36,920 bases of DNA from Candidatus Undinarchaeales archaeon (GTDB lineage: Archaea; SpSt-1190; JASMDC01), in contig JASMDC010000034.1 in the NCBI GenBank assembly GCA_030753015.1, positions 240 through 37,159 of the forward strand, written 5' to 3'. Each line of letters starts with the position of its first letter. Positions within the stretch are counted from its first letter, which is position 1. This document shows, piece by piece, positions 1 through 36,920 of the stretch. The notes under the pieces were generated by a model, which did not search any database, was not told where the DNA came from, and was given only the letters and a program-made list of their open reading frames with translations. The translations under genes were made by a program, and so were the position numbers.

Positions 1-3000
1 ACGAGCAGCTCGGCACCAACACCAACTCCGCCGCCACCCTGCAACGTCAACCTCGAAGGCACACCTTACCACATCAACACGCAGGATTGCATCTGCGAGT
101 TCCAGTGCGGACCCAACTGGGTGTATGAATCGCACAGCGAGGACCGGATCGATGTTGGTAATATCTACAAGGACTGTCCCAATCCTGAATCCGAAGAAAT
201 GAATAACGATGAGCCGTTCCTGACGAGCGTGACGTGTAAGTACGTTACGCCGACTCCCGAACCGACGCCGACTCCTACACCTTCCCCAACACCCACACCG
301 ACGCCCCCGACAGATATTATCGTAGCAAATACGGAACTGGTCCCGATAGCTCCGACGTTGACCGGGATATGGCAGCCAAATAACTACCTTGCCCAGCACG
401 GTATCAATCCGGACGACGTCCAGGACATCATACTTAAGTTCCAGATGCAAGGTGATCTGAGCGGTGAGTACCCTCCTTCAACTCCACTTGCGTCCCCGCT
501 GAACGAGTCAGTCTCCTTCTGGGTCGATGGTTTGTTCCTCGGTTATTATGGTAACTGCTATTCTGAGACCCAAGAACAAATACCATGCACGCAAGGTGGC
601 TGTTGTCAGTGTCCACAGACAGAGGTGTCTGTACTAGAGCTGGCACTCGACGACGAGCTCAGTATCCTGGTGAAAGGCACGAATGACATTTCCGGCGATC
701 CGTGCCAACTCGGCGCTCCTTTCCGAGCCGAGGTCATGCTCGTAGCAATTCTAAAGGAAGGTGCTGGAACTGGTACCGGTACAGGTACCGGTACAGGTAC
801 CGGTACGGGTACCGGAACCGGTACAGGTAGTGGCACAGGAAGTGGTACGGGTACAGGGGCGGCTTCGGATTACAATCCCACATACTGCACTGTATTGTCG
901 ACCGGCGTATGGGACGCTACAAATGGCTGCTGTGATACCGATGATGCCTGGTGCGCCGATGATGGATGGTACTGCTACGACGGTCATCGGTCACCGCTCT
1001 CCGATCTTTCGGGCGGTGCATGCGCCTGCCTCTCCCCTGGAAGCGGCTGGGACACAACACGCATGTGCTGTGATGCATGGGATTCTTGGCCGACGGCCTG
1101 TCACGCCGAGGAACCAGGGGAGGACCTTGGGGCAGTGGATGCCTACTTTGCTTCCGGAGCCGGACATACGGCGCTCCTTGATTTGGATAAAGAGAGTAAG
1201 ACCATCATAGATAAGATGCGCGAGGCCTACATGGTGGCCTACATATTCGATGCAGGCGCTGATATTTCTGAGATTAATGCGTTCCGAGGTCTGACCGAGG
1301 ATGAGTATCATACCCTGATCCGGGACACGCTCCGCACACGTGCGGACGCGCGGGTCAAGGAGATACTGGATATGCCCCTCTTCCAGCGCCCGCCGGACCC
1401 GACGGCCGATATAGTCGCACTGGTGAACAACGGCCTCACCGCAGAGGAGCTCGACAAGCTTTCTCGGTACAGCGAGAACCGCTCCTACGTGGCGGTCGTG
1501 CTCGGACGCATCGATGCCGCGAGCGTCCCGATCACGGTCAGTGTGGTCAAGCAGTTGGGGGACGACTCTCTCGGTGACGAAGTTCGGCGTCGCCTCATCA
1601 CGCATACCTGGTCGGTGTTCTCTCGCAGGCTCGATCACGATGCAAAGTTGTTCTCAAGTACCTGCTCGCTGGATTCGGACCTGCGCGCTCTCAACGTCCA
1701 AGATGATATCGACCTTGTGGCGATGGAGTACGCGCAGGTCAACGACCTCCTTGTTCTACTGGAGGACGATCCGGACGGTTCGATGTGCGGGAACTGGTTC
1801 AACCGCGGAGGGTGCGGGAGATGGAAAGCGTACACTGTCGCATCTCGTCCCGTCGACATACTCGCATGGACATGCAACGAACCGGAGTGTACATGCCTCT
1901 CACCGACATTCTCGGTCAATGATGTGCTCACGATGTCGAACGCGTTCTCTCCTGCTCAAGAGTACTCATTCCCAGAGGAACGAGGACAGAGCTGGACCGA
2001 CCGGTTCACGCCGTCCGCGGGTAGGATCATCGTAGAATCGGACGGGTGTTTCTTCCTCCGGATGTCCCAGAAGCTTCCCTATGGGCAATTCGTACCTCTC
2101 GATACCGAAGGGGATTGTACGAAGGTGTTTACAGGTGACGGCTGTAGCAGTGTCAAGGATTATGAAGCCCCCGATAGTGAGATTGTTGCTGAAGTGATGC
2201 CGTTCGATGAGAAGGAGGCGTCGCTCTTCGATCCACCTTGGTGGGACGAGAGATGGTCACACCGTGTTCCTGTCACGATCACCAATGCGGTCGCTACTGA
2301 TCTCACGAATGTGCAGGTCGTAGTACCTCTGGACACTAAGGCAATCATCGACGCCGGTAAGATGGGTTCGGATTGCGGCGATATCCGCGTCGTCGACCAA
2401 GAGGGAGCTCTCTTATCACATTGGGTGGGTCCTGACTGTGGGGGGACAGCGACGAAGGCATGGGTGAAGCTCGCAACCCTCCCGGCATCGGGCACAGTAG
2501 TCTTCCATATCTACTATGGGAACAAAGACGTAGGTTCGATCAGTGACGGCCCGTCCGTCTTCGCCCTCTTCGATGACTTCGAGGACGGTAATATCGACGG
2601 CTGGGCCGCCTCCCAGACACTTAAGGACGCCTCTGGGGAGACCTACCAGGTCACCGCCACCAGCGACTCTGCAGGCGCAGGCACGTACAGTCTTTTCATC
2701 GATACGCATGCCAGCTGCTACGCAACGCCGTGTTGCGGTATCTACGCACTAGCCTCCCGGGACGTCGGGCTCCCTGACGGCACGTACGTGGTCGATCTTC
2801 TACGACGGGCCTGGGGGCAGAGGTGGGGTTACTGTGGTAAAGGTGGTGGAGCATGGGTTCCCCGGTCGTTCGTGCGCCACGGTGATGCGGACATATTCTC
2901 AACGACAGCGACCTATACGAGCAACGAATGCGGGAGCGGGGACATCAACTGGGGCGAGGTGACAACTGATCCTTTCGATGTTACGGGCGGCACCGCCACA

Positions 3001-6000
3001 ATCCGCCTTGTCACATACTCCTGGGACTGTGAGGACGGCAGAGGATGGTTCGACGACGTGCGTGTCCGCAAGAGCGTGGACCCTGCACCTGCGGTCACCT
3101 CTGGCGACGAGGAGTCGCTGGAGCCAGAGAGCAGCGACTGGATTCCATCAAAAGCACCATTCGACGAGAACGTAGTTAACAGCGAGACGTCCGGAGGGTT
3201 CGGGACCGCGCTGGCTTTCGATGGCGTAGATGAATACGTGGCCGTGCCTTCTCATGCAACGATCAACTTCGCAGGGGATGACGACTTCACCCTCGAGGCC
3301 TGGGTGTACAACGAGGCTGATGGGACCGCATCACACATCATCGGAAAGCGGTTCGTCGGGCGTTGCGATCTCAGCCTCTATCTGGAGGTGAAAGCGGACA
3401 ACAAGCTCACGTTCGGCATAGACAGCTTCTCGTGCTCGACGTGTGGTGGCTCGAGCGCTCGTTGCTGGAGCTGGACCACGTCCACAACAGAAGTGCCTGC
3501 CAACCGTTGGGCTCATGTGGCGATAGCGAAGAGCGGATACGACGTCAAGATGTACATCAACGGAAAGCTCGACGCCACGGGCACGCTATCGTCCGAATCC
3601 TACGGCGCCAAGACCGCCGCCACCGAACTGAGGATCGGCCGGTCGCGCGGTGAGCATCCTAATGACGTCGTCGATTATTTCAATGGCAAGATCGACGAGG
3701 TGCGTGTCTGGAACACCGCTCTGAACGAGGGGACGATCCGCGATTGGATGTACAAGACGGTCGATGCGACACACACTTCATATTCCAACCTCGTGGCTTA
3801 CTACCCGTTCGATGAGGGCGAGGGCAATACCGCTGCCGACCTCGCGGGTGGGGACAACGATGGAACACTTATGAACATGGAAGGAGGTCCCGTACTCGTC
3901 GAGGTCGCCGCCGATGTGTGTGGTGACGGCCAAAGGGGTTTCGCCTTCCGGGACAGGAATGGTGACGGTATCAATGACGCGCTATGCTCACCGCCCCCGA
4001 AGACCGGATGCTGGTGCACGGGCCCCGACTGCTGTTGTTGCTACGTCAAGTATCACGATCACGATCTTGGCGCCGTGTACAAGCCGGAAGCGCTCGTCGT
4101 CCAGTTCGCGTCTAGCTACCCGAGCCCTGGGAAGAGCGCTGAGGTGTCAGTGTCCACCGATGGTCACGAATGGACCCTGATCGGCGAGACAAATCCCGGT
4201 TGGAAAGGGAGTCCGCGCAACACAACCTTCAATGTCAAGGGTAAATCCTTCCGATTTGTTCGTGTCAAAGCCACACAAGGGTACAACGACGACTGGTCGG
4301 GCGTATGGGTTTACGAATCTGAACGTCATGGTCCCTTCGACCTCGCGTTCGGCCGTGCGGGTGATACACTGGACACCCCGTCGATCTCTTGTGGTAGCCT
4401 CCCTTGCCGCTATATATTCAAACCGGGGGCGGGTAATCTCCAGGTCGCGACCGACCAGGAACTGAACATCACGCTCCGCAAGCTCGGGACGTTCGAACGG
4501 ATAATCAAGCCGGCAGCCCAGGACATGATCGCGAGCGCTGAGGAGGACCAGATCGCCGTCATCGAGAACCTCATCGCGATTCTCGGCGACGCTCCGGAGG
4601 GTCTTGGTATCGGCCAAGAGCTCCGGGAGATCGGAAGGGAGGCATCTGAGGTGCTCAACCAGAGCGTCGATGTCATTTTCGCGAGCGAGGCCCTGTATTC
4701 CGTCGGTCTGGACCTGAACATAACTGGGCTAACGAACGAGACCCTCGAAGCCCTGGTGAACGGTACATGGCTCGCTCTACAGCTCGATATCGAAGGATCC
4801 CGGGAGGTCATCTCCGACGCGGCCTCACTATCGGATCATGCGGCCCGGACCATCCGTACCAGAGAGAACGTGCGCACGATCGCGGAACAGGCATTAGTGA
4901 AGGTAATCCTTGAACGGGCCTCCGCGGCGAAGGAGGGCCGTCTCGCCCTCGTACTCGGCGCTCGCAAGCTCGTCGTGGATATCTATGCGAGCGTTCTCGG
5001 CTTTGAGGCGACGGCTGAGCTAGTCGCCAAGCTCAATCTCGCTATCGAGGAGTTAAAGAAGCCCGAGCCTGACGAGGCCATCGTCGAGGACGCCCTGCAG
5101 TTCGTACGTGAGAACCTCCCCGAGGTCGAGTATATGGGTTCGAACGTCGTACCCGTCCTCGGACTGGGTCGGGGGGAGCTCGCAGCTTCGGCACGCATTG
5201 CCGGCGGGACCTCTACGGGGATGTCCACAGTCGTAGAACGAATGCAGGGTCTGATCGAGGGGACATCCGTTAATACATCAGTCGACACCTACCTTGTTAA
5301 TGGCAAGCAGGTCTCTGTGTTCACCATGTCAATCGAGAACGAGGGGGACAAGGAGCTAAAGGACGTGGGCATGCCCCTCAAGATCGCGAAATGTCATCTC
5401 ACATGGTTCAACGATGCTAACTTCGACGAGAAGCCGTCGATGGTGCGGCCCGATCCGCTCGTGCTCTGGAACCTCGGCAACCTCAGGCCCAAGCAGAAGA
5501 CCGAGCTCAAGTTCTCGACGACGCGTATCTTCTGCTCGGACGGCTCCACGTGCACAGGGGGCGCCTTCTGCGCGGACATCTGCCTCACCTTGGGACAGTG
5601 CGCGACGTCCTGCCAGGTATGTGGTCAGGTGTGCGACTCCGATCCCGATAAGGACGAGATGTGCTCGAGCGATGGTGGGTGCGTACCAAGGGGCTCGAAG
5701 CTCCGTAACGAGCGGTGTGGATGCGATCCTGAGTGCGAGACGGACAACTGTGTCCGCAGCGTGTGCTGCGAAAAGAACGAGTTCGCTGATGCTTCGGGAC
5801 AGTGCACCGATGTCGTGAACATGATGAATGTAGAAGTGGAAGCGCTCTCGATAGTGCTCGATGACGAACGCGTGATCCCGATCCACCTAATAAATCCTCT
5901 CAGTCGGCTCGCAGACGTGGACGTCATCATCGTGGAGGGCGGGGCGTTCGCTGAACTTTCGCGACAAAAGGTCGCCCTCGGTCCGGGCGAGAAGCAGCTG

Positions 6001-6234
6001 ATCGGGCTCCGTGTACAGGCCCTCCAGGCCGGCACCCATTCCGTGGTGCTCGACCTGAGCTCGGCTGACGGGATACGTGAATCCTTATCCATTTCCGTAC
6101 AGGTGCTCACGGATACAGAATCGATGGGCATCGAGATGCGTACGGCACCCGGTCCCGGCCTACCCTTGCTGACGGTCCTTGCGGCAGTATGCGCTTTGTG
6201 GACCTCCACTGGACGTCGACGCGAGAGTGACTGA
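1..6234 (+). CDS. Very large mosaic cell-surface protein, 5'-truncated (Pro/Thr and Gly/Thr linkers, Cys-rich repeats, DUF2341-like, LamG/ConA-like, F5/8-like and Ig-like domains, PGF-CTERM-like tail)
   Basis: Frame 1 is open from base 1 (TSSSAPTPTPPPPCNV...), so the GTG at 121 is not the true start. DUF2341-type WWDERWSHRVPVTI...GDIRVVD...WVKL...YYGN...FDDFE from 2239; LamG-type ALAFDGVDEYV...FTLEAWV...WAHVAI...YINGKL...FNGKIDEVRVWN at ~3205-3880; C-terminal APGPG + hydrophobic stretch + RRR. Confidence 0.85.
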   Translation, partial: TSSSAPTPTPPPPCNVNLEGTPYHINTQDCICEFQCGPNWVYESHSEDRIDVGNIYKDCPNPESEEMNNDEPFLTSVTCKYVTPTPEPTPTPTPSPTPTPTPPTDIIVANTELVPIAPTLTGIWQPNNYLAQHGINPDDVQDIILKFQMQGDLSGEYPPSTPLASPLNESVSFWVDGLFLGYYGNCYSETQEQIPCTQGGCCQCPQTEVSVLELALDDELSILVKGTNDISGDPCQLGAPFRAEVMLVAILKEGAGTGTGTGTGTGTGTGTGTGTGSGTGSGTGTGAASDYNPTYCTVLSTGVWDATNGCCDTDDAWCADDGWYCYDGHRSPLSDLSGGACACLSPGSGWDTTRMCCDAWDSWPTACHAEEPGEDLGAVDAYFASGAGHTALLDLDKESKTIIDKMREAYMVAYIFDAGADISEINAFRGLTEDEYHTLIRDTLRTRADARVKEILDMPLFQRPPDPTADIVALVNNGLTAEELDKLSRYSENRSYVAVVLGRIDAASVPITVSVVKQLGDDSLGDEVRRRLITHTWSVFSRRLDHDAKLFSSTCSLDSDLRALNVQDDIDLVAMEYAQVNDLLVLLEDDPDGSMCGNWFNRGGCGRWKAYTVASRPVDILAWTCNEPECTCLSPTFSVNDVLTMSNAFSPAQEYSFPEERGQSWTDRFTPSAGRIIVESDGCFFLRMSQKLPYGQFVPLDTEGDCTKVFTGDGCSSVKDYEAPDSEIVAEVMPFDEKEASLFDPPWWDERWSHRVPVTITNAVATDLTNVQVVVPLDTKAIIDAGKMGSDCGDIRVVDQEGALLSHWVGPDCGGTATKAWVKLATLPASGTVVFHIYYGNKDVGSISDGPSVFALFDDFEDGNIDGWAASQTLKDASGETYQVTATSDSAGAGTYSLFIDTHASCYATPCCGIYALASRDVGLPDGTYVVDLLRRAWGQRWGYCGKGGGAWVPRSFVRHGDADIFSTTATYTSNECGSGDINWGEVTTDPFDVTGGTATIRLVTYSWDCEDGRGWFDDVRVRKSVDPAPAVTSGDEESLEPESSDWIPSKAPFDENVVNSETSGGFGTALAFDGVDEYVAVPSHATINFAGDDDFTLEAWVYNEADGTASHIIGKRFVGRCDLSLYLEVKADNKLTFGIDSFSCSTCGGSSARCWSWTTSTTEVPANRWAHVAIAKSGYDVKMYINGKLDATGTLSSESYGAKTAATELRIGRSRGEHPNDVVDYFNGKIDEVRVWNTALNEGTIRDWMYKTVDATHTSYSNLVAYYPFDEGEGNTAADLAGGDNDGTLMNMEGGPVLVEVAADVCGDGQRGFAFRDRNGDGINDALCSPPPKTGCWCTGPDCCCCYVKYHDHDLGAVYKPEALVVQFASSYPSPGKSAEVSVSTDGHEWTLIGETNPGWKGSPRNTTFNVKGKSFRFVRVKATQGYNDDWSGVWVYESERHGPFDLAFGRAGDTLDTPSISCGSLPCRYIFKPGAGNLQVATDQELNITLRKLGTFERIIKPAAQDMIASAEEDQIAVIENLIAILGDAPEGLGIGQELREIGREASEVLNQSVDVIFASEALYSVGLDLNITGLTNETLEALVNGTWLALQLDIEGSREVISDAASLSDHAARTIRTRENVRTIAEQALVKVILERASAAKEGRLALVLGARKLVVDIYASVLGFEATAELVAKLNLAIEELKKPEPDEAIVEDALQFVRENLPEVEYMGSNVVPVLGLGRGELAASARIAGGTSTGMSTVVERMQGLIEGTSVNTSVDTYLVNGKQVSVFTMSIENEGDKELKDVGMPLKIAKCHLTWFNDANFDEKPSMVRPDPLVLWNLGNLRPKQKTELKFSTTRIFCSDGSTCTGGAFCADICLTLGQCATSCQVCGQVCDSDPDKDEMCSSDGGCVPRGSKLRNERCGCDPECETDNCVRSVCCEKNEFADASGQCTDVVNMMNVEVEALSIVLDDERVIPIHLINPLSRLADVDVIIVEGGAFAELSRQKVALGPGEKQLIGLRVQALQAGTHSVVLDLSSADGIRESLSISVQVLTDTESMGIEMRTAPGPGLPLLTVLAAVCALWTSTGRRRESD
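247..312 (+). repeat. Pro/Thr low-complexity linker (TPTPEPTPTPTPSPTPTPTPPT)
   Basis: Degenerate ACN-CCN codon repeat inside the surface-protein ORF. Confidence 0.85.
760..858 (+). repeat. Hexanucleotide (GGNACN)n repeat encoding a Gly-Thr/Ser linker
   Basis: ggtaccggtacaggtaccggtacaggtaccggtacgggtacc... translates to GAGTGTGTGT...GSGTGSGTGTG. Confidence 0.9.
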
Positions 6235-6245
6235 GGAGAAGGACC

Positions 6246-6830
6246 ATGACGCCCGCAGCTGGGACATGTACCGGTTGGGGTGGCCAGAACACCGCGATGG
6301 GGAAACCGTCCGGATTCTCCTATCCACAGCCCACGTATTATGGGAATAATCTGGCGCAGCAACGGTCTGAACAGGTCGCGTGGACACCACCTGAAGAGAA
6401 AGAGAGCGGCGGTTGGAGTGCTGGAAGGATCCTCATGCTCCTCATCATCCTCGTCGGGATAGTGGGTCTTCTCGTCTGGCGGAGCGGTCTCGTCCCAACG
6501 TCGTCATCAAGCACGGGGCAATCCGGTATCGCTGAAGGGGTACACGCCATCGAGGCGACACTGAACAAGAACTCGTTCTCGGTCGGAGAGACCGTCGTCA
6601 TGCAGGGGATGCGTATCGGAGCTGCACCCGGTGAAGAAGAGACGATACGCAGCATGTGCGAGTGGCGTGACCTGGAGCGGGGTACGTCAGAGAGCACGGA
6701 CGCGGCGGTGGACGACTTCGGGATGTTCTCTCACAGCTTCACACCCCGGCATGTGGGTCAGTACGAGGTCGGCCTCTACGTGGGTGGTTCGGTGACCCCA
6801 CAGACGACGCTCACTTTCACCGTCACCTAA
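6246..6830 (+). CDS. Single-pass membrane protein with C-terminal Ig-like beta domain
   Basis: Follows the giant ORF by 11 nt with a GAGGAGAAGG RBS; TM segment ILMLLIILVGIVGLLVW; LNKNSFSVGETV...HSFTPRHVGQYEV pattern. Confidence 0.75.
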   Translation: MTPAAGTCTGWGGQNTAMGKPSGFSYPQPTYYGNNLAQQRSEQVAWTPPEEKESGGWSAGRILMLLIILVGIVGLLVWRSGLVPTSSSSTGQSGIAEGVHAIEATLNKNSFSVGETVVMQGMRIGAAPGEEETIRSMCEWRDLERGTSESTDAAVDDFGMFSHSFTPRHVGQYEVGLYVGGSVTPQTTLTFTVT

Positions 6831-6922
6831 GGACGGCTGCCTCCGTGCACCCCGGTGACAGGGGGCAGGCCAATCGGTGGCGCTTAAAAATCTACGTCAG
6901 ACGTCCGGAGCGAGGGACGGAT

Positions 6923-8410
6923 ATGTCTCAGAAAAGCTTCACACTATCGGGTGTGCTCCCCGCGCTCGTCACTCCTTTCGATAAGGAGGAGGACCTTGAC
7001 GAACCCGCGTACCGCACGCTCATCTCACATCTCATCGACCAGGGGGTCACCGGAGTGGTTCCAATGGGTACTACGGGCGAGTTCTCCAACATGACACTAG
7101 AGGAGCGCCAGCGTGCCGTGGAGGTGTGCATCGATGAGGTGAACGGGAGGGTGCCCGTGGTCGCAGGTATCGGTGACAGCGCTACCAAGCACGTCATCGC
7201 AGGAGGCCTTCATGCCATGGACGCGGGTGCGGACGCCGTCATCATCGTCACGCCCTACTACCTCAAGCCCGGGGCCAAGGGGCTCTACGAGCACTACGAC
7301 ACCATCGCCAGCAAGCTCGAGCTGCCCATCGTGCTCTACAACATCCCCGTGTGCACGGGGCTCAACCTCCCCTGGCAGGTGGTGGAGGACCTGGCCGACA
7401 TCGACAACATCGTTGCCATCAAGGACTCGTCAGGTGACATGAGGTACTTCATGTCCGTCCTGGAGAAGGTGGGCGACACACTTTCGGTGCTCATCGGTTG
7501 GGACGAGCTGGTCCAGCCCGCCCTTGCCGCCGGTGCTCATGGGATGATACTTGCCTCGGCCAACATAATCCCGGACATGTGGCTCCAGGTCTACGATCAT
7601 ATGAAGGAGGGCCGCATCGAAGAGGCCGTCGCCATCCAGCGAAAGGTCCAGAAGTTCACGCGCATCATCGTTGCCAGTGGCGCCCTCGGTACCAAGTGCT
7701 GCATGAACGACATGGGCGTCATACCGTCGGCCCGATGCCGTAAGCCCCTCATGCTCGGCGACACCCTATCCTTTGAGTTCCGCGACGAGCTGCGGGTTGA
7801 GCTGGAGACGTTCGGCAAGCTGGAGAAGAAGGCCATCACCTTCGAGTTCTCGCCCGATGAGCGTCTCGACTCTCGGTTCTTCCGCGTGGGCCTCACTCCC
7901 GAGACCATCAGCGGCTTCGACCTGCGTATCGGCGAGGCGCTGGTGGGCGACGGGAACGAGGTGGCCCACATCGACATACTCATCGGCAAGCGCGACGGAC
8001 CGGTGGGCGATGCCTATGCCCGTGCGCTCTCCAATCCCGTGAAGGGCTATGAGGTGCTACAGGTCATCCTGGAGCCGAACATGGTCGTCAAACCCAGTAC
8101 GATCATGGTCCCCACGGTGAGGAATCAGAGCCTCCGCCACTCGAGCCTTGTGTACGGCCCCGCCCAGGCTGCCATCGGCAAGGCGATCATGGACTCGGTG
8201 GAGGCTGGGATCCTGCCCGAAGTGGAGGAGCTGTTGATGATCGCCAACGTGTTCGTCCACCCGTCCGCCTCGCGACGAAAGCGAATCCATATCAACAACT
8301 ACAAGGCCATGCGCAACGCTATCAGGCACGCCATGGAAGGAACCCCCACGGTGGCAGACGCGCTCGAGCACGCCCGCTCTGCGCGCCACCCGTTCAGGGA
8401 CGAGATCTAG
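6923..8410 (+). CDS. fae: Fusion: DapA/NanA-family class I aldolase (N-terminal ~300 aa) + formaldehyde-activating enzyme Fae (C-terminal ~160 aa)
   Basis: PALVTPF, MGTTGEF, IVLYNIP and Schiff-base IKDSSGD motifs; from 7925 IGEALVGDGNEVAHIDILIG...GPAQAAIGKAI...VFVHP...NNYKA...HPF matches Fae. Start moved to ATG 6923 (GAGGGA RBS; CTTAAAAA box at 6883-6890). Confidence 0.9.
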   Translation: MSQKSFTLSGVLPALVTPFDKEEDLDEPAYRTLISHLIDQGVTGVVPMGTTGEFSNMTLEERQRAVEVCIDEVNGRVPVVAGIGDSATKHVIAGGLHAMDAGADAVIIVTPYYLKPGAKGLYEHYDTIASKLELPIVLYNIPVCTGLNLPWQVVEDLADIDNIVAIKDSSGDMRYFMSVLEKVGDTLSVLIGWDELVQPALAAGAHGMILASANIIPDMWLQVYDHMKEGRIEEAVAIQRKVQKFTRIIVASGALGTKCCMNDMGVIPSARCRKPLMLGDTLSFEFRDELRVELETFGKLEKKAITFEFSPDERLDSRFFRVGLTPETISGFDLRIGEALVGDGNEVAHIDILIGKRDGPVGDAYARALSNPVKGYEVLQVILEPNMVVKPSTIMVPTVRNQSLRHSSLVYGPAQAAIGKAIMDSVEAGILPEVEELLMIANVFVHPSASRRKRIHINNYKAMRNAIRHAMEGTPTVADALEHARSARHPFRDEI

Positions 8411-8443
8411 GATATTCATGAGATAGACAAAGAGGATGATACC

Positions 8444-9700
8444 ATGGACATCAAGGACCTACAGATCACCCAGACGCGCCTCGACGAGGTGAACGCCGTC
8501 CTCACGGACCCTACCAATGACCTCGTCTCCGACCTGTTCAAGCTCATCGAGAAGTACGGTGGCATCGAGGAGATCCGCCGAAGAGCCGCTGAAGCAGGTA
8601 AGGTGAAGAACATTATGCTGCGCCTTGGCGAGATGCGCTCGCCCTTCGTAAAGGACCTGGAGTGGCTCATCGAGCAGAAGGAGAAGGGCGCGTTCATCTC
8701 CATCGATGACTACCGGAAGAAGACGCTGGGCGACAAAGCCGTGGGAATGACCTTCGATACTACCTCGGCGGTCACGCTCGAGATAAGCGCTTGCCAGTAC
8801 TTCTCCTTCTTCATGGCGCAGGCCCGTCAGGCCATAGAAAAGGGAGAGCTCATGCCCGGTCGCTTCATCCGCGTCCGGAACATGAAGGAGCAGGAGTCCG
8901 ACGGCGACCTTCTGGCCATGACCGCGGCCATGCAGATCATCGGCGCCAGCTGGTGCGAGACCTTGGACACTAAGGGGACCGACGGTTCCAACGTGCACCT
9001 GGGTGGTCCCGAGACCATCACCGGCTACTTCGGCGGGGTCGGTCAGCCAAACGAGTACGCTCTCAAATGGGCGGACGAGTTCCTCTACTATCACACCAAC
9101 TTTGGTGTGAAAGAGGTGCTCAACCTCAATCCAGGGACCGTGCTCATCGGCTACCTCCTCTACAGGCTCGGAGTCGATATCCAGTTCAAGATATCGGTGT
9201 TCATGGGCAATGACAATCCCTACGCTGTGATGTGGACGCTCATGCTAGCGAGGCTGCTCGCTCGTGAGGACGGTACGACTCCCCTCATCGGATTCAACTT
9301 CTCCAACTCCGTGGACAACACGACCATCGAGGCCAGCTCTCATGTCCGCAAATCCCTAGGACTCGAGGAGAACGTCAGGTTCGAGCATCACATCACCGAG
9401 ACCTGGAAGAGCATCGTGCGCCAGCCCTACAACCGGAGAGACGAGCTCATGGAGATCGCACCGACGGTGCCCAACATCTCGGCCAAGCACGAGGGCGGTG
9501 AGGTCGATGTGGACAGTAAGCGTGATCACCCGTCGGACATCCTCGACTACTTCGTACCGCGTGCGGACATCGAGGCGCAGGGGCTCATGGATGCAATGAC
9601 CCGTAACTATCTGGACAAACACGAATCGGTGAACATCACTGCTCGGGCACTGATGGAGCACGGCCAGACGTTCGTAGCGGCGACCGAACTGCACAAGTAG
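8444..9700 (+). CDS. 418-aa soluble protein of unknown function, probably an enzyme, co-transcribed with the DapA-Fae fusion
   Basis: 33-nt gap with GAGGATGA RBS; strongly C/G-ending codons like the upstream gene; motif-like segments ETLDTKGTDGSNVHLGG, GYFGGVGQPN, EHHITE, KHEGG. Confidence 0.85.
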   Translation: MDIKDLQITQTRLDEVNAVLTDPTNDLVSDLFKLIEKYGGIEEIRRRAAEAGKVKNIMLRLGEMRSPFVKDLEWLIEQKEKGAFISIDDYRKKTLGDKAVGMTFDTTSAVTLEISACQYFSFFMAQARQAIEKGELMPGRFIRVRNMKEQESDGDLLAMTAAMQIIGASWCETLDTKGTDGSNVHLGGPETITGYFGGVGQPNEYALKWADEFLYYHTNFGVKEVLNLNPGTVLIGYLLYRLGVDIQFKISVFMGNDNPYAVMWTLMLARLLAREDGTTPLIGFNFSNSVDNTTIEASSHVRKSLGLEENVRFEHHITETWKSIVRQPYNRRDELMEIAPTVPNISAKHEGGEVDVDSKRDHPSDILDYFVPRADIEAQGLMDAMTRNYLDKHESVNITARALMEHGQTFVAATELHK

Positions 9701-9727
9701 GCCCACTCTTAGCGGAGCATCGTCCCA

Positions 9728-9745
9728 AAAGGAGGGTATAAATAG
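9728..9745 (+). promoter_or_regulatory. BRE-TATA promoter, copy 1 (AAAGGAGGGTATAAATAG)
   Basis: TATAAATA at 9737-9744, 24 nt before ATG 9769; the identical 18-mer occurs at 10302-10319. Confidence 0.8.
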
Positions 9746-9768
9746 GCCTTGGAGGGCCTAGGATACCC

Positions 9769-10281
9769 ATGATGGCCGACATGGACCTTGCTGACGGCGA
9801 TTATGGCCGGGCGGACGCTGCTGAGGGATACAGTACGACCGACGACCTCTCGGCAAAGGACGTTGGGTACGCCGCTCTCGCGGCAGGTGTCATCGGCGGC
9901 GGTATCGCCCTGTACCAGGCCAACGAGTCAGGGGCCCTCGACGAGTTCAAGGACTACATGACCCGTCCTCACCCTGACGGGCGGGCGATCTCGGCGATCA
10001 AGTGCATCGAGTCCGATTACGCCGACACTCCCCATCACATGCTCGCTCACGACCTGGCCCGTGTTGTCCAGGACTCCGAGGACGGCTCCTTCGGCGACTA
10101 TAAGCCCACGACGACAGCAGGATGGGAGCTACGTAAGGCCATCGAGACGGATTTCGACTATAATCCGAGCCACATGACCGCCTCCGCCGTCGCGAAGTAT
10201 CTCCAGGTGGACGGCAACATGCACGATGGAGACTTCTCCGCGTGGATCAAGGACGGTAACTACATCTGGCACGAGCGGTAG
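9769..10281 (+). CDS. 170-aa hypothetical protein with a hydrophobic segment, tandem paralogue 1
   Basis: Colinear with 10343..10855 (shared ANESGALDEFK, ARVVQDSEDG, YLQVDG, NYIWHER); has its own TATA box. Confidence 0.85.
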   Translation: MMADMDLADGDYGRADAAEGYSTTDDLSAKDVGYAALAAGVIGGGIALYQANESGALDEFKDYMTRPHPDGRAISAIKCIESDYADTPHHMLAHDLARVVQDSEDGSFGDYKPTTTAGWELRKAIETDFDYNPSHMTASAVAKYLQVDGNMHDGDFSAWIKDGNYIWHER

Positions 10282-10301
10282 TCGTGCGTCCCCTCCGCCC
10301 C

Positions 10302-10319
10302 AAAGGAGGGTATAAATAG
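10302..10319 (+). promoter_or_regulatory. BRE-TATA promoter, copy 2 (AAAGGAGGGTATAAATAG)
   Basis: TATAAATA at 10311-10318, 24 nt before ATG 10343. Confidence 0.8.
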
Positions 10320-10342
10320 CGTTCATCGGCCTCGAAGCACGC

Positions 10343-10855
10343 ATGATGCTCGACGTGGACCTTGAGGGCGGGGCCTATGGTCGGTCCGATGCTGCGGACG
10401 GGTATGCTACAGCGGAAGACCTGTCCGGCAAACAGGTAGGGTACGCAGCTCTTGCCGCAACTACCATCGCTCTGGGCATCGGTCTCTACAAGGCGAACGA
10501 ATCGGGCGCCCTTGACGAGTTCAAGGAGTACATGACCCGCCCAAATCCCGATGGCCGGGCCGTGGCGGCCATCCGGAACATAGAGTCCGGGTATACTACC
10601 AAGCTGCACCACATGATGGCCGCTGACATGGCACGTGTGGTCCAGGATTCTGAGGACGGCCATTTGGGCGATTATACTCCGAACTCCGGCTGTGGATGGG
10701 AGCTCAAGAAGGCCATTGAGAGCGGATTCGAGTACAAACCCCAGCACGGTGCTGCCGCTGCTGTTGCCCGATACCTTCAGGTGGACGGCGACATCCACGA
10801 CGGCGACTTCTCAGCGTGGATCGAGGACCGCAACTACATCTGGCACGAGCGCTGA
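10343..10855 (+). CDS. 170-aa hypothetical protein, tandem paralogue 2
   Basis: Same length and motifs as 9769..10281. Confidence 0.85.
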   Translation: MMLDVDLEGGAYGRSDAADGYATAEDLSGKQVGYAALAATTIALGIGLYKANESGALDEFKEYMTRPNPDGRAVAAIRNIESGYTTKLHHMMAADMARVVQDSEDGHLGDYTPNSGCGWELKKAIESGFEYKPQHGAAAAVARYLQVDGDIHDGDFSAWIEDRNYIWHER

Positions 10856-10864
10856 CCGGTCGCG

Positions 10865-11914
10865 TCATCTCGAACCTGCGGACGTAGTGGCGTTCACTTG
10901 ACCTGACGTCAATTCAAGAATCGGTCTTACGAGCGCCTCGGCCATCATGCCATGCGCCCTTGCGTTCGGGTGATGGTCGGTCGGATGAATCCAGAGCTCC
11001 TGATCAGGAATACCCTTGAGCACGGGGAGCATGTCGACGACCTGGATCCCCTGCTCCCTGCAGAAACCGGTGACTTTACCGTGGATGTCGGTGAACGGAT
11101 GGTCGTCCAGCCTGTAGATGAGCGGTAAAACGGCAACTATGAGCTCAATGTCATGTTCGCGACAATAGACGGCCATGGCGGCGAGGTCACCTGAACTCCG
11201 CTCCCACCGGTCCGCACGCTCCCCGACATAGAAGGAGCGATACCACGCTTCTATTTCGCTAGTTCGCTGCCGGTCCGACCGACGGTCCGATATGAGGTCG
11301 TACAATGCGCTCGCTGAACCCCTGGTGCTATTAGCGGTTGCCATCAGGTTCATGAGATCGTTCTCGAACGGGACCATATCGCTCTCTGGAATTGGATCGT
11401 TGAGGGTGAAGGCAACCACCACGACATGCGGGCGCATCAGCTGTGAGTAGTCGCGCAGACGAGCAAGTTCGTCCGCAGTACCGTACCCGGATAGTGCTGC
11501 GTTGAGCACCTGGTACCGGACGCCGACTTTTACCTGCTCCTGGAGTGATTTCTCCAAGCGGGAGGGAAACGCTTCATCGAGCGTCACACCCTCACCGAAG
11601 GCGAACGAGTCGCCCAGCACCATGATCCGCACGACATCGTCGGACATATCGGGGAACCGGTCGGGGCCACGCATTCCGATCGAGTTGATACGATAGACCA
11701 TGCGCTGGTCTGGTGGTAGCGTGTCATAGGGATCGCCGTCGTACATATGCACGAAGGTCGCGTTCACACGGTTGTCGTATGTGGCCACTTTCCCCTTCAA
11801 AGGTTGTGGTACGAGAAGCCGGGCAGCGAGCTCCATCAGGAGAAGAGCGAGGATGATACCGCCGAGGATCATGGCTATTCGCCTGGGTGTCTCCTGCGAA
11901 CTCGCCCCGGTCAT
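10865..11914 (-). CDS. Membrane-anchored SGNH/GDSL hydrolase family protein
   Basis: N-terminal TM; VLGDSFAFG, NAALSGY, FTLND and DHHPN blocks. ATG 11914 chosen from the TTTTATT box ~23 nt upstream (track start 11938). Confidence 0.85.
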   Translation of the reverse strand: MTGASSQETPRRIAMILGGIILALLLMELAARLLVPQPLKGKVATYDNRVNATFVHMYDGDPYDTLPPDQRMVYRINSIGMRGPDRFPDMSDDVVRIMVLGDSFAFGEGVTLDEAFPSRLEKSLQEQVKVGVRYQVLNAALSGYGTADELARLRDYSQLMRPHVVVVAFTLNDPIPESDMVPFENDLMNLMATANSTRGSASALYDLISDRRSDRQRTSEIEAWYRSFYVGERADRWERSSGDLAAMAVYCREHDIELIVAVLPLIYRLDDHPFTDIHGKVTGFCREQGIQVVDMLPVLKGIPDQELWIHPTDHHPNARAHGMMAEALVRPILELTSGQVNATTSAGSR

Positions 11915-12025
11915 GGCGATCATTGTGCGGCCGACCAATAAAAAGGTGTCGTCAGGGAGAACTAGGAGGGGTCACGTCGATGTGAGCTCATGGACACCCT
12001 GAGGGCTCTCCCGGTTCTATCATCA

Positions 12026-12205
12026 TCATCCGAAGAGCTTGCCGGCATGGGCCCAGTTCTCACCGGGCACCTCGTCGATGATGACATAGGTGTACTGAGG
12101 GGGCTTACCGCAGACGTCTTGGATGGCATCGGTGATGCGCTTTGAGAGCTCTTCCTTCTGCTCGTGGGTAAGCGTCCCTACGAGCTTCACGTTCACTACT
12201 GGCAT
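12026..12205 (-). CDS. 4-oxalocrotonate tautomerase family protein
   Basis: M-P1-VVNVKLVG...EQKEELSKRITDAI...VIIDEVPGENWAHAG; catalytic Pro1 requires the start at 12205; TTTTATT box upstream. Confidence 0.9.
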   Translation of the reverse strand: MPVVNVKLVGTLTHEQKEELSKRITDAIQDVCGKPPQYTYVIIDEVPGENWAHAGKLFG

Positions 12206-12256
12206 GAGCATCTGAAGAGGAGGGAGCAATAAAAGCGTGACGTTGAATGACGTTCG

Positions 12257-13765
12257 TCACTGCTCCTCCTCGATGGTTCTGGTGACCGTGAGCTCCATGA
12301 TACACCGCTTGATTGCTGCGTCCGACCACGCTTCTGCCCATGGCCTATTGATGACGATGACAGGCGCATCGAGCTCACGCTTTGCACTGCCGATCCGTGC
12401 CCTGTCACGGGCGTAGACGACACAAGTGCCAGTATTGATTTCGTTCGCGAGCGCGATGGCCTCAGCAGCGTCCTTGGCATCGACGATGGAGAGCACCGGT
12501 CCTGAAACGCCCTCTCGGACGAGAGTGCTCTTCTGGGGAAGGTCCACGAACACCGTGGGCTCGATGAACCATCCCGTTCGCTCGATGCGGCTCCCGCCGA
12601 TAACGAGTCGGCCCTCTTCCCGGCCTGTCTCAATGGCCATGATGGCACGGTTGAGCACGTCCTCGCTCATAACAGGCCCGATATCGTTAGCAGCCTCACG
12701 TGTCGGACCTATAGCGAGCTCGGTGGTCAGTCCCACGATCAATCCCACCAGCTTCTCACGAACATCGGCCGCAACGATGAGCCGAGCACAAGAGGTAGAT
12801 GCCTGGCCCTGGAACATGAACGCTGATGAGACAATGCCTCCGGCCGCAAGCTCAAGGTCGGCGGACCTATCGACGATGACGGTCGTTGAGCCCGCGATGT
12901 CCGCGATCACTCGTTTGAACCCGCGTGATCCCTTGGTAGGTCGTGCTGCATGAGTGCAGGCGCGTTCAGCGCTCTCTCGGTCCCCGCACACAGCGATGTA
13001 GCGGATCCCCTTGTGCTCCATGAGGCGATCGCCCATCTCTGCATCCGCGACCGGGCAGAGGTTGACGATCCCGGGGGATAGCCCCGCCTCGTGAACAAAT
13101 TTCACGAAATATGCAGTTGCCACCGGGAAGGTGGAGGGGGGGATGATGATCACGGTGTTGCCCGATCCAATGCATGCAGCCATCATCCCGGCCATGTCGG
13201 CGAGAGGGGAGCTGGAGGCGCAGACCATGAGACCGGGTCCCCGCGGAAGGAGACCATGCTCTTCCACTTCGCCGGAGCAGGGTACTTCGGGTCCGGCCTC
13301 TGTGAGACGCAACAACATAAGACCCGTCCGTTCGATGCGATCGATTGCGTCAGCCGTCTCGTCAACGGCGTCGTTCCAGCTCATCCCGGCCTCGAGCATG
13401 AGACCTGCCGAGAGTTCGGGCCATCGCGAGCGCAAGGTGTTCGCTATAGCAAGGATGTCCGTCGCTCGTTGTCCGGGAGACACGGTCCGCCACTCTGTGA
13501 ACGCTTCCGCGGCTTTCTTCACAGCGAGATCGGCGTGCTCAGCATCGGCCGTGCAGAGCTCGCCCACGATCTCCTCCGGATTCGAAGGATTCAGGGACGT
13601 AATGGTCCGATCGGTGATGATGCGGTCCCCCCCTATGATGAGGGGGTGGATTGTCCCGAAAGATTCCTCCACATCGCGCACCGCCGACTCTGCGGCAGCC
13701 TGCTCGTTCTCCCAGGCAGGATCGAATATAGACTCAGGATCGGATATATGTGGCATCATGAACAC
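12257..13765 (-). CDS. Aldehyde dehydrogenase homologue (RocA/PruA P5C-dehydrogenase-like) lacking canonical catalytic residues
   Basis: HPLIIGG, SLNPSNPEEIVG, KRVIA, SAFMFQGQ, GWFIEPTVF and GPVL fit the family, but PWNFP, FTGS, EMGGK and GQKC are all degenerate. Confidence 0.8.
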   Translation of the reverse strand: MFMMPHISDPESIFDPAWENEQAAAESAVRDVEESFGTIHPLIIGGDRIITDRTITSLNPSNPEEIVGELCTADAEHADLAVKKAAEAFTEWRTVSPGQRATDILAIANTLRSRWPELSAGLMLEAGMSWNDAVDETADAIDRIERTGLMLLRLTEAGPEVPCSGEVEEHGLLPRGPGLMVCASSSPLADMAGMMAACIGSGNTVIIIPPSTFPVATAYFVKFVHEAGLSPGIVNLCPVADAEMGDRLMEHKGIRYIAVCGDRESAERACTHAARPTKGSRGFKRVIADIAGSTTVIVDRSADLELAAGGIVSSAFMFQGQASTSCARLIVAADVREKLVGLIVGLTTELAIGPTREAANDIGPVMSEDVLNRAIMAIETGREEGRLVIGGSRIERTGWFIEPTVFVDLPQKSTLVREGVSGPVLSIVDAKDAAEAIALANEINTGTCVVYARDRARIGSAKRELDAPVIVINRPWAEAWSDAAIKRCIMELTVTRTIEEEQ

Positions 13766-13841
13766 TGTGGGCTAAAACCCGCTCTAGTTTTAAAAATCGC
13801 ACGCCTCGGGCATCGGCGGCGGTTCACTATTTTGTCTTTAC

Positions 13842-14138
13842 TTAACCCTTTGTGTTCGCTGCTACGCTCTCTAGCAGGCTCTCGATCCGGTCCATCCGCT
13901 CCTCGTGATCTAGGCGGATGGTGTCGATCTTGAAGAAGAGCGAGGTGAATCCGAGGGTGACCGCCACCAGGAAGATGAGGAAGAAGGTGACCGCCACGAC
14001 GAGGAACCGGGTCGTATGGTCGTTCGCGGCCAGCTCCTGCACAGAGAAAGAGAAACGCATGGTTACGTAGCTAGCGAACACCAGCACGAGCGCCATCACG
14101 ATCCCATAACCGATGGAAAGGCGACGCTGTTCTGGCAT
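13842..14138 (-). CDS. Small two-TM membrane protein
   Basis: Two hydrophobic helices plus a charged tail; AGGTGA RBS overlapping the upstream stop points to ATG 14138 (track start 14147). Confidence 0.7.
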   Translation of the reverse strand: MPEQRRLSIGYGIVMALVLVFASYVTMRFSFSVQELAANDHTTRFLVVAVTFFLIFLVAVTLGFTSLFFKIDTIRLDHEERMDRIESLLESVAANTKG

Positions 14139-14147
14139 GGTCATCAC

Positions 14148-14645
14148 CTATGCTTCATCATTTATATCCTCCGGTCTCTCGCCCGTGGGCTTCGAGATGT
14201 CCTCGTAAGGCGAGAAGTCGAGGGTCTCGAAAGCATCGTTCCATTCCTCGGCCCTAAGGATATAGACAGCAGCGGCCAGCATGGTGAACGACATGGTGAG
14301 TGAAGGGCACACGAGGATCTGGGTCAGGCCGATAAGGAGAGCGAGGGGGATAACCAGGCCTGCGATCGACAGGAAAGCCAGATAATCTTCATATCTATGC
14401 CGGACCAGTTCGGCCAATCCCCCGATGAGGACGTACCAGAGCATGAGCCCTGACATGATATTACGGACGCTGCGTGATGAGCCGCATGGAGTGGAAAGTG
14501 ATAGATAATGCAACGCCACGAGTGTGAGGATCCCGACTACAACGATCCTACGGAGCCTGATGGGATCTGAACGCTGTGCGGATTCGGTCAGTTCCACCTT
14601 ATCAAAGGACCCATCCAGGTCCGACGCTTTGGGTTCGGGGGCCAT
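14148..14645 (-). CDS. Multi-pass membrane protein of unknown function
   Basis: About 4 hydrophobic segments; starts 11 nt after the rpoH stop, same strand. Confidence 0.7.
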   Translation of the reverse strand: MAPEPKASDLDGSFDKVELTESAQRSDPIRLRRIVVVGILTLVALHYLSLSTPCGSSRSVRNIMSGLMLWYVLIGGLAELVRHRYEDYLAFLSIAGLVIPLALLIGLTQILVCPSLTMSFTMLAAAVYILRAEEWNDAFETLDFSPYEDISKPTGERPEDINDEA

Positions 14646-14656
14646 GCTGTAGAGCG

Positions 14657-15073
14657 CTACTCACGGCCCAAGGCGGCGACGACGACGCGGTAATAGTAGA
14701 CCTCGCCTGCCGTCTGTGACTCTCGCTTGATCCTGATGATGTCCCCGGGTTTCGCATTGAGCGATACCACGGCAGGATCTTTCTGGAGGATCTTTGGGAG
14801 CTGTCGCAGGTCGACATTGTACTGCCCGAGGAGCTTCTCTACATCTTCCTTGGTTAGGACCTCGTGGTTAGGGACGAGACCGTGCATGAAGAGGTCGAAG
14901 TTGGCCCCACGATACTCAGCATAGTACTCCCGTAGCCTGTTAGCATCCAAGTTCTCGGCTAGTCTTTGGATGAGCTCATTCTTCTTTCCCTTTGTCTGGA
15001 GCTTCTCTTCCTTGGCTATTTCAGCAAGCTCTTTGTAACGTAGATTGTTCAATAGTGATTCGATACCTATCAT
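14657..15073 (-). CDS. rpoH: RNA polymerase subunit H (Rpo5) with an N-terminal SAP-like domain
   Basis: [10 protein letters not shown]...[10 protein letters not shown]...[25 protein letters not shown] is Rpo5; N-terminal [28 protein letters not shown] fits the SAP motif; GAGGTGA RBS. Confidence 0.9.
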
Positions 15074-15084
15074 GGATTTTCACC

Positions 15085-16176
15085 TCATCGTCTCTTACGG
15101 GGCGTGACCTCTTTCTCAAGGCGCTTGAACGCCTTGGAAGTGCACGCAATGAGGTCCCAGCTGTTGGCCGTCGCGGCATGAACCTTGAGCCCCGCGACCG
15201 CCCGCACCTTGACCTCGTACTCGACATTGGCCTTCTTATCATGAAGGCGCTTGACATGGACATGGACCTTCTCGAGGTCGGTCAGGAAGGTCGAGAGCTT
15301 CTGGACATACTCACTTGTGACCTTCTTGAACACGCCGACCGTGAAGCCCTCTTCCTCATCAAGACCCTTTATCTGAACTAGAGCGCGTCGTCCTGCTGGT
15401 TCGACGAGCCTTCGAAGAATGCCTTTCCGTGTAACGAGCCCGATGGGCTCGCCTGTCTCATTTGACACGGGGACGGCACGAAGGCGATTATCGAGCATGA
15501 GCTTGATAGCATCTGTTACGAGGCGGTGCCGCTCAAGGACGTGTGATTCCCGAGGCATGATTGAAGTGACCGGGTTCCCTAGCGCGTGGTGCTTGATACC
15601 TGCCAACTCGCCTAGGGTTTCGCGCTCCTTCGGATGGATTAGGATCGAGATAAGGTCGCGCCCTTCCACCATCCCGCTGAGACGGAAGTTGTCGTCGACA
15701 ACGACGAGCCTGTTGACACGGTGGTTCTTCATCAACGCACGAGCAGTGTCGATGCTCTCCTTCTCGTTGATGGTGATCGGCGAGAGGCTCATGAACTCCT
15801 CGACCGCATCGTCACCCTCATACTGCTCAAGGATATCGTCGATGCAAACCGCACCCAGGAGATTGCCTTCCTCCACGACGGGAATGGTCTCCACACCGGA
15901 CTGCAGCATCTTCCGTGCAGCGATTTCAACCGTATCCTCTGGACGGATGGTCGGGGGCGGGAACATCACGGTGCGGACCTTGGATGTCGTCGGATTGATG
16001 GTGCCGTCCAGGACACTGTGGATGGTGAGCATCCCCTCAAGCGTGCTGTTCGACACGACGATCATCTCCCTGATGGACTTCCTCGTCATCTCGCTAATTG
16101 CCTTGACGACTGATCCTTCGGCGGATGCCTTTGGAACATTACTGCGAATCATGTCACGAGCAAAACTCTGCATCAT
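15085..16176 (-). CDS. Four-CBS-domain protein with C-terminal HPF/RaiA-like domain (putative ribosome hibernation factor)
   Basis: Four CBS repeats (e.g. FMSLSPITINEKESIDTARALMKNHRVNRLVVVD), then VQIKGL...VHVHVK...YEVKVR...WDLIACTSKAFKRLEKEV. ATG 16176 follows a GGAGTGA RBS. Confidence 0.8.
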   Translation of the reverse strand: MMQSFARDMIRSNVPKASAEGSVVKAISEMTRKSIREMIVVSNSTLEGMLTIHSVLDGTINPTTSKVRTVMFPPPTIRPEDTVEIAARKMLQSGVETIPVVEEGNLLGAVCIDDILEQYEGDDAVEEFMSLSPITINEKESIDTARALMKNHRVNRLVVVDDNFRLSGMVEGRDLISILIHPKERETLGELAGIKHHALGNPVTSIMPRESHVLERHRLVTDAIKLMLDNRLRAVPVSNETGEPIGLVTRKGILRRLVEPAGRRALVQIKGLDEEEGFTVGVFKKVTSEYVQKLSTFLTDLEKVHVHVKRLHDKKANVEYEVKVRAVAGLKVHAATANSWDLIACTSKAFKRLEKEVTPRKRR

Positions 16177-16203
16177 GGTCGTCACTCCAAGGATGAACAA
16201 TTA

Positions 16204-17778
16204 TTAACCTTTCGCTAAAGGACGTCGCACCATATACGGTCCTGAGCGCTTGTAACCGAGCTTGTGGAAGTAGGGGCGGACACCGATGCCACTGAGGATA
16301 AGCAGGCGTTCCTTATCATGTTCACCGGCTATGGACTCGGCTTCTTCAAGGAGCTGGCGTCCCAGTCCACGATGCTGGACGGCCCCTTGTCCATGTGCAC
16401 CAAGTGGTAGCGCCTCCCCGCACACTCGAAGCTCACGGACGATCGCGCAGTCGATCCCCACTTCCTCGCGATGTGCCTGAGAGGAGGGGAAGCGAAGACG
16501 GCAGTAGCCCAGGAGGGCATCGTCCTCATCGTCGGCCGAGATAAAGAGCTCGGTACCGTTCCCCGCGTCGTACTGTTCAATGGAGAGATTGATGGATGCT
16601 GCCGGGGATTGTCGCACTCTGCGTTGCCCGCGGCCTACCTCTCGGCATCTGATGCACGAACACTTGGTACCGCGTTTCGCCATTTCCCTTTCGACGAGCT
16701 CTGCGAGATTTCCAGCGAACACTCCATCAGCGATACGATTGGACGGGATGTCCCGTAGGATACGCATGGTGCGGACCCAGCGCGGCATCATGGACTTCAC
16801 CTCGGCCAACAAGTCCACCATTTCCTCCGTCTTCGGGGGACGATAGTCGCCTTGGCGCCATTGGTCGTACAGTCCGGTCCCTTCCAGGACCTGAGTGGGG
16901 TACACCTTGACCATATCGGGACAGAACCGTGGATCGGTGAACACCTGACGGAAGCTCTCCAGGTCCCGTTCTCTATCCGAGCCGGGGAGACCGGGCATGA
17001 GGTGGTAATTGACCTTGAACCCCGCATCACGAGCCGTCCTTGTCGCTTCAACAACATCTGCCACGGTGTGACCTCGTCCCACCATCTCGTACACATCATC
17101 GAACACGGTCTGGACGCCCAGTTCGATCCTTGTCGCTCCCAGCCTGAGCATGAGGTCGATGTGGTCCGTCCGGCAGTAGTCCGGCCGCGTCTCGAAGGTT
17201 ATGCTCACGCAGCGATGCGAGGCACGCTCGTTATTGCACTGTGCCTCCTCGAGCGTAGGTGAATCTTCTCCGTTGAGCGCATCGAGGCAACGGTGGACGA
17301 AGTGCTCCTGCTCCGCAGGGGGACGGGCAGGGAAGGTACCACCCATAATGATGAGCTCGACCTTATCGGTCGAGTGTCCGGTCCTCTCCAGTTGTCTGAC
17401 CCGAGTATCGGTCTGATCGAATGGATCGAATCCATGGGCGATGGCCCTCATTGCCGCCGGTTCGTGTCCCGTGTAGCTCTGTGGAGCTTTTTCGCCCCGA
17501 GGACAGTAGGAGCAGGTCCCATGGGGGCACGGCGCGGGTGCGCTCATGACGGCGACCACCGCAACACCTGAAAGGGAGCGGACAGGTTTGGTCCTCAGTA
17601 CGGCTCGCCACTGCTTTTGTTCCTCCTCCGAGAGGGCCGTGAGGATATCCGCATTCGACGGTACACCGCCGAGCACGAACTCGCGTGCAACATCGGTCTT
17701 GATAGTGGCCAGGTCACCCACACCTCGGGTCTTGAGCCTCTGGATTATGGCTCCTGCTGCCTCCCTGGAAAGCTCCAC
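16204..17778 (-). CDS. elp3: tRNA U34 carboxymethylation radical SAM/GNAT enzyme Elp3
   Basis: KPVRSLSGVAVVAVM, CPHGTCSYCP, QSYTGHEPA, ETRPD, RELRV, QHRGLG, SGIGVRPYFHKLGY. Confidence 0.95.
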   Translation of the reverse strand: MELSREAAGAIIQRLKTRGVGDLATIKTDVAREFVLGGVPSNADILTALSEEEQKQWRAVLRTKPVRSLSGVAVVAVMSAPAPCPHGTCSYCPRGEKAPQSYTGHEPAAMRAIAHGFDPFDQTDTRVRQLERTGHSTDKVELIIMGGTFPARPPAEQEHFVHRCLDALNGEDSPTLEEAQCNNERASHRCVSITFETRPDYCRTDHIDLMLRLGATRIELGVQTVFDDVYEMVGRGHTVADVVEATRTARDAGFKVNYHLMPGLPGSDRERDLESFRQVFTDPRFCPDMVKVYPTQVLEGTGLYDQWRQGDYRPPKTEEMVDLLAEVKSMMPRWVRTMRILRDIPSNRIADGVFAGNLAELVEREMAKRGTKCSCIRCREVGRGQRRVRQSPAASINLSIEQYDAGNGTELFISADDEDDALLGYCRLRFPSSQAHREEVGIDCAIVRELRVCGEALPLGAHGQGAVQHRGLGRQLLEEAESIAGEHDKERLLILSGIGVRPYFHKLGYKRSGPYMVRRPLAKG

Positions 17779-17800
17779 GGACCGGGCTCTCGGGAAAAGT

Positions 17801-17809
17801 CCTTAAAGA
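17801..17809. promoter_or_regulatory. Putative bidirectional TATA box shared by elp3 and the RDD gene
   Basis: CCTTAAAGA is centred at 17805, the exact midpoint between the divergent starts 17778 and 17832. Confidence 0.55.
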
Positions 17810-17831
17810 TATGCCGGGGAGACGCACTTGA

Positions 17832-18629
17832 ATGAAGGACGACGTATCCGATAATGACGGATCGATCCCAAATGGAGGGAGCCCTGAGGCCGTGAGGGGC
17901 TCGCACAAGAAAGAGACTTCCGTCAAACCGCGGACCCCAAAGGCCGTTAGCCCCGGGCCGGGGTATCCTGGAGAGGAGGGAGGATTCTCCAATGATGAAC
18001 GTGCCCTTGCCTTCGAGCTCATCGGCGACCTTGCTGTCGTGGGACGCGCAGGGATTTTCAAACGGTTGGTAGCGGGCGTGATCGATCTAGCCCTCGTGCT
18101 CATATTCATCGTGTGGCCGTGCATGGTCGCTGTAGCGTTCTCCTCGGACATCGACCTGAACGAGGCCGAGAGCTTCGATTACTCGGGCGATGATGCCGAA
18201 CTCTTCATCGAGGAGCACCAGACCCTCTTCAACGCAATACAGCGCTCCCTCATACTCGCAGGAATTCTTGTTATCGTCTACTTCGCGGTCACCGAGGGAA
18301 CATTGGGCCAGAGCATTGGAAAGGCTTTCATGGACATAGGTGTCGTCGCTGAGGACACGTCCTCACTGGGTATCTCTGCAGCATTTGGTCGTAACGTGCT
18401 CAAAGGTGCCCTCCTCGCTACGATGGTGACCATCCTGGCCCCTATCGTCCTTGTGGTGTTCCTCATTGACGTGATATCCATCATTTATGCTGATAAGCAC
18501 CAGCGCTACCTCGAGCGGTTCGTAGGCTCGGTATGCGTCGAGGGCTATGTGCTTGAGCACAGCAAGAAAGGCTCCACCTCATCCGGGAACGGCGAGTTCA
18601 TTACCTTCAAGGGGGTAGACAAGCGATGA
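17832..18629 (+). CDS. RDD family membrane protein
   Basis: KRLVAGVIDL, EGTLGQSIGKAFMDIGVV, FGRNVLK, KHQRYLER; disordered N-terminus. Confidence 0.85.
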   Translation: MKDDVSDNDGSIPNGGSPEAVRGSHKKETSVKPRTPKAVSPGPGYPGEEGGFSNDERALAFELIGDLAVVGRAGIFKRLVAGVIDLALVLIFIVWPCMVAVAFSSDIDLNEAESFDYSGDDAELFIEEHQTLFNAIQRSLILAGILVIVYFAVTEGTLGQSIGKAFMDIGVVAEDTSSLGISAAFGRNVLKGALLATMVTILAPIVLVVFLIDVISIIYADKHQRYLERFVGSVCVEGYVLEHSKKGSTSSGNGEFITFKGVDKR

Positions 18630-19546
18630 ACCTGAAGAATATTGGTATAGGTATCCTCATCCTCATAGGGCTCACCCTCGTGAGCATCATTATGGGAGCT
18701 CTAGTATCGGTGTCCGCCGAGGATGTAGTGGGGGAGGCGATCGGTGTCATACACCTCAATGGTATCATCACGTATGAGGCGTCTGCAGGATTACTTGGAG
18801 GCACCTCTGACATCGATGACGTCATTACGCAGCTCGACAAGGCTCGCAAGGCCGGTAATATCAGGGGAGTGCTTCTGATCATCAATAGTCCCGGCGGAGC
18901 CCCGGTGGCCAGCCATGAGCTCGTTCGGGCCATCGAGCGCGTCAAGGTGCAGAAACCGGTCGTTGCATGGATTGCCGACGTGGGGGCCTCGGGAGCCTAT
19001 TGGGCTGCCTCAGCATGCAATCGGACAGTGGCCGACGAGCTCTCGGTCACAGGTTCTGTCGGCGTTATATCACAGCATATGGATTATGGTGGTCTGTACG
19101 ACAAGCTCGGGATAAACACAACGATCATCAAGGGCGGCCGGTTAAAGGACGCTGGAGCGAGCCACCGTCCCTTGACCGATGAGGAACTAGAGCTCATCCA
19201 AGGTATCGTCAATACGACACATAAAGTTTTCATCCAGGACGTGGTCCGGAACCGGGGCCTCACCGTAGAGCAGGTGCTCGAAGTGTCCACGGGTCGACTC
19301 TTTATTGGTATTCAGGCCAAGGACATCGGTCTTGTGGACGAGCTAGGCGGTAAAGATGACGCCCTCCGTGTTGTGACAGACCTTGCAGGCATCCAATGGC
19401 GCCCACGGACCGTCGAGCTGAAGACCAAGAAGGGATTCCTCGACCTCATGGACGGGCTCACGGCAACCCTTGGCTATGGTATCGGTCGAGGTATGGTCGC
19501 CTCTGCTGAGCAGACGGCGACACAGCAAGTACTCTCTGTGGCATGA
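18626..19546 (+). CDS. sppA: Signal peptide peptidase SppA (S49)
   Basis: INSPGG, KPVVA, GASGAYWAAS, GSVGV, KGGRLKD, GLVDELGG; ATGA overlap with the RDD gene. Confidence 0.92.
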   Translation: MNLKNIGIGILILIGLTLVSIIMGALVSVSAEDVVGEAIGVIHLNGIITYEASAGLLGGTSDIDDVITQLDKARKAGNIRGVLLIINSPGGAPVASHELVRAIERVKVQKPVVAWIADVGASGAYWAASACNRTVADELSVTGSVGVISQHMDYGGLYDKLGINTTIIKGGRLKDAGASHRPLTDEELELIQGIVNTTHKVFIQDVVRNRGLTVEQVLEVSTGRLFIGIQAKDIGLVDELGGKDDALRVVTDLAGIQWRPRTVELKTKKGFLDLMDGLTATLGYGIGRGMVASAEQTATQQVLSVA

Positions 19547-19664
19547 TCTCCCTCATGAGGGTGGAACAGATGAGGTATGAAAGCCTTTAACGAATGACTA
19601 TCGCATGGGCTCCGTTGCCTCTCAGCGACAGATTTATAAGTCAGGCAGGGCACAATCTCACGGC

Positions 19665-20312
19665 ATGGAGCCCCTCCTATTACAAGGACTCCTCTCGATT
19701 GGAATAGTGAGCGGGCTCTTCTACATGTTCTTCCACCGGGATCCGGAACGCATGCCTCCTAGTGAGGACGGTATCATCCTCAGTCCGGCAGACGGTTGGA
19801 TCAAGTGTGTCAAGCCCATCAAGGCCGGAGAGGTTCCGGTCGTGGAGAAGTATGGTCGTGAGATCGAGCTCGTAGATCTTCCGCACATGGGGATCCTCAA
19901 GGAGGGTCAGGGCGGTTTCTTGGTGAGCGTCTACATGTCCCTCATGGACGTCCACGTGAACCGGTCCCCCGTAGGAGGGACTGTCGAGAACATCCAGTAC
20001 CGCCCGGGAAAGCTCAAGCTCCTTATGGGACGCACGTTCCAAGCGGAGAACGAGAGAAACACACTTGTGCTCCAGAATGAGGACACTGACATGAGAGTAG
20101 GAGTTGTCCAGATCGCCTCACCTTTCGTGCGCAAGATAGATTGTTACGTCGCTGACGGTGAGCTCGTCGAGCTTGGTCAGCGCATCGGTATGATCCGGCT
20201 CGGGAGCCAGGTCGATGTGATCCTTCCTGATAAGGAGGGGCTCGAGATTGTTGCCCGCAAGGGGATGCGCGTCCGGGCAGGGACCTCCATCTTGGCAAGG
20301 TTACGACAATGA
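19665..20312 (+). CDS. psd: Phosphatidylserine (archaetidylserine) decarboxylase proenzyme
   Basis: FFHRDPER, LSPADG, DVHVNRSP, ENERN and the RLGSQVD self-cleavage motif; TTTATAAG at 19633-19640 lies 24 nt before ATG 19665. Confidence 0.92.
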   Translation: MEPLLLQGLLSIGIVSGLFYMFFHRDPERMPPSEDGIILSPADGWIKCVKPIKAGEVPVVEKYGREIELVDLPHMGILKEGQGGFLVSVYMSLMDVHVNRSPVGGTVENIQYRPGKLKLLMGRTFQAENERNTLVLQNEDTDMRVGVVQIASPFVRKIDCYVADGELVELGQRIGMIRLGSQVDVILPDKEGLEIVARKGMRVRAGTSILARLRQ

Positions 20313-20908
20313 GCTTCACATTCCTTTGCGAGTGTGCCAGAGACTTCCGTGCCATTGGATCCCCCATACCTACCCTTGGGATGGCCGTCCGACTCATGGT
20401 CCGCCAGGCCGGAGTGAAGGAAGGGGATATCGTGGCCGACGCAGGAGCCGGCACAGGTGTCATCGCAATCGAGGCTGCGCGTAAGGTCGGTCCGTCCGGT
20501 CACGTAATAGCCGTCGAGATGAACGAGAACCTCTGTACCAAAGCACGTAAACGCATCGCGAGCGCGGATCTGGAAAACCGCATTACACTTATCCAGGGTG
20601 ACGCCTTCAAGCTGCGCGAGTACCTCTCGGACTTAGACGAACGAGCCGAGCGGTTCGATTCTGTGCTCTCGACAGTGCCCGTTAGCTACATGCCCGATCC
20701 GACCAGTTATATCAAGAGCCTTTACGACGCGACCAAACCCGGCGGCACTGTCGTCCAGGAAACCCATTTTGCACAGAAGGTACGACACCTATTCCGTGAG
20801 GTCGGTCTCCAGAGTATCCACTCCGCGTTCACGATAATCACCTTCGCTCCCGGAGCAGTGGTCTCAGGTACAGTACCGAAGGAAGATAAGGTGTCCGACC
20901 AACGATGA
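20309..20908 (+). CDS. Class I SAM methyltransferase, PmtA-like (phospholipid N-methyltransferase candidate)
   Basis: DAGAGTG motif I; N-terminal FRAIGSPIPT and FDSVLSTVP resemble rhizobial-type PmtA; ATGA overlaps with both psd and pssA. Confidence 0.75.
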   Translation: MSFTFLCECARDFRAIGSPIPTLGMAVRLMVRQAGVKEGDIVADAGAGTGVIAIEAARKVGPSGHVIAVEMNENLCTKARKRIASADLENRITLIQGDAFKLREYLSDLDERAERFDSVLSTVPVSYMPDPTSYIKSLYDATKPGGTVVQETHFAQKVRHLFREVGLQSIHSAFTIITFAPGAVVSGTVPKEDKVSDQR

Positions 20909-21606
20909 TCCGTGGGATGCTCGCTTTCATTGGAATAAAGGACCTGGTCACAATCTGCAATGCCTTCGCAGGATTCGCCGCAATCGTTGTGGCCGCCAAA
21001 GGGGGGAATCTCCCGCTCGCATGCGGGCTAATCTTCCTTGCAGCGGTTTTCGACTTCCTCGATGGTGCCTTGGCACGCGCAACAGCGCCCAATCCATTTG
21101 GCAAGGAACTTGACTCACTCTGTGATGCCGTCTCCTTCGGATTGGCTCCGGCCGCACTTGTGTTCTTCCAGGGTCCGACCGCACCTCTTTACTATCTTGC
21201 GGCCCCCTTGATCTACCTCGCCGGTGCGATCTTCCGCTTGGCGCGCTTCAATGTCACGACACAGAAGAACTTCACAGGAATACCTTCGCCTGTGGCCGCC
21301 CTCACTGCTACGGCCTTAACGCTTGGTGGTCTTTCGTGGCAGATGCTCCATGGTACACTCATCGTGCTCTCTTTCCTCATGGTCTGCGACATCGAGTACC
21401 GGTCCCAGAAGAGCTTCTCGTCCCGTCAGATCCTCCTCATCGCCATCCTTGGAGTATCGGTCTACCTTGCAATAGGCTCCTTGGGTGGTAACGTCCTTGG
21501 GACCGCAGGATCAGCAGTGGGCGTCGGCTACATACTCTCCCCTCTCGTGCTGGGTGGGAAAAAACCTGATTCTGAAGAAGAGGGCAACGACACCGACGAT
21601 GATTGA
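20905..21606 (+). CDS. pssA: CDP-alcohol phosphatidyltransferase, (archaetidyl)serine synthase
   Basis: DFLDGALAR...FGKELDSLCDAVSFGLAP, FRLARFN, FTGIPSP. Confidence 0.9.
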   Translation: MIRGMLAFIGIKDLVTICNAFAGFAAIVVAAKGGNLPLACGLIFLAAVFDFLDGALARATAPNPFGKELDSLCDAVSFGLAPAALVFFQGPTAPLYYLAAPLIYLAGAIFRLARFNVTTQKNFTGIPSPVAALTATALTLGGLSWQMLHGTLIVLSFLMVCDIEYRSQKSFSSRQILLIAILGVSVYLAIGSLGGNVLGTAGSAVGVGYILSPLVLGGKKPDSEEEGNDTDDD

Positions 21607-21657
21607 GCTCTCGGCTACGAGCATCAATTTATATTGATTAATGGCCAAGGCATCGAT

Positions 21658-22335
21658 ATGGGCCATGGTATGGGTCTAACAGATGAGATGCGCTATCTAC
21701 TACTAGTCTCTCTCTTCGGTTTCTCCGGTGTCATCCTTACATGGGCCCTGAACATAGTGTTCGTGTACCTGGCCAACGAGATCGTTGTTTCGTTGGGTGC
21801 TGTGGGGCGGCTCATCCCGGGACTTGCTGACCATCTGGTGACCTTGGTATCTGGTTCGCTGTGGGGATTCTTCCTGTTCCTCGGTGTTTCCCAGGCTCGA
21901 GGTAAACGACAGAAGACGCACTCCTCCCAATTTACCTTGTGCTCCCTCTCCTTGGGATTCTCTCTTCTGGGCGCGAGCGCTATAATCGAACTCCTTGCAA
22001 TGATACTCCCTGGACTCGTTGATGTCGTCGGCCATATCCTACATGGAGCGCTCCTCGGCTGTCTTTATGGTGCCTTCCTGGCCCAGATCCTGCGCCTTAA
22101 TGTCTGGCATATGTTCGTCCCTCTCCTCAGTGTCGGTGGTGCGGTCGGCGCCTTGGCAGTAAATGTTCTCCAGGATGTTCCAATGAGTTCCCAAGGCACT
22201 GTCGAAATGTATATCGCGCAGTACGCCTTTACGTCCCAAGGATTCGTGCTCGGCCTGTTCGCGGGATACGCATTCTTCCTCTGCGACATGCACATAGGGA
22301 TATTGCGCCATGCTCGGTGGATGCCCGAGGACTAG
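21658..22335 (+). CDS. Polytopic membrane protein of unknown function
   Basis: About 6 hydrophobic helices; TTTATATT at 21628-21635 points to ATG 21658. Confidence 0.7.
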   Translation: MGHGMGLTDEMRYLLLVSLFGFSGVILTWALNIVFVYLANEIVVSLGAVGRLIPGLADHLVTLVSGSLWGFFLFLGVSQARGKRQKTHSSQFTLCSLSLGFSLLGASAIIELLAMILPGLVDVVGHILHGALLGCLYGAFLAQILRLNVWHMFVPLLSVGGAVGALAVNVLQDVPMSSQGTVEMYIAQYAFTSQGFVLGLFAGYAFFLCDMHIGILRHARWMPED

Positions 22336-23663
22336 CTGTATTCTGTGGGTTCTTTCTCCCTTAAGCGTGCGACCTCTTTCCTGAGGCGGTGGACGATCTC
22401 ACGGTCAGGGAGCAGACCACCGGGTGCAGACAGAGGTGCCCGCATGCGTACAGGTACACCATCCATCCGGTATGCTGTCCCCTCGGACTCAATTCCTGTG
22501 AAAGTGCAGGGAATGTACACGTCCGCGAGCTCGGACGTGACGTTCCATACCGGATCGATAACGATGACGGGGATTCGTCGTAGGGCGCCGAGGGACTTGA
22601 GCGGTAAGTGAGCAGCCGGGTCCGAAGCTACCACTAGGAGACAGTCGCACTCCCCCGAGGAGAGGACAGGGAACAGGTCCGTCTCACCCGGATTATAGCG
22701 GGGGTGGCCGCGGGAGAGGTCAACGGCGAAAGGGTAGCCCGTTCGCCAAGTGAACGCCTCACATGCACCCGTGACGTTATAATGGCCTCGCATGGGGAGG
22801 ACCACAGCCTTCGTGTGTTCACTCAGGTCCCTGATGAGGGAGAGGAGGGCGTCAACGTTACGATGACGGCCGGTCGATGTCGTCAGTCCCAATCCGAAGA
22901 AGAAGGCACAGAACTCACTGCTCTTGAGCGTGTCGGAGAGCCAGCGGAGCTCATCCAGGGGAACACCTTCGATGGGATCCGGAACGTCCTTTCCTTGTAC
23001 TAGCATACGTAGAGCGCATAGAGTCTCGTAATCGCTCCCAGGTCGGACCTTGATGAACTTGTCCGCTACTTCAGCCGTACCAGTGGGGCGGACGTCGACC
23101 ACGACCACCTTTCGATCGTCCCGGCCCTTTTCACGGAAAGCACCCTGCGGGAAGACGGTGTAGCGGCTCAAGTGCCGGTCATGGGATGCGGCGGGATTCG
23201 AGCCCCAGTATACCACACAGTCCGCGTGGTTGAGCACCTCGCCAAGTGTCGCGGAGGATATTCCCACTTCCTGGATGGCCTGGATGGAGGGTCCGTGGCA
23301 GAAGGATGAGCAATTGTCGACCAGGGCGCCCAATTCCTCAGCGAGATCAAGCCCCTCGCATATGGTCTCAGTACTTGTTGAGCTCCAGCCGAACAGGACT
23401 GGACGCTCTGCCTTCTCAAGGAGCATTGCCGCTTGTGTCAGGGATTCATCCAGTGTGGCATCGTGGAAGTGGTCAGCCCGGACATCCTTCAAATCTCCGC
23501 TCTTTACCCTGATTCTGGGGACGAGCTCTCGAGATGTTGGCCTGGAGAAGACGTGATCGCCGACCTTGCAGGCATTGCAGACCTCCGTTATCATGTTCCC
23601 CGAAGTACGCACTTCTATGTCGTCACAGAGGCATCCGCAGTAGGGACACACGACATCCTTCAC
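22332..23663 (-). CDS. fwdB: Formylmethanofuran dehydrogenase subunit B (Cys form)
   Basis: CPYCGCLCDDI...C Fe-S motif, FCHGPS metal ligand, YWGSNP...H.RHLSRY, PMRGHYNV, GYPFAVD, RYNPGE, AYRMDGVP. Confidence 0.93.
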   Translation of the reverse strand: MKDVVCPYCGCLCDDIEVRTSGNMITEVCNACKVGDHVFSRPTSRELVPRIRVKSGDLKDVRADHFHDATLDESLTQAAMLLEKAERPVLFGWSSTSTETICEGLDLAEELGALVDNCSSFCHGPSIQAIQEVGISSATLGEVLNHADCVVYWGSNPAASHDRHLSRYTVFPQGAFREKGRDDRKVVVVDVRPTGTAEVADKFIKVRPGSDYETLCALRMLVQGKDVPDPIEGVPLDELRWLSDTLKSSEFCAFFFGLGLTTSTGRHRNVDALLSLIRDLSEHTKAVVLPMRGHYNVTGACEAFTWRTGYPFAVDLSRGHPRYNPGETDLFPVLSSGECDCLLVVASDPAAHLPLKSLGALRRIPVIVIDPVWNVTSELADVYIPCTFTGIESEGTAYRMDGVPVRMRAPLSAPGGLLPDREIVHRLRKEVARLREKEPTEYS

Positions 23664-24055
23664 GGCACTGCCCTCCTGAGAAGTTCGCGCACATCCTCGA
23701 CATCCTCACCGGGCGCTCGTGAGACTTTGGCTTCCAAACCTTTGAGGCCAGGCAATCCTGAGCCTTCGCACGCGGCGGTGCTCACGGCACTGGCCCATGG
23801 CCCGAGAGGTATCAGTACAAGTCCCTTAATACCCTCGAGGCCTGCCAGGACCCGGACGACGACCGAGCCACCATCGGTTGTGACGCGGACGGTATCCCCT
23901 TCAGCAACGCTCAACGAATGCATGTCCGATGGAGAAAGGGAGCAAACACCCACATTCTCGCGGTATTCGGCGTGGAGTTTCTTGTGGATCGTTATTCCCT
24001 GGCCCACGGTGCGCATGGTGACCAGGGTGAGCGTTAGCTCCTTAGAGCGTCCCAT
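23660..24055 (-). CDS. fwdD: Formylmethanofuran dehydrogenase subunit D
   Basis: TMRTVGQG, DTVRVTTDGGSVVV, IPLGPWASAV, GLPGLKG; overlaps the fwdB GTG start; TTTTAAAA box and AGGAGG upstream (track start 24070). Confidence 0.88.
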   Translation of the reverse strand: MGRSKELTLTLVTMRTVGQGITIHKKLHAEYRENVGVCSLSPSDMHSLSVAEGDTVRVTTDGGSVVVRVLAGLEGIKGLVLIPLGPWASAVSTAACEGSGLPGLKGLEAKVSRAPGEDVEDVRELLRRAVP

Positions 24056-24112
24056 GGGTACGGTCCCCACTAGGCCTCCTTTTTTTTAAAACCAGCCCTT
24101 TAACGGACCAGC

Positions 24113-24412
24113 TCACTCCTTCTTTTTCACCACGACCTCGAACTGGCCATCCCAGCCGGTCCCTTGGACCTTAAGGCCGTCCTCGTTCGCCTTGTCCAGG
24201 AACTCACGCAGAGGCTCGAGCATGTCGACCAAGAAGCCAACCTGAGCATTCACAGTAACACCCTCACGTCGGATACCGTGCATAGCGCAGATGAGCGCAT
24301 GCATATCGTTCGCGGGATCAGCATTGCATTCGACGCCCTCTTTGTAGCCCAGCATCTTTCCTAGCGGACAGATATCGCATCGTGTGAAAGACTTGACGTT
24401 GTCGAAACCCAT
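24113..24412 (-). CDS. Small Cys-rich hypothetical protein
   Basis: CDIC...C...CAMH; AGGTGA RBS just after the M42 gene points to ATG 24412 (track start 24421). Confidence 0.7.
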   Translation of the reverse strand: MGFDNVKSFTRCDICPLGKMLGYKEGVECNADPANDMHALICAMHGIRREGVTVNAQVGFLVDMLEPLREFLDKANEDGLKVQGTGWDGQFEVVVKKKE

Positions 24413-24432
24413 GAGCATCACCTATTGGCCCC

Positions 24433-25497
24433 TCACAGGGCCCTAATGAATCCCTCCAGGAGGCGTAGGGATGCCTCCAGGTCCTTGAGAGAGAATATCT
24501 CCGCCGTGGAGTGGATGTATCGTGTAGGCACACCTACGGCACCGCTCATCACTCCCCGTCTGACGGACTGGATGGCGGCCGCGTCGGTTGTCGAGCCTTC
24601 AGCGATCTCGTACTGGATGGGGATCTTCCCCTCTGCAGCCGCGTCCTGGAGCGCCTTGAGCACCCGTTCGTGGACGATGAGCCCCCAATCGGCGATGACG
24701 ATTGCAGGACCCTTTCCAAGTTCGATCTTGGGTTGTCCCTCGGGCACACCTGGGAAATCCGTTGCGATCGAGACCTCGAGAGCAAGAGCGGCATCAGGCT
24801 GGACCGCGTACGCCGCGGTGGCTGCACCCACGGTACCGAACTCCTCTTGGACCGTACCAGCAAGGTATACCGTATTCTTAGGTCGGTTATCATGAAGGTG
24901 GCGGGCCAGGAACACGAGCATGAGACAACCTACACGGTCATCAGCCGCGGATATCATCACACGGTCCTTCCCGAGCATCCTGACACCCTTTTCGAAGACG
25001 ATGAAGTCTCCTGGCGAGATCCCAAGGGCGAGTGTCTCATCCTTGGTCGACGTTCCGACATCAAGGAAGAGATCGTTGATCTTGAGCTTCTTCACATCCT
25101 CCTTCTTGCGAAGGTGGGGCGGGAGAGCGCCCATGACACCGTGGAATGCTCCCTTCTCCCTTGTGAGCACCTTGGCTTGCTGACCGAGGACCATGCGCGG
25201 ATCCAGCCCGCTCAGGGTAGTGAACCTGATCTGGCCTGTGTCCTCAATGACGGTGGCGAGCATGGCGATCTCGTCCATGTGTGCAGCCATTAGGATGGAG
25301 GTCCCGTTGTCATCAGTGCCCTTGATGATGCCCACGACGTTCCCGAGGCGGTCGACCTTGATCTCGTCCACGTACGGTCGCAGGAGCTCTGTGAGGGCCT
25401 CTCTGACCGCACCCTCGCGGGCGGGCGGTCCGTCAGCGAGTGCGAGGTTCTCCAGCACCTCGATGGTCTCTGTCCGGTCAAGCGTGATCTTCTTCAT
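24433..25497 (-). CDS. M42 family aminopeptidase (TET/Frv-like)
   Basis: AAHMDE, ADDRVG, VQEEFG, LGKGP, TTDA, PTRYIHS. Confidence 0.92.
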   Translation of the reverse strand: MKKITLDRTETIEVLENLALADGPPAREGAVREALTELLRPYVDEIKVDRLGNVVGIIKGTDDNGTSILMAAHMDEIAMLATVIEDTGQIRFTTLSGLDPRMVLGQQAKVLTREKGAFHGVMGALPPHLRKKEDVKKLKINDLFLDVGTSTKDETLALGISPGDFIVFEKGVRMLGKDRVMISAADDRVGCLMLVFLARHLHDNRPKNTVYLAGTVQEEFGTVGAATAAYAVQPDAALALEVSIATDFPGVPEGQPKIELGKGPAIVIADWGLIVHERVLKALQDAAAEGKIPIQYEIAEGSTTDAAAIQSVRRGVMSGAVGVPTRYIHSTAEIFSLKDLEASLRLLEGFIRAL

Positions 25498-25509
25498 CGT
25501 ACGGACCTC

Positions 25510-26319
25510 TTAGTCGAAAATGTGTGATATAAAATCGTGGGTGCAGCCGTTACCGGGAGCGTTGAGGAGCTCCGGGACACCATCATCGTTCTTTGGGATC
25601 ATGATGGATGAGGACACTGTGTCGTGGTTCATGAGATTCTCGGGGATGGCGTGGCGGCAGATCGAGTATTCGGAGGGATCGGGATCGTGGTCGCGGTAGA
25701 CCTCCATGATATCCTTGGGAGCCACCTTCTTCTTAGGTGCTAGGAGATCCTGTACTCGCTTCCTTCGCATGTAGGAGCTCGGGTATGAGTAGACATCAGG
25801 ACCGAACTCATCCAGGAAGATGAAATGATTGGTGCGGACTTGGATCCCCTTCGTGATGCGCTGGACCGCGAACTCGGAGTCCGTGCCTTCGATGATCGCA
25901 CCCTCGGTAGCATCTGCCAAGAGCATGCTCCCGCCCATGTACCGTCCGTGCTCGATCTCCTCTGTAACGAACCGGATGGCCTCCTCGACGTTCGCACAGA
26001 GGCCGAGGATGGCTCGACCAAGTACACCACACTTCCGCAGAGTAGCGTCCGCGCCAGGGATAGGTTTCCAATCCTCTTCCCATCCTGGTTTATTGATCTT
26101 GACGAAGAATGTACCCAGGCATAGTCCCTTCTCATTGATCCCCTGGGTGATGATGTCCGGTCGGCTCCTGTGATTGACGCCCATGAAGGAGTAGTCCAAG
26201 CGGTCCTTGACGACCATCTCCTCCCCGCGAATCTCCCCGCACTCCTTGTCCCTGTTCTTAGCCATGAACACCCGGCCGAAAGAAGAACGGTCAGCGCCGA
26301 TGATAATGCCCGTACACAT
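25510..26319 (-). CDS. Ntn-hydrolase, C45 peptidase/acyltransferase family
   Basis: M-C-T N-terminal nucleophile (start moved to 26319), MAKNRD, GINEKGL, RTNHF, SICRH, TVSS. Confidence 0.85.
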   Translation of the reverse strand: MCTGIIIGADRSSFGRVFMAKNRDKECGEIRGEEMVVKDRLDYSFMGVNHRSRPDIITQGINEKGLCLGTFFVKINKPGWEEDWKPIPGADATLRKCGVLGRAILGLCANVEEAIRFVTEEIEHGRYMGGSMLLADATEGAIIEGTDSEFAVQRITKGIQVRTNHFIFLDEFGPDVYSYPSSYMRRKRVQDLLAPKKKVAPKDIMEVYRDHDPDPSEYSICRHAIPENLMNHDTVSSSIMIPKNDDGVPELLNAPGNGCTHDFISHIFD

Positions 26320-26405
26320 GTGAACCAGCTCAATGACCGCAGTACGCGGTCGTATCGAGAGGTGCGCAACAAACACATAAAAAGCTGTTGGCACCCTTGC
26401 GGTTC

Positions 26406-27302
26406 ATGTCCCTCAATATAGGGCTATTCACACGTAAACTCACATGGGAAAACCAGAAGGTGCTCGTAGCCCTCATCAAGAAGGGATGCGACGTTCTCAC
26501 GATATCTCCCGAGGAGATCCGTTTCGAGATCTCTGACGGGATAAAAGCAAGGCTCGAAGACTATGATTTGACACATCTCAGTGGTGTGTATAATCGTTTG
26601 GACGTCACTCCCGACCTCGGTATGCCCTACCATGCATTCCAGGCGATCAAGTACATCGACAAGGCCGGTGTGCCCATCGTCAACAGCCCAGCATCTATCG
26701 CGAGAGCTCATAACAAGTTCAACACGTTTGCGGCTCTCATGGATGGGGGGATTAGGCTCCCGCGCACCATTCTTGCCCAGGACGTTGTACAGGCCGAGTC
26801 CATCCTTAACCGGAGTGATCTCCCACTTGTCATCAAGCCTGTGTTCGGTTCGTGGGGTCGCGATGCATTCCTGGTAAATGATCTGGAGGAGGGCCACTAC
26901 ATCCTTGAGAACCTCTCTGAACGTGGTTGGTTCCATGAATCAGGTATCCTCATCCAACGGTACATCGACAATCCAGGTAGAGACATCAGAGCTCTTGTCG
27001 TGGAGGATCGTGTCGTCGCTGCTATGTACCGGTACGCGCCTCGAGGTGAGTGGCGTACCAACATCTCTCTCGGTGGCCGTGGAGAGCCTTGCAAGATAAC
27101 GCCTGAGATTGAGGAACTAGCCGTCCGCTCCCTCGAGCTCTTGGGTGGTGAGATCATGGGCGTCGACCTCATGGAGAGCAAGGAAGGGCTCTTTGTCCTC
27201 GAGGTGAACGGTTCCGCTGACTTCCGTGGCCTTACGCGGGCCACGGGTGTAGATGTAAAGGAGATCATCGCCGACTACCTGATCAAGACTTTTAAACGAT
27301 GA
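26406..27302 (+). CDS. RimK/LysX family ATP-grasp ligase
   Basis: NKF, KPVFGSWGR, QRYIDNPGRDIR, WRTNISLGG, GVDL, LEVN. Confidence 0.9.
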   Translation: MSLNIGLFTRKLTWENQKVLVALIKKGCDVLTISPEEIRFEISDGIKARLEDYDLTHLSGVYNRLDVTPDLGMPYHAFQAIKYIDKAGVPIVNSPASIARAHNKFNTFAALMDGGIRLPRTILAQDVVQAESILNRSDLPLVIKPVFGSWGRDAFLVNDLEEGHYILENLSERGWFHESGILIQRYIDNPGRDIRALVVEDRVVAAMYRYAPRGEWRTNISLGGRGEPCKITPEIEELAVRSLELLGGEIMGVDLMESKEGLFVLEVNGSADFRGLTRATGVDVKEIIADYLIKTFKR

Positions 27303-27322
27303 TTCGTCTTTGATATCAGTTA

Positions 27323-28765
27323 ATGAGGCACACCCGAAAGAGCCTCTATTCCCGGATCGAACGGGAGCACGCGACCATCATCGACACACTCTGTGGCCTC
27401 GTCCGGACCCGGCCTGTGAACCATCCTGAGCGGGGTATCAAGCCCCCATCTGAGACCGCCCATATCTGCTGTGACCTCATGGAGAAGGTTGGTCTTAAGG
27501 CGATGGTGCATGAAAGGAACGGCTATTATTCAGCGCTAGGGATCCTGGACACCGGCCGAACGGGACCCACAGTGGTGATGGAGGGCCATCTTGACGTCGT
27601 TCCTGGAGCGGAGGACCAGTTCGAGCCACGTGTGACCGAGGACAGGATCATCGGGCGTGGTGCCCTCGATATGCTCTGCTCGGTCCCTACCAGTATCGTT
27701 GCTATCAAGGCAATCAAGGAGTCGGACGAAGAGCTGGGCGGGAAGCTCTATCTCGCCCTCGGTGCCGACGAGGAGACCGGTGGGATGTATGGAGTCGGGC
27801 ACATGGCCACTATGATGGAGCGCCCCGACCATGTCATCGGTATGGAGCCCACGGACCTCGGGATAGTCGTCCGAAGGCGTGCCATGCACATCATTGATGT
27901 CCGGTTCCCTCAGCGTCTGGTACCTCGTGGTTTTATTGATCCATGCGCTGTGTACGTCCGTGTGGACGGCCATGCTGTGCACTCCAGCCATATGTGGAAG
28001 TGCCGTGCTCACGCAGCTGTGAACGCGGCACGGTTCCTCGAGGATATACGCCAGCAGTTCAACGTCGGTGTCCTTGGACTGCGGTTCGGTGATGTCAAGA
28101 ACCGAACACCCGAACACTGTGACCTCAAGCTCGTTGTGAGCGCAGCGGACCTCGAGAGACTGGGTGTTCCATACAAACTGCTGTTCCCCGTCGCTGCCGG
28201 TGTGACGGACGAGGGCCTAGAGCATCTCCTCCGGGCAGTGGCTGTAATCAGTGACACACACGTACCACAGGCCGAGACCTCTGATTACGGAGTTGCCATC
28301 GGGCCCAATGTCATCGTCAACGAAGGGCGCGGTGGGTATGTCCTGAAGGTTGACACGCGAGTGATGACCGACCACTCAGCAGAGGTGGCGCATTCCTTCC
28401 GGAATTCCCTGTACAACGCAGGTGTGTCGTTCTCGTCCCTCGATATCGTCCACTCGGACCGTTCCCTCATGACTTCGCCAACGAGCGTACTCTTCAGATC
28501 CATGGAGCGCAACCTCATGTCACTCAGGAAGTCGAGGGGCGAGGAGTTACCAGTGACCCTCGTTCGGGAGGGCGCAGGCCAGTCCGATCTTAGGTATTTC
28601 CCCGGTACAGGTGCCCAATGCATCGAAGTAGGCCCCCGGGGGAACGGTGCCCACGCTCGCAATGAGTATGTCGAGACGGATTCACTGACGATTCATGCAA
28701 AGGCGCTTGCGGCCACACTTCTCGACCTCATGGGTGATGGGCGTGCCACGTGGGCGACGTCCTGA
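27323..28765 (+). CDS. M20 family metallopeptidase/deacylase (ArgE/DapE/LysK-like)
   Basis: EGHLDVV, GRGALDM, DEETGG, MEPT, AHARNEY. Confidence 0.88.
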   Translation: MRHTRKSLYSRIEREHATIIDTLCGLVRTRPVNHPERGIKPPSETAHICCDLMEKVGLKAMVHERNGYYSALGILDTGRTGPTVVMEGHLDVVPGAEDQFEPRVTEDRIIGRGALDMLCSVPTSIVAIKAIKESDEELGGKLYLALGADEETGGMYGVGHMATMMERPDHVIGMEPTDLGIVVRRRAMHIIDVRFPQRLVPRGFIDPCAVYVRVDGHAVHSSHMWKCRAHAAVNAARFLEDIRQQFNVGVLGLRFGDVKNRTPEHCDLKLVVSAADLERLGVPYKLLFPVAAGVTDEGLEHLLRAVAVISDTHVPQAETSDYGVAIGPNVIVNEGRGGYVLKVDTRVMTDHSAEVAHSFRNSLYNAGVSFSSLDIVHSDRSLMTSPTSVLFRSMERNLMSLRKSRGEELPVTLVREGAGQSDLRYFPGTGAQCIEVGPRGNGAHARNEYVETDSLTIHAKALAATLLDLMGDGRATWATS

Positions 28766-28829
28766 TCCATTGTAGGAGCGCGATTTGGGTTTGAGCTTTA
28801 TGAATCATGAAGGACTCTGTCAGACTCTC

Positions 28830-28952
28830 ATGGACGAGGGGGATGAGCAGTTTCTGCATGGGGAGGAGCTGCGACGGATCGATGAGATCATCGATACCAT
28901 GTTCGTATCGCTCCGTTCAATGGAGATGGCCTCCCCACCGAACGAGTATTGA
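28830..28952 (+). CDS. Putative 40-aa small protein (not in the ORF track)
   Basis: MDEGDEQFLHGEELRRIDEIIDTMFVSLRSMEMASPPNEY*; TTTATGAA at 28797-28804 lies 25 nt upstream. Confidence 0.5.
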   Translation: MDEGDEQFLHGEELRRIDEIIDTMFVSLRSMEMASPPNEY

Positions 28953-29111
28953 GCTGCACGTTCGCTTTCCGAACTGCAGTTCATTGATTTCTGAGCAAGC
29001 TCATATCTACGTAGGTGAACCGCTCATTATCACAATGATGGAAAAGCCACGTCGCCACCTCCGCTCGATCAGCATCATCGGCCGGGACATAGTATATGGG
29101 TTATTTTTCCA

Positions 29112-29183
29112 GACGCCACCCGTCGGGCGCCTAACGGTCGGGACATTAAGTCCCGCAACCAGGTAAAGGTTGCTTGGTACATC
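29112..29183 (-). ncRNA. Candidate structured RNA (three hairpins closed by a basal stem)
   Basis: Stems gcaacc/ggttgc, cgggac/gtcccg and ccgt/acgg, plus basal gatgtac/gtggcgtc with G-U pairs on the minus strand. Confidence 0.3.
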
Positions 29184-29217
29184 GTTTTTTTCTACTGGAC
29201 TACTTAATGGTGATAAA

Positions 29218-29257
29218 GATTTATTAAAGTTTATTAAATCAGTGTCACCTTGTGACA
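29218..29257. promoter_or_regulatory. AT-rich 23-bp near-palindrome plus a 6-3-6 inverted repeat
   Basis: GATTTATTAAAGTTTATTAAATC at 29218-29240 and TGTCAC-CTT-GTGACA at 29243-29257. Confidence 0.5.
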
Positions 29258-29342
29258 TACTCCCACGACAGCTACCGTAGTAAATGCTATAAGCAGCCAT
29301 TGACATGATATATGCTAGGGTGTTGGAAAACCCTCCGTGAGA

Positions 29343-30698
29343 ATGGTACGAGAAGGGAAGAAGAAGGCAGGACGCGAACGTCGATCATCCCCCAAAGGAT
29401 CACGTGATGACTCCCGGGATCACGCTCCTGTTGACGATGCAATCGAGTTGAAAGAGATCGGTGATGAGAGGCCGCTCCAAGTCGTGAACCGTCGGGACTT
29501 CGTGCAGGAAGGGATTACCTTTCTTGCGCTGGCCGGTCTTGCCGGTATAAGCTTACGTGCGCTCAAACCCCCGACGACAGGACCTGATCCGACACTCCAC
29601 CCCCTTGAGGGCCCACCTTCACCCATTCCGGGTGATAGCGCTTCTGGACCGTCACCAGCAGGCACTCCCGTTCCAGGTCTGCAAGAAGCGAGCTTCTATG
29701 TCCAGGCAGCAGGTGGCAAGGTCGCCTGCGACCTGTGCCCTCATGGCTGTGTCCTCTCGCCAGGCCAACGCGGCATCTGTCGGGTCCGGGAGAACCATGA
29801 CGGACGCCTTTATACCCACGGTTATGGGAATCCGTGCTCGATCCATATTGATCCCATCGAGAAGAAGCCACTGCTCCACTTCCTCCCGACCACCACGGCG
29901 TTCTCTATCGCTATCGGTGGATGTAACTTCAGATGTCTCAACTGTCAGAACTGGGAGATCTCCCAGCGTACTCCCGAGGAGGTCGAGCAAGGGGAGTTAA
30001 CCCCTGCCGAGGTAGCCGAGCTCGCCAAACGGGACGGCTGTGCATCGGTCGCCTATACGTACTCGGAGCCATCTGCGTGGTACGAGTACATGCTCGACAG
30101 TGGGACCGCGACACGTGCACTGGGTATGCGGAACGTGTGGGTGACGAACGGCTATCTCAACCAGAGGCCGCTCAAGGAGCTGTGCAAGGTGCTCGATGGT
30201 GCGAACGTCGACCTCAAGGCATTCTCTGAGAAGATGTACAGCGAGCTATGCTCGGGGACATTACGACCGGTCAAGGACACCATCGTGACGCTCAGGGAAC
30301 AGGGTGTATGGGTGGAGGTTGCAACACTACTGGTCCCCGGGTATACCGATGACATGGACCTTTTACGTGATATGTGCACTTGGCTGGTCAAGGCCCTCGG
30401 TCCTGATGTGCCGCATCATATCTCCCGGTTCCATCCGGACTATAAGCTTACTCACCTTCCTTGGACACCTATGAAGGCACTGAAGGAAGCTCGTGAGATC
30501 GCACGAGATGCTGGGGAGCATTATGTCTATGTGGGTAACGTCGCCCCATCCTCCGACATCCCCGATCCCGAGACGACCTACTGTCCGTCATGTGGACAGG
30601 CCGTCATCGAGCGCACTGGTTTCGTGGTAACAAAGTTCGATTTAGAAGGTGGCTCCTGCCCGAAATGTGGTGAATCCATTGCAGGAGTGTGGGCCTAG
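29343..30698 (+). CDS. amrS: AmmeMemoRadiSam system radical SAM enzyme with N-terminal Tat-like extension
   Basis: CDLCPHGC...GICRVR, DPIEKKPLLHF, GCNFRCLNCQNWEISQ, AYTYSEP, HISRFHP, CPSCG/CPKCG; N-terminal NRRDFV followed by a hydrophobic helix. Confidence 0.92.
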   Translation: MVREGKKKAGRERRSSPKGSRDDSRDHAPVDDAIELKEIGDERPLQVVNRRDFVQEGITFLALAGLAGISLRALKPPTTGPDPTLHPLEGPPSPIPGDSASGPSPAGTPVPGLQEASFYVQAAGGKVACDLCPHGCVLSPGQRGICRVRENHDGRLYTHGYGNPCSIHIDPIEKKPLLHFLPTTTAFSIAIGGCNFRCLNCQNWEISQRTPEEVEQGELTPAEVAELAKRDGCASVAYTYSEPSAWYEYMLDSGTATRALGMRNVWVTNGYLNQRPLKELCKVLDGANVDLKAFSEKMYSELCSGTLRPVKDTIVTLREQGVWVEVATLLVPGYTDDMDLLRDMCTWLVKALGPDVPHHISRFHPDYKLTHLPWTPMKALKEAREIARDAGEHYVYVGNVAPSSDIPDPETTYCPSCGQAVIERTGFVVTKFDLEGGSCPKCGESIAGVWA

Positions 30699-30762
30699 TT
30701 CTCTCACACTCACCACTGTATTTTTCAATCTTGACCGAATGCTAATCGGCGAGGGATCAATA

Positions 30763-31392
30763 ATGGAAATGTTGGACAACATCCACTGGCTCGGTCATGC
30801 GAGCTTCAAAGTCACTGGACCGCTCACGGTCTATATCGATCCTTGGAACGTCTCCGAGACCCATGATGCTGACATCGTGCTGGTCACGCACGACCACTAC
30901 GACCACCTCTCGGTGGACGATGTCGCCCGAGTCGCCAAACCGGACGCCGTTGTCGTGGCACCCCCGGGCGCGGAGGGTAAGATCGGTCCCACGGGCCTCG
31001 CATTCCAGCCACTCGGTCCCGGGCAGGCAGCTACTGTGAAGGGTATGGCAGTCGAGGCGGTCGCTGCATACAATCCTGCTAAACCATTTCATCCCAGCTC
31101 CAACGGATGGAACGGATATGTGTTCACTCTCGACGATACACGCATCTATCATGCTGGTGATTCCGACCTGACTCCCGAGATGCAGCGCGTCACCGCTGAC
31201 ATAGTACTTCTACCGGTGGGCGGGAAGTTCACCATGGATGCGAGCGAGGCCGCGCGTGCGGTCCAGGCGATAAAGCCCAAAGCTGCCATCCCGATGCATT
31301 GGGGGACCATCGTGGGCAACGAGGACGACGCTCGACGTTTCTGCTCCATTGTTGGCATGGTAGGACTCATCAAACCAAAGGAGAGCAATTAG
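30763..31392 (+). CDS. Metallo-beta-lactamase fold hydrolase (UPF0173/Lactamase_B_3-like)
   Basis: WLGHASF, YIDP, THDHYDH, YHAGD, LLPVGG, IPMHWG. Confidence 0.9.
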   Translation: MEMLDNIHWLGHASFKVTGPLTVYIDPWNVSETHDADIVLVTHDHYDHLSVDDVARVAKPDAVVVAPPGAEGKIGPTGLAFQPLGPGQAATVKGMAVEAVAAYNPAKPFHPSSNGWNGYVFTLDDTRIYHAGDSDLTPEMQRVTADIVLLPVGGKFTMDASEAARAVQAIKPKAAIPMHWGTIVGNEDDARRFCSIVGMVGLIKPKESN

Positions 31393-31474
31393 CTGAGACC
31401 GTGGGCAGGGGCTCCCGCGCACATTTACCACTCCAGGTCTAGGTATATAAAACATAACGAGGAAAGGTCGCGCG

Positions 31475-31810
31475 ATGGGTACGAAGGGGAAGCTAGCGGA
31501 AAAGGCAGTGGCCCTGGAAGCGGAATTTATCAGGCTCGAGTCCCAGCGTCGCGTTCTTAGGGACGAGATACGCATCCTCGAACGTGAGGTGTACGAGCTC
31601 CATCATCTTCGGGCCGAGAAGAATGGTACATGTCCCTTCTGCAAGAGAGCCTTCACCTCCGAGGTCATCGACAACCTTCTTGTCGAACGCGAGGAAGAGC
31701 TCGAGGGCATCATTTCGGCTCTCGACGATGTGCGTGAGAGTCATGCGGAAGCCGAGAAGAATCTTGTCGATATGCACAAGAAGATGAGCGGTGGTACGAA
31801 GGACGTCTAA
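31475..31810 (+). CDS. Small coiled-coil protein with a central CPFC (Rad50-type zinc-hook-like) motif
   Basis: Heptad-rich helices flank GTCPFCKRAFT; TATATAAA at 31444-31451 upstream. Confidence 0.75.
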   Translation: MGTKGKLAEKAVALEAEFIRLESQRRVLRDEIRILEREVYELHHLRAEKNGTCPFCKRAFTSEVIDNLLVEREEELEGIISALDDVRESHAEAEKNLVDMHKKMSGGTKDV

Positions 31811-31811
31811 T

Positions 31812-32870
31812 ATGGTACCGCGAGGATGGACCTTCGCTCTGTTCGTATTGGCGCTACTAGCCATACCTTGTGTGGGTTATAGCTTCGATTCGATCACTTA
31901 CTCCATCAGTATCATAAACGAGACGGCCTCTGACGAGGAGATCGAGTTTACCATCATCAATGACGAGAACACGACACTGGACTCTTTCAACCATACATTC
32001 TCAGGTTCTCTCGAAGTGTTCTCAGTGCTCATGGATGGGCAGAAACCGTCTTATGAACTGCATCCACTTGATGAGCGTGGCTCACGTGTACAACTGCGAG
32101 TGCCGTTCAGTCGGCCGATTGATCCTGGGGACCGCTCCAGCTTCATTATTAAGGTCAGAACGCATGGGCATGTCGAGAAGGTGGGGGACGGGTATATGTT
32201 CTCCCGCAGCTTCGGTTTCAAAAAGCGGTCCTCCCTCTTCAAATCCTCCGTATACCTTCCCATCGGGGCCATGCTGCCCACTCCGGGAAAGGAAGAGGCA
32301 CCAGCTCTCTTCTTCCCACTGGGTGACATTTCACATGATGGCCGCAGGCTCAAACTTTCCTGGGCCGTGAACGACCTTGCTGCACGCGAGTCCTTTGTCA
32401 CCTTCATCCTCTACGAATTCCCACCAGAGGTCACTACGATCGTCAAGACCGTACTGATTGAGAATAATGATACACGTCGCATGCTAGATAGTGCGCTCAA
32501 CACCTCCGAGCTCCTGCGGGTCCAGCTCCAGGACGAGCAGTCCACGAAGCTGATGCTCTATGCATTCCTCCTTTTAGAGACCGTGGCCCTGGCACTCATC
32601 GCTTACTTCCACCTATTCTCCCGCGCCCGCGCCGCCCAGGGCGTCAGCTCCCTTATCCTCGATAGCCTTGACGAGGACGAAGCATGCGTGCTATCCAAGG
32701 TCGTGGAACAGGTCGAGCCCATCACCCAGCGTGAGATTCAGGACATCCTCGGATTCAGCAAGGCAAAGCTATCGCGAACCCTGGACCGACTCGAGGCGAA
32801 GGGTTTCATCAAGAAGGTGAGGTGTGGACGCACAAACAAGGTCCACGTCACAGAAAAAGCGCTCCGGTAA
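31812..32870 (+). CDS. Membrane-anchored protein: signal peptide, extracellular domain, TM helix and C-terminal winged HTH (COG2512-like)
   Basis: N-terminal hydrophobic signal, several N-x-S/T sequons, TM LMLYAFLLLETVALALIAYF, then LDEDE...ITQREI...FSKAKLSRTLDRLEAKGFIKK...GRTNKV. Confidence 0.85.
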   Translation: MVPRGWTFALFVLALLAIPCVGYSFDSITYSISIINETASDEEIEFTIINDENTTLDSFNHTFSGSLEVFSVLMDGQKPSYELHPLDERGSRVQLRVPFSRPIDPGDRSSFIIKVRTHGHVEKVGDGYMFSRSFGFKKRSSLFKSSVYLPIGAMLPTPGKEEAPALFFPLGDISHDGRRLKLSWAVNDLAARESFVTFILYEFPPEVTTIVKTVLIENNDTRRMLDSALNTSELLRVQLQDEQSTKLMLYAFLLLETVALALIAYFHLFSRARAAQGVSSLILDSLDEDEACVLSKVVEQVEPITQREIQDILGFSKAKLSRTLDRLEAKGFIKKVRCGRTNKVHVTEKALR

Positions 32871-32930
32871 CGCCGCAGGATAGCTTTAAGTGCTTTGGGC
32901 GGAGAGAGGGATGCTACGAGGTGCTTGACC

Positions 32931-33341
32931 ATGAGTGAAGACAAGAAGGACAAGGATCGAAAGGATGATGTCGACGAGTCGGCGTCCGATACGATTGAGG
33001 AGAAGACGGTCGAAGCACCCCGCGAAGAGAAAGATTCACAGGAAGAGGATGCTGCTGAGGAAGAGTCTACCGAGGACGAGGAAGAAGAGGAGAAGACGGA
33101 AGAGCGAAAGCCTCTTGCTAAACGCCCAACTAAACCCCCCGCTCCCAAGAAGAAGGCGGAAGAGGCCGGTCCCCTTGGGATTCCACAGCGCGACATACTC
33201 CCGCTTGTTATTGCACTGTCAGGATTGCTGGTGATGGTATTTGCTCGGTACCAGACCGCGAACCTCAACCTGCTCTATGGAGGTCTTGGACTGGTCGTCA
33301 TTGGTGTCATCGCCTTCGTTGTCACGAGCCTCACACGATGA
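32931..33341 (+). CDS. Acidic disordered protein with two C-terminal TM helices
   Basis: E/D/K-rich N-terminus, two hydrophobic segments, GAGGTG RBS before ATG 32931. Confidence 0.75.
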   Translation: MSEDKKDKDRKDDVDESASDTIEEKTVEAPREEKDSQEEDAAEEESTEDEEEEEKTEERKPLAKRPTKPPAPKKKAEEAGPLGIPQRDILPLVIALSGLLVMVFARYQTANLNLLYGGLGLVVIGVIAFVVTSLTR

Positions 33342-34062
33342 GGTATGCTTCGACAACGCCCGCCACCACGAGCGCGGTGCAGAGCACCCCGAGCAGACGG
33401 ACGTATGGTCTATGCACTCTTCGAACGGCGGAGTCCACGTCCCCACTGCTGTCCATGACCGTCAGGACCTCACATGCGATTGCGTAGCCTACCGATGCAC
33501 CGATAACCAGGACAGGAAGCTCTACGATCGCATGTGGGAGCACGTACCGGACGAGCGCGTAGAGACCATCGAGGCCGGTCAGGCCAGCGAGACCGAGGAG
33601 CATACCCGCGACCGCTCCATTGAGCGCCATCCCGCCTCCAGGGAAAAGGAATAGGAGGAAGTATGTGTCCTGGTCCTCGTCCGTAACATCATCCAGACCG
33701 GGATCGACATAGGCACCTAGCCTGTAGATTGCACGAGAGACCGGTCCCGGAGGGCGACGTTCGGTGATCCGTGCGAGGAACAGTCCACCAAGTGCCATGA
33801 ATAGGAGAGCAATGACGTTGTTGGCCATCAAGGCAAGGGAGATGCCAGCACCTGTCGCGCCTGCGGCCTCTCCTACTGCATGCCCGACCGCAACCGGCGC
33901 GACGACCCGGGTCATTGCCACGGTAATAGCTTGGCCTGATCGGATAGGTGCCGCGAGATTACCCAGAAAGACCAGGCCGAGGCCGAAAAGAACCCCCTCG
34001 ACGAACCTCCATAACATGTGCGGGATAGCGACCCGCACCCCGGGAGGGAGCATCCTACGCAC
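33331..34062 (-). CDS. Stage II sporulation protein M (SpoIIM) family membrane protein
   Basis: MANNVIA, NG...G, LPHAIVELP, VAGVVEAY; overlaps the antiporter stop. Confidence 0.8.
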   Translation of the reverse strand: MRRMLPPGVRVAIPHMLWRFVEGVLFGLGLVFLGNLAAPIRSGQAITVAMTRVVAPVAVGHAVGEAAGATGAGISLALMANNVIALLFMALGGLFLARITERRPPGPVSRAIYRLGAYVDPGLDDVTDEDQDTYFLLFLFPGGGMALNGAVAGMLLGLAGLTGLDGLYALVRYVLPHAIVELPVLVIGASVGYAIACEVLTVMDSSGDVDSAVRRVHRPYVRLLGVLCTALVVAGVVEAYLIV

Positions 34063-35098
34063 CGGTACCTGAACCGACGATGTTCACTATGAGCGCCAAG
34101 TAGAGCAGGAACAGGAGCGAGGCCTCGAACCGAGTAAGGCGCCTGTCAATGAGCATGATGACCAGGAGGAGGGTCACCAGCACCATGGCCGGTGCATAGA
34201 ACGAGAGGATGAGGGGAGGTACCATCATCACACTACCGCCGGACATCGAGGGGTAGATAATGGAGCAAATCCCGATGACGACCAGGATGTTGAAGTTGTT
34301 CGAGCCCATTATACCGCCCGTGATCATCTCCTCTTGTCCCTTGAACTGGGATATGAGCGAGGTGACGAGCTCTGGGAGCGATGTACCGATGGCGACGATG
34401 GTGAATCCGATAATGACGTCGAGGACGTCATCGGCGATGCCCAGCATCCTGCCCACATCGGTACCGATGGAGACCGCACCGGTCACCGTTGCTCGGGAAC
34501 CTAAGAACACGAACACGATCCCCAGCAGGACAAGCATCCCGGCCTTGCGGGGAGGTATGCTTGGCTCCTCCGCCTTGCTGCGGGATCCGCGGAGGTTCGT
34601 GACATATGCCACGTACATCATAAGGAGGATGACACCTTCCAGGGGGACGATCTTCCCGTCGAGCGAGACGATGACGAACGCGAACGTGGACACAAGAAGG
34701 AAAGGGACCTCGGCAAGGAGCACGTTCCACTTGATATCGATACCATGGACCATACCACAGATACCGAGCACGAGAGTGATGTTGGCGATGTTGGAACCTA
34801 CGATGTTACCGAGCACCAGGTCAGGTTTATCGATAGTGAGAGCCATCAGCGATGCGCCAAGTTCCGGAAGGCTCGTTCCCAGTGCGACTATCGTGGAGCC
34901 GACCAAGAATGCCGGTACTCCAAAGTGGATCCCGAGATTGGACGCGCCCTCAGTGAACCGGTCAGCACCGGATACGAGCACAACGATACCACAGAGGAAG
35001 AGCAGATAGGGATTGTTCAACCCCGTCGTTGGGAATAGCATGCCCATTAATAAGAGGATAAAGGCCAGAGCTGAGGCGATATCCTGCTGACTGACCAC
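34055..35098 (-). CDS. Calcium/sodium antiporter (YrbG/CaCA family)
   Basis: Two alpha repeats: GTSLPE...GNIVGSNIAN and GTSLPE...GGIMGSNNFN. Confidence 0.93.
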   Translation of the reverse strand: MVSQQDIASALAFILLLMGMLFPTTGLNNPYLLFLCGIVVLVSGADRFTEGASNLGIHFGVPAFLVGSTIVALGTSLPELGASLMALTIDKPDLVLGNIVGSNIANITLVLGICGMVHGIDIKWNVLLAEVPFLLVSTFAFVIVSLDGKIVPLEGVILLMMYVAYVTNLRGSRSKAEEPSIPPRKAGMLVLLGIVFVFLGSRATVTGAVSIGTDVGRMLGIADDVLDVIIGFTIVAIGTSLPELVTSLISQFKGQEEMITGGIMGSNNFNILVVIGICSIIYPSMSGGSVMMVPPLILSFYAPAMVLVTLLLVIMLIDRRLTRFEASLLFLLYLALIVNIVGSGTGA

Positions 35099-35196
35099 GG
35101 TGGCAGCTGGGCGCTCACATTTTATAAAGGCATGGGTGACGGGATTCGCCTGTTACGGGGAAACCCTTTTCAAGCTTAGGCAAGGGTGGGGTCATT

Positions 35197-36920
35197 GTGA
35201 AACGGGCCTCGAGGCTTGTCGTGGTCATGGTTGTCGCGGCACTCCTCTACATACTCCCAGAGATCTTGCGAGAGCTCTTCCTTGGAACGTACGGTTTCGT
35301 TGGCTGGCCAACCTATTACCACACACGGATCGCCCGACTCATCGTCAACGAGCAGGCCTTCCCTGAGTATGACGAGCAGTCCTTCGGCGGAAGACCCTGG
35401 TCCTATCCACCAGGATTCCCATCGCTCCTCGCTGTAGTGGCCATCGTTAATGGGTGGGAACCAAGCTTATCGGTCATCATCGTCCCCCCGATCATCGGAG
35501 CGGTCTCCATCGCTCTCGTCTATGCCATCGCCCGACGGGTCGGTGTACCCCCTCTGTTAGCAGCAGTGATATTTTCCATCAGCCCACCTCAGGTGTACTC
35601 TGCCAGTCACTCGATGTCACGTATCCTTCCCGTGTTCGAGACCTACGCTCTCCTCCTCCTGCTCCTCTGCTATCTACGCTCGCGCCGGACCGCGTACTTG
35701 GCCCTCTCTGTCCTCTGTCTCGCTACGACCTGGGGATCGCATCTTGCGGTTAGCCTCTACGCCTGTATCCTTGCAGCTGGTCTCCTCTACGAGGGGGGGT
35801 GCCGTCGTTCGGAAGCCCTTCTGCTCTTCGCAGGATCCTTCCTCCTCGTAGGTTTCTGGTATGTGCATATCTACACGACGCTCGGTATACCTGAGGAGAA
35901 CGCGTTCCACCAGAACTTCGGCGACCTGACAGCCTACTTTCCCGACCTGATCTTCGAGTTGCGGCTAACGTCCTTGAGCCTTCTTGTGTATGCTGCATCC
36001 CTCCTTGCTATCCCCATCCTCTCCCGTAGCCCCGAGGGGAGAGCTGTGGCGTGGTGGATGTTCGTGACCCTCGTGTTCGTAATGGTCGTGGGGAATCGAG
36101 AGAACATTCACCTCGCGATGCCGTTCTCGCTTGCCGCATCCGTTGTATTGCGCAAGCTCCCGCGACGTCTCATGGTCCCTATACTTGTCCTCTTGTTGTA
36201 CTATGCGTGGAACCAGACTGCGTTCATGGCGATCCTCCCCCCAAACACACCCATACTGGACGCGATGCGCTGGCTCGGCAACAATACCCCCCCGGACGCT
36301 GTCGTGCTCTCTGAGTGGTCGAAAGGCCATTGGATTGCGACAGTAGCTGGTCGACAGAACGTCATGGACTTCTTCGCTGAGTACGTGGACCATGCCGACG
36401 AGGTCTGGTGGGATACGCGCATAATCTTCCAGGGTGATAACGTTACCAAGTCCATGGGATTACTGGCCAAGTACAATGTCAGTCACATCCTCATCGACTC
36501 ACCGATGCGTCAGTGGGAGTTGTGGGGATGGGAGAAGTACGGTCTGCTCTCTTACGTCAATGATACGGAGGAGTTCAACCTTGTGTACAACAACACCTAC
36601 GCTCAGGTGTACGAGGTGCACAACACATCACCTCCCATCGAGGTCCATATCCCCAAGTTGGAGCGACAACAGAACATTTTCACAAGCCTGTCCCGTGTGC
36701 TCCCTGTGTTGGCGCTCGTTGTGGCGGGTGGTGTGTGGTGGAGCGGAACCCTCTCTACCGCTGCTCTCTCGTTGTTGATGCTTCTTATCGCGCTCCCATT
36801 CCATATCTATCCCATCGCGGCCAACGTCGCTCCTCTCGGATGGGACGCTGCGTTCCACCAACGGCTGACATCACTCCTCGGGAGCCAGGCAAACCTCCCC
36901 GTGTTCGATCCGCTCTCGAC
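35197..36920 (+). CDS. GT-C/STT3(AglB)-like polytopic membrane glycosyltransferase, apparently tandem-duplicated, 3'-truncated (not in the ORF track)
   Basis: Manual translation from GTG 35197 has no stop to the window end: GWPTYYHTRIA...YDEQSFGGRPWSYPPGF, many TM helices, AMRWLGNNTPPDAVVLSEWSKGHWI...KYNVSHILI, then a second GWDAAFHQRL...PVFDPLS. Confidence 0.8.
   Translation, partial: MKRASRLVVVMVVAALLYILPEILRELFLGTYGFVGWPTYYHTRIARLIVNEQAFPEYDEQSFGGRPWSYPPGFPSLLAVVAIVNGWEPSLSVIIVPPIIGAVSIALVYAIARRVGVPPLLAAVIFSISPPQVYSASHSMSRILPVFETYALLLLLLCYLRSRRTAYLALSVLCLATTWGSHLAVSLYACILAAGLLYEGGCRRSEALLLFAGSFLLVGFWYVHIYTTLGIPEENAFHQNFGDLTAYFPDLIFELRLTSLSLLVYAASLLAIPILSRSPEGRAVAWWMFVTLVFVMVVGNRENIHLAMPFSLAASVVLRKLPRRLMVPILVLLLYYAWNQTAFMAILPPNTPILDAMRWLGNNTPPDAVVLSEWSKGHWIATVAGRQNVMDFFAEYVDHADEVWWDTRIIFQGDNVTKSMGLLAKYNVSHILIDSPMRQWELWGWEKYGLLSYVNDTEEFNLVYNNTYAQVYEVHNTSPPIEVHIPKLERQQNIFTSLSRVLPVLALVVAGGVWWSGTLSTAALSLLMLLIALPFHIYPIAANVAPLGWDAAFHQRLTSLLGSQANLPVFDPLS

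Follow-up and report, generated by a model that had tools for sequence, protein, structure and literature searches.

The formaldehyde-activating enzyme (Fae) loads formaldehyde onto tetrahydromethanopterin (H4MPT), the archaeal C1 carrier. Structural work (1y5y) has reportedly revealed Fae to be a homopentamer, with active sites that are located between the subunits. In methanogens the Fae domain also occurs within a larger protein, Fae-Hps (NF009833). Two other enzymes with a bearing on the present case depend on a metal: PanB, which uses methylene-tetrahydrofolate in addition, and RhmA, which is a class II aldolase. According to passages of a review on synthetic methylotrophy (PMC8879981), the engineered homoserine cycle relies on a promiscuous pyruvate aldolase that joins pyruvate and formaldehyde to 4-hydroxy-2-oxobutanoate, which is then transaminated to homoserine; the same passages term 4-hydroxy-2-oxobutanoate a non-native metabolite.

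The window that was analyzed, a stretch of 36,920 nucleotides of an archaeal genome, contains a gene (6923..8410, + strand; protein P0001, 495 amino acids followed by a TAG stop) in which a class I aldolase of the DHDPS family is joined to Fae. A preliminary description of this DNA had claimed that a complete aldolase and a complete Fae share one open reading frame, and the matches of Pfam and NCBIfam profiles to both halves bear this out. The aldolase barrel comprises residues 8-277 (6944..7753, + strand; PF00701, E 6.3e-77) and the Fae domain residues 336-491 (7928..8395, + strand; PF08714, E 5e-52, profile positions 1-158 of 159). The C-terminal helices of the aldolase and an inter-domain linker lie in between (residues 278-335; 7754..7927, + strand) according to the AlphaFold2 model, in which the pLDDT drops below 50 at residues 275-279, 304-315 and 328-332. 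All motifs that had been named were recovered: GTTGE at 49-53, LYNIP with Tyr139, IKDSS with Lys167 and VAHID with His349.

The open frame as such spans 6845-8410 (+ strand). The ATG at 6923, which yields the 495 residues, is the likely start, since homologs of 495-497 amino acids align from this very residue onwards with a coverage of 98-100%. It is favored over the GTG at 6845 because a putative TATA-box-like element, TTAAAAAT, read directly from the sequence and possibly representing an archaeal promoter, lies around 35 nt upstream of the ATG (6884..6891, + strand). The junction between the domains, which a misassembly might have created, is genuine: both Pfam domains reside in one protein in 120 of the 120 homologs among the matches listed (of 2547), and a contig from the DNA run of another study matches positions 6800-8206 with 0 differences and so bridges the junction. 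In two studies, metatranscriptome libraries yielded contigs that are 100% identical to the fusion gene and the downstream gene (P0122, see below), with DNA carry-over being possible; these contigs span only parts of both genes and leave the intergenic gap uncovered.

The fusion protein family is common in metagenomes. It is widespread in Asgard, Bathyarchaeia and Thermoplasmata assemblies, where its members are automatically named "4-hydroxy-tetrahydrodipicolinate synthase" (NCBI, JGI), and the protein studied here is 61-64% identical to those of Asgard-labelled assemblies. Among the 401 archaeal genomes that were surveyed, 15 carry the fusion. As the automatic name is that of a lysine-biosynthesis enzyme, metabolic reconstructions for Asgard, Bathyarchaeia and Thermoplasmata probably count a false dapA and a falsely free-standing fae. 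The preliminary description knew of no characterized DapA-Fae fusion and our literature search found no paper on it either. A fusion of DHDPS/DapA and Fae is undescribed in the literature searched, where supplementary tables on Asgard/Bathyarchaeia could list the gene; an opinion article (Chistoserdova 2016) makes no mention of Fae, the fusion or dihydrodipicolinate.

With respect to the N-terminal domain, the hallmarks of the DHDPS superfamily are all there, i.e. a whole-barrel HMM match, the Schiff-base Lys, the Tyr and the Thr-Thr pair. The barrel contains GTTGEF (49-54), Tyr139 and Lys167 (codon 7421-7423), together with the clade-specific KDSSG, GWDE and ILASAN, and within a set of 126 fusion sequences K167, Y139, T50 and T51 are invariant (126/126). 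The catalytic roles of these four residues are presumably those they have in E. coli DHDPS. The acceptor side differs from that of DapA. It had been claimed that the Arg which binds aspartate semialdehyde is replaced by the Cys encoded by TGC at 7352, and the HMMER alignment to the solved DapA of M. jannaschii (2yxg) confirms the replacement: 'YNVPSRT' pairs with 'YNIPVCT', which puts Cys144 (7352..7354, + strand) at the position of the Arg. We take the latter to be equivalent to Arg138 of E. coli, which in DapA binds the carboxylate of aspartate semialdehyde. Position 144 is Cys in 107, Ala in 11, Thr in 7 and Val in 1 of the 126 fusions and Arg in none, as compared to Arg in 9/9 stand-alone DapA proteins of relatives. 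Relative to these nine the active-site motifs have changed as a block (PYYN to PYY[LM], K[ED]A[ST] to KDSS, SGxD to GWDE and ISV to ILAS), and Trp193 is kept in 121/126 fusions.

The database names imply that the protein is a genuine DapA for lysine/diaminopimelate, with Fae as a passenger domain. The closest solved relatives are indeed DapA enzymes (2yxg, E 2.2e-50), both NCBI and JGI give the homologs of the protein the DapA name, and the NCBIfam equivalog model for dapA (TIGR00674) matches the fusion with 238.8 bits at a cut-off of 206.15, which is a point against the reaction that we propose below. However, the complete loss of the Arg and the altered motif block argue against a lysine enzyme, and the same holds for the gene content of the host. 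A diaminopimelate pathway is lacking: dapB (TIGR00036) and lysA (TIGR01048) gave no match in the 98.9% complete genome, with positive controls, and LysW was found. The fusion is the sole DHDPS match of the genome, such that the separate, Arg-containing dapA which the preliminary description wanted to be looked for is not there. In a tree, a single branch (87/92 support, 84% of bootstrap trees) separates the aldolase domains of 36 fusions from 9 DapA proteins. The earlier claim that the protein does not serve lysine synthesis agrees with these data. A function as DapA, the lysine enzyme, is thus very improbable, and a DapA with Fae as a mere passenger seems hardly credible to us. The N-terminal domain most probably represents a pyruvate aldolase of the Schiff-base type (class I), which descended from archaeal DapA and lost its aspartate-semialdehyde site.

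The C-terminal domain appears to be a normal formaldehyde-activating enzyme. It starts around nucleotide 7925-7928, as the preliminary description had it, and is complete by the Pfam profile as well as by the alignment to the Fae of M. extorquens (1y5y, 169 residues; E 5.6e-33), of which residues 6-166 are covered. In this alignment the N-terminal GEALVGDGNEVAHID segment, including the His, is identical between the two. The NCBIfam model one_C_fae (TIGR03126) scores 179.9 bits at a cut-off of 118.05. The domain holds EVAHID (His349, codon 7967-7969), ILEPN and ARHPF; we assume that the equivalent of His349 is the catalytic His of Fae. This His is kept in 125/126 fusions and the residues of ILEPN and ARHPF in at least 121/126 per position, the one exception being the Phe at the end of ARHPF (F 103, L 22). 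In lineages with a tandem pair of fusions, one paralog has lost both its C-terminal tail and the His of AHID, and the ILEPN segment of the other is affected by a deletion, which implies that the Fae part can decay. Such decay would suit a mainly structural role of one of the domains, for instance with the pentameric Fae as an oligomerization scaffold or the reverse, and no catalytic coupling between the two. Considering the conservation of His349 and of the two motifs in single-copy fusions, and the TIGR03126 match above cut-off, we see only a slim chance for such a role.

The host uses H4MPT, as its genome possesses mch, two mtd genes and fwdB. The latter, which encodes formylmethanofuran dehydrogenase subunit B (22332..23663, - strand; TIGR03129, 510.6 bits at a cut-off of 327.8), marks the H4MPT/methanofuran C1 route within the window of the fusion itself. 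A survey of the co-occurrence of fusion and H4MPT pathway had been suggested, and the two do go together: mch is found in 15/15 fusion genomes, as compared to 137 of the 401 genomes overall. We propose, at about even confidence for and against, that the fusion is a reversible enzyme that interconverts 4-hydroxy-2-oxobutanoate plus H4MPT and pyruvate plus 5,10-methylene-H4MPT. The aldolase domain would form or cleave the bond between C3 and C4, formaldehyde being the aldehyde involved, and the tethered Fae would condense the formaldehyde with H4MPT, or liberate it from methylene-H4MPT, which would keep the escape of free formaldehyde low. The C4 product could be turned into homoserine by an aminotransferase and passed on to the aspartate family by homoserine dehydrogenase. 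We infer the substrate pair, the channelling and the direction. A pyruvate plus formaldehyde activity is suggested by the fusion to Fae, the loss of the larger acceptor site and the homoserine-related gene neighbors of P0122, where it is solely the fusion partner Fae that points to formaldehyde as the acceptor aldehyde. If the proposal is true, the fusion would be without precedent as a natural, carrier-linked aldolase for pyruvate and formaldehyde, the methyl branch of the Wood-Ljungdahl pathway would be tied directly to C3/C4 metabolism and 4-hydroxy-2-oxobutanoate would become a natural intermediate.

The coupling between the domains could also be looser. The aldolase might handle another 4-hydroxy-2-oxo or 2-keto-3-deoxy acid (with aldehydes like glycolaldehyde or glyoxylate), and Fae might act on an aldehyde other than formaldehyde or be a housekeeping enzyme that mops up formaldehyde from the environment or from Hps (the reverse ribulose-monophosphate route). 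An Hps-type gene does exist in the genome: on contig C28, an ORF of 366 aa lacks a Fae part and aligns through residues 149-364 with the Hps half of NF009833 (272.1 bits at a cut-off of 274). Its product could be an alternative source of formaldehyde for the Fae domain of the fusion, which is the only Fae match in the genome. Parts of two studies on Bathyarchaeia (PMC10321748, PMC11631310) likewise interpret fae in terms of formaldehyde detoxification or use. On the other hand, both domains are intact in the 126 fusions, which form one clade, and this argues for a functional link. Moreover, residue 144 and Trp193, which take the place of residues of the larger acceptor site of DapA, would fit a small acceptor. 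We consider a looser coupling unlikely and retain the carrier-linked pyruvate/formaldehyde aldolase as our preferred reading.

New in this analysis is the observation that the fusion co-occurs with, and often adjoins, a gene for a 418-aa protein, P0122 (8444..9700, + strand). The gene begins 33 nt past the fusion stop and is preceded by a purine-rich stretch (AGAGGA). P0122 is built from a TIM barrel preceded by a helical N-terminal part, and is unannotated but highly conserved. It has no match in Pfam (E up to 10), NCBIfam or the sequences of the PDB, a PDB profile search included; there was no usable feature match in the ESM Atlas and the PADLOC output was empty. For the AlphaFold2 model (pLDDT 89.7), the matches returned by Foldseek were weak (TM 0.26-0.54) and comprised class II aldolases, sugar epimerases and lysine 5,6-aminomutase, and VIA-align ranked unrelated TIM barrels nearly equal (Z 10.5-12.4), so that the likeness of the predicted fold appears to be that of a generic TIM barrel only. 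A search of representative sequences yielded 457 matches, essentially one family plus fragments, with no distant named relatives among them. In total, at least 8000 significant relatives were found, with an identity of 69-74% outside its own genus among the matches listed and down to 59% in the survey of 401 genomes.

Within that survey P0122 is present in 14 genomes, 12 of which belong to the 15 that carry the fusion. The two genes adjoin in G000, G001, G155, G363 and L002, and in five metagenome loci, which is just 5 of the 80 metagenome loci with P0122; in the family f63 they are on different contigs in all 7 genomes. A complex prediction for the two proteins, performed without controls, gave an ipSAE of 0.00 in both runs. 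Among the 80 loci homoserine dehydrogenase occurs in 24, mostly immediately downstream (NF004912, 423.6 bits at a cut-off of 373), aldehyde:ferredoxin oxidoreductase (AOR) in 21, and 18 loci have a class I/II aminotransferase (19 proteins in all). The gene neighbors of P0122 point to the homoserine node, and the aminotransferase and homoserine dehydrogenase fit a chemistry of 4-hydroxy-2-oxobutanoate and homoserine; P0122 would then act at the same metabolic node as the fusion. In three of the 80 loci a stand-alone, non-DapA member of the DHDPS family is found beside AOR. This pairing suggests aldehydes in general and would favor the looser coupling discussed above, but the stand-alone proteins next to P0122 represent a distant branch (length 2.18) of the aldolase tree. 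As a second lead, P0122 constitutes a large, highly conserved enzyme family without annotation, whose neighbors provide concrete candidate substrates.

PanB is found next door to P0122 in 19 of the 80 loci, in 14 of these upstream on the same strand (TIGR00222, 332 bits at a cut-off of 207.55). PanB, the fusion and the non-DapA DHDPS protein beside P0122 presumably all add or remove a C1 or aldehyde unit on a 2-oxoacid. Alternatively, the association with PanB may indicate a pantoate context, in which the fusion, in a place comparable to that of PanB elsewhere, would be an H4MPT-dependent ketopantoate hydroxymethyltransferase (2-oxoisovalerate plus methylene-H4MPT to ketopantoate), or act on another branched 2-oxoacid, and P0122 would be the next enzyme of the pantoate pathway. 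PanB (PF02548/TIGR00222) has no match in the fusion protein or in this genome, is not found in 6 of the 15 fusion genomes and is likewise lacking in two methanogen control genomes. Nevertheless, a replacement of PanB is weakened by the presence of PanB in the other 9/15 fusion genomes, which means that the distributions are not complementary, and by the fact that PanE/ApbA, the archaeal phosphopantothenate synthetase and PanC gave no match in this genome, which leaves no known user of pantoate. The occurrence in 15/401 genomes is, furthermore, too patchy for an essential step in CoA synthesis. The usual substrate of DHDPS-family sites is pyruvate, and it would be uncommon for a tertiary carbon to serve as the nucleophile there. 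Taken together, we regard a PanB-like role as distinctly unlikely and continue with the pyruvate/formaldehyde reading.

The genome encodes a complete classical route from aspartate to homoserine (two aspartate kinases, asd and hom). Hence the fusion is not needed for homoserine and there is no pathway gap to fill; the possibility that it represents the only route to homoserine is ruled out by these same genes. A role of P0122 as a substitute homoserine kinase is ruled out for this genome as well, as thrB and thrC adjoin hom in a hom-thrC-thrB cluster on contig C11 (thrB, 180.6 bits at a cut-off of 168.25). The hom, aminotransferase and AOR-like genes are located on other contigs than the fusion, and neither a source nor a sink for 4-hydroxy-2-oxobutanoate was identified in this genome. 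With low confidence, we put forward that the fusion may be the entry of a natural 'homoserine shunt' in archaea with an H4MPT methyl branch, with P0122 as a new enzyme family therein. Pyruvate and methylene-H4MPT would yield 4-hydroxy-2-oxobutanoate without ATP or carboxylation, and the route would proceed to homoserine and then, via homoserine dehydrogenase and aldehyde:ferredoxin oxidoreductase, to aspartate. In reverse, C4 amino acids would feed the C1 pool. The carriers named for such a shunt are Asgard, Bathyarchaeia and Thermoplasmata-like lineages, and the present marine archaeon. If true, the engineered homoserine cycle would have its natural counterpart in this shunt, which would add a new route for C1 assimilation or anaplerosis.

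Fae-Hps is among the closest systems described: in both proteins Fae is fused to a C-C lyase with formaldehyde as the (in the fusion, proposed) aldehyde partner, in organisms that use H4MPT, and the Fae half of Fae-Hps (model positions 2-161 of 392) matches residues 334-491 of the fusion. The partner is different, being a DHDPS-family class I aldolase instead of an Hps with the OMP-decarboxylase fold, and so is the domain order, with Fae at the C-terminus of the fusion and in the first part of the NF009833 model. The whole protein scores 141.3 bits at a cut-off of 274 and an Hps domain is lacking. The carbon skeleton would be a 2-oxoacid rather than a sugar phosphate. DapA shares the fold, the Schiff-base Lys, the Tyr and the Thr-Thr motifs, and archaeal DapA is the tree neighbor of the aldolase domain; the fusion differs by the missing Arg of the aspartate-semialdehyde site, the altered PYYN, KEA, SGxD and ISV motifs and the attached Fae. 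The proposed conversion of pyruvate plus formaldehyde into 4-hydroxy-2-oxobutanoate and back is also the one that E. coli RhmA carries out in the engineered homoserine cycle; the review mentioned above (PMC8879981) names RhmA as a promiscuous E. coli enzyme, and it works with free formaldehyde in a synthetic pathway. The fusion would, in contrast, be a natural class I enzyme that is tethered to a C1 carrier system. With PanB it would have the carrier-dependent transfer of a hydroxymethyl group to a 2-oxoacid in common and it shares a comparable spot beside the P0122 family, although the two are unrelated in sequence and overlap in distribution. We propose the fusion to be a functional analog of Fae-Hps on the one hand, and of the carrier-dependent hydroxymethyl transferases PanB and serine hydroxymethyltransferase on the other.

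The open frame of the fusion gene extends over 6845-8410 (+), and translation from the ATG at 6923 yields a protein of 495 residues (P0001). Since homologues of 495-497 residues align from its first residue onward, with a coverage of 98-100%, 6923 is the likely start; a candidate TTAAAAAT element, read from the sequence, is located around 35 nt 5' of this ATG. Both domains that the preliminary description had placed in this single ORF were recovered with Pfam and NCBIfam models: a DHDPS domain at residues 8-277 (Pfam, E 6.3e-77; dapA equivalog TIGR00674, 238.8 bits against a cut-off of 206.15) and a formaldehyde-activating enzyme (Fae) domain at residues 336-491 (Pfam, E 5e-52, profile positions 1-158 of 159; one_C_fae TIGR03126, 179.9 bits against a cut-off of 118.05). 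The Fae part aligns with residues 6-166 of the 169-residue Fae of M. extorquens (1y5y), with the segment GEALVGDGNEVAHID identical between the two, and the AlphaFold2 model of P0001 (mean pLDDT 81.5) consists of two folded domains and a low-confidence linker around residues 304-332. All motifs named in the preliminary description were found in the protein, and translation bore out that TGC at 7352 is the codon of Cys144.

The junction between the domains is real and not a product of misassembly. The homologue search with P0001 returned 2547 significant matches among 8000 scored candidates, and in each of the best 120, which were listed, PF00701 and PF08714 occur within one protein of around 495 residues. 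Moreover, a contig from another study's run covers 6800-8206 with 0 differences and spans the junction, and 12 DNA runs, six of which are possibly source runs, contain 0.78-1.00 of the sampled words from 6800-9800. Marine and seawater metagenome runs from several studies contain the stretch.

The fusion is very unlikely to be the lysine enzyme DapA. The arginine of the aspartate-semialdehyde site had been described as lost, and the alignment with the solved DapA of M. jannaschii (2yxg, E 2.2e-50) indeed places YNVPSRT opposite YNIPVCT of P0001. The loss is general, as position 144 is C in 107, A in 11, T in 7, V in 1 and Arg in none of the 126 fusions aligned (121 database proteins, P0001 included, and five translated from loci L002, L004 and L005). 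The equivalent residue is Arg in all nine stand-alone DapA proteins of relatives (loci L010-L018), which carry the motifs PYYN, K[ED]A[ST], SGxD and ISV; their counterparts in the fusions are PYY[LM], KDSS, G[WH]DE and ILAS. Among 48 aldolase domains placed in a tree, the 36 fusions fall on one side of a branch with support 87/92 (84% of bootstrap trees) and the nine DapA proteins on another (100/99). The Schiff-base lysine, Lys167, is invariant in the 126 fusions, as are Tyr139, Thr50 and Thr51. That one of the fused domains serves a mainly structural role we regard as very unlikely. A separate Arg-containing dapA was sought in the source genome (3.85 Mb, 98.9% complete) and none was found, the fusion gene being the only match there to DHDPS and also to Fae. 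In the same genome dapB and lysA gave no match, with positive controls, and LysW was matched (61.5, cut-off 53.2), so that lysine is most likely obtained via the LysW route or by uptake. That the fusion would be a true DapA after all is hardly credible.

The proposed link to H4MPT metabolism is in line with the gene content: the source genome possesses mch, two mtd genes and fwdB, the latter inside the window itself. Among 401 archaeal genomes (the source genome and 400 relatives, mostly labelled 'same domain'), 15 from six GTDB families have a match that extends over both domains (G000, G001, G114, G135, G155, G174, G193, G269, G307, G326, G330, G345, G363, G385 and G399). The best E-value in the others was 8.4e-66 or weaker, implying that these hold single-domain matches. 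All 15 carry mch, which occurs in 137 of the 401, a co-occurrence that serves as a consistency check and not as a statistic, because related genomes are non-independent. By label, the homologues derive from Promethearchaeota, Hodarchaeota, Heimdallarchaeota, Thorarchaeota and Bathyarchaeia assemblies, and a contig search added Thermoplasmata and one Anaerolineales contig carrying MurJ and phasin genes. The class to which the source genome and its single congener (3.6 Mb) are assigned otherwise comprises, among the members sampled, genomes of 0.6-1.2 Mb, and a contig of 96% identity bears the label Undinarchaeota. This points to a highly unusual lineage or else to a questionable assignment.

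Tandem pairs of the fusion were observed in Thermoplasmata-like genomes, in L005 (labelled Anaerolineales) and in the unlabelled metagenome contig L067 (L004 7992-10892; L005 1132-4658; L029 9303-12188; L030 9002-11682; L031 9431-12339; L036 9504-12383; L067 3911-6806). Their Fae domains have decayed in a complementary manner, one copy lacking the AHID histidine as well as the ARHPF tail at the C-terminus, the other retaining both and having a deletion of 5-6 residues in the ILEPN segment, which is suggestive of a hetero-oligomer.

Elsewhere in the window, a RimK-family ATP-grasp ligase gene (26388-27299, +) is situated within a few kb of fwdB, with an M20 peptidase gene after it; its product scored almost equally with LysX (209.7 bits, cut-off 275.6) and with MptN, the tetrahydromethanopterin:glutamate ligase (209 bits, cut-off 350). 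An AmmeMemoRadiSam-system radical SAM enzyme is encoded at 29337-30695 (+; TIGR04337, 367.8 bits against a cut-off of 220). Positions 1-6234 (+) hold an ORF of at least 2037 aa, open at the 5' end of the window, with a run of Gly-Thr/Gly-Ser repeats and numerous Cys-rich segments; in locus L025 a 2032-aa ORF without Pfam match adjoins the fusion on the opposite strand.

The gene of the partner protein P0122 (8444-9700, +; 418 aa) begins 33 nt past the fusion stop codon. P0122 had no match in Pfam, NCBIfam, PADLOC or PDB sequences, profile search included, and its AlphaFold2 model (36-sequence alignment, pLDDT 89.7), in which a TIM barrel follows a helical N-terminal part, retrieved generic TIM-barrel matches only. 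All 8000 scored candidates were significant; homologues outside the genus were around 69-74% identical among the matches listed, and down to 59% in the genome survey, and clustering at 50% gave essentially one cluster plus fragments (457 matches). P0122 occurs in 14 of the 401 genomes (one partial), 12 of which carry the fusion. The two genes adjoin in G000, G001, G155 and G363, are separated by 1.5 kb in G399, are divergently adjacent on a Bathyarchaeia contig and reside on different contigs in the seven f63-family genomes. Three metatranscriptome libraries from two studies contained contigs 100% identical to the fusion (7118-7309, 8069-8297, 8120-8286) and to P0122 (8515-8665, 8683-8833, 8838-8988, 9054-9204), DNA carry-over being possible for both. 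Just 3' of P0122 are two tandem paralogous 170-aa ORFs (9769-10281 and 10343-10855, +), the first without Pfam or NCBIfam match; both are kept in the same-genus contig L001 (counterpart 95%, other paralogue 68-70% identical).

Neighbours of P0122 were collected by simple ORF calling from 80 metagenome loci (L037-L116; full P0122 ORF in 74) and clustered, after which cluster representatives were annotated. These recurrent neighbours tie P0122, lineage by lineage, to two groups of enzymes. The first adds a C1 unit or aldehyde to a 2-oxoacid, or removes it: PanB (19 loci, its gene being codirectional and 5' of P0122 in 14 of these; TIGR00222, 332 bits against 207.55), the DHDPS-Fae fusion (directly 3' in five loci, as a tandem pair in three of these) and a stand-alone DHDPS, distant and not a DapA, with an aldehyde:ferredoxin oxidoreductase (AOR) gene after it (three loci). 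The second interconverts 2-oxoacid, homoserine, aspartate semialdehyde and aspartate: homoserine dehydrogenase (24 loci, mostly directly 3'; NF004912, 423.6 bits against a cut-off of 373), AOR (21 loci) and a class I/II aminotransferase (19 proteins in 18 loci), closest to archaeal aspartate aminotransferase, below its cut-off. These three accompany P0122 in several gene orders in L080, L099, L101, L107 and L033, the last from genome G250, which had neither a fusion nor an mch match. Subunits of a pyruvate/2-oxoisovalerate-type ferredoxin oxidoreductase and a thiamine-binding-protein-like gene lie divergently in 13-18 loci. The comparable position of PanB next to P0122, together with its absence from the source genome, might mean that the fusion replaces PanB; this is improbable, as PanB is present in nine of the 15 fusion genomes and the source genome (98.9% complete) gave no match to PanE/ApbA, PanC or archaeal phosphopantothenate synthetase either. 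The organism may rely on external pantothenate or on enzymes as yet unknown.

The simplest scheme using all evidence is that the aldolase domain would interconvert pyruvate plus formaldehyde and 4-hydroxy-2-oxobutanoate, and the tethered Fae domain would exchange this formaldehyde with H4MPT, an overall reaction to which we give about an even chance. An aminotransferase would connect 4-hydroxy-2-oxobutanoate to homoserine, with P0122 acting somewhere at this node. The analogy with Fae-Hps, the DHDPS and AOR pairs and the catabolic neighbours in many P0122 loci (oxidoreductase and acyl-CoA synthetase genes) suggest cleavage; synthesis would lead from the Wood-Ljungdahl methyl branch into the aspartate family without consumption of ATP. 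The classical aspartate-to-homoserine route is complete in the source genome (two aspartate kinases, asd with 426 bits against 301 for TIGR00978, and a hom-thrC-thrB cluster), leaving no pathway gap for the fusion to fill. In addition, a 366-aa Hps-type ORF (contig C28, 31909-33006; L125 1033-2130) matches the Hps portion of the Fae-Hps model over residues 149-364 (272.1 bits, cut-off 274); the ~148 residues before this match either are not Fae or precede the true start. The distribution of Hps and Fae over proteins therefore differs from that in methanogens, and pentose synthesis may be an additional, or even the main, source of the formaldehyde handled by the sole Fae domain, a possibility that we rate as rather unlikely. 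The earlier reading of the fusion as a pyruvate/formaldehyde link is partly supported.

A full-text literature search gave nothing relevant on a DHDPS-Fae fusion, although supplementary gene tables may list the gene. In the parts consulted of two Bathyarchaeia papers, fae serves as a marker of formaldehyde detoxification or utilisation and a fusion is not mentioned (PMC11631310, PMC10321748). In the engineered homoserine cycle, as the consulted part of a review describes it, a promiscuous E. coli pyruvate aldolase forms 4-hydroxy-2-oxobutanoate, there called non-native, and aminotransferases convert it to homoserine (PMC8879981). The fusion architecture is common in databases, mis-named, and undescribed within the literature searched. 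It joins Fae to a putative formaldehyde-handling lyase, and P0122 is a new, testable partner family. The proposed scheme follows the same logic as Fae-Hps (NF009833), Hps being a formaldehyde-releasing enzyme in methanogens, and as carrier-dependent hydroxymethyl transferases, PanB among them.

What the first reader, a model, noticed from the sequence alone, without database searches (positions are those of the whole stretch)
8444..9700. Unknown 418-aa enzyme-like partner of the DapA-Fae fusion
Seen: 33 nt downstream with an RBS and the same strong C/G-ending codon bias. It is soluble, with Gly-rich loops (DTKGTDGSNVHLGG, GYFGGVGQP) and possible metal ligands (EHH, KHE, DKH). I cannot assign it to a named family. 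Inference: it supplies or consumes the aldolase substrate, making a two-gene uncharacterised C1/C4 pathway module.
Basis: partly seen in the sequence, partly recalled or inferred. Interest (0 to 1): 0.72.

Follow-up and report, generated by a model that had tools for sequence, protein, structure and literature searches.

The report
Orphan barrel enzyme beside aldolase-Fae
This gene encodes a real, very strongly conserved enzyme-like protein from a family that no database describes, which in many microbes sits next to (once even fused to) enzymes that move a one-carbon unit on or off small keto acids, so it probably handles a four-carbon keto acid related to homoserine, but its reaction is still unknown.

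Summary
8444..9700 (+) is an intact 418-aa ORF, 33 nt after a DHDPS-Fae fusion gene, with a GAGGA ribosome site. All the quoted motifs are present.

The protein matches no Pfam, NCBIfam or PDB sequence. A confident AlphaFold model shows a six-helix N-domain plus a (β/α)8 barrel, with only generic barrel look-alikes (best Z about 12).

The family is large and tight. It is 60-70% identical across Thermoplasmatota, Asgard, Bathyarchaeia, Chloroflexota and about ten other bacterial phyla.

Among 73 loci, three kinds of neighbour recur:
- PanB, in 19 loci.
- A DHDPS-type aldolase, in 8 loci (7 of them fused to Fae).
- A homoserine dehydrogenase/AOR/aminotransferase set, in 15 loci.

One natural DHDPS-unknown fusion protein exists.

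My reading, at about 0.5: the enzyme makes or uses 4-hydroxy-2-oxobutanoate, the keto acid of homoserine. The neighbouring aldolase-Fae would split that compound into pyruvate and methylene-H4MPT. The exact reaction is not established. A pantoate role is disfavoured in this genome.

The scan met this family before on other DNA and read it similarly.

The parts
8444..9700 (+). 418-aa ORF of the undescribed family (stop codon included)
8432..8436 (+). GAGGA ribosome-binding-like site, 7 nt before the ATG
   Evidence: read from the sequence
8444..8746 (+). N-terminal all-helical domain (aa 1-101, six helices). Holds only 4 of the 58 invariant positions.
   Evidence: AF2 model
8747..9697 (+). (β/α)8 barrel (aa 102-418). 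Holds 54 of the 58 invariant positions, which cluster at and just after strands β1, β2, β5, β6, β7 and β8: E113, S115, R140, R145, K249, S251, D257, N258, N285, R312, E314, H316, K348, H349, E350.
8957..9052 (+). Invariant Gly-rich loop after β3 (aa 172-203). Modelled with low confidence (pLDDT under 50 at aa 186-199). Likely a mobile lid.
6845..8410 (+). Upstream partner: DHDPS-family aldolase (PF00701) fused to formaldehyde-activating enzyme (PF08714). The likely true start is the ATG at 6923.
22332..23660 (-). Formylmethanofuran dehydrogenase subunit B (TIGR03129, 510 bits against a cut-off of 328). Shows an H4MPT/methanofuran C1 route in this organism. Context only, not in the operon.
   Evidence: Mch elsewhere in G000

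Best explanation
The gene encodes a soluble enzyme of an undescribed (β/α)8-barrel family with a helical N-domain. It works at the metabolic node formed by 4-hydroxy-2-oxobutanoate (HOB) and homoserine.

Proposed pathway in this organism. The enzyme delivers HOB to the neighbouring aldolase-Fae fusion. The fusion cleaves HOB into pyruvate and formaldehyde and traps the formaldehyde as methylene-H4MPT. In other lineages the same intermediate goes either to PanB, giving pyruvate plus methylene-THF, or through aminotransferase, homoserine dehydrogenase and aldehyde:ferredoxin oxidoreductase to aspartate.

Chemistry I consider most likely. The enzyme activates C3 of a 2-oxo acid, by a bound metal or by a Lys imine. 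It then eliminates or adds a group at C4. Two specific guesses, each a minority one:
- 4-methylthio-2-oxobutanoate (from methionine) + H2O gives HOB + methanethiol.
- Dehydration of a tetronate (erythronate or threonate) gives HOB.

Shown here: the gene, the fold class, the conservation, the gene linkage, the natural fusion, and the C1 genes of the host. Inferred: that HOB is the aldolase substrate, that this enzyme acts on it, the direction of flow, and the chemistry.
For: Partners. Three unrelated partner types share one chemical denominator, a 4-hydroxy-2-oxo acid or its amino acid.
- PanB scores as a bona fide equivalog (TIGR00222, 297 bits against 207). It lies upstream on the same strand in 17 loci, and within two genes in 19 of 73.
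- DHDPS-Fae is adjacent in 7 of 73 loci. A plain DHDPS is adjacent in L069.
- Homoserine dehydrogenase also scores as an equivalog (NF004912, 421 bits against 373). It lies immediately downstream in 12 loci, followed by AOR and an aminotransferase.
- Other neighbours: ThrC plus the proposed homoserine kinase directly upstream in L043, ThrC in the Lokiarchaeum locus, and an amino-acid dehydrogenase with CBS domains in 5 loci.

Fusion. P0271 (759 aa) is DHDPS-like plus this protein. Its N-half is 47% identical to the separate gene upstream in L069.

Repeated origin of the linkage. On a quick tree the window protein groups with Thermoplasmatota versions (SH-aLRT 95). Well-supported branches force at least 5 changes for the DHDPS link and at least 8 for the PanB link.

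Works without an aldolase. Carriers G018 and G019 lack DHDPS, PanB and Fae. G017-G019 have a single HomDH, no Asd and no ThrC over the cut-off, so HomDH there is not biosynthetic.

This genome.
- The fusion is the only DHDPS-family gene.
- Mch and FwdB are present.
- Both genes share the highest GC3 in the window.

Fold and active site. The model is a confident barrel (pLDDT 88, pTM 0.89). Polar invariant residues sit at the strand ends. The nearest folds are aldol- and lyase-type barrels.
Against: - No activity was measured, and no ligand or metal site was modelled.
- 31 of 73 loci show none of the partners within two genes.
- The fold matches are generic. Z values of 10.8-12.6 are tied across dozens of unrelated barrels, so they do not support any chemistry.
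- With an aminotransferase or amino-acid dehydrogenase present, aspartate to homoserine to HOB to pyruvate plus C1 is already complete on paper. The step left for this enzyme is therefore a guess.
- G000 has a canonical Asd, HomDH and ThrC, so direction cannot be read from gaps in this genome.
- The methionine guess rests only on chemical logic and on the absence of PF01053-type lyases in 6 of 11 carrier genomes. Those may simply be auxotrophs.
- The loci analysed are the 80 most similar of at least 591, so the neighbourhood counts are a biased sample.
Confidence: 0.5

Rival explanations
1. Anabolic reading. PanB or aldolase-Fae builds HOB from pyruvate and a carrier-bound C1 unit. This enzyme carries HOB onward towards homoserine-derived products. 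One example is addition of sulfide at C4 to give the keto acid of homocysteine. Another is a step feeding ThrB/ThrC.
For: - ThrC and the proposed homoserine kinase lie directly upstream in L043, and ThrC lies in the Lokiarchaeum locus.
- A homocysteine-methyltransferase/MTHFR fusion lies downstream in L033.
- The panB-unknown pair sits at the end of a CODH/ACS methyl-branch cluster in L062, and beside formate dehydrogenase, FTHFS or FolD genes in L029, L026 and L073.
- G024 has panB-unknown and ThrC-like genes but no HomDH and no Asd.
- No DUF39 homocysteine enzyme in 0 of 11 carriers, and strong PF01053 hits are missing in 6 of 11.
Against: - AOR partners normally oxidise aldehydes (established knowledge).
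- The family is patchy: 9 of 91 sampled Thermoplasmatota and 2 of 17 in the window's own phylum. That suits an accessory catabolic trait better than core biosynthesis.
- Thermoplasmatota carriers lack ThrC and Asd, so they do not make threonine.
- G000 already has Asd, HomDH and ThrC.
- MAG incompleteness weakens the G024 argument.
Confidence: 0.2
2. Pantoate/coenzyme A reading. The enzyme is an unrecognised step next to PanB, for example a ketopantoate reductase substitute or a beta-alanine source.
For: - PanB is the commonest neighbour (19 of 73 loci). In G021 the adjacent panB is the only one in the genome.
- PanD is absent from 5 of 5 Chloroflexota carriers, while PanC is present in 3 of 5.
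- Earlier scan notes proposed this reading.
Against: - G000 and G006 (about 99% complete) carry the gene but have no PanB, no PanE C-domain and no PPS.
- All 5 Chloroflexota carriers have a PanE C-domain hit, and in the 3 that also have PanC the two genes lie close together, so the reductase step is not vacant.
- G017-G019 carry it without PanB.
- In 91 Thermoplasmatota the gene (9) and PanB (17) overlap in only 1 genome and show no complementarity.
- The model is a barrel, not a Rossmann reductase.
Confidence: 0.08
3. It is the substrate-binding barrel subunit of a cobalamin-dependent mutase or aminomutase-like enzyme, rearranging a C4/C5 amino acid.
For: - The top structural match in both VIA runs is glutamate mutase subunit E. 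For 1cb7_B, Z is 12.6, rmsd 4.2 and 253 residues align over 16-409. It is the only hit that also covers the N-domain.
- Foldseek lists lysine 5,6-aminomutase with the highest TMq, 0.38.
Against: - The Z value is tied with unrelated barrels at 12.4, 12.2 and 12.1.
- No Pfam match to the mutase families.
- No B12-binding domain protein appeared among the neighbours annotated.
Confidence: 0.05
4. The neighbourhoods mislead. It is a conserved enzyme of some unrelated pathway that happens to lie near amino-acid and C1 genes.
For: - 31 of 73 loci have no recurring partner.
- Carriers are mostly amino-acid-fermenting anaerobes, whose genomes are rich in such genes.
Against: - Same-strand spacing to partners is tight, many gaps under 50 nt and several overlaps.
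- Partner types recur across phyla and at several places on the tree.
- A natural fusion with the aldolase exists.
Confidence: 0.12

Closest known systems
Dehydratase/hydratase plus DHDPS-family aldolase pairs of non-phosphorylative sugar-acid and meta-cleavage routes (for example E. coli YjhG/YjhH, KDG aldolase routes, hydratase-aldolases such as PhdJ). Recalled from the literature, not from a call.
   Same: A barrel-type enzyme encoded next to, and once fused to, a Schiff-base pyruvate aldolase of the DHDPS family. The aldehyde product is handled by a dedicated partner, here Fae, and AOR in other lineages.
   Different: No sequence relation to any known dehydratase family. The aldehyde would be formaldehyde and the keto acid only C4. 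The partner can be PanB instead of an aldolase. The reaction is unproven.
Engineered 'homoserine cycle' / HOB aldolase modules (pyruvate + formaldehyde gives 4-hydroxy-2-oxobutanoate gives homoserine)
   Same: The same intermediates as inferred here: pyruvate, C1, HOB, homoserine, threonine.
   Different: In my searches HOB appeared only in engineering and review papers. I saw search listings and abstracts only. Those designs use promiscuous aldolases and have no counterpart of this protein.
Class II metal-dependent aldolases (PF01116) and DAHP synthases
   Same: Best Foldseek matches: E 3e-4 and weaker (rank 10 at 4.6e-4), TM 0.31-0.33 by query length in the top ten. A barrel with His/Glu-rich strand ends.
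   Different: No profile match. Identity 7-13% in the listed matches. The extra N-terminal helical domain and the Gly-rich lid have no counterpart.
Archaeal Fae-Hps bifunctional enzyme (NF009833), for the partner gene
   Same: An Fae domain fused to an aldolase-type barrel that makes or takes formaldehyde. The Fae part scores 141 bits against this model.
   Different: The fused barrel is DHDPS-type, which uses pyruvate. It is not hexulose-phosphate synthase.

Membership tests
Any curated protein family (Pfam-A, NCBIfam) | Profile match at or near the curated cut-off | tested here: not met
   0 families for the window protein at E up to 0.1. For 21 members scanned at E up to 10, there were only scattered chance hits, each in 1-2 members.
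Any solved structure, by sequence | phmmer or profile hit in PDB sequences | tested here: not met
   0 hits at E up to 1 with the single sequence. 0 hits at E up to 10 with a 39-sequence profile.
(β/α)8 TIM-barrel fold | Eight alternating strand-helix units closing a barrel | tested here: met
   The AF2 model has pLDDT 88.1 and pTM 0.89, with eight strands alternating with helices from aa 105 to 349. 795 of 48161 chains reach Z of 8 or more, and all 50 listed matches are barrel enzymes or designed barrels.
Class II aldolase PF01116 | Profile match, and fold similarity standing above other barrels | tested here: inconclusive
   No Pfam hit. Foldseek E about 3e-4 with TM 0.33-0.44. VIA Z 10.8-11.5, tied with many families.
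Glutamate mutase E / aminomutase barrel subunits | Profile match, a partner B12-binding subunit, and a distinctive fold match | tested here: inconclusive
   No Pfam hit. Top Z is 12.6 but tied with 12.4 and 12.2. No B12-binding domain among the neighbours annotated.
BKACE / DUF849 (3-keto-5-aminohexanoate cleavage enzyme) | Profile match, and fold match above background | tested here: inconclusive
   No Pfam hit. Four entries at Z 11.2-11.8 within the tied range.
Ketopantoate reductase (PanE/ApbA) | Rossmann N-domain plus ApbA_C domain | tested here: not met
   No PF02558 or PF08546 match. The model is a helical domain plus barrel. Carriers G000 and G006 lack the rest of the pantoate route.
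PanB / DHDPS (distant paralogue of its own partners) | Profile-profile similarity | tested here: not met
   hhalign of the 39-sequence alignment against the PanB, DHDPS and HomDH alignments gave probability 0.1 for each.
MTHFR or SHMT substitute | Carriers should lack the canonical enzyme | tested here: not met
   PF02219 is present in 11 of 11 carrier genomes and PF00464 in 11 of 11.
DapA proper (for the partner gene) | dapA equivalog score, and the Arg that binds aspartate semialdehyde (E. coli R138; recalled, not from a call) | tested here: inconclusive
   The score is 238.7 against a cut-off of 206.15. In the YN(I/V)Pxx(R)TG motif the seven fusions have C or L in place of R. DapB presence in G000 was not tested.

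The most novel reading that the evidence does not exclude
This family is the missing first enzyme of a natural, widespread anaerobic route. The route turns a C4 skeleton, most attractively the keto acid of methionine with release of methanethiol, into 4-hydroxy-2-oxobutanoate. That compound is then split into pyruvate plus a carrier-bound one-carbon unit (H4MPT in archaea via aldolase-Fae, THF in bacteria via PanB), or oxidised to aspartate. This would be a natural counterpart, run in reverse, of the engineered homoserine cycle. It would also be a new link between amino-acid breakdown and the C1 pool in marine and sediment archaea, Asgard archaea included.
Probability: 0.25. Interest if true: 0.85.

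Novelty: new variant of a known kind. Interest (0 to 1): 0.66.

Why it matters
This is one of the larger protein families with no assigned function:
- 8000 of 8000 scored 90%-identity clusters were significant, which was the scoring cap.
- At least 591 species genomes carry it.
- It keeps 60-70% identity across the two prokaryotic domains.
- It is absent from Pfam, NCBIfam and the PDB.

Its conserved partners place it where amino-acid carbon meets the one-carbon pool. The organisms concerned dominate anoxic sediments and occur in seawater: Thermoplasmatota, Asgard archaea, Bathyarchaeia and Anaerolineae.

Finding its reaction would fill a hole in metabolic models of these uncultured groups. 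It could also show that pyruvate/formaldehyde/HOB chemistry exists in nature, where so far it has been built only by engineers.

Tried and rejected
- Complex prediction of the fusion with this protein gave no verdict (score 0.00 against a mark of 0.32). It says nothing either way.
- The ESM Atlas gave no usable feature hit. Its own model of this protein is poor, pLDDT 0.39.
- Foldseek and two VIA searches found no relative standing above generic barrels.
- The own-phylum profile was uninformative: only 17 genomes, 2 of them carriers and both of one genus.
- PanB complementarity in Thermoplasmatota was not seen.
- Substitution for MTHFR or SHMT is rejected.
- 'Cluster 10' neighbours (no Pfam, Arg-rich) look like spurious antisense ORFs from my crude ORF caller. 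The two 326-aa Lokiarchaeum neighbours gave no family.
- IF-2B/MtnA-like genes lie within a few genes in L035 and L052. A nucleoside phosphorylase lies beside L076 and an adenosine deaminase beside L074. I considered an anaerobic methionine-salvage role, but these are too few and too loosely placed to count.
- RNA contigs do not bridge the two genes, so co-transcription is not shown.
- Six literature searches found no paper on this family or on a natural DHDPS-Fae enzyme. I read listings and abstracts only, apart from passages of PMC6650551. No supplements were read.
- The longer-protein search found a single fusion. The tool warns that a poor yield there is weak evidence.
Full report
**The observation**

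The window holds an ATG-started ORF at 8444..9700 on the + strand, 418 aa. The preceding ORF (6845..8410) ends 33 nt upstream. A GAGGA lies at 8432-8436, 7 nt before the ATG.

GC3 is 0.81 for this gene and 0.82 for the upstream gene. These are the two highest of seven genes measured; the others are 0.67-0.78, and window GC is 0.575.

The protein has no hydrophobic span.

The upstream gene is, as stated, a DHDPS-family domain (PF00701, 258 bits) fused to formaldehyde-activating enzyme (PF08714, 176 bits).

**What the protein is**

It matches nothing curated:
- 0 Pfam and 0 NCBIfam families.
- 0 PDB sequences, with the single sequence or with a 39-sequence profile.
- Only scattered chance Pfam hits when 21 members were scanned at E up to 10.

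Yet it is not an orphan:
- 8000 of 8000 scored candidates in the 90%-identity cluster database were significant, which was the scoring cap. The best 120 listed are 69-100% identical and carry no informative name ('hypothetical protein' where named, apart from one JGI 'MazG superfamily' label).
- Against 1.84 billion 50%-identity representatives only 457 proteins hit at E up to 0.001. The top 150 listed are largely short pieces, plus a few full-length forms at 39-64% identity. So the family is tight and isolated in sequence space.
The best 80 come from Thermoplasmatota, Promethearchaeota including Lokiarchaeum ossiferum, Hermod- and Hodarchaeota, Bathyarchaeia, Chloroflexota, Caldisericota, Calditrichota, Synergistota, Bacillota, Spirochaetota, Armatimonadota, Elusimicrobiota, Acidobacteriota, Gemmatimonadota and others. 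All are 61-72% identical to the window protein.

The distribution is patchy: 9 of 91 sampled Thermoplasmatota and 2 of 17 genomes of the window's own phylum, both of one genus.

**Fold**

An AlphaFold2 model built on 21 sequences is confident: pLDDT 88.1, pTM 0.89. It shows six helices (aa 1-101) followed by eight strand-helix units (aa 105-349) and a C-terminal helix and strand.

Of the 58 positions invariant in 39 diverse members, 54 lie in the barrel. They cluster at and just after strands β1 (E113, S115), β2 (R140, R145), β5 (K249, S251, D257, N258), β6 (N285), β7 (R312, E314, H316) and β8 (K348, H349, E350).

The invariant Gly-rich stretch 172-203 is modelled with low confidence and is probably a mobile lid.

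Fold searches give only generic barrel matches:
- Foldseek's best are class II FBP aldolases, DAHP synthases and transaldolase (E about 3e-4, TM 0.3-0.45).
- VIA-align's best is glutamate mutase subunit E (Z 12.6, rmsd 4.2, 253 residues aligned). It is tied with CutC (12.4), designed barrels (12.1), N-acetylneuraminate lyase (11.8) and BKACE enzymes (11.8), among others.
- hhalign shows no relation to PanB, DHDPS or HomDH (probability 0.1 each).

I conclude it is a barrel enzyme of an undescribed family. The fold does not tell the chemistry.

**Gene neighbourhood**

I called ORFs crudely in the 80 loci plus the window: longest ORFs of at least 70 aa, overlaps resolved by length. I then clustered them by BLASTP. 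73 of 81 sources had the homologue as a called ORF, and the other 8 were dropped. Cluster representatives were annotated with Pfam and NCBIfam.

Immediate partners:
- PanB lies upstream on the same strand in 17 loci (gaps from -8 to 97 nt, one of 386), downstream in 1, and divergent in 1.
- Homoserine dehydrogenase lies immediately downstream in 12 Thermoplasmatota loci (gaps from -62 to 50 nt), followed by AOR and an aminotransferase.
- The same three genes, in other orders, occur in a Caldisericota locus and a Hodarchaeota locus.
- DHDPS-Fae is adjacent in 7 loci (the window, 5 Promethearchaeota, 1 Bathyarchaeia) and three genes away in a Hermodarchaeota locus.
- A DHDPS-type gene without Fae is adjacent in L069.
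- A class I/II aminotransferase lies immediately downstream in 4 loci.
- A Glu/Leu/Phe/Val-type dehydrogenase with CBS domains is adjacent in 5 loci.
- ThrC and the proposed homoserine kinase lie directly upstream in an Elusimicrobiota locus.

Within two genes the tally is PanB 19, HomDH/AOR 15, DHDPS 8 and none of these 31.

Several Chloroflexota panB-unknown pairs sit among C1 genes. In L062 the same-strand order is CdhD-type, AcsC-type, RACo, pterin-binding methyltransferase, panB, unknown. L029 has a formate-dehydrogenase-like Mo enzyme and a CCG/4Fe-4S protein. L026 has FTHFS. L073 has FolD and FdhD.

**A natural fusion**

A search among longer proteins found one hit, P0271 (759 aa; 58% identical over 99% of the query; precomputed PF00701). 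Its N-terminal 340 residues are 47% identical (E 2e-113) to the separate DHDPS-like gene that precedes the homologue in L069. They keep the K-D-S-S-G Schiff-base motif.

So the same pair exists as neighbours and as one polypeptide. It is a single sequence from a single contig.

**Independence of the links**

On a quick maximum-likelihood tree of the 73 proteins, the window protein groups with Thermoplasmatota L011 and L015 (SH-aLRT 95). It does not group with the Asgard/Bathyarchaeia clade that carries the other DHDPS-Fae neighbours. The careful search did not finish, and support is SH-aLRT only.

Well-supported branches force at least 5 changes of the DHDPS label, at least 8 of PanB and at least 5 of HomDH/AOR. 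The links therefore arose or were lost repeatedly.

**Genome-level tests** (11 carrier genomes unless stated)

| Gene family | Result |
|---|---|
| Fae | 0 of 5 (G017-G021) |
| PanB | 2 of those 5; in G021 the only copy is the one next to the gene |
| PanB in G000, G006 | none |
| DHDPS family in G000, G006 | the fusion is the only member |
| DHDPS family in G018, G019 | none |
| PanD | 0 of 5 Chloroflexota |
| PanC | 3 of 5 Chloroflexota |
| PanE C-domain | 9 of 11 (not G000, G006) |
| PPS | 4 of 11 (the three Thermoplasmatota and Lokiarchaeum) |
| MTHFR | 11 of 11 |
| SHMT | 11 of 11 |
| HomDH | 10 of 11 |
| Asd | 7 of 11, absent from G017-G019 and G024 |
| ThrC over cut-off | 8 of 11, absent from G017-G019 |
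| PF01053, strong hits | 5 of 11 |
| DUF39 | 0 of 11 |

Among 91 Thermoplasmatota, 9 have the gene, 17 have PanB and 1 has both.

G000 itself has Asd, an adjacent HomDH-ThrC pair, Mch and, in this window, FwdB.

**Interpretation**

PanB transfers a hydroxymethyl group between methylene-THF and C3 of a 2-oxo acid (established knowledge). A DHDPS-type aldolase fused to Fae is most simply read as doing the equivalent with pyruvate, formaldehyde and H4MPT. That reaction makes or cleaves 4-hydroxy-2-oxobutanoate (HOB).

Aminotransferase or amino-acid dehydrogenase, then HomDH, then AOR connect HOB to homoserine, aspartate semialdehyde and aspartate. ThrB and ThrC also start from homoserine.

The one metabolite that all recurring partners touch is thus HOB/homoserine. 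I place the unknown enzyme at that node with confidence about 0.5.

Three observations favour a model in which it produces HOB that is then disposed of in alternative ways:
- The protein occurs with the HomDH-AOR set in genomes that lack Asd, ThrC, PanB, Fae and DHDPS.
- AOR enzymes normally oxidise aldehydes.
- The family is patchily distributed.

That is a catabolic reading, and it is inference. The chemistry I suggest is C3 activation of a 2-oxo acid followed by elimination or addition at C4. My two specific guesses, 4-methylthio-2-oxobutanoate from methionine or a tetronate as substrate, are speculation and each a minority one.

The anabolic reading (pyruvate + C1 to HOB to homoserine-derived products) keeps about 0.2. 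Its support is the ThrBC and Wood-Ljungdahl contexts, plus G024, which lacks HomDH and Asd but has ThrC.

A pantoate role keeps under 0.1. G000 and G006 carry the gene with no PanB, PanE or PPS, and the Chloroflexota carriers already have PanE (close to PanC in the three that have both).

**The partner gene**

NCBIfam scores the DHDPS domain above the dapA equivalog cut-off: 238.7 against 206.15. Even so, I doubt it is the lysine enzyme.

From memory, E. coli DapA carries the aspartate-semialdehyde-binding Arg138 in the motif after the catalytic Tyr. At that place the seven fusions have Cys or Leu: 'YNIPVCTG', 'YNIPACTG', 'YQLPALTD'.

I did not test for DapB. Whether the fusion also serves lysine synthesis in G000, where it is the sole family member, stays open.

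**Expression**

Three metatranscriptome runs from 2 studies contain 151-229-nt contigs, 100% identical. Three cover parts of the fusion and four cover parts of this gene. None bridges the 33-nt gap, and DNA carry-over cannot be excluded.

The DNA itself recurs in marine and seawater metagenomes of several studies.

**Earlier notes of this scan and the literature**

Look-ups by sequence and by words returned notes on the same family in other genomes: beside panB, beside aldolase-Fae, and heading a homoserine-dehydrogenase operon. Their readings are close to mine.

I re-tested several of their claims here: panB linkage, no known family, and absence of Asd and ThrC in operon carriers. They agree, with one exception. 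One note says aldolase-Fae archaea lack HomDH. My set does not test that, because G000 carries the fusion and does have HomDH, while Lokiarchaeum (G020) lacks Fae.

Six full-text searches found no paper on this family or on a natural DHDPS-Fae enzyme. HOB appeared only in engineering and review papers, of which I saw listings and abstracts. I read passages of PMC6650551 for the archaeal CoA pathway.

**Verdict**

This is a real gene of a large, very conserved, undescribed barrel-enzyme family. Its inference is partly supported by conserved linkage and a natural fusion, but the module is wider than two genes and the reaction remains unknown.

Noticed in passing
window 121-6234 (+): A 2037-aa protein (possibly longer, since the frame is open to the window start). 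It has PT-rich and GT/GS dipeptide repeats, many Cys-rich stretches and a C-terminal hydrophobic tail. It looks like a giant cell-surface protein.
   Followed up: no
window 9769-10281 and 10343-10855 (+): Two tandem paralogous 170-aa proteins directly downstream of the finding. Neither matches Pfam, and the first was also scanned against NCBIfam without a match. No counterpart was seen beside the homologue in the other 72 loci.
   Followed up: partly
window 22332-23660 (-): Formylmethanofuran dehydrogenase subunit B (TIGR03129, 510 bits). Together with Mch elsewhere in the genome, it shows an H4MPT/methanofuran C1 route in a seawater archaeon.
   Followed up: partly
window 19605-21606 (+): A co-directional lipid head-group set: phosphatidylserine decarboxylase, a SAM methyltransferase and a CDP-alcohol phosphatidyltransferase.
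   Followed up: no
window 29337-31392 (+): An AmmeMemoRadiSam-system radical SAM enzyme (TIGR04337, 368 bits), followed by a metallo-beta-lactamase-fold protein.
   Followed up: no
L062:15-7248 (Anaerolineae): Same-strand run of CdhD-like, AcsC-like (CdhD + FeS), RACo corrinoid activator, pterin-binding methyltransferase, panB and the unknown. Here panB and the unknown close a Wood-Ljungdahl methyl-branch cluster.
   Followed up: partly
protein P0271 (Logan contig, 759 aa): A natural fusion of a divergent DHDPS-like aldolase with the unknown family. The same aldolase subtype is a separate upstream gene in L069.
   Followed up: yes
genomes G017-G019 (Thermoplasmatota): They have ketopantoate reductase and phosphopantothenate synthetase homologues but no PanB. 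74 of 91 sampled Thermoplasmatota lack PanB. The source of ketopantoate in this phylum is unclear.
   Followed up: partly
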